Positions 1-64,000 are shown, counted from the first letter of the stretch. The stretch: 64,000 nucleotides of DNA from Dehalococcoidia bacterium UBA1152 (GCA_002311285.1 DBZU01000074.1:71222-135221), one strand, 5' to 3'. Numbers and translations: made by a program. Notes: a model not told the origin generated them from the letters alone.

Positions 1-879
1 CAGTTTGGACATAAAGGAGTATCTTCTCAGGCCGGATCTGGATTTGAAGGATTTGATAACTTTGCTGGATTTGGAGATATATTTGAAACATTCTTTGGAG
101 GATTTGAAGGGCATCAAAGTGGCAGAAGGGCTACTCGTGGAGCGAGTCTTCAAACTTCCATAACTATTGAATTCCAAGATGTTGTTAGTGGAATAGAAAA
201 ACAAATAGAAGTTATTAGATCAGAAGGATGTGGAAAATGTAATGGCACCAGAAGAGAGCCTGGAACAGAATTAAGAATATGTGCTAGTTGTAATGGACAG
301 GGCAGAGTGCGAAGAGCTTCACAAGGGATGTTTGGACAATTTGTCCAGGTAGTTGCTTGTAATGCGTGTTCAGGTGAGGGTCAAGTCGTATCTAGCCCTT
401 GTAAACAATGCAAAGGGAAAGGCACAGAGCGTAAGAAGCGCAGATTAGCTGTTACTATACCTGTCGGAATCGAGAACGGGACTCAACTTAAATTAACTGG
501 AGAAGGTGAAGTAGGAATGAGTGGCGGCCGGCCGGGAGATCTATTTGTAATAGTCAATGTAAAAGAACATCCATTATTTGTGCGTCAAGGCAACGACATA
601 AAACATACAGAAATTATTGATATTGCACAAGCCAGTCTTGGAAGTAAAGTTTTGGTGGCTACCATTGATGGTGAAGCAGAATTAGACATTCCCTCAGGTA
701 TTCAGTCAGGGCAAGTAATAAGATTGCGCGATAAAGGTATCCCTTATCTTAAAAACCCAAAGAAACGTGGAAGTCAATTGGTGGAGGTAGTAGTAGAAAC
801 ACCGCGTACACTATCTAAAGAACAACGTAAAATTTTACAGTCCTTTGCCTCTACACTTAAAGGACATAATGAAGGTTAA
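1..879 (+). CDS. dnaJ: Molecular chaperone DnaJ (5' end outside window)
   Basis: Frame 1 is open from the window edge. It has a Gly/Phe-rich segment, then four CxxCxGxG zinc-finger repeats (CGKCNGTR, CASCNGQG, CNACSGEG, CKQCKGKG) and a C-terminal client-binding region. The track ORF 307..879 is only its distal part. Confidence 0.9.
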   Translation, partial: QFGHKGVSSQAGSGFEGFDNFAGFGDIFETFFGGFEGHQSGRRATRGASLQTSITIEFQDVVSGIEKQIEVIRSEGCGKCNGTRREPGTELRICASCNGQGRVRRASQGMFGQFVQVVACNACSGEGQVVSSPCKQCKGKGTERKKRRLAVTIPVGIENGTQLKLTGEGEVGMSGGRPGDLFVIVNVKEHPLFVRQGNDIKHTEIIDIAQASLGSKVLVATIDGEAELDIPSGIQSGQVIRLRDKGIPYLKNPKKRGSQLVEVVVETPRTLSKEQRKILQSFASTLKGHNEG

Positions 880-985
880 GCAGGCAATGCACAACACGTT
901 CCACAAGGAATTTGCATACCACAAATCTAACTTATCCTAAGTTTAATTGAAGTAATTTGTATCACTGTGTAGTAAAGCAAATTAA

Positions 986-1900
986 ATGAATCCTGATATC
1001 ACATGGGTAGAAATTAGTGTTAAAACACGTCCTGAATTTGTCGAGCCGATATCAGAATTGTTTAGTACATACGGCGGCGGCGATATAGTGGTAGAGATCG
1101 AGGGGGGGCATAGTCCTGATGAAGATGAATTACCACCAAAACCTGATTGGATACTTATCAAAACATATATTCGCAAAGACTCTACATATTTAACCAAACA
1201 CGGAGCAATACAAGCAGGGATATCTCTTTTTAGCCAAGTAGGTGAACTGCGCTCATTGCGATTCGTCGAGCTAATTGAAGATGAATGGAAACAAGCCTAC
1301 AAGAGATATATAGAACCTATAAATATAGGTAACCGCATTGCCGTAATTCCAAGTTGGGTTACAGAGTTCAATTCAGGTTTGCGGCATGTAATCAGATTAG
1401 ATCCAGGAATGGCTTTTGGTACTGGACATCATCCAACTACTAAGATGTGTCTAGAATTAATAGAAAAACTAATGAAACCTAATTCTGTGGTTTTGGATTT
1501 AGGCTGCGGTTCAGCTATTCTCTCGATAGCTGCAGCAAAGTTGGGAGCCAAGAGTGTCACAGGCTTGGATATTGATGATCAAGCGATTAAGGCTGCTAGA
1601 GAAAATGTCGTGAATAATAATGCCTCTGCGGTTGTTGATATTTCATTGGGCAGCTTGGATGATCTCAGGGAGGGCGCTAAATACCAATTGTTGATTGCCA
1701 ATATATCAACGACAGTGATAATTAAACTTTTGAGACTAATTGAATCTTATTTAGACATTAACGGGATCGCCATTTTATCTGGGGTTGTTATCGGAAGAAA
1801 AGATGAAGTGTCTAATAAGATAAAAGCTGCTGGGTGTAAGATTATGGAAGAAGTTGTCAATGATGAGTGGATTTGCTTTGCAGTTTGTAGAGATTGCTAA
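986..1900 (+). CDS. prmA: Ribosomal protein L11 methyltransferase
   Basis: 304 aa. Contains the GTGHHPTT motif and the SAM-binding VLDLGCGSAIL motif. Shows the conserved dnaJ-prmA synteny. Confidence 0.88.
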   Translation: MNPDITWVEISVKTRPEFVEPISELFSTYGGGDIVVEIEGGHSPDEDELPPKPDWILIKTYIRKDSTYLTKHGAIQAGISLFSQVGELRSLRFVELIEDEWKQAYKRYIEPINIGNRIAVIPSWVTEFNSGLRHVIRLDPGMAFGTGHHPTTKMCLELIEKLMKPNSVVLDLGCGSAILSIAAAKLGAKSVTGLDIDDQAIKAARENVVNNNASAVVDISLGSLDDLREGAKYQLLIANISTTVIIKLLRLIESYLDINGIAILSGVVIGRKDEVSNKIKAAGCKIMEEVVNDEWICFAVCRDC

Positions 1901-1916
1901 GGTAGAGATTTCTTAA

Positions 1917-2933
1917 TTAGCCCCATTCTGGAGCTAGTGCACGCCCTAACAGGCCTGACATCGCGGCCTCCAACGATAAGTTCTCATATAATATCTCGTA
2001 TGTACACCTAGTAATCGGCATGTCGACTTGTAACCTATCAGATAACTTTACTGCTGCAGCTGTAGTGTCAACACCTTCTGCTACGTGATTCATCGATTGG
2101 AGTATGTCATTTAATGTGACACCAGAAGCTAATTTAAAACCCACTGTGCGGTTCCTGCTCAGTTCACTGTAACACGTAGCGATCATGTCACCCATACCGG
2201 CAAGACCAGCAAGGGTTAATGGGTCACCTCCAGCTGCTACGGATAACCGCACTATCTCGGCTAAACCTCGGGTTATAAATGCAGATTTAGCGTTATCTCC
2301 AACTTTCATACCATCACAAATACCAGCTCCTATGGCAAAAACATTTTTCAGCGCGCCTCCTAGTTCTACTCCTACTATGTCGTTATTTGTATATACCCGG
2401 AACAATTCAGAGCTAAATATATGTTGGACCTTTTTAGCTTGAGTGTCAGACACACAGGCAATAACAGTTGCTGAAGGCTTACCTTGCAAAATTTCATTTG
2501 CTAAATTTGGTCCTGAGAGAACAGATAATGTTCCATTCCATTTACTGTTTAACTCTTCAGATATCATTTCTGTTATACGCATTCCGGATGTCTTTTCTAA
2601 GCCTTTTGTTGCACTTACCAGTATTGTGTCTTGCGCAACAAAATTTGAAATCAGACGAATATTTTCTCTTATAGTGTTACTTGGCACAGCTATTACAATT
2701 ACTTGAGCACGGCTAACTGCCTGTGCGGGTGAAGCTGTTATGGACAATGAAGGTGGAAAACCTATTCCCGGAGCAAATCGTGTATTTTGACCATCGTTAA
2801 CTAGCCTTTCTGACTCTTCGTCTGTTCTAGCCAATAGATTTACTACTATACCTTTTCTAGCGAGCAATATAGCTAGAGTAGTACCCCAACTGGTCGTTCC
2901 TATAACTGCTGCATTAAGTTCTTGGACATTCAT
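1917..2933 (-). CDS. gpsA: NAD(P)H-dependent glycerol-3-phosphate dehydrogenase
   Basis: 338 aa. N-terminal Rossmann fold (GTTSWGTTLA) and the GALKNV motif. Lies in der-plsY-gpsA synteny. Confidence 0.9.
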   Translation of the reverse strand: MNVQELNAAVIGTTSWGTTLAILLARKGIVVNLLARTDEESERLVNDGQNTRFAPGIGFPPSLSITASPAQAVSRAQVIVIAVPSNTIRENIRLISNFVAQDTILVSATKGLEKTSGMRITEMISEELNSKWNGTLSVLSGPNLANEILQGKPSATVIACVSDTQAKKVQHIFSSELFRVYTNNDIVGVELGGALKNVFAIGAGICDGMKVGDNAKSAFITRGLAEIVRLSVAAGGDPLTLAGLAGMGDMIATCYSELSRNRTVGFKLASGVTLNDILQSMNHVAEGVDTTAAAVKLSDRLQVDMPITRCTYEILYENLSLEAAMSGLLGRALAPEWG

Positions 2934-2966
2934 ATTTAGTGATTATTGTATGTATTCTACACACAG

Positions 2967-3584
2967 TTATCCTCTTCTAAATTTACGCTCTTCACCTTTT
3001 ATTAAGCGCTGGATATTGTCATGATGCCTCAGGACAATAAGAGGGCCTCCAATAGCCCCAAACCATATAAACTCCAAGGGGACTGGACCTCCAGGCAAAT
3101 CTATTTTGGTAGCAGCAAAAATAATTAGTGCTATACAGCCTACGCTAGCTCCTATCATGGATCCAATAGACATATATCGAGACGCATACACTATACTAAG
3201 CCCAATTACCGTTGCTATAAGGCCAGCCCAAGGGGAAAGTATAAATAAACCACCCCAACCTGTTGAAATAGCCCTGCCTCCCCGGAACCCTGCGAAGACT
3301 GGGAACATATGCCCTATCACCGCTGCTATACCTGCAGCGGACTCGGCTCCCGGTGTGTCAGTAAATATTCTAGCTAATGCAATTGCAATTATGGCTTTTG
3401 ACATGTCAAGCAGCAGCACAGTTACACCTGCCTTTTTCCCTGAAACTCGTATGACATTTGTCATGCCCGTTTTTCCACTGCCAGTATCTCGAACGTCTAC
3501 TTTTGTGGTTAACTTAGTAGCTATAAGCCCAAAAGGAATAGCTCCAAGTAAATATCCGACTATTATGAAAATCAGGTAATCCAT
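2967..3584 (-). CDS. plsY: Acyl-phosphate:glycerol-3-phosphate acyltransferase PlsY
   Basis: 205 aa polytopic membrane protein with the GSGKTGMTNV and HMFPVF motifs. Its start overlaps the der stop by 1 nt (TAATG). Confidence 0.9.
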   Translation of the reverse strand: MDYLIFIIVGYLLGAIPFGLIATKLTTKVDVRDTGSGKTGMTNVIRVSGKKAGVTVLLLDMSKAIIAIALARIFTDTPGAESAAGIAAVIGHMFPVFAGFRGGRAISTGWGGLFILSPWAGLIATVIGLSIVYASRYMSIGSMIGASVGCIALIIFAATKIDLPGGPVPLEFIWFGAIGGPLIVLRHHDNIQRLIKGEERKFRRG

Positions 3585-4927
3585 TAATGCTCCCCTCTTC
3601 CTTTAAATCGCATTTTTAAAGGAGTTCCATCAAAACCGTACGTTTTCCTTATGATGTTTTCTAGGTATCTACGATATGAGAAATGAACTAAATCGCTTCT
3701 ATTTACATAAAAAGTAAATCCTGGAGGGCCAAAACCATCTTGTGTGACCCCATATATTTTCAATCCGTGTCTTGAATTCGATGCAGGCGGATGATCTGCA
3801 ACTGCATTAAGTACCGTCCTTCTCAAATCATAACGCGGCAGGCTCTGGTTCCATTGTAAATGTACGTTAAATACTTCGTCGAGCATCTGATTTAAACCGG
3901 TTTTATTTAAAGCGGATATAAATTGTATAGGCACAAAGTGGATGAATTTCATTTTTTCTCTAATAACTTTCCTGGTTTCATCTTTTGAAAGTCCGAGCTT
4001 TTTGGATAAATCCCATTTGTTGACGACAATCACAATACCTCTATGTGCTTGCAAGAGGTAACTTGCTACATGTGAATCTTGACCAGTCGCTAATTCAGCT
4101 GCATCCATGACTAGCAGAGACACTTCTGAACGTTCTACTGCCCTAAGTGCCCTAATCACACTGTAATTCTCTATACCAGGCTCTATACGCCCTCTACGCC
4201 TAATGCCAGCTGTATCAATAAGTAATATAGATTTATCTTTATATGTTATATAACTGTCTATCGCATCCCTAGTTGTTCCCGGCATATCACTTACAATGGA
4301 ACGGTTATCACCAGACAGAGCGTTTAATAATTGTGATTTTCCAACATTTGCTCGGCCTACAATAGATAAACGAACATCAGATTCCACATCATTTACTAAA
4401 GTGTTATCTGGTAAACGCTCGATCACCGTTAACATTAATTCATCGATGCCATGGTTGTGGTAAGCGCTTAACGGTATCGGTTCCCCAAGGCCTAGCTTAT
4501 AAAATTCCGAGGTGTCTGCTTCTCTTTGAATATTATCTGCTTTATTCACTGCCAACACGACTTGATTGCCAGCAACTCTAAGTTTTTGCGCAACGTTTAT
4601 GTCATCTGGGGTGATTCCTGTATTTGCATCAGTCGTAAATATAATCACATCAGCATCTGATATAGCCATATCAACCTGTGATTGAACTTTAGACAGAATC
4701 GGAGCTGCAGTCACTGCATGGCTCTCTTTGGATTCAAGGCCGCCTGTATCTACCAACAAAAATGGTTTATCTGCCCATTCTGTTTGAGTAATTATGCGGT
4801 CTCGAGTTGTTCCAGCCACATCAGATACTATTGCCTGTCTGTCCCCTATGATTCTGTTGAAGATAGTGGATTTGCCTACATTTGGACGACCAACAATAGC
4901 TACCAATGGGATAGCATAACTTTTCAT
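3584..4927 (-). CDS. der: Ribosome-biogenesis GTPase Der (EngA)
   Basis: 447 aa with two tandem GTPase domains (GRPNVGKST and GRANVGKSQ P-loops; DTGG and DTAG; NKAD and NKWD) plus a KH-like C-terminus. Confidence 0.95.
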   Translation of the reverse strand: MKSYAIPLVAIVGRPNVGKSTIFNRIIGDRQAIVSDVAGTTRDRIITQTEWADKPFLLVDTGGLESKESHAVTAAPILSKVQSQVDMAISDADVIIFTTDANTGITPDDINVAQKLRVAGNQVVLAVNKADNIQREADTSEFYKLGLGEPIPLSAYHNHGIDELMLTVIERLPDNTLVNDVESDVRLSIVGRANVGKSQLLNALSGDNRSIVSDMPGTTRDAIDSYITYKDKSILLIDTAGIRRRGRIEPGIENYSVIRALRAVERSEVSLLVMDAAELATGQDSHVASYLLQAHRGIVIVVNKWDLSKKLGLSKDETRKVIREKMKFIHFVPIQFISALNKTGLNQMLDEVFNVHLQWNQSLPRYDLRRTVLNAVADHPPASNSRHGLKIYGVTQDGFGPPGFTFYVNRSDLVHFSYRRYLENIIRKTYGFDGTPLKMRFKGRGEH

Positions 4928-4938
4928 TAACTTATTAC

Positions 4939-5868
4939 CTATTCTAATAAGCTCGACAATATCGCTTTTTGCATATGAAGTCTATTTTCTGCCTGATCAA
5001 ATACAACTGATTGTGAGTGATTTAGTAAACCTGTAGATATTTCCTCGCCCTCATGAGCAGGCATATCGTGCATGAATATAGCTGTACTTTTTGCTAAACT
5101 GAGCAGTTCTGGAGTGACTTGATACCCTTGAAAGTCATCAATTCGTTGCCTAGATTCACTTTCATTCCCCATACTAATCCATACATCGGTATAAATTACA
5201 TCTGCTGTAGCAACAGCCTTTTTTGGATTATCACACCATTCGATTTTACAATCATTACCTTTTGATTTATTAACAGCTTTTTTCCATATAGATTCGCTAA
5301 TCTTGTAGTTTTCAGGACTACATAATACAAAATTAGCGCCGAGAGCAGCTGCCGATAATGCTAGGCTGGCCGCCACATTATTACCGTCGCCTATAAAAAC
5401 GATTCTAGTTTTTGCAACCTGACCTAATTTTTCATGTATGGTTAACATATCGGATAAAGCTTGACAAGGATGCTCCAAGTCAGAGAGAGCATTTATTACA
5501 GGCACCAAAGAGCTTTTTTGGAGCTGCCTTAAAGTTTCATGAGAAAATACTCGTGCTATTATGCCATCAAACCATCTACTGATAACGTTTGAAATATCTG
5601 GGATTGGTTCTCTTTCGCCTATTCCAATATCATCCTTATTGAAGTAAACACAGTTGCCGCCTAATTGTTTTATGCCTACTTCAAAACTAGCCCGTGTTCT
5701 TAACGATGGTTTTTCAAATAACAAGGCTAAGTTTTTGTTTTTTAATGTTTGTGTAAAGAAGTTTTTTTCAGTTTTAAATTCGTGGGCATCCATTATAAGC
5801 TTATGAATCTGTTGATCAGTCAAATCCGATACAGATAATAAATGGTTCAGTCTATGTGTCTTTTTCAT
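4939..5868 (-). CDS. argF: Ornithine carbamoyltransferase
   Basis: 309 aa with the SLRTR carbamoyl-phosphate motif and the HPCQ, DVWISMG and HDMPAH motifs. Confidence 0.85.
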   Translation of the reverse strand: MKKTHRLNHLLSVSDLTDQQIHKLIMDAHEFKTEKNFFTQTLKNKNLALLFEKPSLRTRASFEVGIKQLGGNCVYFNKDDIGIGEREPIPDISNVISRWFDGIIARVFSHETLRQLQKSSLVPVINALSDLEHPCQALSDMLTIHEKLGQVAKTRIVFIGDGNNVAASLALSAAALGANFVLCSPENYKISESIWKKAVNKSKGNDCKIEWCDNPKKAVATADVIYTDVWISMGNESESRQRIDDFQGYQVTPELLSLAKSTAIFMHDMPAHEGEEISTGLLNHSQSVVFDQAENRLHMQKAILSSLLE

Positions 5869-5962
5869 AGGACAAGGTTCTCCAAGGCCGGATAATAAGC
5901 TACAGTAAGCTAAAACTGCAAGACTCGTTGATGAAGTTATATTGTGATTAATAGATAATATT

Positions 5963-6289
5963 ATGGATAAAGCTATGGGAAAAGATTTTACAGCAACAAG
6001 TGTACACCTAAGTGAAGACGCGATAGTGATCGAATGGAATGATGGACAAAGCTGTCAATACAGCGCGATGGAAATGCGCTTAAACTGTAGATGTGCGGAA
6101 TGTGTTGAAGAATGGAGCCAAAGACGAATACTTGATCCAGCATCGGTACCAAGTGATATAAGGGCAGAAGATTATATTCTTGTCGGCAATTATGCAATTC
6201 AATTTCTTTGGAGTGATGCACACTACACAGGTATATATCCTTTTGATGTAATACGAAAACTTTTTCCATGTAAAACAACAGATAGATGA
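5963..6289 (+). CDS. DUF971 (gamma-butyrobetaine hydroxylase N-terminal-like) small protein
   Basis: 108 aa with a CRCAEC cysteine motif and a W..H.TGIY tail typical of DUF971. Confidence 0.65.
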   Translation: MDKAMGKDFTATSVHLSEDAIVIEWNDGQSCQYSAMEMRLNCRCAECVEEWSQRRILDPASVPSDIRAEDYILVGNYAIQFLWSDAHYTGIYPFDVIRKLFPCKTTDR

Positions 6290-6349
6290 CGCCTTTAATA
6301 CCTGAAAAAGTCTTGAATTAAAACATAAGCAATAAAAGTAACCTCTAAA

Positions 6350-7078
6350 ATGAAAATCAAATTTCCAAATGCTGTTTTTTTTGACCTTGATGATACCATC
6401 CTTGCAACTAAACTTTGTTCCAGTGAATGTTGGGAATTGTTGTCGGAGGAATACGCGCCATTTTTCCATCAGAGTGGTCATTCTGATATTACCCCTGCAA
6501 ATATAGTCGAATCAATAAACAATTTTCGCTTGTGGTTTTGGTCGGATAAAAATCGCAACAAAGCGGGGCGATTAAACCCAGAGAACGCCCTTTTAGAGAC
6601 TATAAATGGTGGATTGGAGTTACTAGGCATCAAAGATTTAGAAGCATCTAAAATCATGGCAGATAAGTGGAACAATTTGCGTTGGTCGAAGTTAAAGCCA
6701 TTACCCAAGGCGATTGAGACGATAAAGGAATTGAAATCAGCTGGAGTTAGATTGGCGTTGATTACTAATGGTAATGTAGAGATACAATCTAGGAAGATAA
6801 GTAAATTGGGGTTGGAAAATCTTATGGATCATATACACATTGAGGGTGAATTTGGTATAGGTAAGCCTGAACCTGCTGTTTATTTAAATGCTCTAAAGCA
6901 GCTTGATGTTATTGCCAGTCAAACATGGATGGCAGGAGACAATATCGAATTTGATGTAATAGCTCCAATGAAACTTGGCATCTACGGAATTTGGGTAGAC
7001 TCGAATGACTTAGGGTTGGAATCCCATGACGGGACTAAGCCTGATTTAGTTGTAAAGTCTATATCTGAGCTGATATAA
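6350..7078 (+). CDS. HAD-superfamily hydrolase
   Basis: 242 aa with the FFDLDDT (DxDxT) nucleophile motif, a TNG motif, and the late GKPEP and GDN..D motifs. Confidence 0.75.
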   Translation: MKIKFPNAVFFDLDDTILATKLCSSECWELLSEEYAPFFHQSGHSDITPANIVESINNFRLWFWSDKNRNKAGRLNPENALLETINGGLELLGIKDLEASKIMADKWNNLRWSKLKPLPKAIETIKELKSAGVRLALITNGNVEIQSRKISKLGLENLMDHIHIEGEFGIGKPEPAVYLNALKQLDVIASQTWMAGDNIEFDVIAPMKLGIYGIWVDSNDLGLESHDGTKPDLVVKSISELI

Positions 7079-7119
7079 AAGTATATGCTGATATCCTGTT
7101 TGATAGATTTCCACAAAGT

Positions 7120-7947
7120 CTATATGAACATGTTATCAATTAGGCGTGTCTTGCCTATATGAGCGGCGACTAGAGCTATTGCATTTTTGTCTACAATATC
7201 GAGTTCATTAAAAGAGTCTGGGTCACAAATTGAGATGTAATCTAATTCAGCCCCATGCCGCGTTAAATCTTTCTTCATGGCCGTTTTAATTTTTTCTGCA
7301 GAATATTCTCCATTTACTCTCATTCTATAAGCTGTATTTAAAGCTGAGAATAAACCTAATGCCGATTGTTTTTCTAATTTATTTAAATTTGAATTTCTAG
7401 AAGACAAAGCCAGTCCATCACTAGACCTAACGGTGTCGACGTATATCAATTCAGTACGTATATTAAGGTCTGAGATCATCCGTTTGATCATCAGTAATTG
7501 CTGTGCATCCTTTTGACCAAAATACACGAAGTCGGGTGCGCAAATATTAAGCAATTTAATGACGATGGTAGCGACTCCATCCAAGTGCCCAGGCCTAGAA
7601 ACACCTTCTAATCTTTGACTTAAATTTTTAACAATCACCTTCGTTGTAAAAGAAGGAGGGTACATTTCTTCATCTAATGGCATAAAGACAATGTCTGCTT
7701 TTTGTTCCTTCATTATTTTTAAATCATTAGATACGTTTTTTGGATATGATAAGTAATCCTCTCGAATATTAAATTGAAGTGGATTAACGAAAATGGAAGC
7801 GACAACCGTATCACACTGGCTTTTAGCTGTTTTTAATAGAGCAATGTGTCCTTCGTGAATAGCTCCCATTGTTGGAACTAGACCAATGGATCCCTTTGCA
7901 CTGTTTAGTAGATCGCGACACTCCTGTACTGTGCTTATTATTTCCAT
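7120..7947 (-). CDS. panC: Pantoate--beta-alanine ligase
   Basis: 275 aa with PTMGAIHEGH (HIGH-like) and FGQKDAQQ motifs. Confidence 0.9.
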   Translation of the reverse strand: MEIISTVQECRDLLNSAKGSIGLVPTMGAIHEGHIALLKTAKSQCDTVVASIFVNPLQFNIREDYLSYPKNVSNDLKIMKEQKADIVFMPLDEEMYPPSFTTKVIVKNLSQRLEGVSRPGHLDGVATIVIKLLNICAPDFVYFGQKDAQQLLMIKRMISDLNIRTELIYVDTVRSSDGLALSSRNSNLNKLEKQSALGLFSALNTAYRMRVNGEYSAEKIKTAMKKDLTRHGAELDYISICDPDSFNELDIVDKNAIALVAAHIGKTRLIDNMFI

Positions 7948-7994
7948 TGTTAAAGATTAATCCCGAGAGTATTTAGAGCCCCTGTTATGGGTTC

Positions 7995-8807
7995 CTAATC
8001 AACTTCCTCTGTATAAAAGCTATGTGCAGTATTTGGGAACACTTTATCCTTCACCTCAGTCAAATAATCCTTTAACCCGTTGCGCATATAATCAGCCAAG
8101 TTAACATATTGCTTTGTATGTTTAGGTGTAAACAGCTCGAATAATCCTAAAATATCGTGCATTACCTGTATCTGTCCGTCGCAGTGTATTCCTGCCCCTA
8201 TGCCGATTGTGGGTATTTTTAATTTTGCCGTTATGGTTTTTGATACTTCTGCGGGAATTAATTCGAGCACAATGGCATAAGCACCAGCATTTTCTAATGC
8301 TAAAGCTTCATCAATCAGCCTGGATACTTGTTCCTTAGACTTACCCTGAACTTTGTATCCGCCGATTTGATTTATCGATTGTGGTGTAAGGCCAATATGC
8401 CCCATGACAGGTATACCAGTTGAAACCAACAGTTCAACTGTATTGCAAATGTGATGGCCGCCTTCAAGCTTAACGCTTTGAGCTCCAGCTTCCTTCAGAA
8501 ACCGTCCTGCATTCAGTAAACTAATATTTGGATCAGCGTTGTAGCTAAGAAAAGGCATATCAGCCACAACATGTGTTTTCGTTGCTGCCTTAACAACTGA
8601 TTTTGTATGATGTAACGACTCATCCATTGTTAATGGGATAGTATTGTCATTTCCCAACATTACTTGACTCAAAGAGTCTCCTACTAGGATTGCATCAAAT
8701 CCTATACCATCAATTATTCTGGCAGAAGTGTAATCATAAGCAGTAACCATGGCTATTGGTTCGCCTCGTTGCTTCATTTCAGAAAGTTTATGAATGCTAT
8801 TTTGCAA
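7995..8807 (-). CDS. panB: 3-methyl-2-oxobutanoate hydroxymethyltransferase
   Basis: Contains MVTAYDY, VGDSL and KLEGG motifs. The track start (TTG at 8822) is itself part of a GAGGAGG Shine-Dalgarno sequence. A TTG 6 nt downstream of that sequence (8807) is the more likely start. Confidence 0.88.
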   Translation of the reverse strand: MQNSIHKLSEMKQRGEPIAMVTAYDYTSARIIDGIGFDAILVGDSLSQVMLGNDNTIPLTMDESLHHTKSVVKAATKTHVVADMPFLSYNADPNISLLNAGRFLKEAGAQSVKLEGGHHICNTVELLVSTGIPVMGHIGLTPQSINQIGGYKVQGKSKEQVSRLIDEALALENAGAYAIVLELIPAEVSKTITAKLKIPTIGIGAGIHCDGQIQVMHDILGLFELFTPKHTKQYVNLADYMRNGLKDYLTEVKDKVFPNTAHSFYTEEVD

Positions 8808-8886
8808 TTGGTACCTCCTCAATATGCCCGAGTGAGGGTCGATGCTTTTAAAGCGTAGTTGTTAACTAATAATGAATTATATTCGA

Positions 8887-9783
8887 TTACAAAGGATTTT
8901 TACTTATGTATGCATTAAGCAAGTGTTCAATTTCTTTGACATCCTTAGTTTTGCACACACCTTTCTCGGCAGCAAATTTGAGCCCTGCTAAAGCAGTTGT
9001 TGCGTACATTTGCATAGCTTGAACACTTACACTTTTCATTGAATCGAGATGTTTTTTTACGGTTCCTACATCACCGCGTACGTAAGGGCCCGCAATTCCT
9101 CCCGGAATTCCATTAGCTTCTAACGCATCTGCCACACCTCTAATCATAGGGACAAGTGTTTTAAGGGCTTCGTTTCTCTCTACCCCTAACCTGTCTTCCC
9201 AAATCTGGGCTATTACGGCCGTTTGTCCCATTAATACTCCCCCAAGAGTTACTGCTGAAGCGTGGTAGAGTGGTTTATCTTCCGATCGTAGGAACATTGG
9301 CTTGCCATGTAGGTCTAATGCGAGTTGTGTAAGATAGTCTTTTAATCGTCCCTCGCCTTCAATACCAAAAGTTGAGCCAGGCAGAGCTTGTAAAGCTTTA
9401 TCGACGGAAGCAAAGGCTTGCAAAGGATGAAGCGATCCAATTAATGCCCCCTTAGACTCTGCGGATTTTAATACATCTAGTGAAGTTGCTCCAGAACAAT
9501 GCACAACGGCTTGATTAGAGCTCCATGGTATTGATTTAACTACTTCTTGTATGACGCTATCAAACGTAGTTATAAAAACTAGATCTGCTTGATCTGTTGA
9601 GTCCCGCATGGTTTCATATGCAATACATCCCTCTATCATACTTGCTAGATTTTTAGCCGAGTCATACGTTCTACTGGAAGCGGCCACTATGGAATATCCT
9701 GCGCGCGATAGAGCTACAGCTAATGTCTTTCCTACCGCTCCACATCCAATGAATGCTATTTTTGTTGATTTATCGAAGTTCAT
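8887..9783 (-). CDS. Rossmann-fold oxidoreductase with DUF2520-like C-terminal domain (candidate ketopantoate reductase)
   Basis: 298 aa with an N-terminal IAFIGCGAVGKT dinucleotide fold and a C-terminal GPYVRGD..T..KH motif. Lies directly upstream of panB-panC. Confidence 0.65.
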   Translation of the reverse strand: MNFDKSTKIAFIGCGAVGKTLAVALSRAGYSIVAASSRTYDSAKNLASMIEGCIAYETMRDSTDQADLVFITTFDSVIQEVVKSIPWSSNQAVVHCSGATSLDVLKSAESKGALIGSLHPLQAFASVDKALQALPGSTFGIEGEGRLKDYLTQLALDLHGKPMFLRSEDKPLYHASAVTLGGVLMGQTAVIAQIWEDRLGVERNEALKTLVPMIRGVADALEANGIPGGIAGPYVRGDVGTVKKHLDSMKSVSVQAMQMYATTALAGLKFAAEKGVCKTKDVKEIEHLLNAYISKNPL

Positions 9784-9804
9784 CTGATCCCCTTCAAAAA
9801 GCTT

Positions 9805-10800
9805 TTAATTATTATCTAAATCTGCAATAGCAGTGACATTCCCAATACTCGATGCCAATCTAACTGATCTTAAAATTGCTTCAGCAACGCACACTGCAGT
9901 AGCGGCAATTAATCGGTCCATATCTGGATTAACGTTGTTACAGCCCGTAGAAAGGCAAAAAAATGTATCACCATCATGTACGGTGTGTGCAGGCCTTACC
10001 GATAAAGCCAATCCATCATGTGCGGCCGCTGACAGTTTTTTTGCTTGTGACTTAGTTAATCCAACATCTGTGCAAATTACCCCAATTGTAGTGTTTTTTT
10101 GCACAGATGTTGGTGGGGCCCAGTTTGTATCCAAAATGCATTCAAGCGGGTTTAGCATTCCAGACAATTTTTTATCTAAAGGCCCCGCTATTAACGCACC
10201 GGTTTTATAATCATATATGCCGCCAATAGCATTGGTTGCTACTATAGCTGCAACTTTAGATCCATCTCCGAGGGACATTCCATATGTTCCTATTCCACCT
10301 TTCAAAGCATGATCGAAGCCCATTAGTTTTGCTACTGTTGCACCCGTGCCGGCACCTACTGTCCCTTCTTGTGGTTTTTTATCTGTTGCGGCTATGCAAG
10401 CCTTGTAACCCGAATCTACGTCAGGTGGCATGTCAAGGCCTATATTTAAATCAAACAAAATGGAACCCGCTACAATAGGTATCTTTGAATTACCGGCTTG
10501 GTGACCAATGTTACGATCTTTTAAGTACTTAACAACGCCATCAGCGGATTGCAGGCCAAACGCGCTGCCTCCACTAAGAACAATGCCATGTATAAAAGGA
10601 ACATTTGCGGTAGGATGAAGTAAATCTGTTTCTCTAGAGCCTGGAGATCCACCACGAACATCTACACTGCCGACTGCACCACTTTCAGTTAGTATAACAG
10701 TGCAGCCCGTAATCAAGTTAAAATCTGTATAGTGACCTATTTTTATTCCAGGAATATCAGTAATCGATAAATTATGATGTTCGTTTCGTAACGATGTCAA
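9805..10800 (-). CDS. DmpA/S58 (P1) family aminopeptidase, Ntn-hydrolase type
   Basis: 331 aa with a GITDIPGIKIGH-like N-terminus, GGSPGSRET, and an internal KNTTIG segment consistent with a self-processing nucleophile site. Confidence 0.72.
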   Translation of the reverse strand: MTSLRNEHHNLSITDIPGIKIGHYTDFNLITGCTVILTESGAVGSVDVRGGSPGSRETDLLHPTANVPFIHGIVLSGGSAFGLQSADGVVKYLKDRNIGHQAGNSKIPIVAGSILFDLNIGLDMPPDVDSGYKACIAATDKKPQEGTVGAGTGATVAKLMGFDHALKGGIGTYGMSLGDGSKVAAIVATNAIGGIYDYKTGALIAGPLDKKLSGMLNPLECILDTNWAPPTSVQKNTTIGVICTDVGLTKSQAKKLSAAAHDGLALSVRPAHTVHDGDTFFCLSTGCNNVNPDMDRLIAATAVCVAEAILRSVRLASSIGNVTAIADLDNN

Positions 10801-10964
10801 TTGTCAATTCATCCTTTTGTATTATTCGTTAAGTGCTAATTAATTTAACAGTTTACTATCTAACTTAGATACATTTTGCGACAAAGGTGAATTACGATCA
10901 CTGATAAAATCACCAAAATGTTACAATTAGCGACCTCTAATGTAATTAAAATAAGGGTTAAATT

Positions 10965-12356
10965 TTGAATGATCAAATTTCAAAATATGATGTTATAGTT
11001 TTAGGTAGTGGGCCTGGAGGTTATGTAGCAGCAATCAGGGCTGGTCAATTGGGAATGAAAGCCGCCGTGATTGAGCGATCTGAGTTAGGTGGAATATGTC
11101 TCAATTGGGGATGTATTCCTAGCAAAGCATTGCTTCGTAATGCTGAAGTCCTGAATCTAATAAATGAAGCGGATAAATTTGGAATTGAAGTGTCTGGAGT
11201 GAAACCAAATTTTTCCAAAGCAATAGAACGAAGCAGAGAAGTTGTCAGTAAATTAACTCAAGGAATAGGCTATCTGCTTAAGAAGAATAAAGTAGATTTG
11301 TTTGAAGGATCAGGGTCATTTATTAATAAAACTACAGTAAGCATTACTTCGAGCCAAGTCAATCTTGAAGCCGATAACATAGTTATAGCAACTGGGGCTC
11401 GACAAAGAAACCTCCCTACACTAACTATAGACGGGAGTTTTGTGATAAATAGTCGACATGCATTGGAGCTCAGTGAATTGCCCCAAAACATTGTAATTAT
11501 TGGAGGAGGAGCTACTGGAGCAGAATTTGCTTATCTCTATCGATCGTATGGCGTGGAAGTGACTATTGTGGAAATGATGGATCGTATTTTACCTCAAGAG
11601 GACCAAGACATCAGTGTTCAATTAACACGTTCTTTTACTAAGTCTGGCATCAAAATCATGACAGGTTCACAGGTTCAACGTATTTCGACTGAAAGTGGGG
11701 TTTCTATATCAGTTAAAGGTCAATCGAAAGAAATGGATATTGAGTGTGAAAAGGTTTTAGTTGCGGTTGGAGTACAACCAAACTCTGATCAGATGGGAGT
11801 AGAAAATACAGAAGTCGTGATGGAAAATGGATTTATAACTATTGATGACCAGATGAAGACCAACGTTAATGGCATTTATGCTGTTGGCGATGTAACAGGC
11901 AAATTATTGCTAGCACATGTAGCATCAGAACAGGCTATCGTTGCTATAGAAAACATAGCTGGTTTGTCACGCGCTGGAATAGATTATTCTTTGATGCCAC
12001 GTGCTGTTTACTGTAGGCCACAGGTAGCCAGCTTTGGATTAACTGAAGCACAGGCCAGGGACTCTGGTAGAGAAATAAAAATAGGCAAATTCCCATTGTC
12101 TGCTTCTGGTAAAGCATTGGCATTATCAGAAACTGAAGGTTTTATTAAAATTGTTTCAGACGCGGAAATTGGTGATATCTTGGGAGTACATATGATCGGA
12201 GCTGAGGTAACTGAATTATTGGGCGAAGCAGGCATGACTAAAATGCTCGAGGGAACCACAAGTGAACTGGGTTCATTGGTTCATCCTCATCCAACAATTT
12301 CAGAATGTCTTAAAGAAGCCGGATTGGCTACTGAAAACTTAGCAATTCATATGTAA
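10965..12356 (+). CDS. lpdA: Dihydrolipoyl dehydrogenase (E3)
   Basis: 463 aa with the GSGPGGY FAD fold, the redox disulfide CLNWGCIPSK and the C-terminal HPHPT motif. TTG start preceded by AAGGG at 7 nt. Confidence 0.9.
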   Translation: MNDQISKYDVIVLGSGPGGYVAAIRAGQLGMKAAVIERSELGGICLNWGCIPSKALLRNAEVLNLINEADKFGIEVSGVKPNFSKAIERSREVVSKLTQGIGYLLKKNKVDLFEGSGSFINKTTVSITSSQVNLEADNIVIATGARQRNLPTLTIDGSFVINSRHALELSELPQNIVIIGGGATGAEFAYLYRSYGVEVTIVEMMDRILPQEDQDISVQLTRSFTKSGIKIMTGSQVQRISTESGVSISVKGQSKEMDIECEKVLVAVGVQPNSDQMGVENTEVVMENGFITIDDQMKTNVNGIYAVGDVTGKLLLAHVASEQAIVAIENIAGLSRAGIDYSLMPRAVYCRPQVASFGLTEAQARDSGREIKIGKFPLSASGKALALSETEGFIKIVSDAEIGDILGVHMIGAEVTELLGEAGMTKMLEGTTSELGSLVHPHPTISECLKEAGLATENLAIHM

Positions 12357-12428
12357 ACTAAACATAATCAAGTATTGCTCAGTTAATAATAGTACTTAAA
12401 TGAATTAAAGTTTGGGAGCTAGCTTAAA

Positions 12429-13397
12429 TTGCCTGTAACTTTAGATAAACAAAACGCTTTAGACATATACGAGTTAATGTGTCTTATCAGAGCTTTTGAA
12501 GAAGAATGTGCTTCACAATATATGCGTGGCACAATTCGAGGTTTTTTGCATTTGTATATAGGCCAGGAAGGTGTGGCGGCTGGAGCTATTTCTGCTTTGC
12601 AGGATGATGATTATGTTATTACCCATTATCGTGATCATGGACATGCAATAGCCAGAAAACTGGACATCAATGCAATAATGGCAGAATTAATGGGTAAATC
12701 TACTGGTGTAAGTGGAGGTAGGGGAGGATCCATGCATTTATTTGATGTATCCAAGGGGTTCATGGGTGGGTACGCTATAGTAGGCGGCCAGTTACCTATA
12801 GCGGTTGGTTTAGCTATCGCTATTGATTATTGTGATGAAAAGAAAGTAACTATGTGTTTTCTTGGCGATGGAGCGGTCAATGAAGGGTACTTTCATGAAT
12901 CACTTAATTTAGCTTCTTTGTGGAAATTGCCTATTGTTTTTATATTAGAGAACAACTTGTATGGCATGGGCAGTCATATTGATAAGACTCATGCAACAGG
13001 ACATAATCTTTATTTGGCCGCTGATGAATATAATATCCCGGCGGCCCAGATAGATGGCATGGATGTAGTGTCAGTTTTAGAAACTGTTGAATCTGCTGTT
13101 GACAGAACACGTTCAGGTGCTGGGCCAATTTTAATTGAAGCAAAAACATATCGGTTTTCGGGTCATTCCATGTCGGATCCAGGCAATTATCGAAATGTAA
13201 CTGAAATCAACGAATGGAAGCAAAAAGATCCGATAGCACAGTTTCTTAATTATGCGTTGAGCCAAAATATCTTTGGACCTAACGATATTGCCTCTATAGA
13301 TGAGAGTGTAAAACAAGCCATTCAAGATGCCGTCGAATTTGCTCAACAAAGTGAAGAGCCAGAAATTGAATCGTTGTATAGGAATATATATGGTTGA
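12429..13397 (+). CDS. pdhA: Pyruvate dehydrogenase E1 alpha subunit
   Basis: 322 aa with the GDGAVNEG TPP motif and the YRFSGHSMSDPGNYR motif typical of PDH-type E1 alpha. Confidence 0.88.
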   Translation: MPVTLDKQNALDIYELMCLIRAFEEECASQYMRGTIRGFLHLYIGQEGVAAGAISALQDDDYVITHYRDHGHAIARKLDINAIMAELMGKSTGVSGGRGGSMHLFDVSKGFMGGYAIVGGQLPIAVGLAIAIDYCDEKKVTMCFLGDGAVNEGYFHESLNLASLWKLPIVFILENNLYGMGSHIDKTHATGHNLYLAADEYNIPAAQIDGMDVVSVLETVESAVDRTRSGAGPILIEAKTYRFSGHSMSDPGNYRNVTEINEWKQKDPIAQFLNYALSQNIFGPNDIASIDESVKQAIQDAVEFAQQSEEPEIESLYRNIYG

Positions 13398-14367
13398 ATT
13401 AAGGTTGAGAGAGGCTATCTCCAAAGGTCTGCGAGAAGCATTAGACAATGATGAAAAATGCCTGCTTATGGGTGAAGATATAGGTGAATATGGCGGTGCC
13501 TACGCCGTTACAAAAGGTTTTTTGGATCAGTATGGCGAAAAACGAATACGAGACATGCCAATCGCAGAATCAATAATTGCTGGAGCTGCCATTGGATCTG
13601 CTATGGGAGGCCTCAAACCAATAGTAGAAATAATGACCATAAATTTTACTTTACTTGCTATGGATCAAATTGTTAATCATGCGGCAAAAATCCGTTACAT
13701 GTCGAATGGACAGATCAGCGCGCCTATAATCCTTAGGACAGTTACTGGAGGAGGAGGAGGTCTCGCAGCAACTCATTCTCAAAACTTTGAAGGATGGTAT
13801 GCTAGTGTTCCGGGTCTTATAGTAGTTACTCCATCAAATCCGTATGATGCGCTTGGTTTAATGCGTTCGTGTATCGAAATAAATGACCCCGTCATATATG
13901 TGGAACATTGTTTACTCTACTCGATGAGAGGAGATGTACCCGAAGAATATTATAAGGTGCCTATAGGCCAGGCGTCTGTTATTAGAGAAGGCACCGATGT
14001 TACTGTAGTGACTTATTCTGGAATGGTGAATGTCTGTTTAGAAGCGGCAGATATACTTGCTAGCCAAAACATAAATGTCGAAGTTATAGATTTAAGGTCT
14101 CTACGGCCACTCGATATAGATACTCCTACAAGTTCTGTCGCTAAAACAGGCCGAGCAGTGGTGGTAGAAGAAAATTGGAAAACCGGAGGATTTGGCGCAG
14201 AAATTAGCACTAGCCTGCATGAAAAAGCATTTGATTATTTGGAATCTCCTATAATTCGAATTTGCGGAGAAGAAGTTCCAATGCCGTACACTCGTAAACT
14301 CGAGTCAGTAACGATTCCCAACTCAAGCCGAATAGTCAACGAGATCAAGTTAATGCTAAGGGCATGA
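13390..14367 (+). CDS. pdhB: Pyruvate dehydrogenase E1 beta subunit
   Basis: The conserved N-terminus (MVELRLREAI..) begins at the ATG at 13390, which overlaps the pdhA stop by 8 nt. The track ORF start at 13327 is an in-frame upstream extension lying inside pdhA. Confidence 0.88.
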   Translation: MVELRLREAISKGLREALDNDEKCLLMGEDIGEYGGAYAVTKGFLDQYGEKRIRDMPIAESIIAGAAIGSAMGGLKPIVEIMTINFTLLAMDQIVNHAAKIRYMSNGQISAPIILRTVTGGGGGLAATHSQNFEGWYASVPGLIVVTPSNPYDALGLMRSCIEINDPVIYVEHCLLYSMRGDVPEEYYKVPIGQASVIREGTDVTVVTYSGMVNVCLEAADILASQNINVEVIDLRSLRPLDIDTPTSSVAKTGRAVVVEENWKTGGFGAEISTSLHEKAFDYLESPIIRICGEEVPMPYTRKLESVTIPNSSRIVNEIKLMLRA

Positions 14368-14395
14368 TTATTAATGTTAAATGGAGTTTATTCTT

Positions 14396-15643
14396 ATGTC
14401 TGATGAATTAAAGATGCCTCAAATGGGATATGACATGAAGGAAGGCACTATTGTTCGATGGTTAATTGAAACTGGAAGCCGTGTCAACAAGAATCAAGTT
14501 ATCGCGGAAATTGAAACAGATAAAGCAGTAGTAGAATTCCAAACGTATCTTGACGGCTTTATTACAGAAATTTTAGTTCAAGAAGGATCTACTGTTGCTG
14601 TAGGTGAAGCTATAGCTTTAGTTGGCCAAGAAGATGAAATTATCGAAGCTAAGCCAAAAAACCTTGATGAAGCCCAAGTTGAAGAGGAGACAGATAACCC
14701 CGAAAAAACTGACCCTCCCGTAGTGACGATTCCTACAGCGCCTAGTAAAACCGAAAGTATTACGATGTCTGTAAAAGCATCACCGGTTGCAAGGAAACTT
14801 GCCATTGAAAAAGGATTTGACCTCACTAAAATTGTGGGTACTGGGCCAGCGGGTCGTGTTACGCGTGAGGATGTTGAATCCTATTCACCTCCTGATTCAA
14901 GCACATTAGACGTTGCTGAAATTGATGAACAGGTGAACGAATCTGTCTCATTAGAGACATCAGTCGGTGAAGGTTTGACAAGAATGCGTCAACAAATAGC
15001 TCGCGTTACTGTTAAAAGTAAAACTGAGATACCGCATTTTTATATATCTGTGGATATTGACATGACTAAAGCGATGGAAATGCGTAAACAAATTAACCAG
15101 AGTGAAGAGTATGAAGGATTAGATGTTTCAATTAATGATTTAATTTTAAAAGCATGTGTCGTTCCTTTAATAAAATACCCTAAATTCAACTCATCGTTTT
15201 CAGAAAATGGGATAGTCTCCCATTCAAAGATTAATATAGGAATTGCGATTTCCCAGGAAGCGGGATTAATTGTTCCGGCCATTATGGACATGGGATCAAA
15301 ATCGCTAAAAGAAATTTGTCTTGGCAGTAAGGATTTAGCTAAAAGATCTAATGAAGGATCAATAACAACAGATGAGTACGCACGGGGTACTTTTGCTGTA
15401 AGTAATCTTGGAATGTTTAATGTTAAATCTTTCGTAGGGATAATTTATCCCCCACAAGCTGCAATGCTTGCGGTTGGAAGCGTTACTAAAAAGCCTATTG
15501 TTTTTCAGGATGATGTAATAGTAGCAGATATCATGACTGCAACAATTTCAGGTGATCATCGAATAGTTGATGGAGCAGAAGGAGCATTGTTCGTTAACGA
15601 AATCAAAACAATATTAGAGAATCCGTACCAATTACTGATCTAG
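14396..15643 (+). CDS. pdhC: Dihydrolipoamide acetyltransferase (E2)
   Basis: Lipoyl domain (IETDKAVVEF), a peripheral-subunit-binding domain (SPVARKLA) and the catalytic DHRIVDGAEGA motif. The ATG at 14396 has a GGAG 9 nt upstream; the ATG at 14381 is an alternative start. Confidence 0.88.
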   Translation: MSDELKMPQMGYDMKEGTIVRWLIETGSRVNKNQVIAEIETDKAVVEFQTYLDGFITEILVQEGSTVAVGEAIALVGQEDEIIEAKPKNLDEAQVEEETDNPEKTDPPVVTIPTAPSKTESITMSVKASPVARKLAIEKGFDLTKIVGTGPAGRVTREDVESYSPPDSSTLDVAEIDEQVNESVSLETSVGEGLTRMRQQIARVTVKSKTEIPHFYISVDIDMTKAMEMRKQINQSEEYEGLDVSINDLILKACVVPLIKYPKFNSSFSENGIVSHSKINIGIAISQEAGLIVPAIMDMGSKSLKEICLGSKDLAKRSNEGSITTDEYARGTFAVSNLGMFNVKSFVGIIYPPQAAMLAVGSVTKKPIVFQDDVIVADIMTATISGDHRIVDGAEGALFVNEIKTILENPYQLLI

Positions 15644-15646
15644 AAA

Positions 15647-16462
15647 ATGAATAAAGAAAAAACAGATATGCTTAAAGGTCCAAAAATATACCTTACTACA
15701 CGTACGTCCGTGGATTGGGATCAAGTAGCAGAATTTTTATCTGATCAGGGCGTTCCGCCGATACCAGACAGTATTCGAGCCGGATCTGATGAATCTGCTG
15801 CTGTCGTAGAAATATCTGCACGGCTATGTTATATGAGCTATGGTCGAGGGAGAAAAGATATATCAGATTTCATCAACAATCTTTTGTCTTTTAAAGATGG
15901 GAGCGTTTTTGAACATGTCAATTATGGGTTCGTCGTAACGGGTGTATCACGCAGCTTAACGCATGAATTAGTTAGGCATCGAGCAGGTTTTGCGTATAGT
16001 CAGCGCTCACAGCGTTACGTTGACGAGTCTGGAGCTTCATTTGTAATTCCTCCAGCTTTAATGAGCGACGCTGTCAGTAGCGATCACGTTAGGGAAGTGT
16101 TTGATCAGGCTATGAAAGACGCAGCAGCAAGCTACGACCAGCTTGTCAATGCTTTAGAGGAATCGCTAGACGAGAATGTTTTTGAAAAAAAGACTGATCG
16201 AAGAAAGGCAATACGTCAAGCTGCACGCTCTGTTTTGCCAAATGCTACTGAAACCAAGATATTTATTACAGCAAATGTCAGAGCCTGGAGACATTTCATA
16301 GAGATGCGGTCTGCCCCTTATGCAGATTGGGAAATTAGACGTATGGCTATAAAAATATTAAGTTTATTGATTGATGAAGCTCCTCTATTGTTCGGTGATT
16401 TTACAATCGAACAATTGCCAGATGGAACATCAATAGCAACACCCTTGCATTCCAAAGTATAA
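15647..16462 (+). CDS. thyX: FAD-dependent thymidylate synthase
   Basis: 271 aa with the ThyX signature RHRAGFAYSQRSQRY. Starts 3 nt after the E2 stop. Confidence 0.9.
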   Translation: MNKEKTDMLKGPKIYLTTRTSVDWDQVAEFLSDQGVPPIPDSIRAGSDESAAVVEISARLCYMSYGRGRKDISDFINNLLSFKDGSVFEHVNYGFVVTGVSRSLTHELVRHRAGFAYSQRSQRYVDESGASFVIPPALMSDAVSSDHVREVFDQAMKDAAASYDQLVNALEESLDENVFEKKTDRRKAIRQAARSVLPNATETKIFITANVRAWRHFIEMRSAPYADWEIRRMAIKILSLLIDEAPLLFGDFTIEQLPDGTSIATPLHSKV

Positions 16463-16502
16463 ATTGAGTATTTATTTATCTGAAGATAATTTATAAAAAC
16501 AA

Positions 16503-18023
16503 TTATGTATCAGACACTCTTTCTGCTTCCAGGTGTTTTTTGTGGTTCCATGCCATAAACATTGTAGGTAAAAGCGCAATTGCTGCAGCCAAAAGGGCTA
16601 TTACAAAAAATTCAGTAAACAAGTTCATTCCTATGTCGATTACTTCTCCAGAATATGCCTGTATATTTTCCAATGTTACTTCTCTTGATTCACCCTCAGC
16701 CGGCACTGGTAAATGTAAACCAGAAACCAAGGAAAAAAATCTTTGAGAACCCCAAGACGTTATTGCTGCTAGTCCCAAAGTCATTCCAACTAAACGCATA
16801 GCTGTTACTAGTCCAGCAGCAGTGCCTCTTTCTCCAGGGCCTACTGGTTCTGTAGCAGCAAGTGCTATAGGTGATATTAACAATCCAAATCCTAGTCCTG
16901 TAGCGGCTAAAGAAATCGACATTGAAGGATCCCCAATTGCTAATGTCCAACCCGACATTTGTATGTAACCCCAAATTGTTAAAGCTAAACCAATAGCAGT
17001 TGGAATTCTGAAATCCATTCGTTGGCAGGCAATCCCACCAATTACAGCTCCAACAGGCATAGCGATGGTCATTCGCATCAATCGTAATCCGCCCTCTAAA
17101 GGTTCCTTTTCCATAACAGTTGTGGTCATAAATGGTATTGTGACCATGCCAATTATTAGAGCACCTCCTACTAGTAGATGAGTTATGTTTGCTGAAATAA
17201 TAGTTGGACTAGCAAACATTGAATTGGGGAACAGAGGATTACTTGCCATTCGTTGTCTCAATATAAACCCACATAGAAATATAGCCGTAACGATAAATAA
17301 TAGAATTAGCCAAATGTCAGGCCGATCTATACGGGATAAGGCTAATGTAAGAGCGGATAAAGCAAGGGCTATTAATACGCCTCCAACGTAATCCACGGGT
17401 GACCTAAATCTAGGACTAGGCTTCAGTAATAAATATAGAGGGATGATGGTCAAAACACCTAATGGGATATTCATCCAGAAAACCCAAGGCCAGGTAAGAT
17501 ATTTTGCTACTAAACCACCCCATAATGGCCCAATCACACCGCCTGCTTCAGCCGCTCCAATAATAAGGCCTATAGCAAGCCCTCGTTTTCCCGCTGGGAA
17601 AAGGTCACCAACTATTGCAATCCCCACTGGAAGCATAGCTCCAGCTGCCATTGCCTGAAAAACCCTGATTGCTATTAACCACTCCATGCTCGGTGCTAAA
17701 GCAGCAAAAACTGAAAAAATCATAAAAGCTACCATTGCCGCCGCAAATATTTTCCGATGACCTAAAGAGTCGGACATGCGACCTATCAGTGGCATTGCTG
17801 CAACGTAACCAAGAAGATATGCAGTTATAGTCCAAGATGCTGTATCGAGCTTGGTAATAGGTACTCGGAAATCAATCATAACTTGGGTCAATACTGTGAC
17901 CATCACAGTCATGTCATCGGCAGCCACAAACACTCCAAATGCGACAGGTATTAGAGCAATATATGGCGATATGTGGTGCGGCTTTTGTTTACTTGGCTTG
18001 GTACTAGCATTTCCCATGATCAA
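16503..18023 (-). CDS. MFS transporter, 14-TM DHA2-like (P55/Rv1410c-like context)
   Basis: 506 aa with about 14 hydrophobic spans and the MFS loop motif GRMSDSLGHRK. Starts 10 nt after the LprG-like gene. Confidence 0.85.
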   Translation of the reverse strand: MIMGNASTKPSKQKPHHISPYIALIPVAFGVFVAADDMTVMVTVLTQVMIDFRVPITKLDTASWTITAYLLGYVAAMPLIGRMSDSLGHRKIFAAAMVAFMIFSVFAALAPSMEWLIAIRVFQAMAAGAMLPVGIAIVGDLFPAGKRGLAIGLIIGAAEAGGVIGPLWGGLVAKYLTWPWVFWMNIPLGVLTIIPLYLLLKPSPRFRSPVDYVGGVLIALALSALTLALSRIDRPDIWLILLFIVTAIFLCGFILRQRMASNPLFPNSMFASPTIISANITHLLVGGALIIGMVTIPFMTTTVMEKEPLEGGLRLMRMTIAMPVGAVIGGIACQRMDFRIPTAIGLALTIWGYIQMSGWTLAIGDPSMSISLAATGLGFGLLISPIALAATEPVGPGERGTAAGLVTAMRLVGMTLGLAAITSWGSQRFFSLVSGLHLPVPAEGESREVTLENIQAYSGEVIDIGMNLFTEFFVIALLAAAIALLPTMFMAWNHKKHLEAERVSDT

Positions 18024-18033
18024 AACGTTAAAG

Positions 18034-18768
18034 CTACGGAGAATCAGTAATTTTCGGAACTTCTATTTCTACTGGCACATCGAATTTTGACATTGTTACC
18101 AATCTTATTGTGCCATCAATGTCCGTCATCTTTGCCTTGCCGATAAATTTTATTACGGTTAAATGGAACGTTTCCTTATTTATAGTAGCCTCGACTGCTA
18201 CCGTTCCGTCTTCGAGAGTCTCACCAAGCAGTTTGTCTAAAAGTATTGATTGAAGACTGCCGCTTATTTGATAATTCGGTGAATCTAATGAGGGATCTAC
18301 CATGAATTGTGGTTCAGTCATTTTTTCTAGTAGCGATGCCATTCCTTCATCGGTATTAAAAAATCCTCCCAAATTCACTGTGGGTTCGATTTGTTCCCAA
18401 ACTCCAGTCAATGGATTGGTAAGATAGTTGTCCTTTCCAATTGCTACCAACATAGACCGGACTGGAAAAGCACCAAACATTCCTATAAATTCAGCTCTAA
18501 GCAAATCAGGTGGCTGTACATCGCCAGATGTTTCCTCCACGTCCAGCCCCGGTAGGAATTCTGTAACGCCAACTTCATGTGTCATACTAAAATGGAAAGA
18601 TTTTAATGTTTCCATAACGTGGCCCGATTTACTGATAACCTCCGCTTCCGTAAGGACAACAGTCTCAGTTTCTGAAGTAGTTTTAGATGAGTCTGATTGT
18701 GAACATGCAAAAGTAAGAATTACTGCACAAATTATTAGAATAGATATAGATTTCATTTTTTTAGACAA
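18034..18768 (-). CDS. LppX/LprAFG-family lipoprotein (LprG-like)
   Basis: 244 aa with a signal peptide and lipobox (LTFAC). The length and the pattern of the mature domain resemble LprG-type lipid-binding lipoproteins. Confidence 0.65.
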   Translation of the reverse strand: MSKKMKSISILIICAVILTFACSQSDSSKTTSETETVVLTEAEVISKSGHVMETLKSFHFSMTHEVGVTEFLPGLDVEETSGDVQPPDLLRAEFIGMFGAFPVRSMLVAIGKDNYLTNPLTGVWEQIEPTVNLGGFFNTDEGMASLLEKMTEPQFMVDPSLDSPNYQISGSLQSILLDKLLGETLEDGTVAVEATINKETFHLTVIKFIGKAKMTDIDGTIRLVTMSKFDVPVEIEVPKITDSP

Positions 18769-18809
18769 CCCTAGTGTGTTTTTAATATATAGTCCACTTT
18801 ATTTTTACC

Positions 18810-18932
18810 TTATGGATCTGAGCAGTCTCTGATATAACCACAATTTAAACATCGTAATCTACAGTGGACACCTATTAGTTCAGAACCACAAACATCGCAT
18901 ATTTTAGCAAGTAAACCATTCTTAGTGCACAT
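18810..18932 (-). CDS. Candidate 40-aa Cys-rich zinc-ribbon-like small protein (below the track's length cutoff)
   Basis: Hand translation gives MCTKNGLLAKICDVCGSELIGVHCRLRCLNCGYIRDCSDP. It has seven Cys, including CDVC and CLNC pairs 13 residues apart. It lies between a terminator hairpin and the LprG-like gene. No clear Shine-Dalgarno sequence. Confidence 0.3.
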   Translation of the reverse strand: MCTKNGLLAKICDVCGSELIGVHCRLRCLNCGYIRDCSDP

Positions 18933-18944
18933 AGCTGTAATAAT

Positions 18945-18974
18945 AAAGGCTCCGCCAAATTTGGCGGAGCCTTT
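18945..18974 (-). terminator. Rho-independent terminator-like hairpin downstream of the LPXTG protein gene
   Basis: Perfect palindrome aaaggctccgcc-aaattt-ggcggagccttt with a GC-rich 12-bp stem, about 50 nt after the stop of the 19023..20168 gene. The flanks are A/T-rich on both strands, so it could act bidirectionally. Confidence 0.6.
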
Positions 18975-19022
18975 ATAACTATTCACTATAATTATTTATA
19001 ACTTGATTTAATTTAGGTTAGT

Positions 19023-20168
19023 TTATTCCGTGGAACCTACTCTCCGAGTTCTCATCACCAGTATTCCACCACCGATAACCATTAACGCGGCGAATATCAG
19101 TCCGAGACTAATTGAATGAGAGCTTAAGAGGTAGGATGCGTACGCATCACCAGTACTTGGCAGGCCAAGACCTAGATCACCACCAACTTCAGAAAGCTCG
19201 CCTTCACTCAGCGTGTATGTTGCAATCGCTTGAGCTTCAACATATGCTTGGTTGGCTCCACCTTCATTTAGAGTTGCTGCAATAGTGCCATCAGCATTTG
19301 CATCAACACCGCTTAAAGCGCTTTCTAAATACCCAAGGGCAGAAGTCAGTTGTATTTTAGCGTTTTGTGCTGTTGTTTTGCTTGTAGCCACCCCAATTTG
19401 CGTTGCAGCTGCTGTAGCCCACGTAGTGATGTTAGACTGAGTTGCAGCTATGTTTGCAGCATGTTCTGCTACAGTGGCATCACTTGGGGCTTCTGATGCA
19501 GCATAAGCCGCATGTTCAAGATTCGCTACATCTGTGAGTACAGAACTATCGATTGCATCCTTCGCATTGTTGGCGTTAGTTGTTACGTCCGCCAAAGTGC
19601 TTGCGTCCATAGCTTTGTTAATATGCGCTATTGCTGTGGATAAAGAATTTTGTAAATCTGTTACCACTCCAGTCTCTGAGCCGCTAGGATATTCAACTAG
19701 TAAATGACGTACATGAGTTATCACATCTAGGGGAACTCGATGACTGTAAGCGTAAACGCCTGAAATCTCGTCATCTGGGATACCAGATGGCTCGACGGTT
19801 ATGACGAATTTATTGTATCCGGCTATAAGATTCTCACCGGTCTTAGATGTATAGGTATGGCTTACACTACCACTTTCTATGCTCAAAATGCCGACATTTA
19901 ATTTTGTAGAACCATCGTCACTTATAAGCCATCCTTCTAATTGTTTCCCAGCCTCCTGTATAGCTACTTGCTCCATAGTTACGGTCAGCGTAACTCCAGG
20001 CAAATTGGTGTCTGAAATTACAGCAGTCCTTGTTGGCACACTTGATGCCTCTTGAGCAACGGCTATACTAGTCGTAAAGACCAAGCTCATCACTAAGGCT
20101 AGGAAAACCGCGACCTTGGTCGCAAGTCTGTTTATGGACATATTGCTAAAAACCCCCTGTTTCGACAA
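19023..20168 (-). CDS. Secreted Ala/Thr-rich surface protein with C-terminal LPXTG sorting signal
   Basis: N-terminal signal peptide (..TSIAVAQEA). C-terminal LPSTG (19149..19163) is followed by a hydrophobic span and an RTRR tail. The ATG at 20141 is an alternative start to the track's TTG at 20168. Confidence 0.75.
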   Translation of the reverse strand: MSKQGVFSNMSINRLATKVAVFLALVMSLVFTTSIAVAQEASSVPTRTAVISDTNLPGVTLTVTMEQVAIQEAGKQLEGWLISDDGSTKLNVGILSIESGSVSHTYTSKTGENLIAGYNKFVITVEPSGIPDDEISGVYAYSHRVPLDVITHVRHLLVEYPSGSETGVVTDLQNSLSTAIAHINKAMDASTLADVTTNANNAKDAIDSSVLTDVANLEHAAYAASEAPSDATVAEHAANIAATQSNITTWATAAATQIGVATSKTTAQNAKIQLTSALGYLESALSGVDANADGTIAATLNEGGANQAYVEAQAIATYTLSEGELSEVGGDLGLGLPSTGDAYASYLLSSHSISLGLIFAALMVIGGGILVMRTRRVGSTE

Positions 20169-20508
20169 ACGAATATGATCCCATGTCGGTCAGGAAACGG
20201 TATCATATGAGAGCGCCAGCGCATAGGCGCGCACTAAGGTATTTTAGCATAAACACAGCAAATCTCTCAAAGGAATCATACAAAATTTACCTTACAAAAG
20301 CCTGATTTGGCTGTAAATTGAGGCAAAATTTGCCGGTTTAACGACTGTGTAGACTGATCTAGGTAATTTCGGAATAATTTTGCATCTTTATTAAATTAAA
20401 ACATCAATAAGTGATGATTTTTTTATTTCTAACCAATATTGTTAAGTAAAAACTACCGTTTTGTTGAGGAAATTGACATAAAATCCTCAGAAACATACAC
20501 TCGTTTTG

Positions 20509-21264
20509 ATGAAAAGATTACAAGATAAAGCCACCATTATCACTGGTGGATCCAGCGGTATTGGAGCAGCTACCGCACAGCTTTTTGCTTCAGAAGGAGC
20601 CCAAGTGTATCTATGCGACATTCAGGACGAAAAGGGTAACCTTGTTTGTGAGGAAATTATTAAAGAAGGTGGCAAAGCTACATATCTACATCTGGATGTA
20701 AGTAGCGAGAATGAGTGGACGAAAACATTAACTAAGGTAGTTGATTTGAATGGTAGAGTTGATGTTTTGGTTAACAACGCAGGGATAGGCGGAGGATTAA
20801 ATAACATTGAAGACTATAGTGTCGACCAATGGGACAAAACCATGGCGGTTAATGCAACTGGTGTTTTTTTAGGAACAAAGTGCGTAGCAACGGTCATGAG
20901 AAAAACAGGAGGAGGTTCAATTATTAACATATCTTCTGTTTACGGATTGGTTGGTGTAAATCGCGGAGCTTCATATTCGGCTTCAAAAGGAGCCGTTCGT
21001 ATTTTTACCAAGGCTGCATCGGTACAATATTCTGCAGATAATATAAGAGTGAACTCAGTCCATCCGGGTTTTATTGACACTCCCCAAGCAGCAACACTTT
21101 TAAGGAATAAGGAAGTAAGGGATCACTTAATTGACCTCACTCCAGTAGGAAGAATAGGAACAGTAGACGATGTCAAGTATGGCATTTTGTATCTTGCATC
21201 GGATGAATCTGCTTACATGACTGGCTCGGAATTTGTTATTGATGGCGGGATTACTGCTAGATAG
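20509..21264 (+). CDS. Short-chain dehydrogenase/reductase (SDR)
   Basis: TGGSSGIG cofactor motif, NNAG, and a catalytic S...YSASK triad. ATG at 20509, one codon after the track's TTG. Confidence 0.88.
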   Translation: MKRLQDKATIITGGSSGIGAATAQLFASEGAQVYLCDIQDEKGNLVCEEIIKEGGKATYLHLDVSSENEWTKTLTKVVDLNGRVDVLVNNAGIGGGLNNIEDYSVDQWDKTMAVNATGVFLGTKCVATVMRKTGGGSIINISSVYGLVGVNRGASYSASKGAVRIFTKAASVQYSADNIRVNSVHPGFIDTPQAATLLRNKEVRDHLIDLTPVGRIGTVDDVKYGILYLASDESAYMTGSEFVIDGGITAR

Positions 21265-21272
21265 AAAACAAA

Positions 21273-22496
21273 CTAGATGTTGCCATCGAGTTTAATTTTG
21301 CCTTTACAAATCTGGTACGTTCTCACTTTGGATTTATAGTCCTCTGGTATATTTTCAATTTCACTTGTCGTAATTACTGATTGTTCGTATTTAGATACTA
21401 CATTTAAGACGAGGTTCCTTCTAACGGGATCTAATTCTGATAACACATCGTCTAATAAGAGTAATGGGTTTTCGCCACGTTCCTCAGACAGATATTGAGC
21501 TTCAGCAAGCTTTAATGACAATACAGCTAATCTAGTTTGGCCCCGTGATGCAAAACGAGCAGAGTCAAAATCATTGATTGTTAACTGAAAATCGTCTCGA
21601 TGAGGGCCAACAGATGTGAAGCCTTTCGTTAAATCGTTGTCCAGACAAGTTGATAATTTTTCTTGTAAGGCTTGAGTAATGAAGGTTTTGTCGTGCTCGG
21701 ATGCTTTTTCAACTACCTGTGTTGAATAAATTAGATTCAATTTTTCATTTTGTGGGGATAACAGATTATGTTGATCCAGGCAAAGCTTAGATAGTTTTCC
21801 GATTATCATTGATCTTGTGTAAATGATATATCCTCCATCGTTAGCGATATGTTCATCCCAAGGCTTTAATTCAGGTGTTTTCGAACTACCTCTTTTTATA
21901 GACCTTAGTAAATGATTTCTTTGTATGACAGACCTTTGATATCTTTGCAATGTTTTTAAGTATTCTCGATTATGTTGAGAAATCAACATATCGATATACC
22001 TGCGTCTAAGCTTTGGAGTTCCATAAACAAGTTCTAGGTCTTGAGCGGTAAATAAAACTGCGTTTATCTCTCCTATGAGGTCTGAGATTCGTCTATTTAC
22101 TCCATTAACACGAAAATTCTTTTTAATAAGTTTTTGACTTAATTCAGTTAAATTACTGTAATACGGCCTCTGTTTTGGTTCTTGTTTGGAATCGAGTTTT
22201 AATAAATCGATTTGTACGTTTGTTGAACCATCAATCCTTTCAATACTGGCTGCAACTTTAGTGTGGACACCATTAAATATATCTGGCGAATCTTGTTCTT
22301 GATTAGCGAACATTATTAAATCCTTGTCGTTGCCGGTGCGTTGCGATTTTCCCCAAGCCAAGATGTAGATTGCTTCAAGCAAATTACTTTTGCCATTTCC
22401 ATTGTCTCCGTGGATGATAGTTAGTCCAGGTTTTAAAAAGAGTTCAGCGTCCAATATGTTGCGAAAATTAGATATTTTCAGGTGACTTAGATAAAT
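21273..22496 (-). CDS. recF: DNA replication and repair protein RecF
   Basis: Walker A GDNGNGKSN, LEAIY, signature-like SRGQTR and Walker B LLLLDDV. The conserved N-terminal strand IYLSHLKISNFRNI lies upstream of the track's TTG start. The only plausible start there is ATT at 22496, with GGAG 8 nt upstream. Confidence 0.85.
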   Translation of the reverse strand: MYLSHLKISNFRNILDAELFLKPGLTIIHGDNGNGKSNLLEAIYILAWGKSQRTGNDKDLIMFANQEQDSPDIFNGVHTKVAASIERIDGSTNVQIDLLKLDSKQEPKQRPYYSNLTELSQKLIKKNFRVNGVNRRISDLIGEINAVLFTAQDLELVYGTPKLRRRYIDMLISQHNREYLKTLQRYQRSVIQRNHLLRSIKRGSSKTPELKPWDEHIANDGGYIIYTRSMIIGKLSKLCLDQHNLLSPQNEKLNLIYSTQVVEKASEHDKTFITQALQEKLSTCLDNDLTKGFTSVGPHRDDFQLTINDFDSARFASRGQTRLAVLSLKLAEAQYLSEERGENPLLLLDDVLSELDPVRRNLVLNVVSKYEQSVITTSEIENIPEDYKSKVRTYQICKGKIKLDGNI

Positions 22497-22522
22497 TTTG
22501 GTAACTCCACTAAATAACTGAA

Positions 22523-24568
22523 CTAGAGGTCATTATTTGATAATAAAGACTGAATTAAATCTATAAATTCAGTTTCAGTCAATATGTCTATCTCGAGAAG
22601 GTTTGCTTGGTTCAATTTCGAGCCCGGATCCGATCCCATTATTACAAAATCAGTCTTTTTAGTAACTTTTCCAGTAACTTTTCCACCCAAGGCTTTAATC
22701 CGGTTTTGAATGTCTGTACGGCTAAAATTTTCCATCCTGCCAGTTACCACAAACACTTTATCTGAAAGAACCTGTTTCTCTAATATATCTGTATTTACAT
22801 TTTCTAAATTTAGACCGGCTAATCTAAGCTTATTTATTAGCTCTAAATTAGAAGGGTCTGCAAAATATGTAACTATGGATGAAGAAATTTTAGGGCCAAT
22901 TCCAGGGATATTTTGGATATCACTATCAGATGATCTGATGATTTCATCAATGTTCAAAAATCTTTGCGACAATAACTCGGCTACCTCAGGCCCGACATGT
23001 TTAATTCCAAGTGCCGTCAGGACTTTTTCCATGGGCTGTCGACGGCTAGTATCGATAGCTGTCAGCAAATTATCAAGAGATGTTTCACCAATTCTGTCTA
23101 TTGTTATTGTTTTGTCCTGGTGATTCTTTAAGTCGTATAGATCCGCCGCATCAGAGATCAAACCTTTCGAAATCAATACATTGATCTGTTTTGGCCCTAA
23201 TCCATGTATATCCATTGCTCCTTTCGACACAAAATGTTCTATCATTTTGTTTGTTTGAGCCGGACATGCACTGTTTATACAGTAGGCCATAGCTTCATCT
23301 TTAGACGAGAAAATTAAATGATTACAAATTGGGCATTCAGTTGGCATTTGCAATTTCTTTTCGCGTCCAGAGCGTTTGCTTGATATAGCCCGAATGACCT
23401 GTGGGATGACCTCTCCGGCTCTTTCAATTATTACGGTATCTCCAATGCGCAAGTCTTTTGTTCTAATGTAATCTTCGTTGTGTAGAGTGGCCTGTTTTAT
23501 TGTTGCACCACCAATTTGAACTGGGTCCAGTACTGCATAAGGGTTGATACTACCAGTTCTGCCGACATTAAATTTAATATTTATTAGGGTTGTTTCTTTT
23601 TGTTCAGATGGAAATTTAAAAGCTATTGCCCAGCGAGGCTCACGGCCAATTTGACCTAAGTGCCTTTGATAATCAAGCCTATTAACTTTTACTACTACGC
23701 CATCGCAAATGTAATCTAAGTCCTCTCGCATTTCTAGAAAATTTAGATAGTAATCTATAACTTTGGATGGCGAATCCACCAGGTCATTGTGTTCATTGAT
23801 ATTGAACCCTAATGCGGATAAGTAATCCAGTAATTCATATTGAGTCTGCGGAGGTATTTGATCATTAACATGGCCAATTCCGTATATGAATATATCTAGA
23901 GGACGTTTTGCAGTTTCTGAGGGATCAATTTGTCTTAAAGCTCCTGCCGCAGCATTTCTAGGATTAGCATATGGGGTCAATCCATCACTGGAGCGATTTA
24001 CGTTGAATTCATTAAAATCCGAAATTGGAAATACTACTTCTCCTCTTACTTCAAGAATTGAAGGATATCCACCTGAGAGGTTTAATGGCAAATGGTTAAC
24101 AGTTTTAAGATTATTTGTAACGTCCTCGCCTTTTTTTCCATCACCACGGGTTGCACCTTTTACCAGATTTCCATTCTCATAAGTCATTGATACTGCTAGG
24201 CCGTCATATTTGAGTTCACATACAAATTCAAGTTTGTTTGTTAGTAATTTTGCTACTCTTTCATTCCAAGCAACAAACTCCTCTTGATTGAAAGCATTTG
24301 CCAAACTTAACATTTGCTGTTTATGCGTTATTGTTGCGAAACCTTTTGAAGGAGGGGCGCCGATTCGTTGTGCAGGAGAATCACGGCTAGCAAATGAAGG
24401 ATGTTGTGTCTCTAGTGCCATCAGCTCGCGCATCATAGCGTCATACTCAGCATCGGAGGTCTGTGGAGAATCCTGTTGATAGTAAAGAATATTATGTTTA
24501 TTTAACTGGGAACGGAGTTCTTCAATTCGTTTTCGAGCTAGGTTTTCTGAATCTGTCTTTTCGACCAT
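22523..24568 (-). CDS. ligA: NAD-dependent DNA ligase
   Basis: 681 aa with the adenylation motif ELKYDG, a Cys4 zinc finger (CPICN...CINSAC), HhH repeats and a C-terminal BRCT domain. Confidence 0.95.
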   Translation of the reverse strand: MVEKTDSENLARKRIEELRSQLNKHNILYYQQDSPQTSDAEYDAMMRELMALETQHPSFASRDSPAQRIGAPPSKGFATITHKQQMLSLANAFNQEEFVAWNERVAKLLTNKLEFVCELKYDGLAVSMTYENGNLVKGATRGDGKKGEDVTNNLKTVNHLPLNLSGGYPSILEVRGEVVFPISDFNEFNVNRSSDGLTPYANPRNAAAGALRQIDPSETAKRPLDIFIYGIGHVNDQIPPQTQYELLDYLSALGFNINEHNDLVDSPSKVIDYYLNFLEMREDLDYICDGVVVKVNRLDYQRHLGQIGREPRWAIAFKFPSEQKETTLINIKFNVGRTGSINPYAVLDPVQIGGATIKQATLHNEDYIRTKDLRIGDTVIIERAGEVIPQVIRAISSKRSGREKKLQMPTECPICNHLIFSSKDEAMAYCINSACPAQTNKMIEHFVSKGAMDIHGLGPKQINVLISKGLISDAADLYDLKNHQDKTITIDRIGETSLDNLLTAIDTSRRQPMEKVLTALGIKHVGPEVAELLSQRFLNIDEIIRSSDSDIQNIPGIGPKISSSIVTYFADPSNLELINKLRLAGLNLENVNTDILEKQVLSDKVFVVTGRMENFSRTDIQNRIKALGGKVTGKVTKKTDFVIMGSDPGSKLNQANLLEIDILTETEFIDLIQSLLSNNDL

Positions 24569-24577
24569 GAGTCCTTT

Positions 24578-25501
24578 TTATTTATTCCACATTCCAGTAC
24601 TGAAGTATCGTTCACCTAAATCATTGAATATAGTTACTATAACTGCTTTATCTTCAATTTTTGCTATTTCGTTAGCTGCAACTAGATAGGCTCCTGACGA
24701 TTGTCCAACAAAAACTCCTTGAGCAGCGATATCATGGGCCATGTCGATTGCTACATCAAGGTTTATTGACATCTTTTGGTCAATGAGCCTTTCATCCAAA
24801 ATCTCCGGTACAATGCTGTCCTCATCAAGAGGTTTTAAGCCTTCAATACCTCTCCAATCCTCAGGTTCTATGCATACAATCTTAATATTTTTATTATGTT
24901 CTTTCAGTCGTTTGCCGACACCCGTAATGGTGCCGCCTGTACCAACTCCCGCGACAAAATGGGTAATATCTGGGACTTGTTTTAAGATTTCAAAACCCGT
25001 ACCTTCATAGTGAGCAAGCCAGTTATTATCGTTGGCATATTGATTGCAAAAGAAGTATTGGTTTGAATTGGCTTCATTTCTTCTTTTTACTTCTCTAATT
25101 GCCTCGTCATATCCAAGTAAAGGATCAGTTTCAATTATTCGAGCTCCGTGAGACCTTATTCGTTTTTTACGTTCTTCACTTGCGTTTCCGGGCATAACGA
25201 GTTCAACTTTATGTCCCGTTACTGCGCCTATCATTGCATACGCTATCCCCGCATTTCCTGAAGTTGAATCCAATATTGTCTTTGATTTGTCTAATTTTCC
25301 TTCAATAATTGCATTCGCTATCATTCTTAGGACGGGACGATCTTTTATGGATCCACCAGGATTCAGGTTTTCTAACTTCACATGTATAGCTGAATTAGAC
25401 TTATAACCGGGCAACACTAATGGTACTGTCGGCGTATTACCGATAGCTCTTAGAAGGGGATAATCCGATAAAAATTTACGGTATAGAGTTTTGGAGTTCA
25501 A
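24578..25501 (-). CDS. PLP-dependent cysteine synthase family protein (CysK/CysM-like)
   Basis: 307 aa with IGNTP, the PLP-lysine motif GGSIKDR, SGNAG and GVGTGGT. The ORF is bounded upstream by a stop, and its only start-like codon before IGNTP is CTG. Confidence 0.8.
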   Translation of the reverse strand: MNSKTLYRKFLSDYPLLRAIGNTPTVPLVLPGYKSNSAIHVKLENLNPGGSIKDRPVLRMIANAIIEGKLDKSKTILDSTSGNAGIAYAMIGAVTGHKVELVMPGNASEERKKRIRSHGARIIETDPLLGYDEAIREVKRRNEANSNQYFFCNQYANDNNWLAHYEGTGFEILKQVPDITHFVAGVGTGGTITGVGKRLKEHNKNIKIVCIEPEDWRGIEGLKPLDEDSIVPEILDERLIDQKMSINLDVAIDMAHDIAAQGVFVGQSSGAYLVAANEIAKIEDKAVIVTIFNDLGERYFSTGMWNK

Positions 25502-25665
25502 GTTAGTATTCCAATTGAGGCATTATGCAAGAATACCTTCAACGTCGCTTACAAATCAATCCTTTGCTTAAGCGGAAAACATGGTTAAATTACGCTCAAT
25601 TATTAAACGAGAGGTAAATTGAGACAGTTAAGCCTGCAATTAAGGTCAGTTAACTCTCTACGCAA

Positions 25666-27639
25666 CTAAACATCTAAGTTTTTTACTTCTAGAGCATGAG
25701 TTTCAATAAACTCGCGTCGTGGGGCTACCATGTCTCCCATCAACAAAGTAAATATTCTGTCAGCTTCAAAGGCATCTTCTACGGATACTTGCAATAAGGT
25801 TCGAGCGTCTGGGTCCATCGTTGTATCCCACAGTTGGTCTGCGTTCATTTCTCCTAATCCCTTGTATCTTTGCAGATTTAGATTCCTTTTGGATTTTAGC
25901 TGGAGCATTATGCCTTCTCGTTCACCTTCACTATATGCAAACACGGCTTTTTTGCCTGAACCAATTCGGTAAAGCGGGGGCTGAGCAATATATAGATGAC
26001 CGTTTTCTATTAATAGAGGCATATGTCTGAAGAAAAAGGTTAATAACAATGTACGGATATGCGAACCGTCTACGTCGGCATCTGTCATTATGATGATTCT
26101 GTGATATCTAAGTTTTAATAAATCAAAATCCTCATCCATACCTGCGCCCACGGCTATAATAATATGGCGTATTTCTTCGTGGGCTAGCATTTTGTCAGCC
26201 CTTGCTTTTTCAACGTTTAATATTTTGCCTTTAAGCGGTAATATTGCTTGAGTGTTACGATCTCTGCCCATTTTTGCTGTACCACCTGCAGAATCGCCCT
26301 CTACGATGTACAATTCGCAATTTTCAGGATTTTTATCCGAACAATCAGCCAGTTTCCCTGGTAATGCTCCACCGTCCATTGCGTTCTTGCGGATAATTAG
26401 GTCGCGAGCTTTTCTTGCCGCCTCCCTTGCTCTTTGGGAAGTAATTGACTTCTCTATAATCCGACGAGCTTCTTTAGGGTTCTCTCCAAGCCATATTGAT
26501 ACTTCCTCAGCAAGTACGCTTTCCACCTGTGCACGTATTTCAGGGTTGCCAAGCTTGCCCTTTGTTTGACCTTCAAACTGAGGGTCCTGTAATTTAACAC
26601 TTATTACAGCAGCAAGACCTTCTCGAGTATCTTCTCCAGCCAAATTGGGCTCATTTTCTTTAATAACGTTATGCTTACGTCCATAATCATTCATTATTCT
26701 AGTGAGGGCAGACCTAAGACCAGTTAGATGGGTGCCTCCATCAACTGTATTAATGCAATTAGCGAATGAGAGAACGTTTTCTGTGAAACTCTCGTTATAT
26801 TGCAGGGCTGCTTCCACAAGGGTTCCTTCTACATTCTTAGAAACCTTAATAGGACTCGGATGAAGTCGTGCCCTTCCTCCTGTCAGATCTTCTACAAATT
26901 GAGAAATTCCACCTTCAAATTGATAATCTATTTTTCTTGGACCATCAATCAGATCCGCATGTAAATCACTAGTGAAAATGATGTGCAGCCCTTCATTAAG
27001 GTATGCCATTTCCTTGAATCGTTGTGCCAGAACATCGAATTCAAACATTGAATCTCCAAAGATATCTTTGTCAGGCATGAAATATATTGTGGTTCCATGT
27101 TCATCAGGAGCAGAACCGTTGGAGACCTCCACCTCAGTTAGACTTTTACCTTTAGAAAAAACTTGTGTGTAAAGATTAGAAGATCTTTTGACTTCTACGG
27201 TTAATTCGGTTGACAAGGCATTAACCACAGATGCCCCTACCCCGTGAAGACCGCCTGAAACTGCGTAAGCCTTATTATCGAACTTGCCGCCAGCATGGAG
27301 GGTTGTCATAACTGTCTCTATAGTCGATAGACCGGTGGCCTTATGCCTGTCTGGGGGAATTCCTCTGCCATTATCAATAACGCTAACTTTGCCTTCTACG
27401 TCAATATGTACTTCAATCTTCGTGCAATGAGGTGTGCCATTGGAGTCTTTGGCCATAAACTCGTCAACTGCGTTGTCGACAATTTCATACACTAAGTGAT
27501 GCAACCCTTTTTGATCTGTACTTCCTATATACATTCCCGGTCGTTTTCGAACTGCTTCCATACCCTCGAGAACTTGTATGTCCTCAGCCGTGTAGTCACT
27601 ATTTGAATCGGCTTTACTGTTTGCGTTCCCACTAGTCAT
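25666..27639 (-). CDS. gyrB: DNA gyrase subunit B
   Basis: 657 aa with the GHKL ATPase motifs (EIVDNAVDE, DNGRGIP, GGLHGVG), the Toprim motifs EGDSAGG and PLKGKILNVE, and DADVDGSHI. Confidence 0.95.
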   Translation of the reverse strand: MTSGNANSKADSNSDYTAEDIQVLEGMEAVRKRPGMYIGSTDQKGLHHLVYEIVDNAVDEFMAKDSNGTPHCTKIEVHIDVEGKVSVIDNGRGIPPDRHKATGLSTIETVMTTLHAGGKFDNKAYAVSGGLHGVGASVVNALSTELTVEVKRSSNLYTQVFSKGKSLTEVEVSNGSAPDEHGTTIYFMPDKDIFGDSMFEFDVLAQRFKEMAYLNEGLHIIFTSDLHADLIDGPRKIDYQFEGGISQFVEDLTGGRARLHPSPIKVSKNVEGTLVEAALQYNESFTENVLSFANCINTVDGGTHLTGLRSALTRIMNDYGRKHNVIKENEPNLAGEDTREGLAAVISVKLQDPQFEGQTKGKLGNPEIRAQVESVLAEEVSIWLGENPKEARRIIEKSITSQRAREAARKARDLIIRKNAMDGGALPGKLADCSDKNPENCELYIVEGDSAGGTAKMGRDRNTQAILPLKGKILNVEKARADKMLAHEEIRHIIIAVGAGMDEDFDLLKLRYHRIIIMTDADVDGSHIRTLLLTFFFRHMPLLIENGHLYIAQPPLYRIGSGKKAVFAYSEGEREGIMLQLKSKRNLNLQRYKGLGEMNADQLWDTTMDPDARTLLQVSVEDAFEADRIFTLLMGDMVAPRREFIETHALEVKNLDV

Positions 27640-27854
27640 AGATTACTCCAGAAATTACCCTAAATATTTCATACTAATTTTACCTTTTTTTAAGAATAAT
27701 TTCAAACAATTTTATGACTGCCTTAGATCTTTATTTTGAACTGTCGAACAATCCTTGTTGACTCTCAAACTTGCCTATAATAATATCTTTTCGATACGTC
27801 TTCACAAAAATGTGTCAAAAAGAACCCAAAATATTAATAATGAAGTAAGGTGAA

Positions 27855-28072
27855 TGTGGCCAGTATTTTTTGTGCATGGCCATTGGTTTATTAAGGAAGC
27901 CGGTCGAAGTCCGGCACTGTCCCGCAGCGGTAGGTCTTGGCTGTTCCAAGACAAGTCCGATCAACCACCTTAGTTCAGTGTTGTTGTACTTCGAGGTAAA
28001 GGTACAGGCACTAAATCTAATCAGCTACATTTAGGCCCCACTTATATCTCTCGGTGGGGCCTATTTATTTTT
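27855..28072 (+). promoter_or_regulatory. Cobalamin (B12) riboswitch with intrinsic-terminator expression platform
   Basis: The core AAGGAAGCCGGTCGAAGTCCGGCACTGTCCCGCAGCGGTA matches the conserved GGGAA-CCGGTG-AA-TCCGG...CCCGC..CTGTA pattern. A B12-box-like AAGTCCGATCAACCACC follows, then a terminator hairpin. It lies upstream of a BtuFCD-like operon. The 5' boundary is approximate. Confidence 0.8.
28033..28072 (+). terminator. Intrinsic terminator of the riboswitch expression platform
   Basis: aggccccac-(11 nt loop)-gtggggcct followed by atttattttt. Confidence 0.7.
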
Positions 28073-28124
28073 AATCGCTGGAGGTGTTCCTCGATGCTGT
28101 TAAGGAGTGTTAATTTAGAGAGGT

Positions 28125-29114
28125 ATGATGTTCAACTTTGATTTCTATTGGAAGAAATCTCGCGTAGAGTCTTTTATCATTTGCTTTGTCACTTATGTAC
28201 TATTAACGATGCTTACCATCGGCTGTGTTGATGGTGACAATGGTTCACTCGGCATTACGCAGATCACTGCAACAACTAATGACTCAGCAACCATGCCTAA
28301 AGCAGATTCTGCTTCTAAATATAAACCTGTAACAATCATTGACGGATTAGGAGGAGCAGTTATTTTTCAGTCTCCTCCAAAGCGCATTGTGGCGTATGAT
28401 TCAGCTGCTGTAGAAATATTATTTGCTATCGGTGAAGGCCAGAGGATTATCGGTACTCACGATTTCGTTGAATACCCGAAAGAAGCCGCAAACATCAAAA
28501 GATTAGGGGGTGCATTTGAGATAAATGTAGAGACTATTTTAAAACTTGAACCAGATCTGGTGTTTCTATTCTCGCCAACGTTTTTAGATGATTTATCCGG
28601 AGCGGGTGTGACTGTGCTGTATATTCCAAATAGAAATAGGGGATTAGAAGGCATGACTGAAGATTTCTTAATGTGGGGGGCAATCACTGGCAATTTAGAA
28701 GCAGCGCAATCGTTAGCCGATGATTTTACTTTAAGGATTGAGAAGATTAGAAACACACTTGACCAGATTGGAAAAGGTCCAAAAGTTTTTAGAGACGAAG
28801 GAGACTTATGGACACCTGGCCCGAATACCTTGATAGGTGAGGCGATGACTTTACTGAAGCTTGAAAACATTGCCTATGATATTAACGGATTTGAACAATT
28901 AAGTTCTGAGATTTTAATTAAACGAAATCCGGAAATAATTATAAAAACTGATTTTTCGAATATTGAAACTGACCCAGTTTTTCAAAGCTTATCGGCTATA
29001 CAGAACAATAAAGTCTTTTCGCTTCTGGGTAGCCAATTGAGCGTTGCTGGCCCCAGATTTATTCAAGGTATAGAAGAACTGGCGCAATTAATATACCCGG
29101 AACAATTTAATTAA
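28125..29114 (+). CDS. ABC transporter substrate-binding lipoprotein (BtuF/FhuD class, cobalamin or siderophore)
   Basis: 329 aa with a signal peptide and lipobox LTIGC. Its pattern fits the periplasmic binding protein family that pairs with FecCD permeases. It is the first gene after the B12 riboswitch. Confidence 0.82.
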   Translation: MMFNFDFYWKKSRVESFIICFVTYVLLTMLTIGCVDGDNGSLGITQITATTNDSATMPKADSASKYKPVTIIDGLGGAVIFQSPPKRIVAYDSAAVEILFAIGEGQRIIGTHDFVEYPKEAANIKRLGGAFEINVETILKLEPDLVFLFSPTFLDDLSGAGVTVLYIPNRNRGLEGMTEDFLMWGAITGNLEAAQSLADDFTLRIEKIRNTLDQIGKGPKVFRDEGDLWTPGPNTLIGEAMTLLKLENIAYDINGFEQLSSEILIKRNPEIIIKTDFSNIETDPVFQSLSAIQNNKVFSLLGSQLSVAGPRFIQGIEELAQLIYPEQFN

Positions 29115-29120
29115 AGTCTG

Positions 29121-30203
29121 ATGGTTTACGATACTTTTAAAAAGCTAATTTACGTAAATAAAAATGGAGTTAATCAATTCCAAATTTTTAAGCGGATTTT
29201 TCTCGGCTTATTGTCTGTGCTTATAGTCGGATTAGTCGCTTCCAGCTTAGGTGCAGTGAATATACCGATATCAGATACGTTAGCTATAGTTCTAAATAAG
29301 ATTTTCGGCGTATACATTAAAACCACTTGGCCTGAAGTGTCGGAGAACATCCTAATCAATCTTCGGTTTCCTCGGGTTATCCTTGCAGGAATAGTTGGGG
29401 CGGCCTTGTCAATAAGCGGAGCGGCTTATCAAGGATTATTTCGTAATCCGTTAGCAGACCCATATTTAATCGGTTCAGCCAGTGGAGCAGGCTTGGGGGC
29501 AGCAATTGTGTTTTTAACTGGATTGCCATTACTTGCATTTGGAGGTGGACTGTTGCCTATTGCAGCATTTGTGGGGTCTATAAGCGCCGTTACTTTGGCC
29601 TATCTGATCGGGAGACGTCAAGGGGTGTTAGGAGTGTCAACTTTAATCCTGGCAGGAGTTGCTGTTTCATCTCTGGCGGGCGCTATCACCAGTTTACTGA
29701 TGATCAAAAGTGACCCAAATCTTAGACCGTTAATGAGTTGGTTATTAGGAGGATTTTCTGGATCGCGCTGGATAGATGTATTTATTTTATTACCGTATAT
29801 TTTACCGCCTATGTTCATACTCATACTATATTCGAGAACCCTGAACATTTTGCAGTTAAGCGAGTTACATGCTCAAACATTAGGGGTAAATATTAACCGA
29901 ACAAAAACCATCGTGCTTTTAGCTGCATCTTTGGTCACAGCATCTGCCGTAGCTTTTAGCGGAGTTATAGGTTTTGTGGGGCTAGTTGGTCCGCACGTCG
30001 TCAGAATGATTTGGGGGCCTGATTATAGGCATCTTATTCCAATGTCAGCAATATTAGGCGCGGGATTTCTGATTATTGCGGATTTAGGGGCGCGTGTTAT
30101 AGCGATTCCAGGGGAATTACCTGTTGGTATAATAACAGCATTTTTTGGAGCCCCCTTTTTCATATACGTTTTAAGGACTAATAACAGACAACAAGGTATG
30201 TAG
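29121..30203 (+). CDS. FecCD/BtuC-family ABC permease
   Basis: 360 aa with about 10 TM spans and FecCD motifs (NPLADPYLIG, GVIGFVGLVGPH). Confidence 0.9.
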   Translation: MVYDTFKKLIYVNKNGVNQFQIFKRIFLGLLSVLIVGLVASSLGAVNIPISDTLAIVLNKIFGVYIKTTWPEVSENILINLRFPRVILAGIVGAALSISGAAYQGLFRNPLADPYLIGSASGAGLGAAIVFLTGLPLLAFGGGLLPIAAFVGSISAVTLAYLIGRRQGVLGVSTLILAGVAVSSLAGAITSLLMIKSDPNLRPLMSWLLGGFSGSRWIDVFILLPYILPPMFILILYSRTLNILQLSELHAQTLGVNINRTKTIVLLAASLVTASAVAFSGVIGFVGLVGPHVVRMIWGPDYRHLIPMSAILGAGFLIIADLGARVIAIPGELPVGIITAFFGAPFFIYVLRTNNRQQGM

Positions 30204-30205
30204 GT

Positions 30206-30979
30206 ATGCTTAAAATTCATGGGTTGGAATTTGCTTATGACCATCATAACGTGATAAGTGGATTAAATTTTGAAGCTCAGTCCGGTGAAGTTGTTGGTAT
30301 TGTTGGTCCGAATGGATCAGGTAAAACGACTCTATTTAGGTTAATTTTGGGATCTTACAAGCCATCCAAAGGCAGTATTTTAATTGACGGTAATGACATT
30401 GACCAAATGAATTCATCTCAAAGATCAAAATTACTTGCTGGAGTGCCGCAGAGTCCTGATTCTCCTCAAGGATTTACTGTTGGTGATTTGGTTATGATGG
30501 GACGTAATCCATACCTAAGCTTGCTTGACTGGGGTAAACCGAATGACTTTATCATCGCGAAGCAAGCCTTGAAAAAAACTGGTCTGAGCAAACATATTAA
30601 TCGCCCATTAAATCATTTATCAGGAGGTGAAAAACAATCAGCTTTTATTGCTATGGCTCTGGCACAGGAAACACAGATTTTGTTATTGGATGAACCAACG
30701 GCAAATTTGGATCTTCGTAACCAATCTATGTTGATGTCAATGGTTCACGGCCTAAGCCGAGAGAGCGATACTACAATTATAATGGCTATGCATGATTTAA
30801 CTTTGGCTGCCCAATGGTGTGATAAGTTGGTAATGTTATTAAATGGATCAGTTTATGCAGAGGGACCACCCAGAACCGTGTTAACTGCTGAGAATATTGA
30901 TTTGGTTTACGATACAAAAGTAGAAGTTCAATACAGTAACCCAGATAGCGTGCCGATTATATTCAACAAGTCTAAATGA
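30206..30979 (+). CDS. ABC transporter ATP-binding protein (BtuD/FepC-like)
   Basis: Walker A GPNGSGKTT, signature LSGGEKQ, Walker B LLLDEP and an H-loop (AMHD). Confidence 0.9.
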   Translation: MLKIHGLEFAYDHHNVISGLNFEAQSGEVVGIVGPNGSGKTTLFRLILGSYKPSKGSILIDGNDIDQMNSSQRSKLLAGVPQSPDSPQGFTVGDLVMMGRNPYLSLLDWGKPNDFIIAKQALKKTGLSKHINRPLNHLSGGEKQSAFIAMALAQETQILLLDEPTANLDLRNQSMLMSMVHGLSRESDTTIIMAMHDLTLAAQWCDKLVMLLNGSVYAEGPPRTVLTAENIDLVYDTKVEVQYSNPDSVPIIFNKSK

Positions 30980-31070
30980 TTTGGCGGTTTATACTTGCCC
31001 TTTAATTACCTTAATTATACTATTGGCAAACCTTTGAAATAGTACACAAAATTTAGTGAAGAGGAGCGAG

Positions 31071-31742
31071 ATGAGTCAGGATTTTCTTAATAGAATCCAG
31101 CAACGTATAGAAAGCCGGTCGCTTTTAAATCACCCTTTTTATAAAGCATGGCAGGCTGGTGAATTAACTTGCCAGGAGTTAAAAGTTTATGCATCTCAAT
31201 ACTATCATTTTGAGGCTGCATTCCCGGTTCTATTAAGTTCAGTTCATTCGCGATGCGATGAACGCGATGTTAGGCAATCAATTCTTGAGAATCTTTGGGA
31301 TGAAGAGCATGGAGATATTAACCATAGAGCTATGTGGTTAGATTTTTGTGAATCGTTGGGTCTGCACCGTGAGGAGCCAGAACTGACAAAACGCTTAGCT
31401 GAAACCCAAGATCTGCTTGATATATATCACAGGATTTGTGACAAAGGTACTTTCCAGCAAGGACTGGCAGCCTTATACGCTTACGAAGAGCAAGTACCAG
31501 AGATAATGCTGGAAAAGATTCGTGGTTTAAAAGAGTATTTTGATATTACTTCCGATAAAGCATTAAGGTTTTTTGAAGTGCACAGCGTTTTGGATGAAGA
31601 CCACTCAGAAAAAGAACGTCAAAGCATATTGGATCATACCAACCAAGAGGATGAACAATCAGTAGAGGCTTCATTGCAAGAAGCACTCGACGGTTGGTGG
31701 GGATTTCTTGATGGAATTATGGGCCACTGTAAAGCAGCTTAA
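31071..31742 (+). CDS. Heme-oxygenase-like di-metal oxidase of the CADD/CT610 (PqqC/TenA-like) type, putative pABA synthase
   Basis: Motifs HPFYKAWQAGEL, SSVHSRCDE, NLWDEEHGDINH, YAYEEQVPEIMLEKIRGL and FEVHSVLDEDH line up with my recollection of Chlamydia CT610. The ATG at 31071 is preceded by GAGGAG; the track's GTG at 31056 is probably too far upstream. Confidence 0.65.
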   Translation: MSQDFLNRIQQRIESRSLLNHPFYKAWQAGELTCQELKVYASQYYHFEAAFPVLLSSVHSRCDERDVRQSILENLWDEEHGDINHRAMWLDFCESLGLHREEPELTKRLAETQDLLDIYHRICDKGTFQQGLAALYAYEEQVPEIMLEKIRGLKEYFDITSDKALRFFEVHSVLDEDHSEKERQSILDHTNQEDEQSVEASLQEALDGWWGFLDGIMGHCKAA

Positions 31743-31893
31743 TATTTATATGGATTCCCTGCTTTAAACGCTGAAAGATTCAATCCAGAACTTGTATTGG
31801 TAATCGTCGTCGGTTACAGTACCTTCAAAATAAATTTAATCTATATCAATTCAAGTTGCATCCTCAATAGGATTAATAAATGGAGGCATAATA

Positions 31894-34245
31894 ATGGCTA
31901 CTTCTGTATTAGGATCTAGTATTAAACGACGTGAAGATCCTCGACTAATAACTGGCACTGGAACTTATGTTGATGATATAAAGCTCAATGGAATGTTGTA
32001 TGTACATCTGGTACGTAGCCCATTTGCGCACGCTAAGATCGTTAGTATTGATACCTCGACCGCGAAAGCTGTACCGGGAGTAACTATGGTTTGGACTGGG
32101 GCGGAATTAAAGGATGAACTAGGTAGTGTGCCTTGCGGTTGGGTAGTTCCTGACACCAAAGAGGTTCCTCATCCTCCAATTGCTTTTGATTTAGTTAAAA
32201 CGGTTGGCGATCCTGTTGCTGCGGTGATAGCAGAGACTCCTCAAATTGCGGCTGATGCCGCGACACTAGTGGACGTTGAGTATGATGTGTTAAAAGCAGT
32301 TGTTGACATGGAATATGCTGTGTCTGGAGATGCGCCGCAGATTCATACTGATGCACCTAATAATGTTGCCTTTGAATGGGAAGTTGGCGGCGGTGATCCT
32401 GATGCAGCTGAAAAATCTGCTGAAGTAGTAGTCGAACATAGAATTAAAAACCAACGATTAATACCCAATTCTATGGAAACTAGAGGCGTTGTGGCCGATT
32501 TTCATAAAGGAACTAATAAAGTAACTTTATGGACCTCAACACAGATACCACACTTAGTACGTTTATTACTGGCTTTAGTTACTGGGCATCCAGAGCATCA
32601 GATTCGGGTAATTGCCCCGGAGGTGGGAGGTGGTTTTGGTTGTAAATTGTATCTATATTCAGAGGAAGTGATAGCTTTTATATTAGCAAAAAAGCTTAGT
32701 AGGCCGGTTAAATGGATTGAGAGTCGCTCCGAAGGTTACTTAGCTACAACGCATGGAAGAGATCATCTAGGAGATTGGAAAATTTCAGGTACTAAACAAG
32801 GCGAGATAACTGCTATTACTGGTCATGTTTATGCAAATATGGGAGCTTATCTTTCAACGTTTGCTCCGGCTATACCGACTTACTTATTTGGTTTAATGCT
32901 TAACGGACCATACAAAATGCCAAATATTAAATGTGCTGTGACTGGAGTCTTTACCAATACTACCCCGGTAGATGCATATAGAGGGGCAGGACGTCCGGAG
33001 GCAACATATGTACTTGAAAGATTAATCGATATTTTTGCCGCTGAGATTGAGATGGATCCAGTAGAATTAAGGAAAAAAAATTTCATACCGCCGTTTGAAG
33101 ATGGTTTTGAAGTTACCACAGGGGTAAGTTATGACTCCGGTAATTATATTGATGCGCTTAATATAGCTCTAAAGAAAATAGATTATGACAAATTTCGAAA
33201 GGACCAGGTTGTAGCACGAAAAAAGGGCAAGTATATCGGCCTGGGTGTATCTACATATGTTGAGATATGCGGTATGGCTCCTTCTGCAGTCGCTTATTCA
33301 TTAGGTTGCAGGGCTGGAACTTGGGAAAGCTCTTTAGTTCGAGTACATCCAACAGGGAAAATCAGTGTTTTTACTGGAGCTGCATCTACTGGACAAGGTC
33401 ATGAGACCACTTTTGCACAACTTGTATCAGCTGACTTGGGAGTTCCTATGGAAGACATTGAAGTAGTACATGGAGATACGGATCGAGTACAAATGGGTGC
33501 AGGCACATTTGGTTCACGTAGTGCTGTTGTAGGTGGTACGGCTTTAAGAATGAGCACCGATAAAATAAAGGACAAGGCAAGAAAGATAGCAGCACACTTA
33601 TTGGAGGCTGCTGCGGATGACGTAGTTTATGAAAACGGCAAGTTATTTGTCAAAGGTGCTCCGAGTGAGGCAAAAGAATTCAGTGAAATTGCTTTGGCCG
33701 CATATTGGTACGGCTCCACACCGGAAGGAGAAGAGCCTGGGCTAGAAGCATATTCAATATATGACCCTGAAAACTTTACTTTTCCTTTTGGCACTCATAT
33801 TGCAACCGTGGAAGTTGATTCTGATACAGGCGAAGTAAAATTACTTAGATATGTATGCGTTGATGATGTCGGGCATGTAATTAATCCGATGATTGTTGAC
33901 GGTATGGTGCATGGCGGAGTCGCCCAGGGAGTTGGGCAGGCACTAATGGAAGAAGGTATTTACGATGAAGAAGGACAGCTTTTAACGGGAAGCATGCTTG
34001 ATTATTGTTTACCAACTGCCGAAGACCTGCCTTTTTTTGAAACAGATCGCACAGAAACTCCATCTCCCACAAACCCATTGGGCGTTAAAGGGGCTGGTGA
34101 AGCCGCTACTATTGCGTCATCTCCAGCATTAGTAAATGCCGTTGTGGATGCTTTGTCACCTTTTGGGGTTCGGCATATAGATATGCCAACTAGACCTGAG
34201 AAAATATGGCGAATTATCACGCAATCTGAAAAAAAAACTAACTAA
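31894..34245 (+). CDS. Molybdopterin-binding large subunit of the xanthine dehydrogenase family, form-II CoxL-like
   Basis: 783 aa. The active-site loop reads AYRGAGR (32974..32994), which is the form-II motif rather than the form-I AYxCSFR of bona fide CO dehydrogenases. GGGFG and the C-terminal GVKGAGE motif are present. Confidence 0.85.
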   Translation: MATSVLGSSIKRREDPRLITGTGTYVDDIKLNGMLYVHLVRSPFAHAKIVSIDTSTAKAVPGVTMVWTGAELKDELGSVPCGWVVPDTKEVPHPPIAFDLVKTVGDPVAAVIAETPQIAADAATLVDVEYDVLKAVVDMEYAVSGDAPQIHTDAPNNVAFEWEVGGGDPDAAEKSAEVVVEHRIKNQRLIPNSMETRGVVADFHKGTNKVTLWTSTQIPHLVRLLLALVTGHPEHQIRVIAPEVGGGFGCKLYLYSEEVIAFILAKKLSRPVKWIESRSEGYLATTHGRDHLGDWKISGTKQGEITAITGHVYANMGAYLSTFAPAIPTYLFGLMLNGPYKMPNIKCAVTGVFTNTTPVDAYRGAGRPEATYVLERLIDIFAAEIEMDPVELRKKNFIPPFEDGFEVTTGVSYDSGNYIDALNIALKKIDYDKFRKDQVVARKKGKYIGLGVSTYVEICGMAPSAVAYSLGCRAGTWESSLVRVHPTGKISVFTGAASTGQGHETTFAQLVSADLGVPMEDIEVVHGDTDRVQMGAGTFGSRSAVVGGTALRMSTDKIKDKARKIAAHLLEAAADDVVYENGKLFVKGAPSEAKEFSEIALAAYWYGSTPEGEEPGLEAYSIYDPENFTFPFGTHIATVEVDSDTGEVKLLRYVCVDDVGHVINPMIVDGMVHGGVAQGVGQALMEEGIYDEEGQLLTGSMLDYCLPTAEDLPFFETDRTETPSPTNPLGVKGAGEAATIASSPALVNAVVDALSPFGVRHIDMPTRPEKIWRIITQSEKKTN

Positions 34246-34314
34246 ACAGAATTAATGTTAGTTAGTTTAAATTGCTAGCATTTATAAAACCAGCAAAATT
34301 ATCTACTTGATGCA

Positions 34315-35205
34315 ATGATAGATCTCAGTAAAGACGACTCCATACAGGCAATAATTGATTTTCTTGAATCTGAAAATTATATTGCAGACAGATCAATCGC
34401 AACTTCTGTCTTTTTATCACAACGATTGAATCGTCCTTTATTGATTGAAGGCAGATCGGGAGTGGGAAAAACAGAAATAGGAACCCTTCTCGCAAAACTT
34501 TTTAATACTGACTTAATACGGCTTCAATGTTACGAGGGCTTGGACACAAACACCGCTGTTTATGAATGGAATTACGCAAAGCAACTGCTTTACATTAAAT
34601 TAGAAGAATCTGATGGCAAATCTATTTCTGAGCGTAAAACAAATGTTTTTAATAGGGATTTCTTAATGGAGAGGCCCCTGTTGTCTTCGATCACTAATCA
34701 AAGTAAATCTCCTATATTGCTTATAGATGAGGTTGATAGAGCGGATGAAGAATTTGAAGCGTTCCTGTTGGAATTGTTGTCAGAGTTTCAGGTGACAATA
34801 CCAGAAATTGGAACTATTAAAGCAAAATATCCTCCAATTGTGATACTGACATCTAATCGTACCCGAGAACTTTCCGACGCTTTAAGACGACGTTGTTTAT
34901 ATTTATGGATTGACTATCCATCTTTTGATAAAGAACTAAAAATAATCAGAACTAAGTTGCCTGACATTGACGAATCGCTCTCCGATCAGATCGTTAGATT
35001 TGTTGAGAAAGTCCGCACTCTGGACCTTAATAAAACTCCTGGCATATCAGAGACACTAGACTGGGTACATGCAATTATGGTTATGAAATTTAACTCACTA
35101 GATGATCAAACCATAGAACATACTCTGAATGCGTTAATAAAAAATGTAGACGATCTAAAGCAAATAAAAGAATCAGGCTTCGATGAAATTTTTTCTAATA
35201 CGTGA
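34315..35205 (+). CDS. MoxR-type AAA+ ATPase (CoxD-like)
   Basis: 296 aa with Walker A GRSGVGKT and Walker B LLIDEVDRA, and MoxR-like length and order. Confidence 0.85.
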   Translation: MIDLSKDDSIQAIIDFLESENYIADRSIATSVFLSQRLNRPLLIEGRSGVGKTEIGTLLAKLFNTDLIRLQCYEGLDTNTAVYEWNYAKQLLYIKLEESDGKSISERKTNVFNRDFLMERPLLSSITNQSKSPILLIDEVDRADEEFEAFLLELLSEFQVTIPEIGTIKAKYPPIVILTSNRTRELSDALRRRCLYLWIDYPSFDKELKIIRTKLPDIDESLSDQIVRFVEKVRTLDLNKTPGISETLDWVHAIMVMKFNSLDDQTIEHTLNALIKNVDDLKQIKESGFDEIFSNT

Positions 35206-35247
35206 ATTTATTTGTATTAATAAACTTCGATTAAAGGGGGTTTTTGT

Positions 35248-36918
35248 ATGCCAAAAATGACGGGAAAGAAAGCATTACTTGAAATGCTTACAGCAGAAGG
35301 GGTCGAGTATATATTTGGAAATCCTGGGACGTCTGAAACTGCTATTATGCATGCATTAGAAGATTACCCGAATTTGCAATATATTTTGGCTACACAGGAG
35401 GGCGTTGCAATGGGGGCGGCAGATGCATATGCTCGGGCTACCGGTAAACCGGCATTCATTAATTTACACATTGAGACCGGCTTGGCTAATGGTATTAGCT
35501 TGTTACATAATGCTGCTGCAGGTGGAACTCCATTAGTTCTTACGGCTGGCAATAAAGATATGCGGAAACTAATTGAAGGACGCACGCCATTGGCTGAGAT
35601 GGTTAAATTGTTTACTAAGTGGAGTGTTGAACTAACTCATCCTGAACAAATTCCAGGGGCGGTAAGAAAAGCTTTTGATGAAGCTAGGACCCCACCAACA
35701 GGACCAACATTTATTGCCTTTTCAGCAAATTCGCTTGATGGTGAAGCAGAGATGGAAATAGTTCCTAATAATGAAGGATACTTTAGAACATCTCCTGACA
35801 AAAATTCTATTGCTACAGCATCAAAAATTTTATTATCAAGCAAAAATCCAATAATGCTTGTTGGTGATCGAGTGGCCCAATCAAAAGCAAGCGAAGAAGC
35901 TGTTAAATTGGCTGAGTATATTGGTGCTCCAGTGTATGCCGCATATTATTCGGAGATGAACTTCCCGTCTAAACATCCATTATTTAAAGGTTTTATGAAA
36001 TGGGGATTTCCTGAAACTAAAGAATTACTAACAAATTTTGACGCCGTTTTGGCAGTGGGAAATGTTTTTTCCGGATATTTTTTCTTTGCTGATGAAGGAT
36101 CAAACACATTATCTAACAATACCAGGCTGATACATATTGATGCTTCCGCCAGCGTAATAGGTAATAGTGAACCAACGGACGTTGGTATAATTTGTGATCC
36201 TAAAACAGGGATGTCAGAGTTGCATCAATCGTTGAAGGACATGTCATCTGGATCTTATCAAGAAGAAGTGAAAGGTCGTAAAGAAAAGGTATCGTCACAG
36301 ATTCAGTCAGACAGAGAATTAGCTAAAGCTGATTCTCGGAAACACTGGAATCACTTGCCAATGTCTGCTGCAAGAATGATGCATGAGATAGCTACTTCGA
36401 TACCAGAAAATACAGTTATAGTTGATGATTCAGTTACAACTCGAACTGCTGTTTTTGAATCTATCGAGTTTAATAAGCCTGGCCAAATATTTGGGGAAAG
36501 AGGCGGTGCTATAGGTTGGGGTTTAGGTGCAGGTATAGGTACTAAGCTCGCTAATCCCGACAGACCAGTTATAGCTATAGTTGGAGATGGTTCGGCTATG
36601 ATGACGGTACAGGCATTTTATACGGCTGCAATTAAAGATATTCCAATCGTATATGTTATTTGCAATAACCAGAGCTACCGAGTTCTAAAGGTGAACATGG
36701 ACATTTATAAAGACCTTGTTTTAGGAGAAACTGAAAATCAAAGCAAATACTTGGCGATGGATTTTCCACAAGCCTTAAATATGGCTGCATTAGCCGAAGC
36801 TATGGGGGTTAAGGGTGTTCATATAGACAAGCCAGATGATATTGGACCCGCCTTAACTCAAGCAATCCAATCTAATAGGCCTACAGTTCTTGATATATCT
36901 ATTGATGGGTCGCTTTAG
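35248..36918 (+). CDS. Thiamine-diphosphate enzyme, benzoylformate decarboxylase/acetolactate synthase family
   Basis: 556 aa. The N-terminal PYR domain (FGNPGTSE, KPAFINLH) resembles benzoylformate decarboxylase. C-terminal TPP motif GDGSAMM...NN. Confidence 0.8.
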   Translation: MPKMTGKKALLEMLTAEGVEYIFGNPGTSETAIMHALEDYPNLQYILATQEGVAMGAADAYARATGKPAFINLHIETGLANGISLLHNAAAGGTPLVLTAGNKDMRKLIEGRTPLAEMVKLFTKWSVELTHPEQIPGAVRKAFDEARTPPTGPTFIAFSANSLDGEAEMEIVPNNEGYFRTSPDKNSIATASKILLSSKNPIMLVGDRVAQSKASEEAVKLAEYIGAPVYAAYYSEMNFPSKHPLFKGFMKWGFPETKELLTNFDAVLAVGNVFSGYFFFADEGSNTLSNNTRLIHIDASASVIGNSEPTDVGIICDPKTGMSELHQSLKDMSSGSYQEEVKGRKEKVSSQIQSDRELAKADSRKHWNHLPMSAARMMHEIATSIPENTVIVDDSVTTRTAVFESIEFNKPGQIFGERGGAIGWGLGAGIGTKLANPDRPVIAIVGDGSAMMTVQAFYTAAIKDIPIVYVICNNQSYRVLKVNMDIYKDLVLGETENQSKYLAMDFPQALNMAALAEAMGVKGVHIDKPDDIGPALTQAIQSNRPTVLDISIDGSL

Positions 36919-36930
36919 AAAATAGCTTTT

Positions 36931-37548
36931 ATGATTAAAGGTTCTTTTGATAATACGTCTGATCGTGTAGATGTAAAACGTTGTGATGACTACTTTGTTA
37001 ATCAATTGCAGCTGGAATATCATGATAAATATTGGGGTACACCTTGTAAAAATGAACGAAGGTTATTCGAATTCCTTTCTCTAAGTGGAATGCAGGCTGG
37101 GTTAAATTGGTGGATGATTTGGAAACGTCGAGAAGCTTTCCGGCTGGCCTTTGATGATTTTGATCCCAGCATAGTGGCTGATTACAAGCAGGATAAAATC
37201 CTGGAGTTAACTCAAAATCATTTAATAATCCGTAACAAGAATAAGATTAAGTCGATAGTTAATAATGCACAAAAAATACTGACTCTGCCTAATAAATATG
37301 GAGGATTTAGTGGATATTTGTGGTCTTTCGTTCGAGATGTACCTAAGGTGAATTTCTGGCATCAGAAAGATGTGATTCCAGCAATACTTTATCCTGCAGA
37401 AGAGATTTCGAAAGATATGTTGGATAGAGGTTTTAAATTCTGTGGTCCAACAATAATTTATGCTTATATACAATCGGTGGGTTTAGTAAATGACCATCGA
37501 ATAGGTTGTTTTAAACATGGAAAACTAGAGTTCGACTGGAATCGGTGA
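36931..37548 (+). CDS. tag: DNA-3-methyladenine glycosylase I
   Basis: 205 aa with the YHDKYWGTP motif and a Tag-like HhH region. Confidence 0.85.
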   Translation: MIKGSFDNTSDRVDVKRCDDYFVNQLQLEYHDKYWGTPCKNERRLFEFLSLSGMQAGLNWWMIWKRREAFRLAFDDFDPSIVADYKQDKILELTQNHLIIRNKNKIKSIVNNAQKILTLPNKYGGFSGYLWSFVRDVPKVNFWHQKDVIPAILYPAEEISKDMLDRGFKFCGPTIIYAYIQSVGLVNDHRIGCFKHGKLEFDWNR

Positions 37549-37569
37549 ACTATCGATACTATTTCTGGT

Positions 37570-38499
37570 TTATTTTAGAATGGAATTAATTAAATCAGGA
37601 TATCCAGATATAAATTCGTTACCTGAAACTGGATCTCTGCCTTCTAACTGAAGTTTGCATAAAACTAAAGACCCTCTTGCGGTATGAACAACTAGCTTGC
37701 CATCGTTTTTAGCCACTTTGCCGGGGGTTTTACTTACTTTATTATCCTTGTGTAATTTAAGTTGATGTATTTTGAGTATTTTGCCGTTCCAAGTCGTGTA
37801 TATACCTGGCCAAGGCCGGTAAGCCCTTTCCATTCTAATTATGTGTTCAGCTGTAGAATTCCATTTAATTAAGCCATCTTTCTTTGTAAGAAGTTTCGTT
37901 ATGGTGAACGATGATTCACTTTGCGTTTTTGTAACAATACTGTTACTAAGTAAATTCGGTAAATTTTTGATTAATATTTCAGCACCGATTTTAAACAGCC
38001 TCTCTGTGCATTCAAGTGCAGATTCATCTGTCCCTATAACGGCAGCCTGCTGACTGATTATGGGGCCTGTATCTAAACCTTCATCCAATTGCATTAATGT
38101 TACGCCCGTTGTCGTTTCACCACTTAAAATTGCGGTAGTTACGGGTGATGCCCCTCGATATTTTGGGAGTAGTGAAGGATGTATATTCCAGCATCCATAC
38201 CTTGGTATTTCAAGCAAGCCTTTCGGTATAAGTTTGCCGTAAGCAGCTACTACAATAAGTTCCGGCTGCAGTTTCGACAGCTCGTTTTGAATTTTCGGAT
38301 CCTTTAATGAAATAGGTTGCTTAACTAGAAATCCTAGGTCGTTTGCATATAGCTTAACCGCAGGAGCACTGATTTTGTTTCCGCGCCCGGAAGGTTTATC
38401 TGGTTGTGTATATATACCCGCTATATCGTTTTGGTCATCAATTAAACTTTGTAATACTGGTAAAGCAAATTTTGGCGAACCCATAAACACTATACGCAT
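37570..38499 (-). CDS. fmt: Methionyl-tRNA formyltransferase
   Basis: MRIVFMGSP N-terminus and the HPSLLPKYRG motif. The ATG at 38499 has GGTGA 6 nt upstream; the track's TTG at 38520 adds 7 non-conserved residues. Confidence 0.9.
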   Translation of the reverse strand: MRIVFMGSPKFALPVLQSLIDDQNDIAGIYTQPDKPSGRGNKISAPAVKLYANDLGFLVKQPISLKDPKIQNELSKLQPELIVVAAYGKLIPKGLLEIPRYGCWNIHPSLLPKYRGASPVTTAILSGETTTGVTLMQLDEGLDTGPIISQQAAVIGTDESALECTERLFKIGAEILIKNLPNLLSNSIVTKTQSESSFTITKLLTKKDGLIKWNSTAEHIIRMERAYRPWPGIYTTWNGKILKIHQLKLHKDNKVSKTPGKVAKNDGKLVVHTARGSLVLCKLQLEGRDPVSGNEFISGYPDLINSILK

Positions 38500-38575
38500 A
38501 CTTCTCACCGTAACGGTCAATTTCTAACTATATGTTAACTACTTTAGTTAAGAATGACATCATTTGAGTTAAAGT

Positions 38576-39706
38576 TCACATTCGGAGCAGTCCCGGCATC
38601 TTTTTTAGTTCGGACATGTCTCTTATAGAAAAAAAACGATTAATAAATGGAGTTGCTGCTATCAAACTTCGTGTAGCTTGCTCGTATCCTTCGGTCCCCA
38701 GCAATGGATTGAGCCAGTAAATCGTTTTTACTTTATTAATTTTATTATTTAAAATCTTGGCTAAAAATTTTGGATCTCCGGTATCCCATCCATCACTAAT
38801 TATAAAAACAGTAGATTGTTTGTTTAACAAAGATCTATATTGATTAGCAATTTCCGATAATGATTCCCCAATTTTAGTCCCTGCTGACCAATTATTGACT
38901 TGCTGTCTTACTTGATTGACCATGTCTGTGTATGTTTTTGACTGAAGCCAATCGCTAATTCTGGTCGCAGTTGTGCTAAACACAAAAGTTTCGATCCTGG
39001 ATGTCTTTTGTGTAATAAAATAAGCTAAAGCCAACATCAATTCAGAATGTTTGTTCATTGATCCGCTTACATCGATAATCAGTATAATTTTTGCCTTTTT
39101 CTTTAGACGTTTTTTGTGAGGCAGTATTAAAAGTTCACCTCCTGTAGCAAGGTTTTTACGAAACACCGATCTTAAGTCGAAATAACCTTTTCGAGAATTT
39201 TGTTCAAACCTTCTCCCATTTCGTTTAAGAATATTAGTGACTATCAGTTCAGCAATTTTAGAAACTTCATCCAATTCCACTTTTGAGAGCAAGGATACAT
39301 TTGATTTGCCTCTATACGACTCTGAACTGGCTCCCGTTCTAACAATTCCAACCAATTTGTTTTTACTGCTTTCATCATGAATTGCTTCAGATATGATTGA
39401 CTTAGAATTATTGAATTGACGTGCTGATCCGGCCAGGTCACTATTTTTGTTGTTTTGATGAACTTGATCAGAGGTTGTTTTAAAAAACTCATTAAATAGC
39501 GAGTTAAAGATATCTATCTCGGTACAACTTGATACTAGTATCGTTCTCATAGTCCAGTAAACACTGTTTGGATAGGACAGGTCCGTTATTGAAATGGCCT
39601 TCAAAACATCAGAAACTTCTGAAGGACCAATTTTTAAACCATTTCTTCGGAGCTGCTGACAGAACAGTGTTATTTGATCAGTTATATCAAGATTTAATTT
39701 TGACAT
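38576..39706 (-). CDS. VWA-domain protein (CoxE-like)
   Basis: 376 aa with a CoxE-like N-terminus and the MIDAS motif DVSGSM in the C-terminal VWA domain. Confidence 0.78.
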   Translation of the reverse strand: MSKLNLDITDQITLFCQQLRRNGLKIGPSEVSDVLKAISITDLSYPNSVYWTMRTILVSSCTEIDIFNSLFNEFFKTTSDQVHQNNKNSDLAGSARQFNNSKSIISEAIHDESSKNKLVGIVRTGASSESYRGKSNVSLLSKVELDEVSKIAELIVTNILKRNGRRFEQNSRKGYFDLRSVFRKNLATGGELLILPHKKRLKKKAKIILIIDVSGSMNKHSELMLALAYFITQKTSRIETFVFSTTATRISDWLQSKTYTDMVNQVRQQVNNWSAGTKIGESLSEIANQYRSLLNKQSTVFIISDGWDTGDPKFLAKILNNKINKVKTIYWLNPLLGTEGYEQATRSLIAATPFINRFFSIRDMSELKKMPGLLRM

Positions 39707-39856
39707 TTAAGAGATACGCTTTTGTAAACGATATCATAGGTAATTTATTGTGCTATTATCTGGAATGAAGTATGGGATTTGCCTAGATTTAAAATCAGTC
39801 AAATTTACCAAAATTATTTGTTCCAATAAACGTGAAGCACGGGAGGATACTAGATT

Positions 39857-40762
39857 ATGAAAAATGAAAGGGTTGCATATGTAAACGGACAAATCACGCC
39901 GGAAATAGAGGCTAAAATTTCTTACAATGATGTAGGTTTCCTTTACGGCGATGCTGTATTTGATACTACACGGACTTTTGGAGGGAAGATTTTTAGACTT
40001 GATCAGCATCTTGACCGACTCTTTAACTCATTAAAATATATGAGACTCGACCCTTTGATGACAAAAGAAGAAATGAGTGCGGTCACTATTGATGTATTAG
40101 AACGCAATTTACCTTTGTTAAAAGAAAATGAAGATTATTGGGTATCGCAAAGGGTAAGCCGAGGCGTTCGTCAGGATTTAGGAGGTGTGTCTAATCCTAC
40201 GGTTGTAATTGAAACCTTTCCATTGCCTCTTAAACAACGAGCATCGCTCTACAGAGATGGATTAGAACTTGTAACTCCATCAATAAGACGTACGTCTCCA
40301 GAATCCCAAAGCCCTAGAGCAAAAGTACATAATTATATAAATATTATTCAGGCTGATTTAGAAGTCAAATCTCAAAATGCAAATGCTTCTGCCTTGCTTC
40401 TAGATGTACATGGAAATCTATGCGAAGGAAATGGAGCAAACATATTTTTGGTCAAGGATGGGGAAATTTTTACACCTCACGAGCAATATATTTTAGCCGG
40501 TATTAGCCGTCAAGTAACCATTGACTTGGCTCATGAACTGGGAATAAATATTACAGAGAAAAACCTCGATCTATATGATGCTTATACAGCAGATGAAATT
40601 TTTGTAACCTCAACAAGTTATTGTATATGTCCAGTGGTATCTGTTAACGGATCAAAATCTGTCAATGGAGATATACCGGGACCAGTAACTAAGCGTCTGA
40701 CTGGCGCATACTCGGGCATGGTAGGTATAGATATTGTTGAACAGTATCTAGCACATTTATGA
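39857..40762 (+). CDS. Class IV (branched-chain/D-amino acid) aminotransferase
   Basis: 301 aa with the GDAVFDTTRTF motif and a lysine in the ..PRAKVHNY.. context. Strong GGGAGGA Shine-Dalgarno sequence. Confidence 0.85.
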   Translation: MKNERVAYVNGQITPEIEAKISYNDVGFLYGDAVFDTTRTFGGKIFRLDQHLDRLFNSLKYMRLDPLMTKEEMSAVTIDVLERNLPLLKENEDYWVSQRVSRGVRQDLGGVSNPTVVIETFPLPLKQRASLYRDGLELVTPSIRRTSPESQSPRAKVHNYINIIQADLEVKSQNANASALLLDVHGNLCEGNGANIFLVKDGEIFTPHEQYILAGISRQVTIDLAHELGINITEKNLDLYDAYTADEIFVTSTSYCICPVVSVNGSKSVNGDIPGPVTKRLTGAYSGMVGIDIVEQYLAHL

Positions 40763-40809
40763 GATCACAAGAACAGAAAACTTAAGATTAAAGATCCGAG
40801 TTTTATTTT

Positions 40810-41973
40810 ATGAAAGATCTGTTTCCAAAAATCATGCTAACTCACACTGACGGTGTCATTGATTTAGCTTGGGGGCACCCATCCGAAAACCTCCATCCAT
40901 TAAGTGCGCTGCAGCCGGCCATCGACTCGATTTTTGCAAATGATGACGTTGCTGCACTTCAGTATAGCGGATACCAAGGATACGGACCTCTTATAGAATC
41001 ATTAAGTCAATATTTGTCAGACGAACCTTCGTACACTAACAAAATTGAAGGTCGTGAACTTTATCTTGGTTATGGAGCATCTCATGGTCTGGATTTAGCA
41101 TGCACTTTGTTTACGAAGACTGGTGATACAGTCTTGGTTGAAGAGCCTAGTTACTATTTAGTCCGTCAGATTTTGATTGACCATGGATTAACTATAGTAG
41201 GCGTTCCAACTGATAATGAAGGGATGGTGACAGAGGACTTGGAACAGATTATTCAATCACATAAAAACTCTGTTAAGCTCTTATATCTTATTCCGTCGTA
41301 TCACAATCCAATGGGAAGCGTAATGTCCCATGCACGGCGTGAGAAAATTATAGAGTTAGCTGATAAATATAATTTTCTAATTGCCGCAGATGAAGCTTAC
41401 CATTTGCTTTATTATTATGATCCTCCTCCACCGACAATGGCCTCTCTAGCCAATTCTGATCAAGGAAGTGTCGTCTCACTAGGGTCATTCTCTAAAATAC
41501 TTGCGCCCGGAATAAAATTAGGCTGGGTGCAGTCTAAGCCGTCGTTAGTGGATAAATTTACTAATTCAGGTGCTAATTTTAGTGGTGGCAATAATAATTT
41601 TGCCGCAGCGATTGTCGACATTGCTATTCGAAAGGGGATTTTATCTAAACATATCAATCTACTGCGGCGTACTTATAGATCAAGAATGGAAGTAATGGCT
41701 ACTGCATTGGAAACTCACATTCCCGATGCAAAATTTTGCAAACCTCACGGTGGATACTATTTTTGGATCACCTTTCCAGAACAAATTGATGCTTTAGTTT
41801 TAGAAAAATATGCTTTGGAAGAAGGTGTAACATTGAGACCTGGCGTAGCATTTTCTGGAGAGAATTTATTTTCAAACTGTATCAGATTGTGTTTTGCTTT
41901 ATCTGATATTGAACAGATACCGGAGGGTATATACAGACTTAGCAAGGCATACTCTAGGCATGTTCTCGGATAG
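40810..41973 (+). CDS. Class I/II PLP-dependent aminotransferase
   Basis: 387 aa with the SYHNP and SFSKILAPGIKLGW (PLP lysine) motifs. Confidence 0.85.
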   Translation: MKDLFPKIMLTHTDGVIDLAWGHPSENLHPLSALQPAIDSIFANDDVAALQYSGYQGYGPLIESLSQYLSDEPSYTNKIEGRELYLGYGASHGLDLACTLFTKTGDTVLVEEPSYYLVRQILIDHGLTIVGVPTDNEGMVTEDLEQIIQSHKNSVKLLYLIPSYHNPMGSVMSHARREKIIELADKYNFLIAADEAYHLLYYYDPPPPTMASLANSDQGSVVSLGSFSKILAPGIKLGWVQSKPSLVDKFTNSGANFSGGNNNFAAAIVDIAIRKGILSKHINLLRRTYRSRMEVMATALETHIPDAKFCKPHGGYYFWITFPEQIDALVLEKYALEEGVTLRPGVAFSGENLFSNCIRLCFALSDIEQIPEGIYRLSKAYSRHVLG

Positions 41974-41979
41974 GAGATA

Positions 41980-42267
41980 TTAAACTCCATCGACTAGAAT
42001 AATGTCAGATTTTGTATACTTTTTACGTATTTCTTTCCACTGTGCATATTCTGGGCCATCATAAAAATCCAATGCATCTTTTCTGCTGGGAAATTCAATA
42101 ACCACTAAACGATTGGGGCTCCAGCTGCCCTCATGTTTTGTAATATTTCCGCCTCTAACTAGGTATTTACCACCATGTTTAGCTGATATCTTTGGCACTT
42201 CTAACAAATACTCCTTGTATTTCTCAGGCTCGTTAACATTAACTTCTCCTATTAGGTAAGTAGACAT
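41980..42267 (-). CDS. DUF1330 family protein
   Basis: A 95-aa core (MSTYLIGEVNV..) starts at the ATG at 42267, preceded by AAGGAG. The longer 129-aa track ORF would run into the divergent E1-alpha gene. Confidence 0.65.
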   Translation of the reverse strand: MSTYLIGEVNVNEPEKYKEYLLEVPKISAKHGGKYLVRGGNITKHEGSWSPNRLVVIEFPSRKDALDFYDGPEYAQWKEIRKKYTKSDIILVDGV

Positions 42268-42313
42268 TTTTGTTGTACTCCTTGCGATATTTTGACATTG
42301 TATAATCCAACTC

Positions 42314-43315
42314 ATGTCTAAAAAACAGTCCAATAACAAACCTGATGTTGGGGTAATCCCTGCCGACACACTCCTTGAAGTTTACAAAACTATGGTTCAG
42401 AGTAGATTTTTAGATGAAAGAGTATGGCAACTTAATCGTCAGGGTCGAGCAGCCTTGGTAGCTTCTTCTCAAGGGCATGAGGCTGTGCAAATTGCATCAG
42501 TTTTTGCGTTACAAAAAGGTAATGACCTTTTTTACACGTATTACCGTGATTTAGCCGTGATGGTTGCTTTAGGAGTTACTCCTCGCCAGATAATGCTTGG
42601 ATATATGGCAAAATCCGGAGAGCCAATGAGTGGGGCTCGCCAATTTCCTACCCAAGGTGCTATGCCTAATCTGGGATTGATTAATCTGTCAAACGTTGTA
42701 GCCACGCAGCTACCACAAGCGGTTGGAGCAGCTTTAGGATGCGTGCAAAAGAAATCAAACGCGGTTGTAGCCGTATATTTTGGCGATGGAGCTTCTTCTA
42801 CTGGCGATTGTCATGAAGCAATGAATTTTGCCTCAATTCATCAATTGCCAGTCATATTTATCTGTGAGAACAATGGTTATGCCATTTCCGTACCTTTATC
42901 TAAACAAATGGCTATTAAAAAAATCTCAGTTCGTGCTGCTAGCTACAATATGCCTGGAATTACAATTGACGGGACAGACGTAGGCGCAGTTTTTAAGAGC
43001 GTTTCTGAGGCTGCAGATCGTGCCAGATCAGGGAATGGACCTACATTGATTGAGGCAATGGTCGAACGTTATTTGCCGCATACTGGTGATGATGATGATA
43101 AAAGATATAGATCGAAAGAAGAACTGAAACAGGCCAGGAAAAAGGACCCAGTAGCAATCTTAAAAGTACTTTTAAAAACTAATAATATTTTGAATGAAGA
43201 GACTGACGCTGAAATTAATAAAATTGCAAAAGAAAAAATCGATGATGCAACAGAGTATGGGGAATCAGCTCCGTATCCAGACGCTGGCACATTTTATGAT
43301 CACGTGTACTCATAA
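42314..43315 (+). CDS. bkdA1: Branched-chain 2-oxoacid dehydrogenase E1 alpha subunit
   Basis: 333 aa with the TPP motif GDGASSTGD...NN and a YLPHTGDDDDKRYR loop typical of BCKDH-type E1 alpha. Confidence 0.82.
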   Translation: MSKKQSNNKPDVGVIPADTLLEVYKTMVQSRFLDERVWQLNRQGRAALVASSQGHEAVQIASVFALQKGNDLFYTYYRDLAVMVALGVTPRQIMLGYMAKSGEPMSGARQFPTQGAMPNLGLINLSNVVATQLPQAVGAALGCVQKKSNAVVAVYFGDGASSTGDCHEAMNFASIHQLPVIFICENNGYAISVPLSKQMAIKKISVRAASYNMPGITIDGTDVGAVFKSVSEAADRARSGNGPTLIEAMVERYLPHTGDDDDKRYRSKEELKQARKKDPVAILKVLLKTNNILNEETDAEINKIAKEKIDDATEYGESAPYPDAGTFYDHVYS

Positions 43316-43342
43316 TATTTATAAATTTTAGGTTTATTACTA

Positions 43343-44326
43343 ATGCAAGAAATAAATATAATTGAGGCGGTTCGTCAAGCTATGTATGAGGAAATGGATA
43401 GAGACGACACTGTCTTTATTTTAGGTGAAGATATAGGCGTCAGAGGTGGTGTATTTTTAGCGACTGATGGATTTCTTGAGTCCTTTGGAGCAGGCAGAGT
43501 GATAGATACGCCTATTTCCGAATCTGCTATTGCAGGAATAGCTTTGGGAGCTGCGATGCAAGGAATGAGACCAATTGTTGAGATTGAATTCGCAGATTTT
43601 ATGTGGCCCGTTTTCAATCAGATTTTAGGTGAGGCTGCAAGGATTAGGTACGGGACGGAAGGAAAATTACAAGCACCATTAGTTTTAAGAGCACCTTATG
43701 GAGGAGGTATTAGAGGAGGTTTATATCATTCCCAAAGCCCTGAGGCATATTTTGCCCATACCCCTGGCCTCAAAGTTGTGGCTCCGGCAACTCCATTTGA
43801 TGCAAAAGGTTTACTTAAGGCTGCAATTAGAGATAATGATCCAGTAATTTTCTTGGAACACAAAAAAACTTATAGGCTAGTTAAAGGTCAAGTTCCAACA
43901 GAAGAATACACGGTCCCAATTGGCAAAGCAGATGTAAAACTGGAAGGTGAAGACATTACAATAGTGACTTATGGATTAATGCTACATCATTGTGTTGAAG
44001 CTGCTAGAATTGTTAAAGAAAACAACATCAGTGTTGAGGTAATCGATTTACGTACTTTGCGTCCAATCGATCATAAAACTTTGGTTACCTCTGTAATGAA
44101 GACAGGTAAAGTTTTGATAGTTCATGAAGATACGCAGGCGTTAGGAATAGGGGCCGAAGTATCAGCGATTTTAGCAGAAGAAGTTTTCGATTATTTGGAC
44201 GCACCTATCAGAAGACTCGCTGGCCCAGAGGTGCCAGCGATGCCATTTAGTCCAACTTTAGAAGGCGAGTTTATGATTGTTTCTCAAGACATTGTAAATG
44301 CGTTAGCACATTTATCAGAGTATTAA
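43343..44326 (+). CDS. bkdA2: Branched-chain 2-oxoacid dehydrogenase E1 beta subunit
   Basis: 327 aa transketolase-like pyrimidine-binding and C-terminal domains (DTPISE, EFADF). Confidence 0.88.
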   Translation: MQEINIIEAVRQAMYEEMDRDDTVFILGEDIGVRGGVFLATDGFLESFGAGRVIDTPISESAIAGIALGAAMQGMRPIVEIEFADFMWPVFNQILGEAARIRYGTEGKLQAPLVLRAPYGGGIRGGLYHSQSPEAYFAHTPGLKVVAPATPFDAKGLLKAAIRDNDPVIFLEHKKTYRLVKGQVPTEEYTVPIGKADVKLEGEDITIVTYGLMLHHCVEAARIVKENNISVEVIDLRTLRPIDHKTLVTSVMKTGKVLIVHEDTQALGIGAEVSAILAEEVFDYLDAPIRRLAGPEVPAMPFSPTLEGEFMIVSQDIVNALAHLSEY

Positions 44327-44328
44327 TT

Positions 44329-45630
44329 ATGGAAATTGTTTTACCACAATTAGCTGAATCTATTACTGAGGCTATTATTGGGAAATGGCTGGCCGTTGAG
44401 GGTCAAGAAATAGATAAATATCAACCCTTAGTGGAAGTTATAACCGATAAGGTAAATGTTGAAATGCCTTCACCAGTTTCAGGCCGTTTAGTCAAAATCA
44501 TCGCAGCGGAAGGTGAAACAATCTTGGTCGGATCGGTTTTAGCTGACATTAAAACATCCGAAGAAGGAAAAGGTAAACTACAATCACCTCCCCCCAGTTC
44601 TAATTTAGATACCTTAGGGGGATTTATATCTGGCGCACCTCCAGTTGGGCCTACAGGCGCGGCCAATGTTCCTCAGAACGATGAATCTAAGAAATCGACT
44701 GTCGCACAAGATGCTTCTGAAAAGACTGCAAAATTAAAACTATCTCCTGCTGTTAAAAAACTTGTTGAAAAACATAATGTCGATGTAGGTGAGCTTTCCG
44801 GCACAGGAAAATTTGGTCGTGTAACCCGAAAGGATGTGCAGTTGTATTTACACTCTACTCAAGGCACTAATCTGGACGAAACTGATGATAATGACACTAA
44901 AATTCGCATGGATCCGATTCGCAAAATAACGGCTAAAAACATGTCCCTTAGTGCTGCTGAGATACCTGATGCATGGTTAACAATTGAAGCAGATATAACG
45001 GACTTAGTCTTGTTAAGACAATCTATCAAACAAAGCTTTTATAGTAGTAATAGTTTTCATATAACATACTTGGCATTTGCTGTTTATGCCGCCTGTAAGG
45101 CTATTCAAACACATCCTGTCATAAATGCCTCTTTTAAAAATGATGAAATCGTATTACATGCTGACTTAAATATAGGGATAGCGGTGGCTGGGCCATCTGG
45201 CCTTATTGTCCCGGTTATTAAAAATGTTGTAGACAAATCTATAACATCTATTGCACATGAGATTGATCGTTTGATTGACAAAGTAAATTCCGGAAAACTG
45301 ACTCATTCAGATGTTACGCATGGTACATTTACTGTGAACAACACCGGGGCACTAGGATCCAATTTATCTATCCCCATAATTGTGCCAGGGCAAGCTTCAA
45401 TTCTAACTACTGAATTGGTAACCAAGAAGCCAGTAGTAGTTCAAGCAGATGTTAACCGGGCTTCTACTCAAACAGTGCTTGACGGGGAACATGCCATCGA
45501 AATTAGATCAATGATGAATTTATGCTTAAGTTTTGATCATAGGATTATGGATGGAGTGGAGGCAGCAGGATTTTTGAATGATGTAAAACAAAATATGGAA
45601 TCGTTTTCTTCCGGCACGTCTCTCGTCTAA
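44329..45630 (+). CDS. bkdB: Lipoamide acyltransferase (E2) of the branched-chain 2-oxoacid dehydrogenase complex
   Basis: Lipoyl domain (VITDKVNVEMPSP), a subunit-binding domain (SPAVKKLV) and the catalytic FDHRIMDG motif. Confidence 0.88.
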   Translation: MEIVLPQLAESITEAIIGKWLAVEGQEIDKYQPLVEVITDKVNVEMPSPVSGRLVKIIAAEGETILVGSVLADIKTSEEGKGKLQSPPPSSNLDTLGGFISGAPPVGPTGAANVPQNDESKKSTVAQDASEKTAKLKLSPAVKKLVEKHNVDVGELSGTGKFGRVTRKDVQLYLHSTQGTNLDETDDNDTKIRMDPIRKITAKNMSLSAAEIPDAWLTIEADITDLVLLRQSIKQSFYSSNSFHITYLAFAVYAACKAIQTHPVINASFKNDEIVLHADLNIGIAVAGPSGLIVPVIKNVVDKSITSIAHEIDRLIDKVNSGKLTHSDVTHGTFTVNNTGALGSNLSIPIIVPGQASILTTELVTKKPVVVQADVNRASTQTVLDGEHAIEIRSMMNLCLSFDHRIMDGVEAAGFLNDVKQNMESFSSGTSLV

Positions 45631-45640
45631 TAATACAAAA

Positions 45641-46315
45641 ATGTCAAACAAGCATAAAGATATCAGGGCAATATGGTTAGGGCCATCTGATTTTATGGAA
45701 ACCTGGACTCTTCAAAAAAGATTAGCAGTGCAAATAACGGAAGGATTGGAACCAGAAACCTTATTGCTGTTAGAACATAATAACGTTTATACACTTGGTA
45801 GAAGAGGAACTACAGATGATATTTTATTGTCGTCAAAGAAACTTAGAGATATGGGAATAGAGGTGCATCATATAGATCGTGGTGGGCAAGTTACTTATCA
45901 CGGCCCCGGCCAATTGGTTGCATATACGATATTAAATGTAAAAAATATTGGAGGTCCATTAAGATTGATTTGTGCTTTGCAAGAAACTATGTTGGACGCA
46001 TTGTCAAAATTTGGAATTAGTGCCAATTGCGCAAATCGTCCGACAGGAGTTTGGGTAGAGGATTCAAAAATCGGTGCTATTGGACTACGTGTAAGTAAAG
46101 GCTACTCCACACACGGATTTGCTTTAAATGTTTCGCCTGATTTAAAACTATTTGATCACATTATCCCTTGTGGCATGACTGGCGCGAAAGTAACTTCCCT
46201 AGAAGAACTCTCAGTTGATGTAAGTGTAACAACATTTGCGAAAACAGTGGCTGATTCACTGGGCAAGTCATTGAAGCGAAATATATTCTGGGCTGAGCAA
46301 AGAAAACTTTATTAA
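45641..46315 (+). CDS. lipB: Octanoyltransferase
   Basis: 224 aa with the RGGQVTYHGPGQLV motif and the catalytic cysteine context IIPCG. Confidence 0.9.
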   Translation: MSNKHKDIRAIWLGPSDFMETWTLQKRLAVQITEGLEPETLLLLEHNNVYTLGRRGTTDDILLSSKKLRDMGIEVHHIDRGGQVTYHGPGQLVAYTILNVKNIGGPLRLICALQETMLDALSKFGISANCANRPTGVWVEDSKIGAIGLRVSKGYSTHGFALNVSPDLKLFDHIIPCGMTGAKVTSLEELSVDVSVTTFAKTVADSLGKSLKRNIFWAEQRKLY

Positions 46316-46333
46316 GATCGCTTATACACTATA

Positions 46334-49300
46334 ATGAAAGTTTGGAATATGCCCAACATTGTTAAACCAATAAACACCCTAAGTATCCTTAGTCTTATAC
46401 AAAATAGACTACTCAATGAGTGGAAGCTTATGTTGGCAATATTCGCCGGGGTATTAGTCGCAGCTATTTTGATATCAGGCGCCCCGATATATCTGAAATC
46501 ACTTGAGCGTATTAGTGTTAATGCTGCATTTGATCAAACTTCAAATGTGACATTGAATGCCCTTGTGTACACTCCGAATATAGTACTTTCACAAAATTCT
46601 CTGGAAGAATCTCAAAAAATAATTGATTTAGTAGTCAATGAACAAATCAGTGATGTTTATGTTGATGAACGACGCTTAATTAGAAGCCCAAATTATTTAG
46701 CCGGACTACCGTATAGAGCTTTAGAAACTCGAATGGTTTCACGTGGCTATGTTCAATATATGGAGAACATTGAACAGAATATTGTGTTTCTAGATGGACG
46801 TATGGCAACTAATAGTGTGATTGAAGGACCTCGTGGGCCAGTAATTGAGGTGATACTTGGGAAGCCATCATTAGATATATATGATTTAAACATTGGTGAC
46901 ATCGTTGAGCTTACAACCTTTATTGATAACGAGATACGTATATCTGCAAAAATTACCGGAATATTTGAACCGGTTGATTCAAAAGCAGCCTTTTGGAGAG
47001 AAAATTCGGCAACTTTTCTGAAACCAGCCCCGCTTGAAGAGTCAGTACAAAAAGGAGTTACTGTTGATCCAGACGAGCCTCCATTGCCATTTTTTTCTAC
47101 TCAAAAAACTTTGACACAAGGCATATCTAAAGCTTATCCAGGAACAATAGTGAGTTCTTCATGGCTTATATTTTTAGATCGTGAAAATTTAAAGCAGTAT
47201 GATGTCGCTGAGGCAAAATCACGGTTTGCTAATTTCCGTAAGGATATAGCTTTGTCATTACCAGGTTCTTTTGTATTGTCGATTGTGCCTAAAGTTTTAG
47301 AGACATATGAAAAAAGAAGCTTATATACAAGTATCCCCTTACTGTTGCTCCTTACTTTAATGGTAGTAACAGTTCTTTATTACATGTCAATGATGGTTTC
47401 ATACCTGGTAAAGAGTCGAGAGGAAGATGTTATTCGGCTTCGGACTAGAGGAATTAGCGTACTTAAACTTTTTCAAGTTTATGTAATTGAAATTTCAGTT
47501 TTAACCATTTTGGCTGTAGCGGTTGCTCCATTTATTTCGATGGGATTAATCGCGATTGCTGGTAAGTTGCCATATTTTAAGGCAATCACTTTTGGAGATT
47601 TAATCCCAGTAGACATGTCCTGGGAGCCTTTTGTAGCCGCAGCTGCTTTAGGCGTTTTATGCCTATTAATATATACAGTAGCAGGACTAATTGCTGCTCG
47701 TTCAGGCGTAATTTCTTATCGACTAAGATTATCTCGGCCACTGCTGTCTCCTTTCTTTCAAAAGTACTATATAGATATAGGGTTTTTGATTATTGGTGGA
47801 ATTGTTTTTTGGGAACTCCAAACAAGAGGGAGTTTTTTATCAGGCGATATGTCAAATAATGCACAGTTAAATGAGGGATTACTATTCGCACCTGTGCTTT
47901 TCTTGATAGGCGTTGCCTTGATATTTATGCGCTTATTTCCTTTAGTGGTTCGGTATGTTGCAGGAGAATCTGTGTCGTTAGTGAACCTGATTACAGTGTT
48001 TACTTTGATTATGATTGGCCCTGTATATGCCTTCCAGTCATTTATTGGTGAAAACAACTTTAATTGGATTGTGCAACTATTGATCGCTGGAGGATTGTTA
48101 GTCACCTATAGATGGATTGAGCCAAAATTACTAACAGGCCTCAACAAATCTGCATTGAGCCTATTTGTTGGTTTAATAATTCAAATCGGACTTATTTGTG
48201 TTTATTTTTATCTATCAGCATCGACATCGCATTTGTTGTTTAATACGGTCATTAGCTTACTGATATCTCTAGTTCCATTGCAGATACTATTTATAGTTTT
48301 GCGATACTTTTCCAATAGATGGCCTATATGGATATCTATGAGTTTATGGCATATGGCACGCAATCCGTTTCAATATAGTTGGCTTGTTTTATTACTTGTG
48401 CTCATAACAGGTATGGCCGTTTTGTCAACGACTGTTGGAGGCACATTGGACAGAAGTCAAGTTGAAAGAGTTTTGCACCAAACAGGTGCAGAGATTAGAG
48501 TTACCGGACTTCCCTCAGATAAAAGTAAAGGAATTGATGAGACTAAGAAATTTTATAGAAATATAGATGGAGTTTCTGAATTAGCATTAGCATTCAGAGG
48601 TGTTGCAACAATTGGCCTAACAGGCGCGGGTTATCAGTTTGATGTTTTGGGCATACAACCAGGTGAGTTTAATAAAATTGCTTGGTTTAGAGATGATTAT
48701 GCGGATACTACTCTGAATAATCTAATGACGGATCTACAGAATGAAGCCAATATTGAACAACTAATACTTCCAGTAGATGCTACGGAGATTGGCATTTATG
48801 TTAAACCTGCTGAGGTATACCCAAATATATTTGTATGGCTCGTGGTAGAAGATAATCGAGGCATAGTACGTACTGTGAGTTTAGGCAGGACGGCCGAGGC
48901 GCAATGGCAGTCACTCAAAGCTACTATCCCTGATAGTTTAATTGGCCCGATAAAATTATTGTCAGTGCAGATATATGAACCCGTTTTAGGCCCTAATGGT
49001 TCTATTGGATCGATGCAATTTGATGACATTTTTGTGACAACAGATTCGACTGTCGACTCACGTGACAAAGGCAATAAAATAGTCGTGGAAGATTTTGAAG
49101 ACAAATTGAGTTGGAGGACTCTAGTCTCCTCACCTCTAGCTACTCACCAGCTGTCCACTACTAATTTAGATGCTAATTCGGGACAACGCAGCGCACAATT
49201 TGATTTTGGAAAGGATACTTCTGAAGGAATCAGAGGGTTTTATTTCGCTCCTTCTGGAGGACTGGTTCCAGTCATCATAAATGAGTCATTATCTTTGTCT

Positions 49301-50056
49301 ACGGGAATTGAGGTTTCAGATAATGTTTTAGTGAGTATAAATGGGCAGGTTATCCCTATCACAGTTACAAAAATTATTAATAATTTTCCTACTTTGCGTT
49401 CGGATCGTGGGTTTATCGTTTCTGACCTAGACCTGCTACTTAGGACTCTTAAACTGAAAGGGGTTAATGTGTATCACAGCCCCAATGAGTTATTTATCTT
49501 GACTGATGATGGATCTAATGAACTTGTGGTGGACATGATTTACGATGAGCTTGGGAGAGCAGCTCCAGTTCGAGTGTATGATAGAGATACAAGCTTAGCC
49601 TCTGCTGCGTTAGATCCTTTAGTGGCTGGCGGCTGGAAAGCTATGGTAATTATATCTGTGGCCGTAGTGATTTTTACGGGAGCATTAGGATACTCAGCTC
49701 ATTTGCTGTCTTTTTCTGAAAGAACCAGCGTTCAGATGGCAACGCTTAGCACTCTAGGCTTATCAAGACTGCAAGTAGTCGGACTTTTGTACTTAGAAAA
49801 CGCAGTTATTTTTGTTATGGGAATTGGTTTGGGTACATGGGCAGGATTTCAAATGAGTGAACTAATGGTCGATTCAGTAGCAGTCACCGAAACCGGTTTT
49901 AAAGTGATGCCAGTATTTCAAGTTATTACAAATTGGCAAATAATGTGGCCTGTTTATGGGATTTTATGTGCCATTTTCTTTGTTGCTGTCGGGTTTATGT
50001 ATAGAACAGTGATAAAGGTGGATTTGGCAGCAATTTCTAGAAGGTCAATCAATTAA
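46334..50056 (+). CDS. Giant FtsX-domain ABC permease P1 (two FtsX modules, two large extracytoplasmic domains, about 14 TM)
   Basis: 1240 aa. Order: TM1 (aa 32-53), extracytoplasmic domain (ECD) of about 280 aa, a 3-TM FtsX module, additional TMs, a second ECD of about 395 aa (aa 705-1100), and a C-terminal 3-TM FtsX module. Shares FQKYY[IL]D, MARNP and GGTLDRS motifs with the next gene. Confidence 0.85.
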   Translation: MKVWNMPNIVKPINTLSILSLIQNRLLNEWKLMLAIFAGVLVAAILISGAPIYLKSLERISVNAAFDQTSNVTLNALVYTPNIVLSQNSLEESQKIIDLVVNEQISDVYVDERRLIRSPNYLAGLPYRALETRMVSRGYVQYMENIEQNIVFLDGRMATNSVIEGPRGPVIEVILGKPSLDIYDLNIGDIVELTTFIDNEIRISAKITGIFEPVDSKAAFWRENSATFLKPAPLEESVQKGVTVDPDEPPLPFFSTQKTLTQGISKAYPGTIVSSSWLIFLDRENLKQYDVAEAKSRFANFRKDIALSLPGSFVLSIVPKVLETYEKRSLYTSIPLLLLLTLMVVTVLYYMSMMVSYLVKSREEDVIRLRTRGISVLKLFQVYVIEISVLTILAVAVAPFISMGLIAIAGKLPYFKAITFGDLIPVDMSWEPFVAAAALGVLCLLIYTVAGLIAARSGVISYRLRLSRPLLSPFFQKYYIDIGFLIIGGIVFWELQTRGSFLSGDMSNNAQLNEGLLFAPVLFLIGVALIFMRLFPLVVRYVAGESVSLVNLITVFTLIMIGPVYAFQSFIGENNFNWIVQLLIAGGLLVTYRWIEPKLLTGLNKSALSLFVGLIIQIGLICVYFYLSASTSHLLFNTVISLLISLVPLQILFIVLRYFSNRWPIWISMSLWHMARNPFQYSWLVLLLVLITGMAVLSTTVGGTLDRSQVERVLHQTGAEIRVTGLPSDKSKGIDETKKFYRNIDGVSELALAFRGVATIGLTGAGYQFDVLGIQPGEFNKIAWFRDDYADTTLNNLMTDLQNEANIEQLILPVDATEIGIYVKPAEVYPNIFVWLVVEDNRGIVRTVSLGRTAEAQWQSLKATIPDSLIGPIKLLSVQIYEPVLGPNGSIGSMQFDDIFVTTDSTVDSRDKGNKIVVEDFEDKLSWRTLVSSPLATHQLSTTNLDANSGQRSAQFDFGKDTSEGIRGFYFAPSGGLVPVIINESLSLSTGIEVSDNVLVSINGQVIPITVTKIINNFPTLRSDRGFIVSDLDLLLRTLKLKGVNVYHSPNELFILTDDGSNELVVDMIYDELGRAAPVRVYDRDTSLASAALDPLVAGGWKAMVIISVAVVIFTGALGYSAHLLSFSERTSVQMATLSTLGLSRLQVVGLLYLENAVIFVMGIGLGTWAGFQMSELMVDSVAVTETGFKVMPVFQVITNWQIMWPVYGILCAIFFVAVGFMYRTVIKVDLAAISRRSIN

Positions 50057-50085
50057 ATATGAGCTTAGTTATATAAAAAATTAAA

Positions 50086-53000
50086 TTGTTATCAGATTTT
50101 ATTACTACATTTAGATTTGTGCTTAAACGAAGCATGTCTCATTCGCGTTTACTATTATCGGTTGTCATAGGAGTTTTGTTAGCTTCAGCAATATTGTCTG
50201 GAACTGTAATCTATTTTAACTCGCTTAAAGAGATAGCTCTTGATGAAACACTGGATACCCTTTCTTCTAATGATTTAGATCTGGTTATCAAGACAGTTAG
50301 AGGCCCTACTACGATTCAAGAATATAAAACAGTATCAGATGTGATACGTGAGGGAGTTGTAGATAATATTGGTTGGTTTACTAAAAGTTCGATTTCTGGT
50401 GCGGCGTCAGCTACATTCTTTCTAACTGAGCCGGGTAAAGAAGACCAAGCAGGAAATGACAACGCCAGAGCGTATTTTTCATTTTCACCTGATTTAAATA
50501 AATATGCTGCAATTGTAGATGGCGGACGAATTCCAGATAACGCTGCGATTAAAACAGAACAAAACACCCCACTAGTTATCGAGGCACTCATTTTTGAGGA
50601 AGCAGCATGGGAATCTAATATCAAAATAGGAGACACCTTATCGGTTGTCCCTTTTTGGAGTGACAAGATAGATAAAGCACATGTAATTGTTACTGGCGTG
50701 CTTAGAAAGCTTGACCCGACAGACAATTTTTGGCATCTAGACGAATTAGTTTTCGGTGCTAATACTGGTCCATCATTTAGGACAGTACCATTTTTTGTAT
50801 CCGAACAAGCGTATTTTGACATACTGGGCAGATCGTTTGCCGATATGGATACTACTTATGGTTGGATGTTCGCAGTGGACAAGGAACAGATCAGTGCTGA
50901 CAGGGCAAAAGACGGCGTCGCAAGCATCCAATTGATGGGATACACTTTATCAAGTCAACTATATAGTTATCGTCAATTCACATCATTGGAACAAACACTG
51001 AGTGATTATGACAAACGTCTGTTTTTTTCAAAACTCCCTATGTTTATGTTATTAGTTTTAGTTGCTGTTGTGGTTTTATATTACGTAGTTACTTTATCCG
51101 GGCTTTTGATAGAGCGCCAACGAGGCGAAATTGCATTACTGAGAAGTCGTGGGGCTGGATCTTGGCATCTTATAGCAATCTTTGCGATAGAAGGCTTGAC
51201 GATTTCCGGATTATCGATTGTTTTAGGACCATTGTTGGCTGCTGGAGCAATAAAACTTGCTGGGTCAACTCCCATATTTGCCGAGTTGCTTGGAGGCACC
51301 GGCTTAGAAGTTAAATTATCTGGAACTGCTTATGCCTTGGCTGCTGTAGGCGGTATATTTTCATTTTGCGCTTTAATGATTCCAGCGATTCAAGCTTCTA
51401 GGATGTCGGTTACTGGATATCGTAGAGATAGTGCTCGCCCTACTGGCCTGCCTTTGTTCCAGAAGTACTATCTAGATGTGCTTTTATTAATTGTATTTGT
51501 AGTTCTATTTAGACAATTGTCTGAACAAGGCTCGTTTGTTGCTACACAAACACTTGGCCAGACAACAGCAAATTACTTGTTGTTAGCGGTCCCTGCGGTT
51601 ACGTTATTAGGGTTTGCGTTGGTTCTATTACGTTTATTCCCTTTAGCGTTAAATCTAGCCAGCCGGCTATTATCCCGGTGGTTGCCTGTCGGGCCAACTT
51701 TAGCTTTGTGGCAAATGGCTCGTAACCCTGCTTACTATGCCAGGCTGTCATTGCTATTAATTCTTACAGCGGGATTAGGGATTTTTGCAGCTAGTTTCGG
51801 CGGTACTCTAGATCGAAGTTTTCGTGAAAGAGTTTTATATTTCGCTGGAAGCGAAATAAGGATAGAAGGAATAACTACAGATTCAAGTGGACTTACTAAA
51901 CCAATACAATTGAGTTATGAAAACATTGAAGGCATCAGTGCAGCCTCAGCTGTATATAGAGGACGGGCATACGACTATACTGATCTGACGTCAAATAGAA
52001 TTGAACTTTTAGCTATTAATAATGATACGTTTCAAGATGTAGGATGGTTTAGAGAGGACTTTTTTGAAACGAATCAATCTGACTTATTAATGTCATTAAA
52101 GTCTAATCAGACCAATCAAGGTATTTCCATACCCGAAGAAGCTCGCACCTTAGCTATCTTAGCTCAAGCAGACCGCCCACACCCTACTGTTCGTTTGGCT
52201 GCACGTGTGGTTGATGCTAATGGTCGGTATTTCACATATGAAATGGGAAACCTTGAAACATTCAATTTACAACTTTATGAGGTTTCTTTGACTAGGACTA
52301 CTCGATCTACATCCAGATTTACTAGAGGACAGCAATTAGAGCCGACCGCTCCTTTAAAATTAATTTCCATTGCCATAGAAGAAACCGACACTTTGGGGAA
52401 CACTTTTCCAGGTGCAATAACGATAGACCAGATAAGTTATCGGACTTCAGATGGCAGAAGAATTGTAATTAATGAATTAGATGATATAAATATGTGGAAC
52501 CCTTTGCGTATGACTCCAGATTCAATTGGGGACTTCACTAATGAATCTCATTTAGATTTAGGTGGTACGGATAATCACGCGATTAAATTTAATTGGTCAT
52601 CTGGACCTTCGTTAGTTCCAAGAGGTATTTATTATGGCAGTGAAATGTCATTTATCCCTGTACTTGGTAGTAATGAGTTTTTATCTTCATCAGGTCACGA
52701 AGTGGGTGACATATTTTATATTTATGTGGCGAGTAAGAGAGTTCCAGTTAAATTAATGGACACGTTCTCTTATTTCCCCACTTTAGACACCAACACTAAA
52801 ACCCACTTGGTAGCCGATATTGAAACCTTAATCGCTTTTGCCAATTTGGATACTTCTCAAAGAGAGATAAAGCCAAATGAAATGTGGCTTAGTCTGGATG
52901 TAGATAGCCAGGATAGAGAAGAGCTGATCCGAACCCTTAAAACAGAACCTTTTGGCGCAACTACTGTTCTTGATAGAGATGCATTATTAAAAGAAAGTAG

Positions 53001-53448
53001 CGTGGACCCACTAACAAAAGCTGGTTGGAGAGCTCTATTATTCATTGCATTTGGGGCTGTATTTATTTTAAGTTGCGTAGGGTTTGTGGTTCATGCGCAT
53101 GTGTCATTTAGTGGCCGTAAGGTGCAATTCGCTTTACTTCGTACTGTTGGATTAACGCAAACGCAGATAGCAACTGTGGTTCTTTTAGAGCAAGCGCTTG
53201 TCATTGGAACAGGGATGGTGTTGGGTTCCTGGATGGGAAGAAATTTAGGAGCTATAATAATGCCGTTTTTAGCCAATGATGATGTCGGCACGCAGGTTTT
53301 ACCTCCGTTTGTTACTGAGATAAGCTGGGTTGCATTAATTGGAACGTATGCTGCTATGATAGCAGTATTTACTGTTATAGCCTTTTCGATGATTTGGTTT
53401 GTCCGTCGCATATCTGTGGTAACAACGTTAAGGATAGGAGAAAATTAG
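50086..53448 (+). CDS. Giant FtsX-domain ABC permease P2 (BceB/YbbP-like 10-TM topology, two large extracytoplasmic domains)
   Basis: 1120 aa paralog of P1 with a TTG start. It has the same domain order but lacks P1's extra 4-TM block. Confidence 0.85.
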   Translation: MLSDFITTFRFVLKRSMSHSRLLLSVVIGVLLASAILSGTVIYFNSLKEIALDETLDTLSSNDLDLVIKTVRGPTTIQEYKTVSDVIREGVVDNIGWFTKSSISGAASATFFLTEPGKEDQAGNDNARAYFSFSPDLNKYAAIVDGGRIPDNAAIKTEQNTPLVIEALIFEEAAWESNIKIGDTLSVVPFWSDKIDKAHVIVTGVLRKLDPTDNFWHLDELVFGANTGPSFRTVPFFVSEQAYFDILGRSFADMDTTYGWMFAVDKEQISADRAKDGVASIQLMGYTLSSQLYSYRQFTSLEQTLSDYDKRLFFSKLPMFMLLVLVAVVVLYYVVTLSGLLIERQRGEIALLRSRGAGSWHLIAIFAIEGLTISGLSIVLGPLLAAGAIKLAGSTPIFAELLGGTGLEVKLSGTAYALAAVGGIFSFCALMIPAIQASRMSVTGYRRDSARPTGLPLFQKYYLDVLLLIVFVVLFRQLSEQGSFVATQTLGQTTANYLLLAVPAVTLLGFALVLLRLFPLALNLASRLLSRWLPVGPTLALWQMARNPAYYARLSLLLILTAGLGIFAASFGGTLDRSFRERVLYFAGSEIRIEGITTDSSGLTKPIQLSYENIEGISAASAVYRGRAYDYTDLTSNRIELLAINNDTFQDVGWFREDFFETNQSDLLMSLKSNQTNQGISIPEEARTLAILAQADRPHPTVRLAARVVDANGRYFTYEMGNLETFNLQLYEVSLTRTTRSTSRFTRGQQLEPTAPLKLISIAIEETDTLGNTFPGAITIDQISYRTSDGRRIVINELDDINMWNPLRMTPDSIGDFTNESHLDLGGTDNHAIKFNWSSGPSLVPRGIYYGSEMSFIPVLGSNEFLSSSGHEVGDIFYIYVASKRVPVKLMDTFSYFPTLDTNTKTHLVADIETLIAFANLDTSQREIKPNEMWLSLDVDSQDREELIRTLKTEPFGATTVLDRDALLKESSVDPLTKAGWRALLFIAFGAVFILSCVGFVVHAHVSFSGRKVQFALLRTVGLTQTQIATVVLLEQALVIGTGMVLGSWMGRNLGAIIMPFLANDDVGTQVLPPFVTEISWVALIGTYAAMIAVFTVIAFSMIWFVRRISVVTTLRIGEN

Positions 53449-53452
53449 TTCT

Positions 53453-54355
53453 GTGGAACATACAAAAACTCTAGCACATATATCATGTGAAGATGTATTC
53501 AAAATATATAAAGTCGCTGATCTTGAAGTAGTCGCATTACGGGGATTGGACCTTGAAGTTGAACGTGGAGAAATAGTAGCAATTGTTGGCGCAAGCGGTT
53601 CCGGAAAATCTACATTATTAAATATCTTGGCTGGTTATGATCTTCCATCTGCAGGAAAAGTATCTGTATTAGGAAGGGACCTTCTTAGTATGAATTCAGC
53701 TGAAGTAGAGAAATATAGACGTACTGAAGTTGGTTTTATCTGGCAGCAAACTGGGCGCAATATGTTTCCATATTTAACTGCTATAGAGAATGTTGAATTA
53801 CCAATGATGTTAATTGGTGAAGTTTCTGCCAAACGACGTCAAAGAGCAGAAGAATTACTTGAATTAGTAGGTTTATCAGATCGAATGAGTCATGCACAAG
53901 ACAAACTTTCCGGTGGTGAACAACAACGTGTGGCAATTGCTATATCGCTTGCTAATAACCCGCCATTGCTTTTGGCGGATGAACCCACGGGTGAACTTGA
54001 TGATGCTACCGCAAACGAAGTGATGCAAGTTTTTGAGTCAGTAAATAAAGAATTAAGGACTACGATATTGATTGTGAGCCATGATCAAGATATTGCATAC
54101 AAAGTAGACAGAGTGGTATTGATAAGGGATGGAAAGCTTTCTACAGAAATAATACGCTATAAATCAGATAAACAAGAATCTCAAACAGAAACGGCTGGCG
54201 ATAGTACTGAATTGGAAGAATTTGTGTTAGTTGATGGGAGTGGAAGAGTACAAGTTCCTAAACCATTACTGGATCACCTTAAAATTGGAAGAAGGGCAAA
54301 AATAAGAATTGATAATAATGGAGTTATTCTAGAACCCGGAGATGCAGATAAATGA
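53453..54355 (+). CDS. MacB/LolD-type ABC ATPase A1 with C-terminal AbrB/SpoVT-like extension
   Basis: Walker A GASGSGKST, signature LSGGEQQR and Walker B LLLADEPTGELD. An extra roughly 65 aa tail contains GRVQVPKPLLDHLKIGRRAKIRIDNNGVILEP. GTG start 4 nt after the P2 stop. Confidence 0.9.
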   Translation: MEHTKTLAHISCEDVFKIYKVADLEVVALRGLDLEVERGEIVAIVGASGSGKSTLLNILAGYDLPSAGKVSVLGRDLLSMNSAEVEKYRRTEVGFIWQQTGRNMFPYLTAIENVELPMMLIGEVSAKRRQRAEELLELVGLSDRMSHAQDKLSGGEQQRVAIAISLANNPPLLLADEPTGELDDATANEVMQVFESVNKELRTTILIVSHDQDIAYKVDRVVLIRDGKLSTEIIRYKSDKQESQTETAGDSTELEEFVLVDGSGRVQVPKPLLDHLKIGRRAKIRIDNNGVILEPGDADK

Positions 54356-55065
54356 ATTCTGAGAGACCTATTATTGAGATTGAAAAGGCTGCAAGATCTT
54401 TCCAGATGGCCGGAAAGAGCGTTTCTGTTCTTAAATCAATTGATTTGAATGTTAAACATGGCGAATTTGTTGCCTTGATCGGCAGGTCAGGCTCGGGCAA
54501 AACTACGTTACTGAATCTCATTTCAGGCCTGGATGCGCCTAGTGAAGGGAAAATTTTGTTTGAGAGCCAAAATCTGGCTGACATGAATGAAGGGCGTCTT
54601 ACCGAACTTCGCAGGAGTAAACTGGGATTCGTTTTTCAGAGTTTTGGACTACTGCCATTGTTATCAGCTTTTGAAAATGTTGAATTACCGTTACGAATAT
54701 CTGGGGTCCGGGCTGGGGAAAGGGAAAGGTTAACTCGTAGGGCTTTGGATATTGTTGGTCTTGAAGGGCGATCAAAGCACAGGCCTTATGAACTTTCAGG
54801 CGGAGAGCAGCAGAGAGTAGCAATTGCTCGGGCAATAGTTCACGATCCAGTGTTAATTTTGGCTGACGAACCCACGGGCGAATTAGATTCAGTTAATGCT
54901 CGGGCAATTTTTGGGATATTTAAAGAAATGGTCCAAGATAAAACTATGTCAGTTGTAGCTGCAACACATGATTCAAATTTACTAGAAATGGCTGACCGAG
55001 TATTAAAATTGTCGGAAGGGCAACTAGAAGAAGATGCTAGTTATGGGCAACGTTTTCGGGAATAA
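54352..55065 (+). CDS. MacB/LolD-type ABC ATPase A2
   Basis: 237 aa with Walker A GRSGSGKTT, signature LSGGEQQR and Walker B LILADEPTGELD. ATGA overlap with A1. Confidence 0.9.
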   Translation: MNSERPIIEIEKAARSFQMAGKSVSVLKSIDLNVKHGEFVALIGRSGSGKTTLLNLISGLDAPSEGKILFESQNLADMNEGRLTELRRSKLGFVFQSFGLLPLLSAFENVELPLRISGVRAGERERLTRRALDIVGLEGRSKHRPYELSGGEQQRVAIARAIVHDPVLILADEPTGELDSVNARAIFGIFKEMVQDKTMSVVAATHDSNLLEMADRVLKLSEGQLEEDASYGQRFRE

Positions 55066-55128
55066 TTAGTAACAATATTAATTTAGGTTCAGCTCTGATT
55101 TGGTACAAGTTAAATAGAGGAGAGTTTT

Positions 55129-56076
55129 ATGTCTAAATATGTCGCGTATTTGAATGGTGAATGGATCGACTCTGATGAGATACGGATAGATCATAGAGAT
55201 AGAGGTTTTCGTACTGGAGATTGTGTGTTTGATACAGCACGAACCTTCGATGGAGTGATTTTTAACGCTCGACGGCATGCTGAACGCTTAATGCGATCGT
55301 TAAAGTATGCACGATTAGATTCGGGTCTCACTACAGACGAATGGGAAGCATTGTTTCACGAATCAGTTGAACGTAACAAAGATAATCTAAAAGAGGCTGG
55401 GGATTTCTATGTATATCCTTTTGTGACTAGAGGTCTGGGATGGCCTGCGCCCGCATCGGGACCTCCAACGGTTGCGTGCATAGCTTACCCGCTTTACTTC
55501 GGACGTTGGTCTGAATGGTTTGATGAAGGCGTAAAAGGTGCAATTCCTAAAACTCGTGGTCTTTCAAGTGACCAAGTAGATCCAAAAATAAAACATCAGA
55601 GCCGAATGAACATGAATCTAGCTGAGATGGAGGCATGGGATATTGATGAAGGAGCCTATCCAGTAATGCTTGACATGGCAGGGAATGTAACTGAAGGGAC
55701 CATAAATTCTGTATTTCTGGTTTCAGATGGTGTTCTGAAGTGTCCGACAGATAGTGCTATCTTGCAGAGCCTATCGCGGTGGACTGTTCAGGATCTAGCT
55801 TCGCAATTAGGAATAGAGGTAGTACAGGAAGACTTACAGCCTTATGATTTGTACACTGCTGATGAAGCTTTTCTTGCATTTACAGGACCTTGTGTATTGC
55901 CTATGACAACTGTTGATAAACGATCAATAGGTGATGGCAAGCCAGGACCCATCACTACCCAACTTTTGGCTGCATGGTCTGAAAGAGTTGGCATCGACAT
56001 TGTCGGCCAAGCGAAGCGTTACGGAGAAATGGGAAACCCAGGACATCCTGACGCTCCACAATCAGATAGACATTAA
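55129..56076 (+). CDS. Class IV aminotransferase (paralog of 39857..40762)
   Basis: 315 aa with GDCVFDTARTF and RLMRSLKYARLD, closely mirroring the motifs of the other class IV gene. Confidence 0.85.
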   Translation: MSKYVAYLNGEWIDSDEIRIDHRDRGFRTGDCVFDTARTFDGVIFNARRHAERLMRSLKYARLDSGLTTDEWEALFHESVERNKDNLKEAGDFYVYPFVTRGLGWPAPASGPPTVACIAYPLYFGRWSEWFDEGVKGAIPKTRGLSSDQVDPKIKHQSRMNMNLAEMEAWDIDEGAYPVMLDMAGNVTEGTINSVFLVSDGVLKCPTDSAILQSLSRWTVQDLASQLGIEVVQEDLQPYDLYTADEAFLAFTGPCVLPMTTVDKRSIGDGKPGPITTQLLAAWSERVGIDIVGQAKRYGEMGNPGHPDAPQSDRH

Positions 56077-56086
56077 TGGAGGATAA

Positions 56087-57265
56087 ATGTCCAACACTCT
56101 TTTAAAGGGTGGTATTGTGTACGATGCTGCCCAAAACATAAAAAAACAAAGACTGGATGTTGCAGTTCAAGATACTAAAATCACTGAATTAGCGGTTGAT
56201 ATCGACCCATTAAACTTTGACGAAGTTATTGATGTTACAAGTAAAATTGTGTCTCCAGGATTAATAGATTTACATTGTCACGTTTATCATGGATTTAATT
56301 CAACTGGCGTACATCCAGATGTAGCCGGCGTTGGGTCTGGAGTGACTACTGTAGTTGATGGTGGAAGCGCCGGGCACTCTAATTTTGGTGGATTCCCAAC
56401 TTATGTTGTACCTGATTCAAAGACTCGAGTGCTTTGTATGGTACATATCTCCAGTAACGGATTGTCAGTTATGCCTGAATTAAGAAGCTTAGATGATATA
56501 GATGTTCAAGAAACAACAAGAGTTGTGCGAGAAAATCGTCCCTTAACCCAAGGAGTTAAGATTAGAGCTATTGGCCCAACAACTGAAACCGAAGGCATCA
56601 ATATAGTTAAACTAGCGAAACAAGCTTCGATTGATTCTGGAACACGATTGATGGTTCATATAGGAGAGTTGTATCACGATGGCAAGACATTGACACACGA
56701 ATTGTTGCCTTTGTTAGATATAGGTGACATAGTAACGCACATTTTTACACCTAATAGGGGCGGAATAATTGATAGTAATAATAAAGTGATTCCCGAGTTT
56801 ATTGACGCTCAAAAAAGAGGAGTAACGTTAGACACTGCTTTTGGCAGATATAATTTTAGTTTTGATGTTGCTCGAACAGCGCTAGATCAAGGTGTAGTGC
56901 CAAACACCATTAGCACCGATTTGACACTTCCAGGAAGAGAGACTTCTGTATACAGTATGCCTGAGATGCTGACCAGGTTTTTAGCATTAGGGTTTTCTAT
57001 AGGGGACGTTTTAAAAATGACGACATCAAATTCTGCCAAAGCGTTAGATATGGCTGACACTATTGGGACATTAAAGCCTGGAAATGAAGCAGATATAAGT
57101 GTGTTAGAGATAGTAGACGGTGATTGGCATGTAAGTGACGTAAAGGGGGTATTTCTTCGTACTAACAAGGCTATTAGGCCATATATTACACTTAAGTCTG
57201 GAGATATAATAACTCCAGACTTAGGTCCCCATCCATGGGGATTTTTGCCTAACCAAAGTTTATAA
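56087..57265 (+). CDS. Metal-dependent amidohydrolase (dihydroorotase/D-aminoacylase superfamily)
   Basis: 392 aa with SPGLIDLHCHVY (HxH metal motif), a later VHIGE motif, and a C-terminal beta-sandwich tail. Confidence 0.8.
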   Translation: MSNTLLKGGIVYDAAQNIKKQRLDVAVQDTKITELAVDIDPLNFDEVIDVTSKIVSPGLIDLHCHVYHGFNSTGVHPDVAGVGSGVTTVVDGGSAGHSNFGGFPTYVVPDSKTRVLCMVHISSNGLSVMPELRSLDDIDVQETTRVVRENRPLTQGVKIRAIGPTTETEGINIVKLAKQASIDSGTRLMVHIGELYHDGKTLTHELLPLLDIGDIVTHIFTPNRGGIIDSNNKVIPEFIDAQKRGVTLDTAFGRYNFSFDVARTALDQGVVPNTISTDLTLPGRETSVYSMPEMLTRFLALGFSIGDVLKMTTSNSAKALDMADTIGTLKPGNEADISVLEIVDGDWHVSDVKGVFLRTNKAIRPYITLKSGDIITPDLGPHPWGFLPNQSL

Positions 57266-57273
57266 ATTGCATT

Positions 57274-58062
57274 ATGAATCAAGAAATACAATTAGAAAAA
57301 GCTGACGGAATTGCCACAATAACAATTAATAGACCCGAAAGGCGTAATGCTATTAATTATGAAGGATGGCTTGAACTTGAACGTCTAGCTAAACAAGTGG
57401 ATGTCGATAAGAGCGTTAAGGTAGTTATCTTTCGTGGAGCTGGTGACAAGTCATTTTCAGCAGGAGCTGACATAACTGATTTTGATATTTACCGCAGTGA
57501 TTCTAAAAAAGCAGTTGCTTACGCAGCCACACTTGAACGTGCAATGAAGACGATAGAGTTGATATCAAAACCAACTATAAGTGCAATTAAAGGTTTTTGT
57601 CTTGGAGGAGGATGTGAGTTGTCTACGTGTACCGATATGAGATTTGCTGCTGACAATTCAACGTTTGGTATACCGGCGGCTCAATTGGGTATCTTAGTCG
57701 GGTATTTTGAGATGAGTCGTTTAATTAGATTAGTGGGGCCGGGAAACGCGTCTTACATCTTACTGAGCGGAAAGCGTATTAGATCTGAAGAAGCACTTCA
57801 AATGGGGTTAATTAACGGTGTTTATCCTGTTGAACAACTTGATGCTTTCGTTCAAGAACTGGCTAGTTTTATGGCGCCATTAGCTCCATTGTCTCAAAGC
57901 AGACATAAAATAATGATGCAGTCGGTACTGTCTAATCCTGACCTTGCAAATCTCTCAGAGTCAGACCATAAGTTACCTTTTAGTAATTTTGACTCGTCAG
58001 ATTATATTGAAGGCAGGCAAGCTTTTCTGGAAAAAAGGAAACCTCGATTTAGAGGATCATAG
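57274..58062 (+). CDS. Enoyl-CoA hydratase/isomerase (crotonase) family protein
   Basis: 262 aa with FSAGADI and GFCLGGGCEL oxyanion-hole motifs. Confidence 0.9.
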   Translation: MNQEIQLEKADGIATITINRPERRNAINYEGWLELERLAKQVDVDKSVKVVIFRGAGDKSFSAGADITDFDIYRSDSKKAVAYAATLERAMKTIELISKPTISAIKGFCLGGGCELSTCTDMRFAADNSTFGIPAAQLGILVGYFEMSRLIRLVGPGNASYILLSGKRIRSEEALQMGLINGVYPVEQLDAFVQELASFMAPLAPLSQSRHKIMMQSVLSNPDLANLSESDHKLPFSNFDSSDYIEGRQAFLEKRKPRFRGS

Positions 58063-58109
58063 TTAGTTGATCTATTTTGCAGAATTTTGTTCAAAAGATT
58101 GGTCGTTAA

Positions 58110-59306
58110 ATGTTTGGTAAACATGCATTAGATGGAGTTCGTGTTTTAGACTGCACTCAAATTCTTGCCGGGCCGTTTTGCACGATGCTTTTGGGTGATA
58201 TGGGTGCAGACATTATTAAGATCGAAAAACCAAAAGGAGGAGATGACCTTCGTAGAATGGGTCCTCCATTTTTGGATGATACGGCAGCTGCGTTTCTTAT
58301 GGTTAATCGTAATAAGAGAAGCATTACACTTGACTTAAAAAATGAAGCGGGAATTCAGATTTTCAAAGGTTTAGCTAAACAATCCGATATATTAGTTGAG
58401 AATCTACGCCCAGGTGCTATGGAAAAGCTTGGACTGTCATATAAAGAAATACAATCAATTAAATCTGACATAGTTTATTGTTCTATTTCTGGTTTTGGGG
58501 CAACGGGACCATATGCCAAACGATCTGGATTTGATTTAGTAGCCCAAGGAATGAGCGGACACATGAGCTTTACCGGGCATCCCGGTAGCGACCCAGTGAA
58601 ATTAAGTGTTCCAATTGGTGATTTAAATGCAGGAATATTTGCGGCTTATGGTATTTTGTGTGCTTACATAAACAAACTTAGAACTGGTGAAGGTCAATAT
58701 TTGGACACCTCGCTGTTAGAAGGTGGAATTGCTTATACAATGTGGGAATCAGCCAGCTTATTTTATGAAGGAATTGTTCCTACTCCTGTCGGTTCTCGTC
58801 ATCGTATGGCTGCTCCTTATCAAGCTTATCGCACTTCAAACGGCTACATTAATATTGGCGTGGCCAATCAAGGAACTTGGATTCGTTTATGTGAGGCAAT
58901 TAATAGGGTCGACATGAGAGATGATTCAAGGTTTGTTACAAATGCCAAAAGGGTAGAGAATTTATCAATATTGAAGGCGGAGATCGAAAAAACTCTACAG
59001 CAAAATGATACTGAATATTGGTGGAATCAGTTTATACAATTCAATGTCCCTTCAGGTCCGATTTATGATATGAAACAAGTCTATGATGATAAGCAGGTAC
59101 AGGCCCGAGAGATGGAATTAGATATTAGTCATCCTAGGCTTGGCAACATAAAGAACGTCGGATTTGCAGCGAAATTGCTAGGGACTCCTGCGTCTGTGAG
59201 AATGCCACCTCCAGATTTAGGACAGCATAATAAAGAAGTACTTTTATCTGCGGGTTTTACAGAGCATGATATCAACCGGTTTGAAAAAAGCGGTGGGCTT
59301 GGCTAA
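58110..59306 (+). CDS. Family III CoA-transferase (CaiB/BaiF)
   Basis: 398 aa with LDCTQILAGPFCT, VENLRPG and a GFDLVAQGMSG motif carrying the catalytic Asp. Confidence 0.9.
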   Translation: MFGKHALDGVRVLDCTQILAGPFCTMLLGDMGADIIKIEKPKGGDDLRRMGPPFLDDTAAAFLMVNRNKRSITLDLKNEAGIQIFKGLAKQSDILVENLRPGAMEKLGLSYKEIQSIKSDIVYCSISGFGATGPYAKRSGFDLVAQGMSGHMSFTGHPGSDPVKLSVPIGDLNAGIFAAYGILCAYINKLRTGEGQYLDTSLLEGGIAYTMWESASLFYEGIVPTPVGSRHRMAAPYQAYRTSNGYINIGVANQGTWIRLCEAINRVDMRDDSRFVTNAKRVENLSILKAEIEKTLQQNDTEYWWNQFIQFNVPSGPIYDMKQVYDDKQVQAREMELDISHPRLGNIKNVGFAAKLLGTPASVRMPPPDLGQHNKEVLLSAGFTEHDINRFEKSGGLG

Positions 59307-59309
59307 ATT

Positions 59310-60641
59310 TTAGCCTTTGATTCTTTGCAAAACGTTTCGAACTGAATCAACTAAAGTATCTATCTCTGCCTCGCGAGTAAGACTGCATACTGCTCCTTGA
59401 GCTTTAGCGAACATAAGTATTCCTTCATTCATTAAGCCCGTATATAAAGCTTTTTTAAGCTCTTGATCGCCTCTTAGCATGGACCTGTAGTCAGTAATAT
59501 CTTCATCACTGAAGTGAATGCCGAAAAGGGATCCCATACCTGTAGCTTGACCCGGAATTTCGAGTTCACCGAAAACAGCATTTATTTTATTTCTAATTTG
59601 GTCTCCTAATGAGTTCATGCGACTATAAACATCGGGAGTTAACTGCTTTAATGTCTCTATTCCGGCGATCATCGTCGTCGGATTAGCATTAAAGGTCCCG
59701 GCATGTGATATCACCGGGCCTTTTTCATTGTCATACAAGGACATTAATTCCTCTTTGCCTCCCCAGGCTCCTATAGGTAAACCTCCACCAATAATTTTTC
59801 CAAAAGTTGTAACGTCTGGAGTCACTCCATATATTTCCTGTGCTCCTCCATTTGACAAACGAAAGGTTTGCACTTCATCAAAAATCAGTACAATCCCGAG
59901 TTTCTTTGTAATGTCGCGTATTCCTTGTAGAAATTCAGGCGTTGCTGGGACATAACCGAAGTTAGAACCAACGGGTTCCATTATTACGGCTGCCAAATCA
60001 TCAGCATTATTTGTAATAATTTCCGTGCATGTATCCAGGTCATTGTAAGGCAAAACAATTACGTCATTTACAACACTTTTTGGTTGTCCAGGCCATTCGG
60101 GAACAGCACTAGTTTTGTGTGGGTCCAGTTTACTCATTGGAGTGTATACACTTACTGAAACATATTCATGGTTACCATGGTATCCGCCTTCAAACTTGGC
60201 AAATTTTTGTTTCGATGTAAAAGCTCTGGCCATGCGTATTGCATTAAGAGTTCCTTCTGTACCTGAATTTGTAAATCTAACTTTGTCTACAGAAGGAACT
60301 CGCTCAACTATAGTTTTAGCGAGTTCAATTTGCGACTCAGTTGGAGCTGAATAACTTAAGCCAATATCTGCTTGATTTTTTACGGCTTCTGTTACAGATG
60401 GATTAGCATGACCCACAATGTAAGTGGTGGCATTAAGCATAAAATCAAGATAACTATTTCCATCTACATCGTAAACATGGTGCCCTGATGCTTTGTCAAC
60501 AAAGAAAGGATATGGGTCAAAGTATGCCGTGGCTCTAGAACTGCCTCCCGGTAGATATTTAGAAGCTTCTGCCTGCATCTCTTTAGATTTTGGATGATTC
60601 GCAGTAAATGTTCTAATCTCGTTATCCATTTGTTTTGACAT
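59310..60641 (-). CDS. Class III aminotransferase, HemL-like fold but divergent N-terminal motif
   Basis: 443 aa with the PLP lysine in TFGKIIGGGLPIGA, as in glutamate-1-semialdehyde aminomutases. The N-terminal LPGGSSRATAYF differs from the canonical PGGVNSPVRAF. Confidence 0.82.
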   Translation of the reverse strand: MSKQMDNEIRTFTANHPKSKEMQAEASKYLPGGSSRATAYFDPYPFFVDKASGHHVYDVDGNSYLDFMLNATTYIVGHANPSVTEAVKNQADIGLSYSAPTESQIELAKTIVERVPSVDKVRFTNSGTEGTLNAIRMARAFTSKQKFAKFEGGYHGNHEYVSVSVYTPMSKLDPHKTSAVPEWPGQPKSVVNDVIVLPYNDLDTCTEIITNNADDLAAVIMEPVGSNFGYVPATPEFLQGIRDITKKLGIVLIFDEVQTFRLSNGGAQEIYGVTPDVTTFGKIIGGGLPIGAWGGKEELMSLYDNEKGPVISHAGTFNANPTTMIAGIETLKQLTPDVYSRMNSLGDQIRNKINAVFGELEIPGQATGMGSLFGIHFSDEDITDYRSMLRGDQELKKALYTGLMNEGILMFAKAQGAVCSLTREAEIDTLVDSVRNVLQRIKG

Positions 60642-60718
60642 CTTTTTCCTCGTCAGTTTTAAGTTGTTTTTTTAATAGATAATTATACGGTCTTTATACA
60701 GACCTATAATATATCTCG

Positions 60719-61474
60719 TTATTGTGCAGTTAATCCACCATCAACTATTAATTCAGCTCCAGTCATGTATGAAGATTCATCAGAAGCAAGAAATAAGGCA
60801 GCATTACATACATCTGCAGGACTTGCAAATCTTCCTAAAGGTATTTCAAGGCTCCGTAAGTTTTTTACTTTTGTGTCTGGGTATACATGATTTAACATGT
60901 CTGAATCTACTGGACCTGGATGAATTGAATTCGCCCTAACGTTACTTTTTGCATATTGCAGTGCGGTTGATTTAGTGAACACTCTAACCGCAGCCTTAGA
61001 TGGATTATAAGCAGTTGAAATTCTACTCCCTATTATCCCTGATGTAGACGATATGTTTACTATCGAGCCTCCCCCAGCTGAGATCATTCTAGGAAGCACG
61101 GTCTTGGTACCAAGGAAAACACCTTTTGCATTAACATTCATTATTGCATCCCATTGATCTTCACTGGTCTCAGTAATCTTTCCTGAACCGTATAAACCAG
61201 CATTTTGCACTAATACAGTCGGTGTCCCAAAAATTTGTTCAGTTTGCTTGACAGTTTGTATCCAGCTTGATTCTTTAGTGACATCGAGATTAACAAACCT
61301 AGCTTTTCCTCCATTGTTTGCGACGTCTTCCTCAATTAGCTTTCCCTTGACCGAATCGATATCGGCTATGACCACCAACGCTCCTTCGTTCGCAAATTTA
61401 CTCACTTGAACAGATCCTAAATTGCCAGCGCCGCCAGTTATAATAGCTACTTTATTAGAAAGTCTCATTGTCAA
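60719..61474 (-). CDS. Short-chain dehydrogenase/reductase (SDR)
   Basis: 251 aa with TGGAGNLG, QNAG and S...YNPSK. Paralogous in pattern to the SDR at 20509..21264. Confidence 0.88.
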   Translation of the reverse strand: MTMRLSNKVAIITGGAGNLGSVQVSKFANEGALVVIADIDSVKGKLIEEDVANNGGKARFVNLDVTKESSWIQTVKQTEQIFGTPTVLVQNAGLYGSGKITETSEDQWDAIMNVNAKGVFLGTKTVLPRMISAGGGSIVNISSTSGIIGSRISTAYNPSKAAVRVFTKSTALQYAKSNVRANSIHPGPVDSDMLNHVYPDTKVKNLRSLEIPLGRFASPADVCNAALFLASDESSYMTGAELIVDGGLTAQ

Positions 61475-61498
61475 GCCGAATTTACTGCAGGCTTTTCA

Positions 61499-62359
61499 TT
61501 ATTTGCGGCCGTTTTTAATAAACACTTCTGAGTTATGATCAGTTGACGGGTTCATAGAGCCGGATCTAAATCCTTCTAGATCTACGGTCACGTATTTATA
61601 GCCTAACGATTTTAAGCCAATTGTGATTTTCTCTTTGATTTTTGGGGATAATAATTTATCTAAGTCAGCAAGCGGCACCTCTATTCTGGCTATAGAATTG
61701 TGATCACGCACTCTAAGTTGATTAAAACCAATATCCTTCAATAATTCTTCAGCCGCTCCAATCCGCTTTAATATACCGGTCGAAATCGATGTTCCGTAAG
61801 GAACTCTGGAAGCAAGGCATGCCTGTGCCGGTTTATCCCATGTGGGCAGTTTCATTCTCTTAGACAGGGCCCGTATTTCTGTTTTAGTTAGTCCAACTTC
61901 TGCTAAAGGGCTGATTATTCCATGCTCGGTTGCTGCTTTTAAACCTGGCCTGTAATCGTCGAGATCGTCCAGGTTGGTTCCATTAGCCACAGTTTTATAA
62001 TTTAAATTTGTAGCTAATTCCAGAAGTCTTTGGTAAAGAGTGTCTTTACAAAAATAACATCTGTTTGGTTTATTGGCTTTATATTCAGGCCTTTCAATTT
62101 CATCTGTTTCTATAACCTGACAAAGGAATCCAGATCTATCAGCCACAGAAATAGCTTCTTTAAGCTCTCTATCGGTGATACTTGGTGATTTAGCTATTAC
62201 AGCTAACGATTTATTTCCTAACACTTGGTGCGCTACGGACGCCAACAGAGCACTATCAACGCCGCCTGAGTATGCAACAATCAAAGAATCACTTAAAGCC
62301 ACCCTCTTTTTCAGAGCAACCAATTTATTGTCTAAATCTATGGATTCAACTACATGCAT
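61499..62359 (-). CDS. PP-loop ATP pyrophosphatase of the LarE (TIGR00268-like) family
   Basis: 286 aa with the PP-loop YSGGVDS, a CYFC pair, and a later ACLASRVPYG cysteine. Confidence 0.72.
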   Translation of the reverse strand: MHVVESIDLDNKLVALKKRVALSDSLIVAYSGGVDSALLASVAHQVLGNKSLAVIAKSPSITDRELKEAISVADRSGFLCQVIETDEIERPEYKANKPNRCYFCKDTLYQRLLELATNLNYKTVANGTNLDDLDDYRPGLKAATEHGIISPLAEVGLTKTEIRALSKRMKLPTWDKPAQACLASRVPYGTSISTGILKRIGAAEELLKDIGFNQLRVRDHNSIARIEVPLADLDKLLSPKIKEKITIGLKSLGYKYVTVDLEGFRSGSMNPSTDHNSEVFIKNGRK

Positions 62360-62396
62360 TAATAAATATTAATATCCTTCATTTTAAAGTTTTACC

Positions 62397-64000
62397 TTAT
62401 TCTTCTGATACAAAGTGCTTAATAACATTATTAGTTATTTTTGACACATCATTATTATAATCATTATGTGATAAAGATCCGCACCAAGATATTGATCCTG
62501 TCGAAAAAACCGCTCCATTGTTAGGGCCTTCGAAATAAACCATGTCACCTCTAACGAGTGGATTTACTGTACCACCTTGTAAGCCATCATTTAGTAACAC
62601 TTCTTCGATTACATGTTGGTATACATCTGAAAATCCATCAGTAGTGGCCAATACTAGAGCATGAGGAGGAGTCCCAAGTTCAACGTCAGCCCTGTCGATT
62701 TCAAAACCGCCAGCGCCGCCTTGCACTAATCCATAATCTCCAAATTCGTCCCCTTCATCAACCCCATCCATTATAAAAGAAACCCTAGGGTCTTTGCTTT
62801 CATCTGACTTACGATACGGGTTTGAAACATCGAAACCTTGTGAGGTAAACCCGACGCCTACTAACTGCTGAGGCGGTCGACCTCTAAATCTCCATAGGCC
62901 GCCTAGTTCACCAGTGCTTTGATGATAATATTCACCGGGAGCCGCTTCCCATGCCTCTGTGCCTCTATGCCGCCTTACTTCTATAGAATGAGTAGAACCT
63001 TCAGCATATGATGTGACCCAATAATATCCATTGCCACCCAAGTACATATGCCTACCTCCATTCACAAGATATTCTTCTAAATAATCCAACATTTCCCCTG
63101 TCCAGTATTCCGGATGAGATCCGCTTAACACCACTTGGTATCTGTTTAACAGGTCTGCTCCTTCTAAATGCAAGTCTTCATCCGTAGCAACATCAAACTC
63201 ATGGCCCATTGTTTCTAGCCAATCAACCAGGTGTAAGTCTGCATTGAATTGGTGTGCAGCCCCTTGCATATTGCTTAATAACGGGAAAACATATTTTGGC
63301 CTCATATTAAGAATAGGCCTAAGTCTTGAGGAGTGAGCAACTCCACTACCATCTGTGTGGCGATCATAGAGGCTGCGCAGTTTATTTTTGACCATATATC
63401 GGTCTGAGTCATTAGTTGGGTAATCCCAAGTTATTTCTGTATCTCCACCAAACAGTTTTGCATAATCTATACCCGGAGTATTCCAATGAAAATTTGCGTA
63501 TGCCAGGTAGCTATTAGTAGGCACTAAAAATAAAATTGGTGCTGTAGATGTTTGTTTTGGAGGTCGGACGAAAAATGGCACATAATCTTCGGAGTCTTTT
63601 GATTTAAGACGCGCCGCGTAGACTCCGCTACGCAAATTTTCTGGAACTTTAAGCGTAAACCCTATTTGCCAATTAGCATCATCTAGGTGGTCGTCATGAA
63701 AATGAATTGCGCTATATAATTCGGGGGCAATTTTGTAATTTTGTTCTTGACCACGCCAAAGATGTCCTGTCATTGCTCTATACGGCCGATTTACTACTTG
63801 TCCGTTATGCCCATTACCAGAAATATCGTCTACATACGCATTCGAAAAATTGGTGGTAAATGTCCATGCCGCTACCAAATTTCCATCACCTAGTTCACCA
63901 GCTGGGGCCTCGTTTTTTAATCGATATATTTCACCTTTTGTGAGAGCGCAGCTATAAATTTTTGGCGCATCTATTTTCCCGTTGTATTTAGCATCGATCA
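62397..64000 (-). CDS. N,N-dimethylformamidase large-subunit-like protein (5' end outside window)
   Basis: The frame stays open upstream of the track's TTG at 63878, all the way to the window edge (..KIYSCALTKGEIYRLKNEAPAGELGDGN..). HPEYWTGEM...LGGNGYYW and GGFEIDRAD segments resemble the DMFase beta-subunit family, recalled from memory. Confidence 0.6.
   Translation of the reverse strand, partial: IDAKYNGKIDAPKIYSCALTKGEIYRLKNEAPAGELGDGNLVAAWTFTTNFSNAYVDDISGNGHNGQVVNRPYRAMTGHLWRGQEQNYKIAPELYSAIHFHDDHLDDANWQIGFTLKVPENLRSGVYAARLKSKDSEDYVPFFVRPPKQTSTAPILFLVPTNSYLAYANFHWNTPGIDYAKLFGGDTEITWDYPTNDSDRYMVKNKLRSLYDRHTDGSGVAHSSRLRPILNMRPKYVFPLLSNMQGAAHQFNADLHLVDWLETMGHEFDVATDEDLHLEGADLLNRYQVVLSGSHPEYWTGEMLDYLEEYLVNGGRHMYLGGNGYYWVTSYAEGSTHSIEVRRHRGTEAWEAAPGEYYHQSTGELGGLWRFRGRPPQQLVGVGFTSQGFDVSNPYRKSDESKDPRVSFIMDGVDEGDEFGDYGLVQGGAGGFEIDRADVELGTPPHALVLATTDGFSDVYQHVIEEVLLNDGLQGGTVNPLVRGDMVYFEGPNNGAVFSTGSISWCGSLSHNDYNNDVSKITNNVIKHFVSEE

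What the first reader, a model, noticed from the sequence alone, without database searches (positions are those of the whole stretch)
46334..55065. Four-gene ABC module: two paralogous giant double-FtsX permeases plus two different ATPases
Four co-directional genes are packed with gaps of 29, 4 and -4 nt. P1 (1240 aa) and P2 (1120 aa) are paralogs sharing the motifs FQKYY[IL]D, W[HQ]MARNP and GGTLDRS..ERVL. Each combines two 3-TM FtsX modules with two very large extracytoplasmic domains (ECDs) of about 270-280 aa and 395-410 aa. The second ECDs contain long beta-strand-rich inserts that read like added beta-sandwich or carbohydrate-binding-type modules rather than a minimal MacB Porter/Sabre domain. 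Examples are IGIYVKPAEVYPNIFVWLVVEDNRGIVRTVSLG in P1 and RLAARVVDANGRYFTYEMGNLETF in P2. The topology recalls BceB/YbbP/Rv0987-type type VII ABC transporters. Several usual partners are missing from the window: no BceRS-like two-component system, no membrane-fusion protein and no outer-membrane factor. In addition, the module carries two permeases and two distinct ATPases (A1, A2). The substrate and stoichiometry cannot be read from the sequence. This is the best candidate here for an undescribed envelope machine in a monoderm, possibly for extraction or export of a surface polymer, lipid or peptide.
Basis: partly seen in the sequence, partly recalled or inferred. Interest (0 to 1): 0.8.

Follow-up and report, generated by a model that had tools for sequence, protein, structure and literature searches.

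The report
Twin giant ABC envelope machine, SAR202
Four adjacent genes of a marine SAR202 (Chloroflexota) bacterium encode an uncharacterised, lineage-specific variant of the MacB/FtsX-type "mechanical" ABC machines, with two giant paired membrane proteins and two different ATPases, which most likely uses ATP inside the cell to do work on the outer face of a wall-less envelope.

Summary
In detail: coordinates, gaps (29, 4, -4 nt), lengths, paralogy and motifs are all as stated. An AlphaFold model of P2 (pLDDT 82) matches E. coli YbbP best over its full length (Foldseek E 2e-17), then BceB, LolC/E and MacB. It has 10 TM helices and two Porter/Sabre-type extracytoplasmic domains (ECDs). ECD2 of both paralogs carries a 175-185 aa all-beta insert. 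The insert has no significant structural match, but it is a remote, apparently permuted relative of the spirochaete flagellar-sheath FlaA jelly-roll, which contacts glycans. P1 has about four extra hydrophobic segments (probably 14 TM). A1 carries a conserved AbrB-like C-terminal domain (hhalign 93%). Both ATPases keep all catalytic motifs.

The P1-P2 pair is conserved in about 70 of 80 Dehalococcoidia/SAR202 loci, and A1-A2 follows it in 45. Some genomes have extra P1-P2 pairs without ATPases. In Anaerolineales, A1 and A2 are fused into one polypeptide next to two large FtsX permeases, which points to an A1:A2 heterodimer.

No two-component system, membrane-fusion protein, outer-membrane factor or conserved partner gene was found. 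This is a new variant of type VII ABC systems. The substrate is unknown; an envelope lipid or glycan, or an S-layer component, is inferred.

The parts
46334..50056 (+). P1: 1240-aa fused double-FtsX permease, the paralog with extra TM segments
   Evidence: ORF; Pfam FtsX x2; orthologues of 1215-1250 aa lie immediately upstream of P2 in 65 loci
46484..47320 (+). P1 ECD1 (aa ~51-329)
   Evidence: Hydropathy; aligns to P2 ECD1
47960..48313 (+). P1-specific extra hydrophobic segments (aa ~543-660, 2-4 TM) between linker TM6 and TM7
   Evidence: Hydropathy; conserved in P1 orthologues; also present in long P2-type orthologues such as P0042
48440..49618 (+). P1 ECD2 (aa ~703-1095)
   Evidence: Hydropathy; 28% identical to P2 ECD2
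48737..49261 (+). P1 FlaA-like beta-sandwich insert (aa 802-976)
   Evidence: Aligned with the P2 insert and homologues in A4; profile hits FlaA
50086..53448 (+). P2: 1120-aa fused double-FtsX permease, 10 TM, YbbP-like
   Evidence: AF2 pLDDT 81.7; Foldseek YbbP E 1.9e-17 over the full length
50212..51039 (+). P2 ECD1 (aa 43-318), Porter/Sabre-type
   Evidence: AF2 secondary structure, pLDDT ~90; Foldseek to YbbP and to the LolE periplasmic domain 5udf
51802..53034 (+). P2 ECD2 (aa 573-983), Porter/Sabre plus insert
   Evidence: AF2
52099..52653 (+). P2 FlaA-like jelly-roll insert (aa 672-856)
   Evidence: Stand-alone AF2 model, pLDDT 89.8, pTM 0.85, all-beta; no Foldseek hit at E<=1e-3; profile vs PDB finds FlaA at E 4e-5; Pfam FlaA in 5 of 33 members
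53453..54355 (+). A1: LolD/MacB-class ABC ATPase with a C-terminal extension
   Evidence: Pfam ABC_tran 1.4e-33; NCBIfam LolD 1.8e-68, below cut-off; canonical motifs in 44-45 of 45 orthologues
54209..54337 (+). A1 AbrB/SpoVT-like swapped-hairpin tail (aa 253-295)
   Evidence: Conserved in all A1 orthologues; profile vs PDB puts AbrB, MraZ and SpoVT on top; hhalign 93% to the AbrB N-domain
54352..55065 (+). A2: second LolD/MacB-class ABC ATPase, start overlapping the A1 stop by 4 nt, with a conserved C-terminal R[FY]R[DS] motif

Best explanation
This is a Chloroflexota-specific type VII (MacB/FtsX-superfamily) ABC system that works by mechanotransmission rather than by moving a solute through the membrane. 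P1 and P2 are each a fused pseudo-dimer of two 4-TM FtsX units joined by linker helices, as in E. coli YbbP. Each has two Porter/Sabre extracytoplasmic domains. Each permease most likely docks one A1:A2 heterodimer on its two non-equivalent coupling helices (TM2-3 and TM8-9). ATP binding and hydrolysis at two consensus sites then close and open the helix bundle and move the ECDs outside the cell. The work done there is most probably extraction or handling of a membrane-anchored or surface-attached envelope component, such as a lipid, a lipid-linked glycan or an S-layer glycoprotein. The FlaA-like jelly-roll on ECD2 would act as the contact or recognition module. P1 and P2 act as an obligate pair, and extra P1-P2 pairs in some genomes borrow the same ATPases.

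Shown here: the gene set, fold class, topology, insert, AbrB-like tail, conservation and the fusion. Inferred: stoichiometry, direction of work and substrate.
For: Fold and topology: the AF2 model of P2 has pLDDT 81.7 and 10 TM helices. The best PDB matches are YbbP 9ge6_A/9ge7_A (E 1.9e-17 and 2.3e-15, about 1130 aligned columns), followed by BceB, LolC/E, MacB, YtrF and HrtB. YbbAP is described as a 10-TM, two-ECD mechanotransmission system with a 2:1 ATPase:permease ratio (PMC12646458).

ATPases: both are LolD/MacB/FtsE class, with canonical Walker A/B, signature and H-loop motifs in 44-45 of 45 orthologues.

Pairing of A1 with A2: they are always adjacent, with gaps of -8 to about +100 nt in 44 of 45 loci. 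They are fused in the order A1-tail-linker-A2 in at least five Anaerolineales/Chloroflexota proteins, where the N half is closest to A1 (51-55%) and the C half to A2 (45-46%). These fusions lie next to two large FtsX permeases.

Pairing of P1 with P2: they are adjacent in 65 of 80 loci. 28 loci have no A1-A2 within 10 kb downstream, and 24 of them are P1-P2 pairs. Some of these loci are second loci in genomes with more than one, for example L020 versus L078.

Insert: an all-beta domain related to FlaA. FlaA2 is a jelly-roll that contacts flagellin O-glycans.

Host envelope: cultured SAR202 are monoderm, lack peptidoglycan synthesis genes and show an S-layer-like coat. No partner genes were found.
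Against: There is no experimental or expression data. The substrate inference rests on a remote homology (FlaA E 4e-5, covering only part of the insert) and on the envelope type of cultured relatives from another SAR202 group.

All characterised type VII systems use homodimeric ATPases. The fusion does not strictly exclude A1:A1 plus A2:A2 dimers formed between two fused chains.

A single-copy AbrB-like domain normally needs a second copy to fold, and a simple one-permease, one-heterodimer model does not explain this.

The P1 topology (14 TM) is from hydropathy only. Neighbouring genes are catabolic (acyl-CoA dehydrogenase, CoA transferase, enoyl-CoA hydratase), which could equally point to handling of hydrophobic substrates.
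Confidence: 0.6

Rival explanations
1. There are two independent transporters that are merely co-transcribed. One permease is powered by an A1 homodimer, with the AbrB-like tails dimerising beneath the NBDs as the C-terminal domains of MalK and MetN do. The other permease is powered by an A2 homodimer.
For: All solved type VII systems have homodimeric NBDs (YbbA2, BceA2, LolD2). An AbrB-like domain is an obligate dimer by established knowledge, and A1 has one copy. The counts match: two permeases and two ATPases.
Against: A1 and A2 are fused into one chain in Anaerolineales next to two permeases. A1 and A2 never occur separately in the 80 loci, and nor do P1 and P2 apart from a few contig-end cases. 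Extra P1-P2 pairs lack both ATPases rather than one.
Confidence: 0.2
2. This is a YbbAP-TesA-like extractor of hydrophobic or lipid-like compounds from the outer leaflet. It would serve detoxification, or feed the large catabolic repertoire of SAR202, with no role in building the envelope.
For: YbbP is the closest structure, and its proposed role is extraction of hydrophobic molecules. Recurrent neighbours are acyl-CoA dehydrogenase, CoA-transferase, enoyl-CoA hydratase and SDR genes. P1-P2 pairs are expanded in some genomes, like the catabolic paralogs of SAR202.
Against: No TesA-like or other secreted hydrolase is conserved next to the module. SAR202 genomes are so rich in such catabolic genes that adjacency is weak evidence. 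The FlaA-like insert points to a glycan or protein contact rather than a lipid pocket.
Confidence: 0.2
3. This is a BceAB-like antimicrobial-peptide sensing and resistance module.
For: It has the 10-TM fused topology with a large ECD between TM7 and TM8. BceB is the second-best structural class.
Against: No BceRS-type two-component system is in the window or in the 80 related loci. ECD1 is large, unlike BceB. The host class lacks peptidoglycan synthesis, and so lacks the lipid II cycle that Bce systems protect. The broad vertical conservation looks like a housekeeping gene set.
Confidence: 0.05
4. This is a LolCDE-like lipoprotein release system, as the JGI automatic annotation says.
For: JGI names the family 'ABC-type lipoprotein release transport system permease'. 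LolD and LolC are the best NCBIfam and PDB sequence hits.
Against: All these hits are far below the family cut-offs (LolC 26.7 bits vs 473; LolD 230 vs 308) and cover only the TM or NBD parts. The architecture is fused and duplicated rather than a 4-TM heterodimer. The host is a monoderm without an outer membrane or LolA/LolB.
Confidence: 0.07

Closest known systems
E. coli YbbAP(-TesA), a type VII ABC transporter (PDB 9GE6/9GE7/9GE8; PMC12646458)
   Same: One polypeptide made of two 4-TM FtsX units joined by two linker helices (10 TM). There are two large Porter/Sabre ECDs, between TM1-2 and TM7-8. The LolD-class ATPases are encoded separately. It is the best full-length structural match.
   Different: Identity in the structural alignment is only 11-12%, and no sequence-level hit was found. 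P1 and P2 are 320-440 aa longer. ECD2 carries a FlaA-like jelly-roll, and P1 has extra TM segments. There are two paralogous permeases in tandem and two different ATPases, one with an AbrB-like tail, instead of a YbbA homodimer. No TesA-like partner is present. The host is a monoderm Chloroflexota bacterium.
BceAB(-S) of Firmicutes
   Same: A 10-TM fused permease with a large ECD between TM7 and TM8, and a 2:1 ATPase:permease ratio. It is the second-best structural class.
   Different: BceB lacks the first ECD and works with the BceRS two-component system. Neither feature applies here.
LolCDE
   Same: Two paralogous FtsX-type permease subunits act together with LolD-class ATPases. It extracts a membrane-anchored substrate by mechanotransmission.
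   Different: LolC and LolE are single 4-TM units forming one heterodimer. Here each paralog is already a fused pseudo-dimer. There is no LolA/LolB and no outer membrane.
Spirochaete flagellar sheath protein FlaA (Pfam PF04620), for the ECD2 insert only
   Same: A jelly-roll/beta-sandwich. The insert profile hits only FlaA proteins in the PDB (E 4e-5), and Pfam FlaA is the only recurrent family. Foldseek lists FlaA1 9cyn_C with probability 0.96.
   Different: The homology is remote and partial. The two matching segments are in permuted order. Here the domain is an insert in a transporter ECD, not a secreted sheath subunit.
Heterodimeric or tandem-fused ABC ATPases of importers (EcfA/EcfA', OppD/OppF, RbsA), as a functional analogy from general knowledge
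   Same: Two paralogous, fully canonical NBDs are encoded by adjacent, translationally coupled genes, or are fused.
   Different: They belong to other ABC transporter types. Neither heterodimeric nor tandem-fused NBDs appear among the arrangements listed for the MacB/FtsX superfamily in the 2018 review.

Membership tests
Type VII ABC (MacB/FtsX superfamily) | FtsX-type unit: an N-terminal TM helix, a large extracytoplasmic domain, then a 3-TM FtsX domain | tested here: met
   Pfam FtsX twice in each of P1 and P2; hydropathy; AF2 model; Foldseek to MacB, LolC/E, YbbP and BceB with probability 1.0
Type VII ABC (MacB/FtsX superfamily) | Porter plus Sabre fold of the extracytoplasmic domain | tested here: met
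   The full-length alignment to YbbP includes both ECDs. The isolated LolE periplasmic domain 5udf is hit at E 6e-3, probability 1.0. Pfam MacB_PCD is not detected at sequence level, so this is met by structure only.
Type VII ABC (MacB/FtsX superfamily) | LolD/MacB/FtsE-class nucleotide-binding subunits | tested here: met
   The top NCBIfam hits of A1 and A2 are LolD, YbbA, MacB and FtsE (E 1e-54 to 1e-68), all below the equivalog cut-offs
Type VII ABC (MacB/FtsX superfamily) | Mechanotransmission: ATP-driven movement of the ECDs without transmembrane substrate passage | not testable with these tools
   Needs structures in two nucleotide states, or biochemistry
YbbP-type fused permease | 10 TM helices arranged 4+2+4, with two large ECDs | tested here: met
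   Met for P2. P1 deviates, with 2-4 extra hydrophobic segments and probably 14 TM.
YbbP-type fused permease | Sequence-level family membership | tested here: not met
   phmmer against PDB sequences does not retrieve YbbP. The NCBIfam hits of P1 and P2 are only far-below-cut-off partial matches: a cation/H+ antiporter subunit model for P1, and ADOP and LolC/E models for P2. Identity in the Foldseek alignment is 11-12%.
YbbP-type fused permease | A single ATPase gene forming a homodimer (YbbA2) | tested here: not met
   Two distinct ATPases at 40% identity are always co-encoded, and are fused in Anaerolineales
YbbP-type fused permease | A neighbouring periplasmic partner hydrolase (TesA) | tested here: not met
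   No conserved secreted partner among the neighbours of 80 loci, and none in the window
BceAB-type module | A single large ECD (TM7-8) and an adjacent BceRS two-component system | tested here: not met
   There are two large ECDs and no histidine kinase or response regulator
LolCDE | Equivalog-level similarity to LolC/LolE/LolD, 4-TM subunits, and a diderm host with LolA/LolB | tested here: not met
   LolC scores 26.7 bits against a cut-off of 473, and LolD 230 against 308. The architecture is fused. The host class is monoderm.
FlaA (PF04620) domain, for the insert only | Match to the family model above the gathering score | tested here: inconclusive
   Single members reach only E 0.0018, and only 5 of 33 do so. 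The family profile against PDB FlaA chains gives E 4e-5 in two segments in permuted order. Foldseek lists FlaA1 with probability 0.96 but E 0.07.
AbrB/SpoVT swapped-hairpin domain, for the A1 tail only | Sequence-profile similarity to the AbrB N-domain, including the VDxxGRVxIP motif | tested here: met
   hhalign probability 93%, E 3e-7. AbrB, MraZ and SpoVT top the PDB profile search at E 0.02-0.4. Pfam MraZ and MazE hits are below threshold. The fold itself was not modelled.

The most novel reading that the evidence does not exclude
P1 and P2 form one supercomplex, P1.P2.(A1.A2)2, with 24 TM helices, four ECDs and four NBDs. The single-copy AbrB-like tails of the two A1 subunits would pair into one swapped-hairpin barrel, coupling the two engines mechanically or allosterically. 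The FlaA-like jelly-rolls would grip the glycosylated S-layer. The machine would then be the S-layer-envelope counterpart of FtsEX or Lol, inserting, remodelling or tethering the surface coat of wall-less monoderm Chloroflexota. This would be a new organisational class within ABC systems.
Probability: 0.12. Interest if true: 0.8.

Novelty: new variant of a known kind. Interest (0 to 1): 0.6.

Why it matters
SAR202 and Dehalococcoidia are among the most abundant bacteria of the dark ocean. They have a poorly understood envelope that lacks peptidoglycan and carries an S-layer-like coat. The known roles of type VII ABC machines are outer-membrane lipoprotein sorting, TolC-dependent efflux, control of peptidoglycan hydrolases and protection of the lipid II cycle. 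None of these fits such a cell.

A conserved, self-contained and sometimes multi-copy module therefore points to an unrecognised envelope function. It also adds arrangements that do not appear among those listed for the MacB/FtsX superfamily in the 2018 review:
- paired fused permeases;
- heterodimeric or tandem-fused ATPases;
- an AbrB-like domain on an ATPase;
- a jelly-roll insert in an ECD;
- a probable 14-TM form.

Cultured SAR202 strains now exist, so the module can be tested directly.

Tried and rejected
- Pfam and NCBIfam on whole proteins and on the excised ECDs gave no domain hit in any ECD, only FtsX in the TM parts.
- A sequence search of the PDB with P1 and P2 found only the LolC/LolF TM region.
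- Foldseek of the isolated insert gave nothing at E<=1e-3. The weak PLAT/LH2, C2 and fucose-lectin similarities were treated as generic beta-sandwich resemblance, so no CBM family is claimed.
- Clustering of neighbours across 80 loci to find a partner gene, as TesA is for YbbAP, found only shadow ORFs and catabolic genes.
- The promoter and terminator scan found no more sites than in shuffled sequence, so it was uninformative.
- Coupling-helix sequences were compared by eye. CH1 resembles CH1 and CH2 resembles CH2 between the paralogs, which paralogy alone predicts, so this cannot separate homo- from heterodimeric ATPases.
- Literature searches for the module, for FtsX proteins in Chloroflexi and for AbrB-like domains on ABC ATPases found no description.
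- A full P1-P2 fusion was looked for among the long variants (1336-1553 aa). These are tandem duplications within ECD1, not fusions.

Full report
OBSERVATION

All lie on the + strand, with gaps of 29, 4 and -4 nt. P1 and P2 align over their whole length, at 28% over 604 aa (E 1e-65) and 23% over 532 aa. A1 and A2 are 40% identical. The quoted motifs and peptides are present. Pfam finds two FtsX stretches in each permease and ABC_tran in each ATPase. NCBIfam places both ATPases in the LolD/YbbA/MacB/FtsE class, but below every equivalog cut-off. None of the four ECDs has a Pfam hit.

ORGANISM AND CONSERVATION

A scan of one genome per GTDB species found 281 stretches encoding relatives. The 80 best all come from Dehalococcoidia, SAR202 or Chloroflexota MAGs, and the nearest are SAR202 group II genomes at 75-76% identity. 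I called ORFs in these loci and assigned them by BLAST. The results were:
- P1 lies directly upstream of P2 in 65 loci, and nearby in 9 more.
- A1-A2 follows within 400 nt in 42 loci, and within 10 kb in 45.
- A1 and A2 are never found apart.
- 28 loci have no A1-A2 within 10 kb downstream of P2; 24 of them are P1-P2 pairs.

Several genomes contribute more than one locus. For example, L020 has all four genes while L078 from the same MAG has only the pair. So the module is co-conserved, and the permease pair can be amplified without its own ATPases.

Clustering all flanking ORFs found no conserved partner. The recurrent neighbours are SDR, acyl-CoA dehydrogenase, CoA-transferase and enoyl-CoA hydratase genes. 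In the window the module sits between a 2-oxoacid dehydrogenase/LipB cluster and aminotransferase and amidohydrolase genes. A Pfam scan of all 54 ORFs of at least 150 aa found no histidine kinase, response regulator, membrane-fusion protein or outer-membrane factor.

STRUCTURE OF THE PERMEASES

An AlphaFold2 model of P2, built on 52 sequences, has mean pLDDT 81.7 and pTM 0.65, with about 90 in the ECDs. It shows:
- ten TM helices arranged 4+2+4;
- ECD1 at aa 43-318;
- ECD2 at aa 573-983.

Foldseek against the PDB ranks E. coli YbbP first (9ge6_A E 1.9e-17; 9ge7_A E 2.3e-15; about 1130 aligned columns; 11-12% identity). BceB, LolC/E, MacB, YtrF and HrtB follow. YbbAP was characterised in 2025 as a 10-TM type VII transporter with two ECDs and a YbbA2:YbbP1 stoichiometry. 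It shows mechanotransmission-type conformational changes and is proposed to extract hydrophobic molecules for the periplasmic esterase TesA (PMC12646458).

Hydropathy gives P1 the same plan, plus extra hydrophobic segments at aa ~543-660. These are conserved in P1 orthologues and also occur in long P2-type orthologues. An even number of extra helices is needed to keep the topology, so four are most likely, giving 14 TM. This is a prediction only.

THE ECD2 INSERT

In the model, aa 672-856 of P2 form an all-beta block inserted between the N-terminal half of the Porter subdomain and the Sabre subdomain. The subdomain assignment is my reading of the secondary-structure order, made by comparison with ECD1. 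Modelled alone, the block is confident (pLDDT 89.8, pTM 0.85).

It has no PDB match at E<=1e-3. The best weak matches are PLAT/LH2 and C2 beta-sandwiches, and FlaA1 appears at rank 28 with probability 0.96.

A profile of the insert was built from both paralog families (alignment A4). Searched against PDB sequences, it returns only spirochaete FlaA sheath proteins, the best at E 4.2e-5 and 5.5e-5. Pfam FlaA is the only family hit repeatedly by single members, in 5 of 33 with best E 0.0018. The match falls in two segments whose order is swapped relative to FlaA, which suggests a circular permutation. FlaA2 is a jelly-roll whose concave face contacts O-glycans of the flagellin core (bioRxiv 10.1101/2022.03.03.482903).

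An exhaustive profile search of 1.84 billion representative proteins found only 444 proteins with this domain. Those listed are 1080-1250-aa proteins with the domain at the same position, or are gene fragments or longer variants. The named ones are from SAR202 or Dehalococcoidia. As to glycan binding it is only suggestive.

THE ATPASES

Both ATPases keep canonical Walker A, Walker B-Glu, signature and H-loop motifs in 44-45 of 45 orthologues. There are thus two consensus ATP sites and no degenerate one.

A1 carries a C-terminal segment conserved in every orthologue, with consensus LEEFxLVDxSGRVQIPRxxLDxLKIxERARVxxEDGxVTLxP. Its profile puts AbrB, MraZ and SpoVT on top of a PDB search at E 0.02-0.4. 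It aligns to the AbrB N-domain with 93% hhalign probability. A2 ends in a conserved R[FY]R[DS] motif.

The search with A1 also found at least five proteins of 470-523 aa from Anaerolineales or Chloroflexota MAGs that are A1-tail-linker-A2 fusions. Their N halves are closest to A1 (51-55%) and their C halves to A2 (45-46%, versus 38-39% to A1). In two contigs they follow two large FtsX permeases. One of these spans the insert region, and the other (906 or 920 aa) lacks it.

This Rosetta-stone fusion, the invariable A1-A2 adjacency and the joint absence of both ATPases from the extra P1-P2 pairs all argue the same way. A1 and A2 work together in a 1:1 ratio, most simply as a heterodimer on the two non-equivalent coupling helices of each fused permease.

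MECHANISM AND FUNCTION

Membership in the type VII class is well supported, and mechanotransmission follows from that membership by established knowledge of the class. What the ECDs act on is not shown.

Cultured SAR202 are monoderm, lack peptidoglycan synthesis genes and carry an S-layer-like coat (PMC10444878). This makes Lol-, MacAB-TolC-, FtsEX- and Bce-type roles unlikely. My preferred reading is extraction or handling of a membrane-anchored or surface-attached envelope component, with the FlaA-like jelly-roll as the contact module.

The main rival for substrate is YbbAP-like extraction of hydrophobic compounds. This fits the catabolic neighbours, but no hydrolase partner is present. The main rival for stoichiometry is two separate homodimer-driven transporters. 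A single-copy AbrB-like tail normally needs a partner copy. This leaves open a P1.P2.(A1.A2)2 supercomplex bridged by the A1 tails.

NOVELTY

The 2018 review of the superfamily lists homodimeric, heterodimeric and fused permeases with one or two ECDs. It notes that a fused permease always has its NBD encoded as a separate protein (PMC5985334). Several features of this module do not appear among those arrangements:
- paired fused permeases;
- two different or tandem-fused ATPases;
- an AbrB-like domain on an ATPase;
- a jelly-roll insert;
- a probable 14-TM form.

I found no paper on this family. Databases name its members only 'FtsX-like permease family protein', 'ABC transporter permease' or 'hypothetical protein'. 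I rate it a new variant of a known kind, with interest 0.6.

Noticed in passing
window 16503-18768, - strand: An LppX/LprAFG-family lipoprotein (18034-18768, Pfam E 3e-10) lies next to an MFS transporter (16503-18023). The arrangement resembles the mycobacterial LprG-Rv1410c lipid-transport pair (from my own knowledge), here in a SAR202 genome. The adjacent 381-aa ORF at 19023-20168 (-) has no Pfam hit.
   Followed up: no
loci L030, L034, L037, L039, L040, L050, L053, L064, L072, L078 and others: 28 of 80 related loci have no A1-A2 within 10 kb downstream of P2, and 24 of them are P1-P2 pairs. Several genomes contribute more than one locus, for example L020 (full module) versus L078 (pair only). 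This implies amplified permease pairs that share ATPases encoded elsewhere.
   Followed up: partly
L081 5862-7433; L082 4768-6179; proteins P0446, P0464, P0467, P0492, P0495: In Anaerolineales/Chloroflexota MAGs, A1 (with its AbrB-like tail) and A2 are fused into one tandem-NBD polypeptide of about 520 aa, downstream of two large FtsX permeases. The second permease lacks the FlaA-like insert.
   Followed up: yes
proteins P0316 (1553 aa), P0290, P0273, P0305, P0310, P0355, P0386: Longer family members (1336-1553 aa) carry two or three tandem copies of the first ~250 residues of ECD1, so the size of ECD1 is modular in this family.
   Followed up: partly
A2 orthologues in L023, L029, L031, L036, L042-L044, L051, L080: One subclade of A2 has a 60-70 aa acidic, low-complexity extension inserted before the conserved terminal RFRR motif.
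   Followed up: no
window 52099-52653 and 48737-49261, compared with PDB FlaA chains: The two segments of the insert that match FlaA are in swapped order (profile 114-144 with FlaA 44-74; profile 13-87 with FlaA 128-201). This suggests a circular permutation of the jelly-roll.
   Followed up: partly
window 10965-15643 and 42314-46315: There are two separate 2-oxoacid dehydrogenase gene clusters. The first encodes E3, E1 alpha, E1 beta and E2. The second encodes E1 alpha, E1 beta, E2 and a LipB-like lipoyl transferase, and ends 18 nt before the P1 start. This linkage to the ABC module holds only in the closest SAR202 relatives.
   Followed up: partly
window 62397-63878, - strand: A 493-aa protein matches the C-terminal domain of the N,N-dimethylformamidase beta-subunit-like family (DMFA2_C, E 1e-95).
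   Followed up: no
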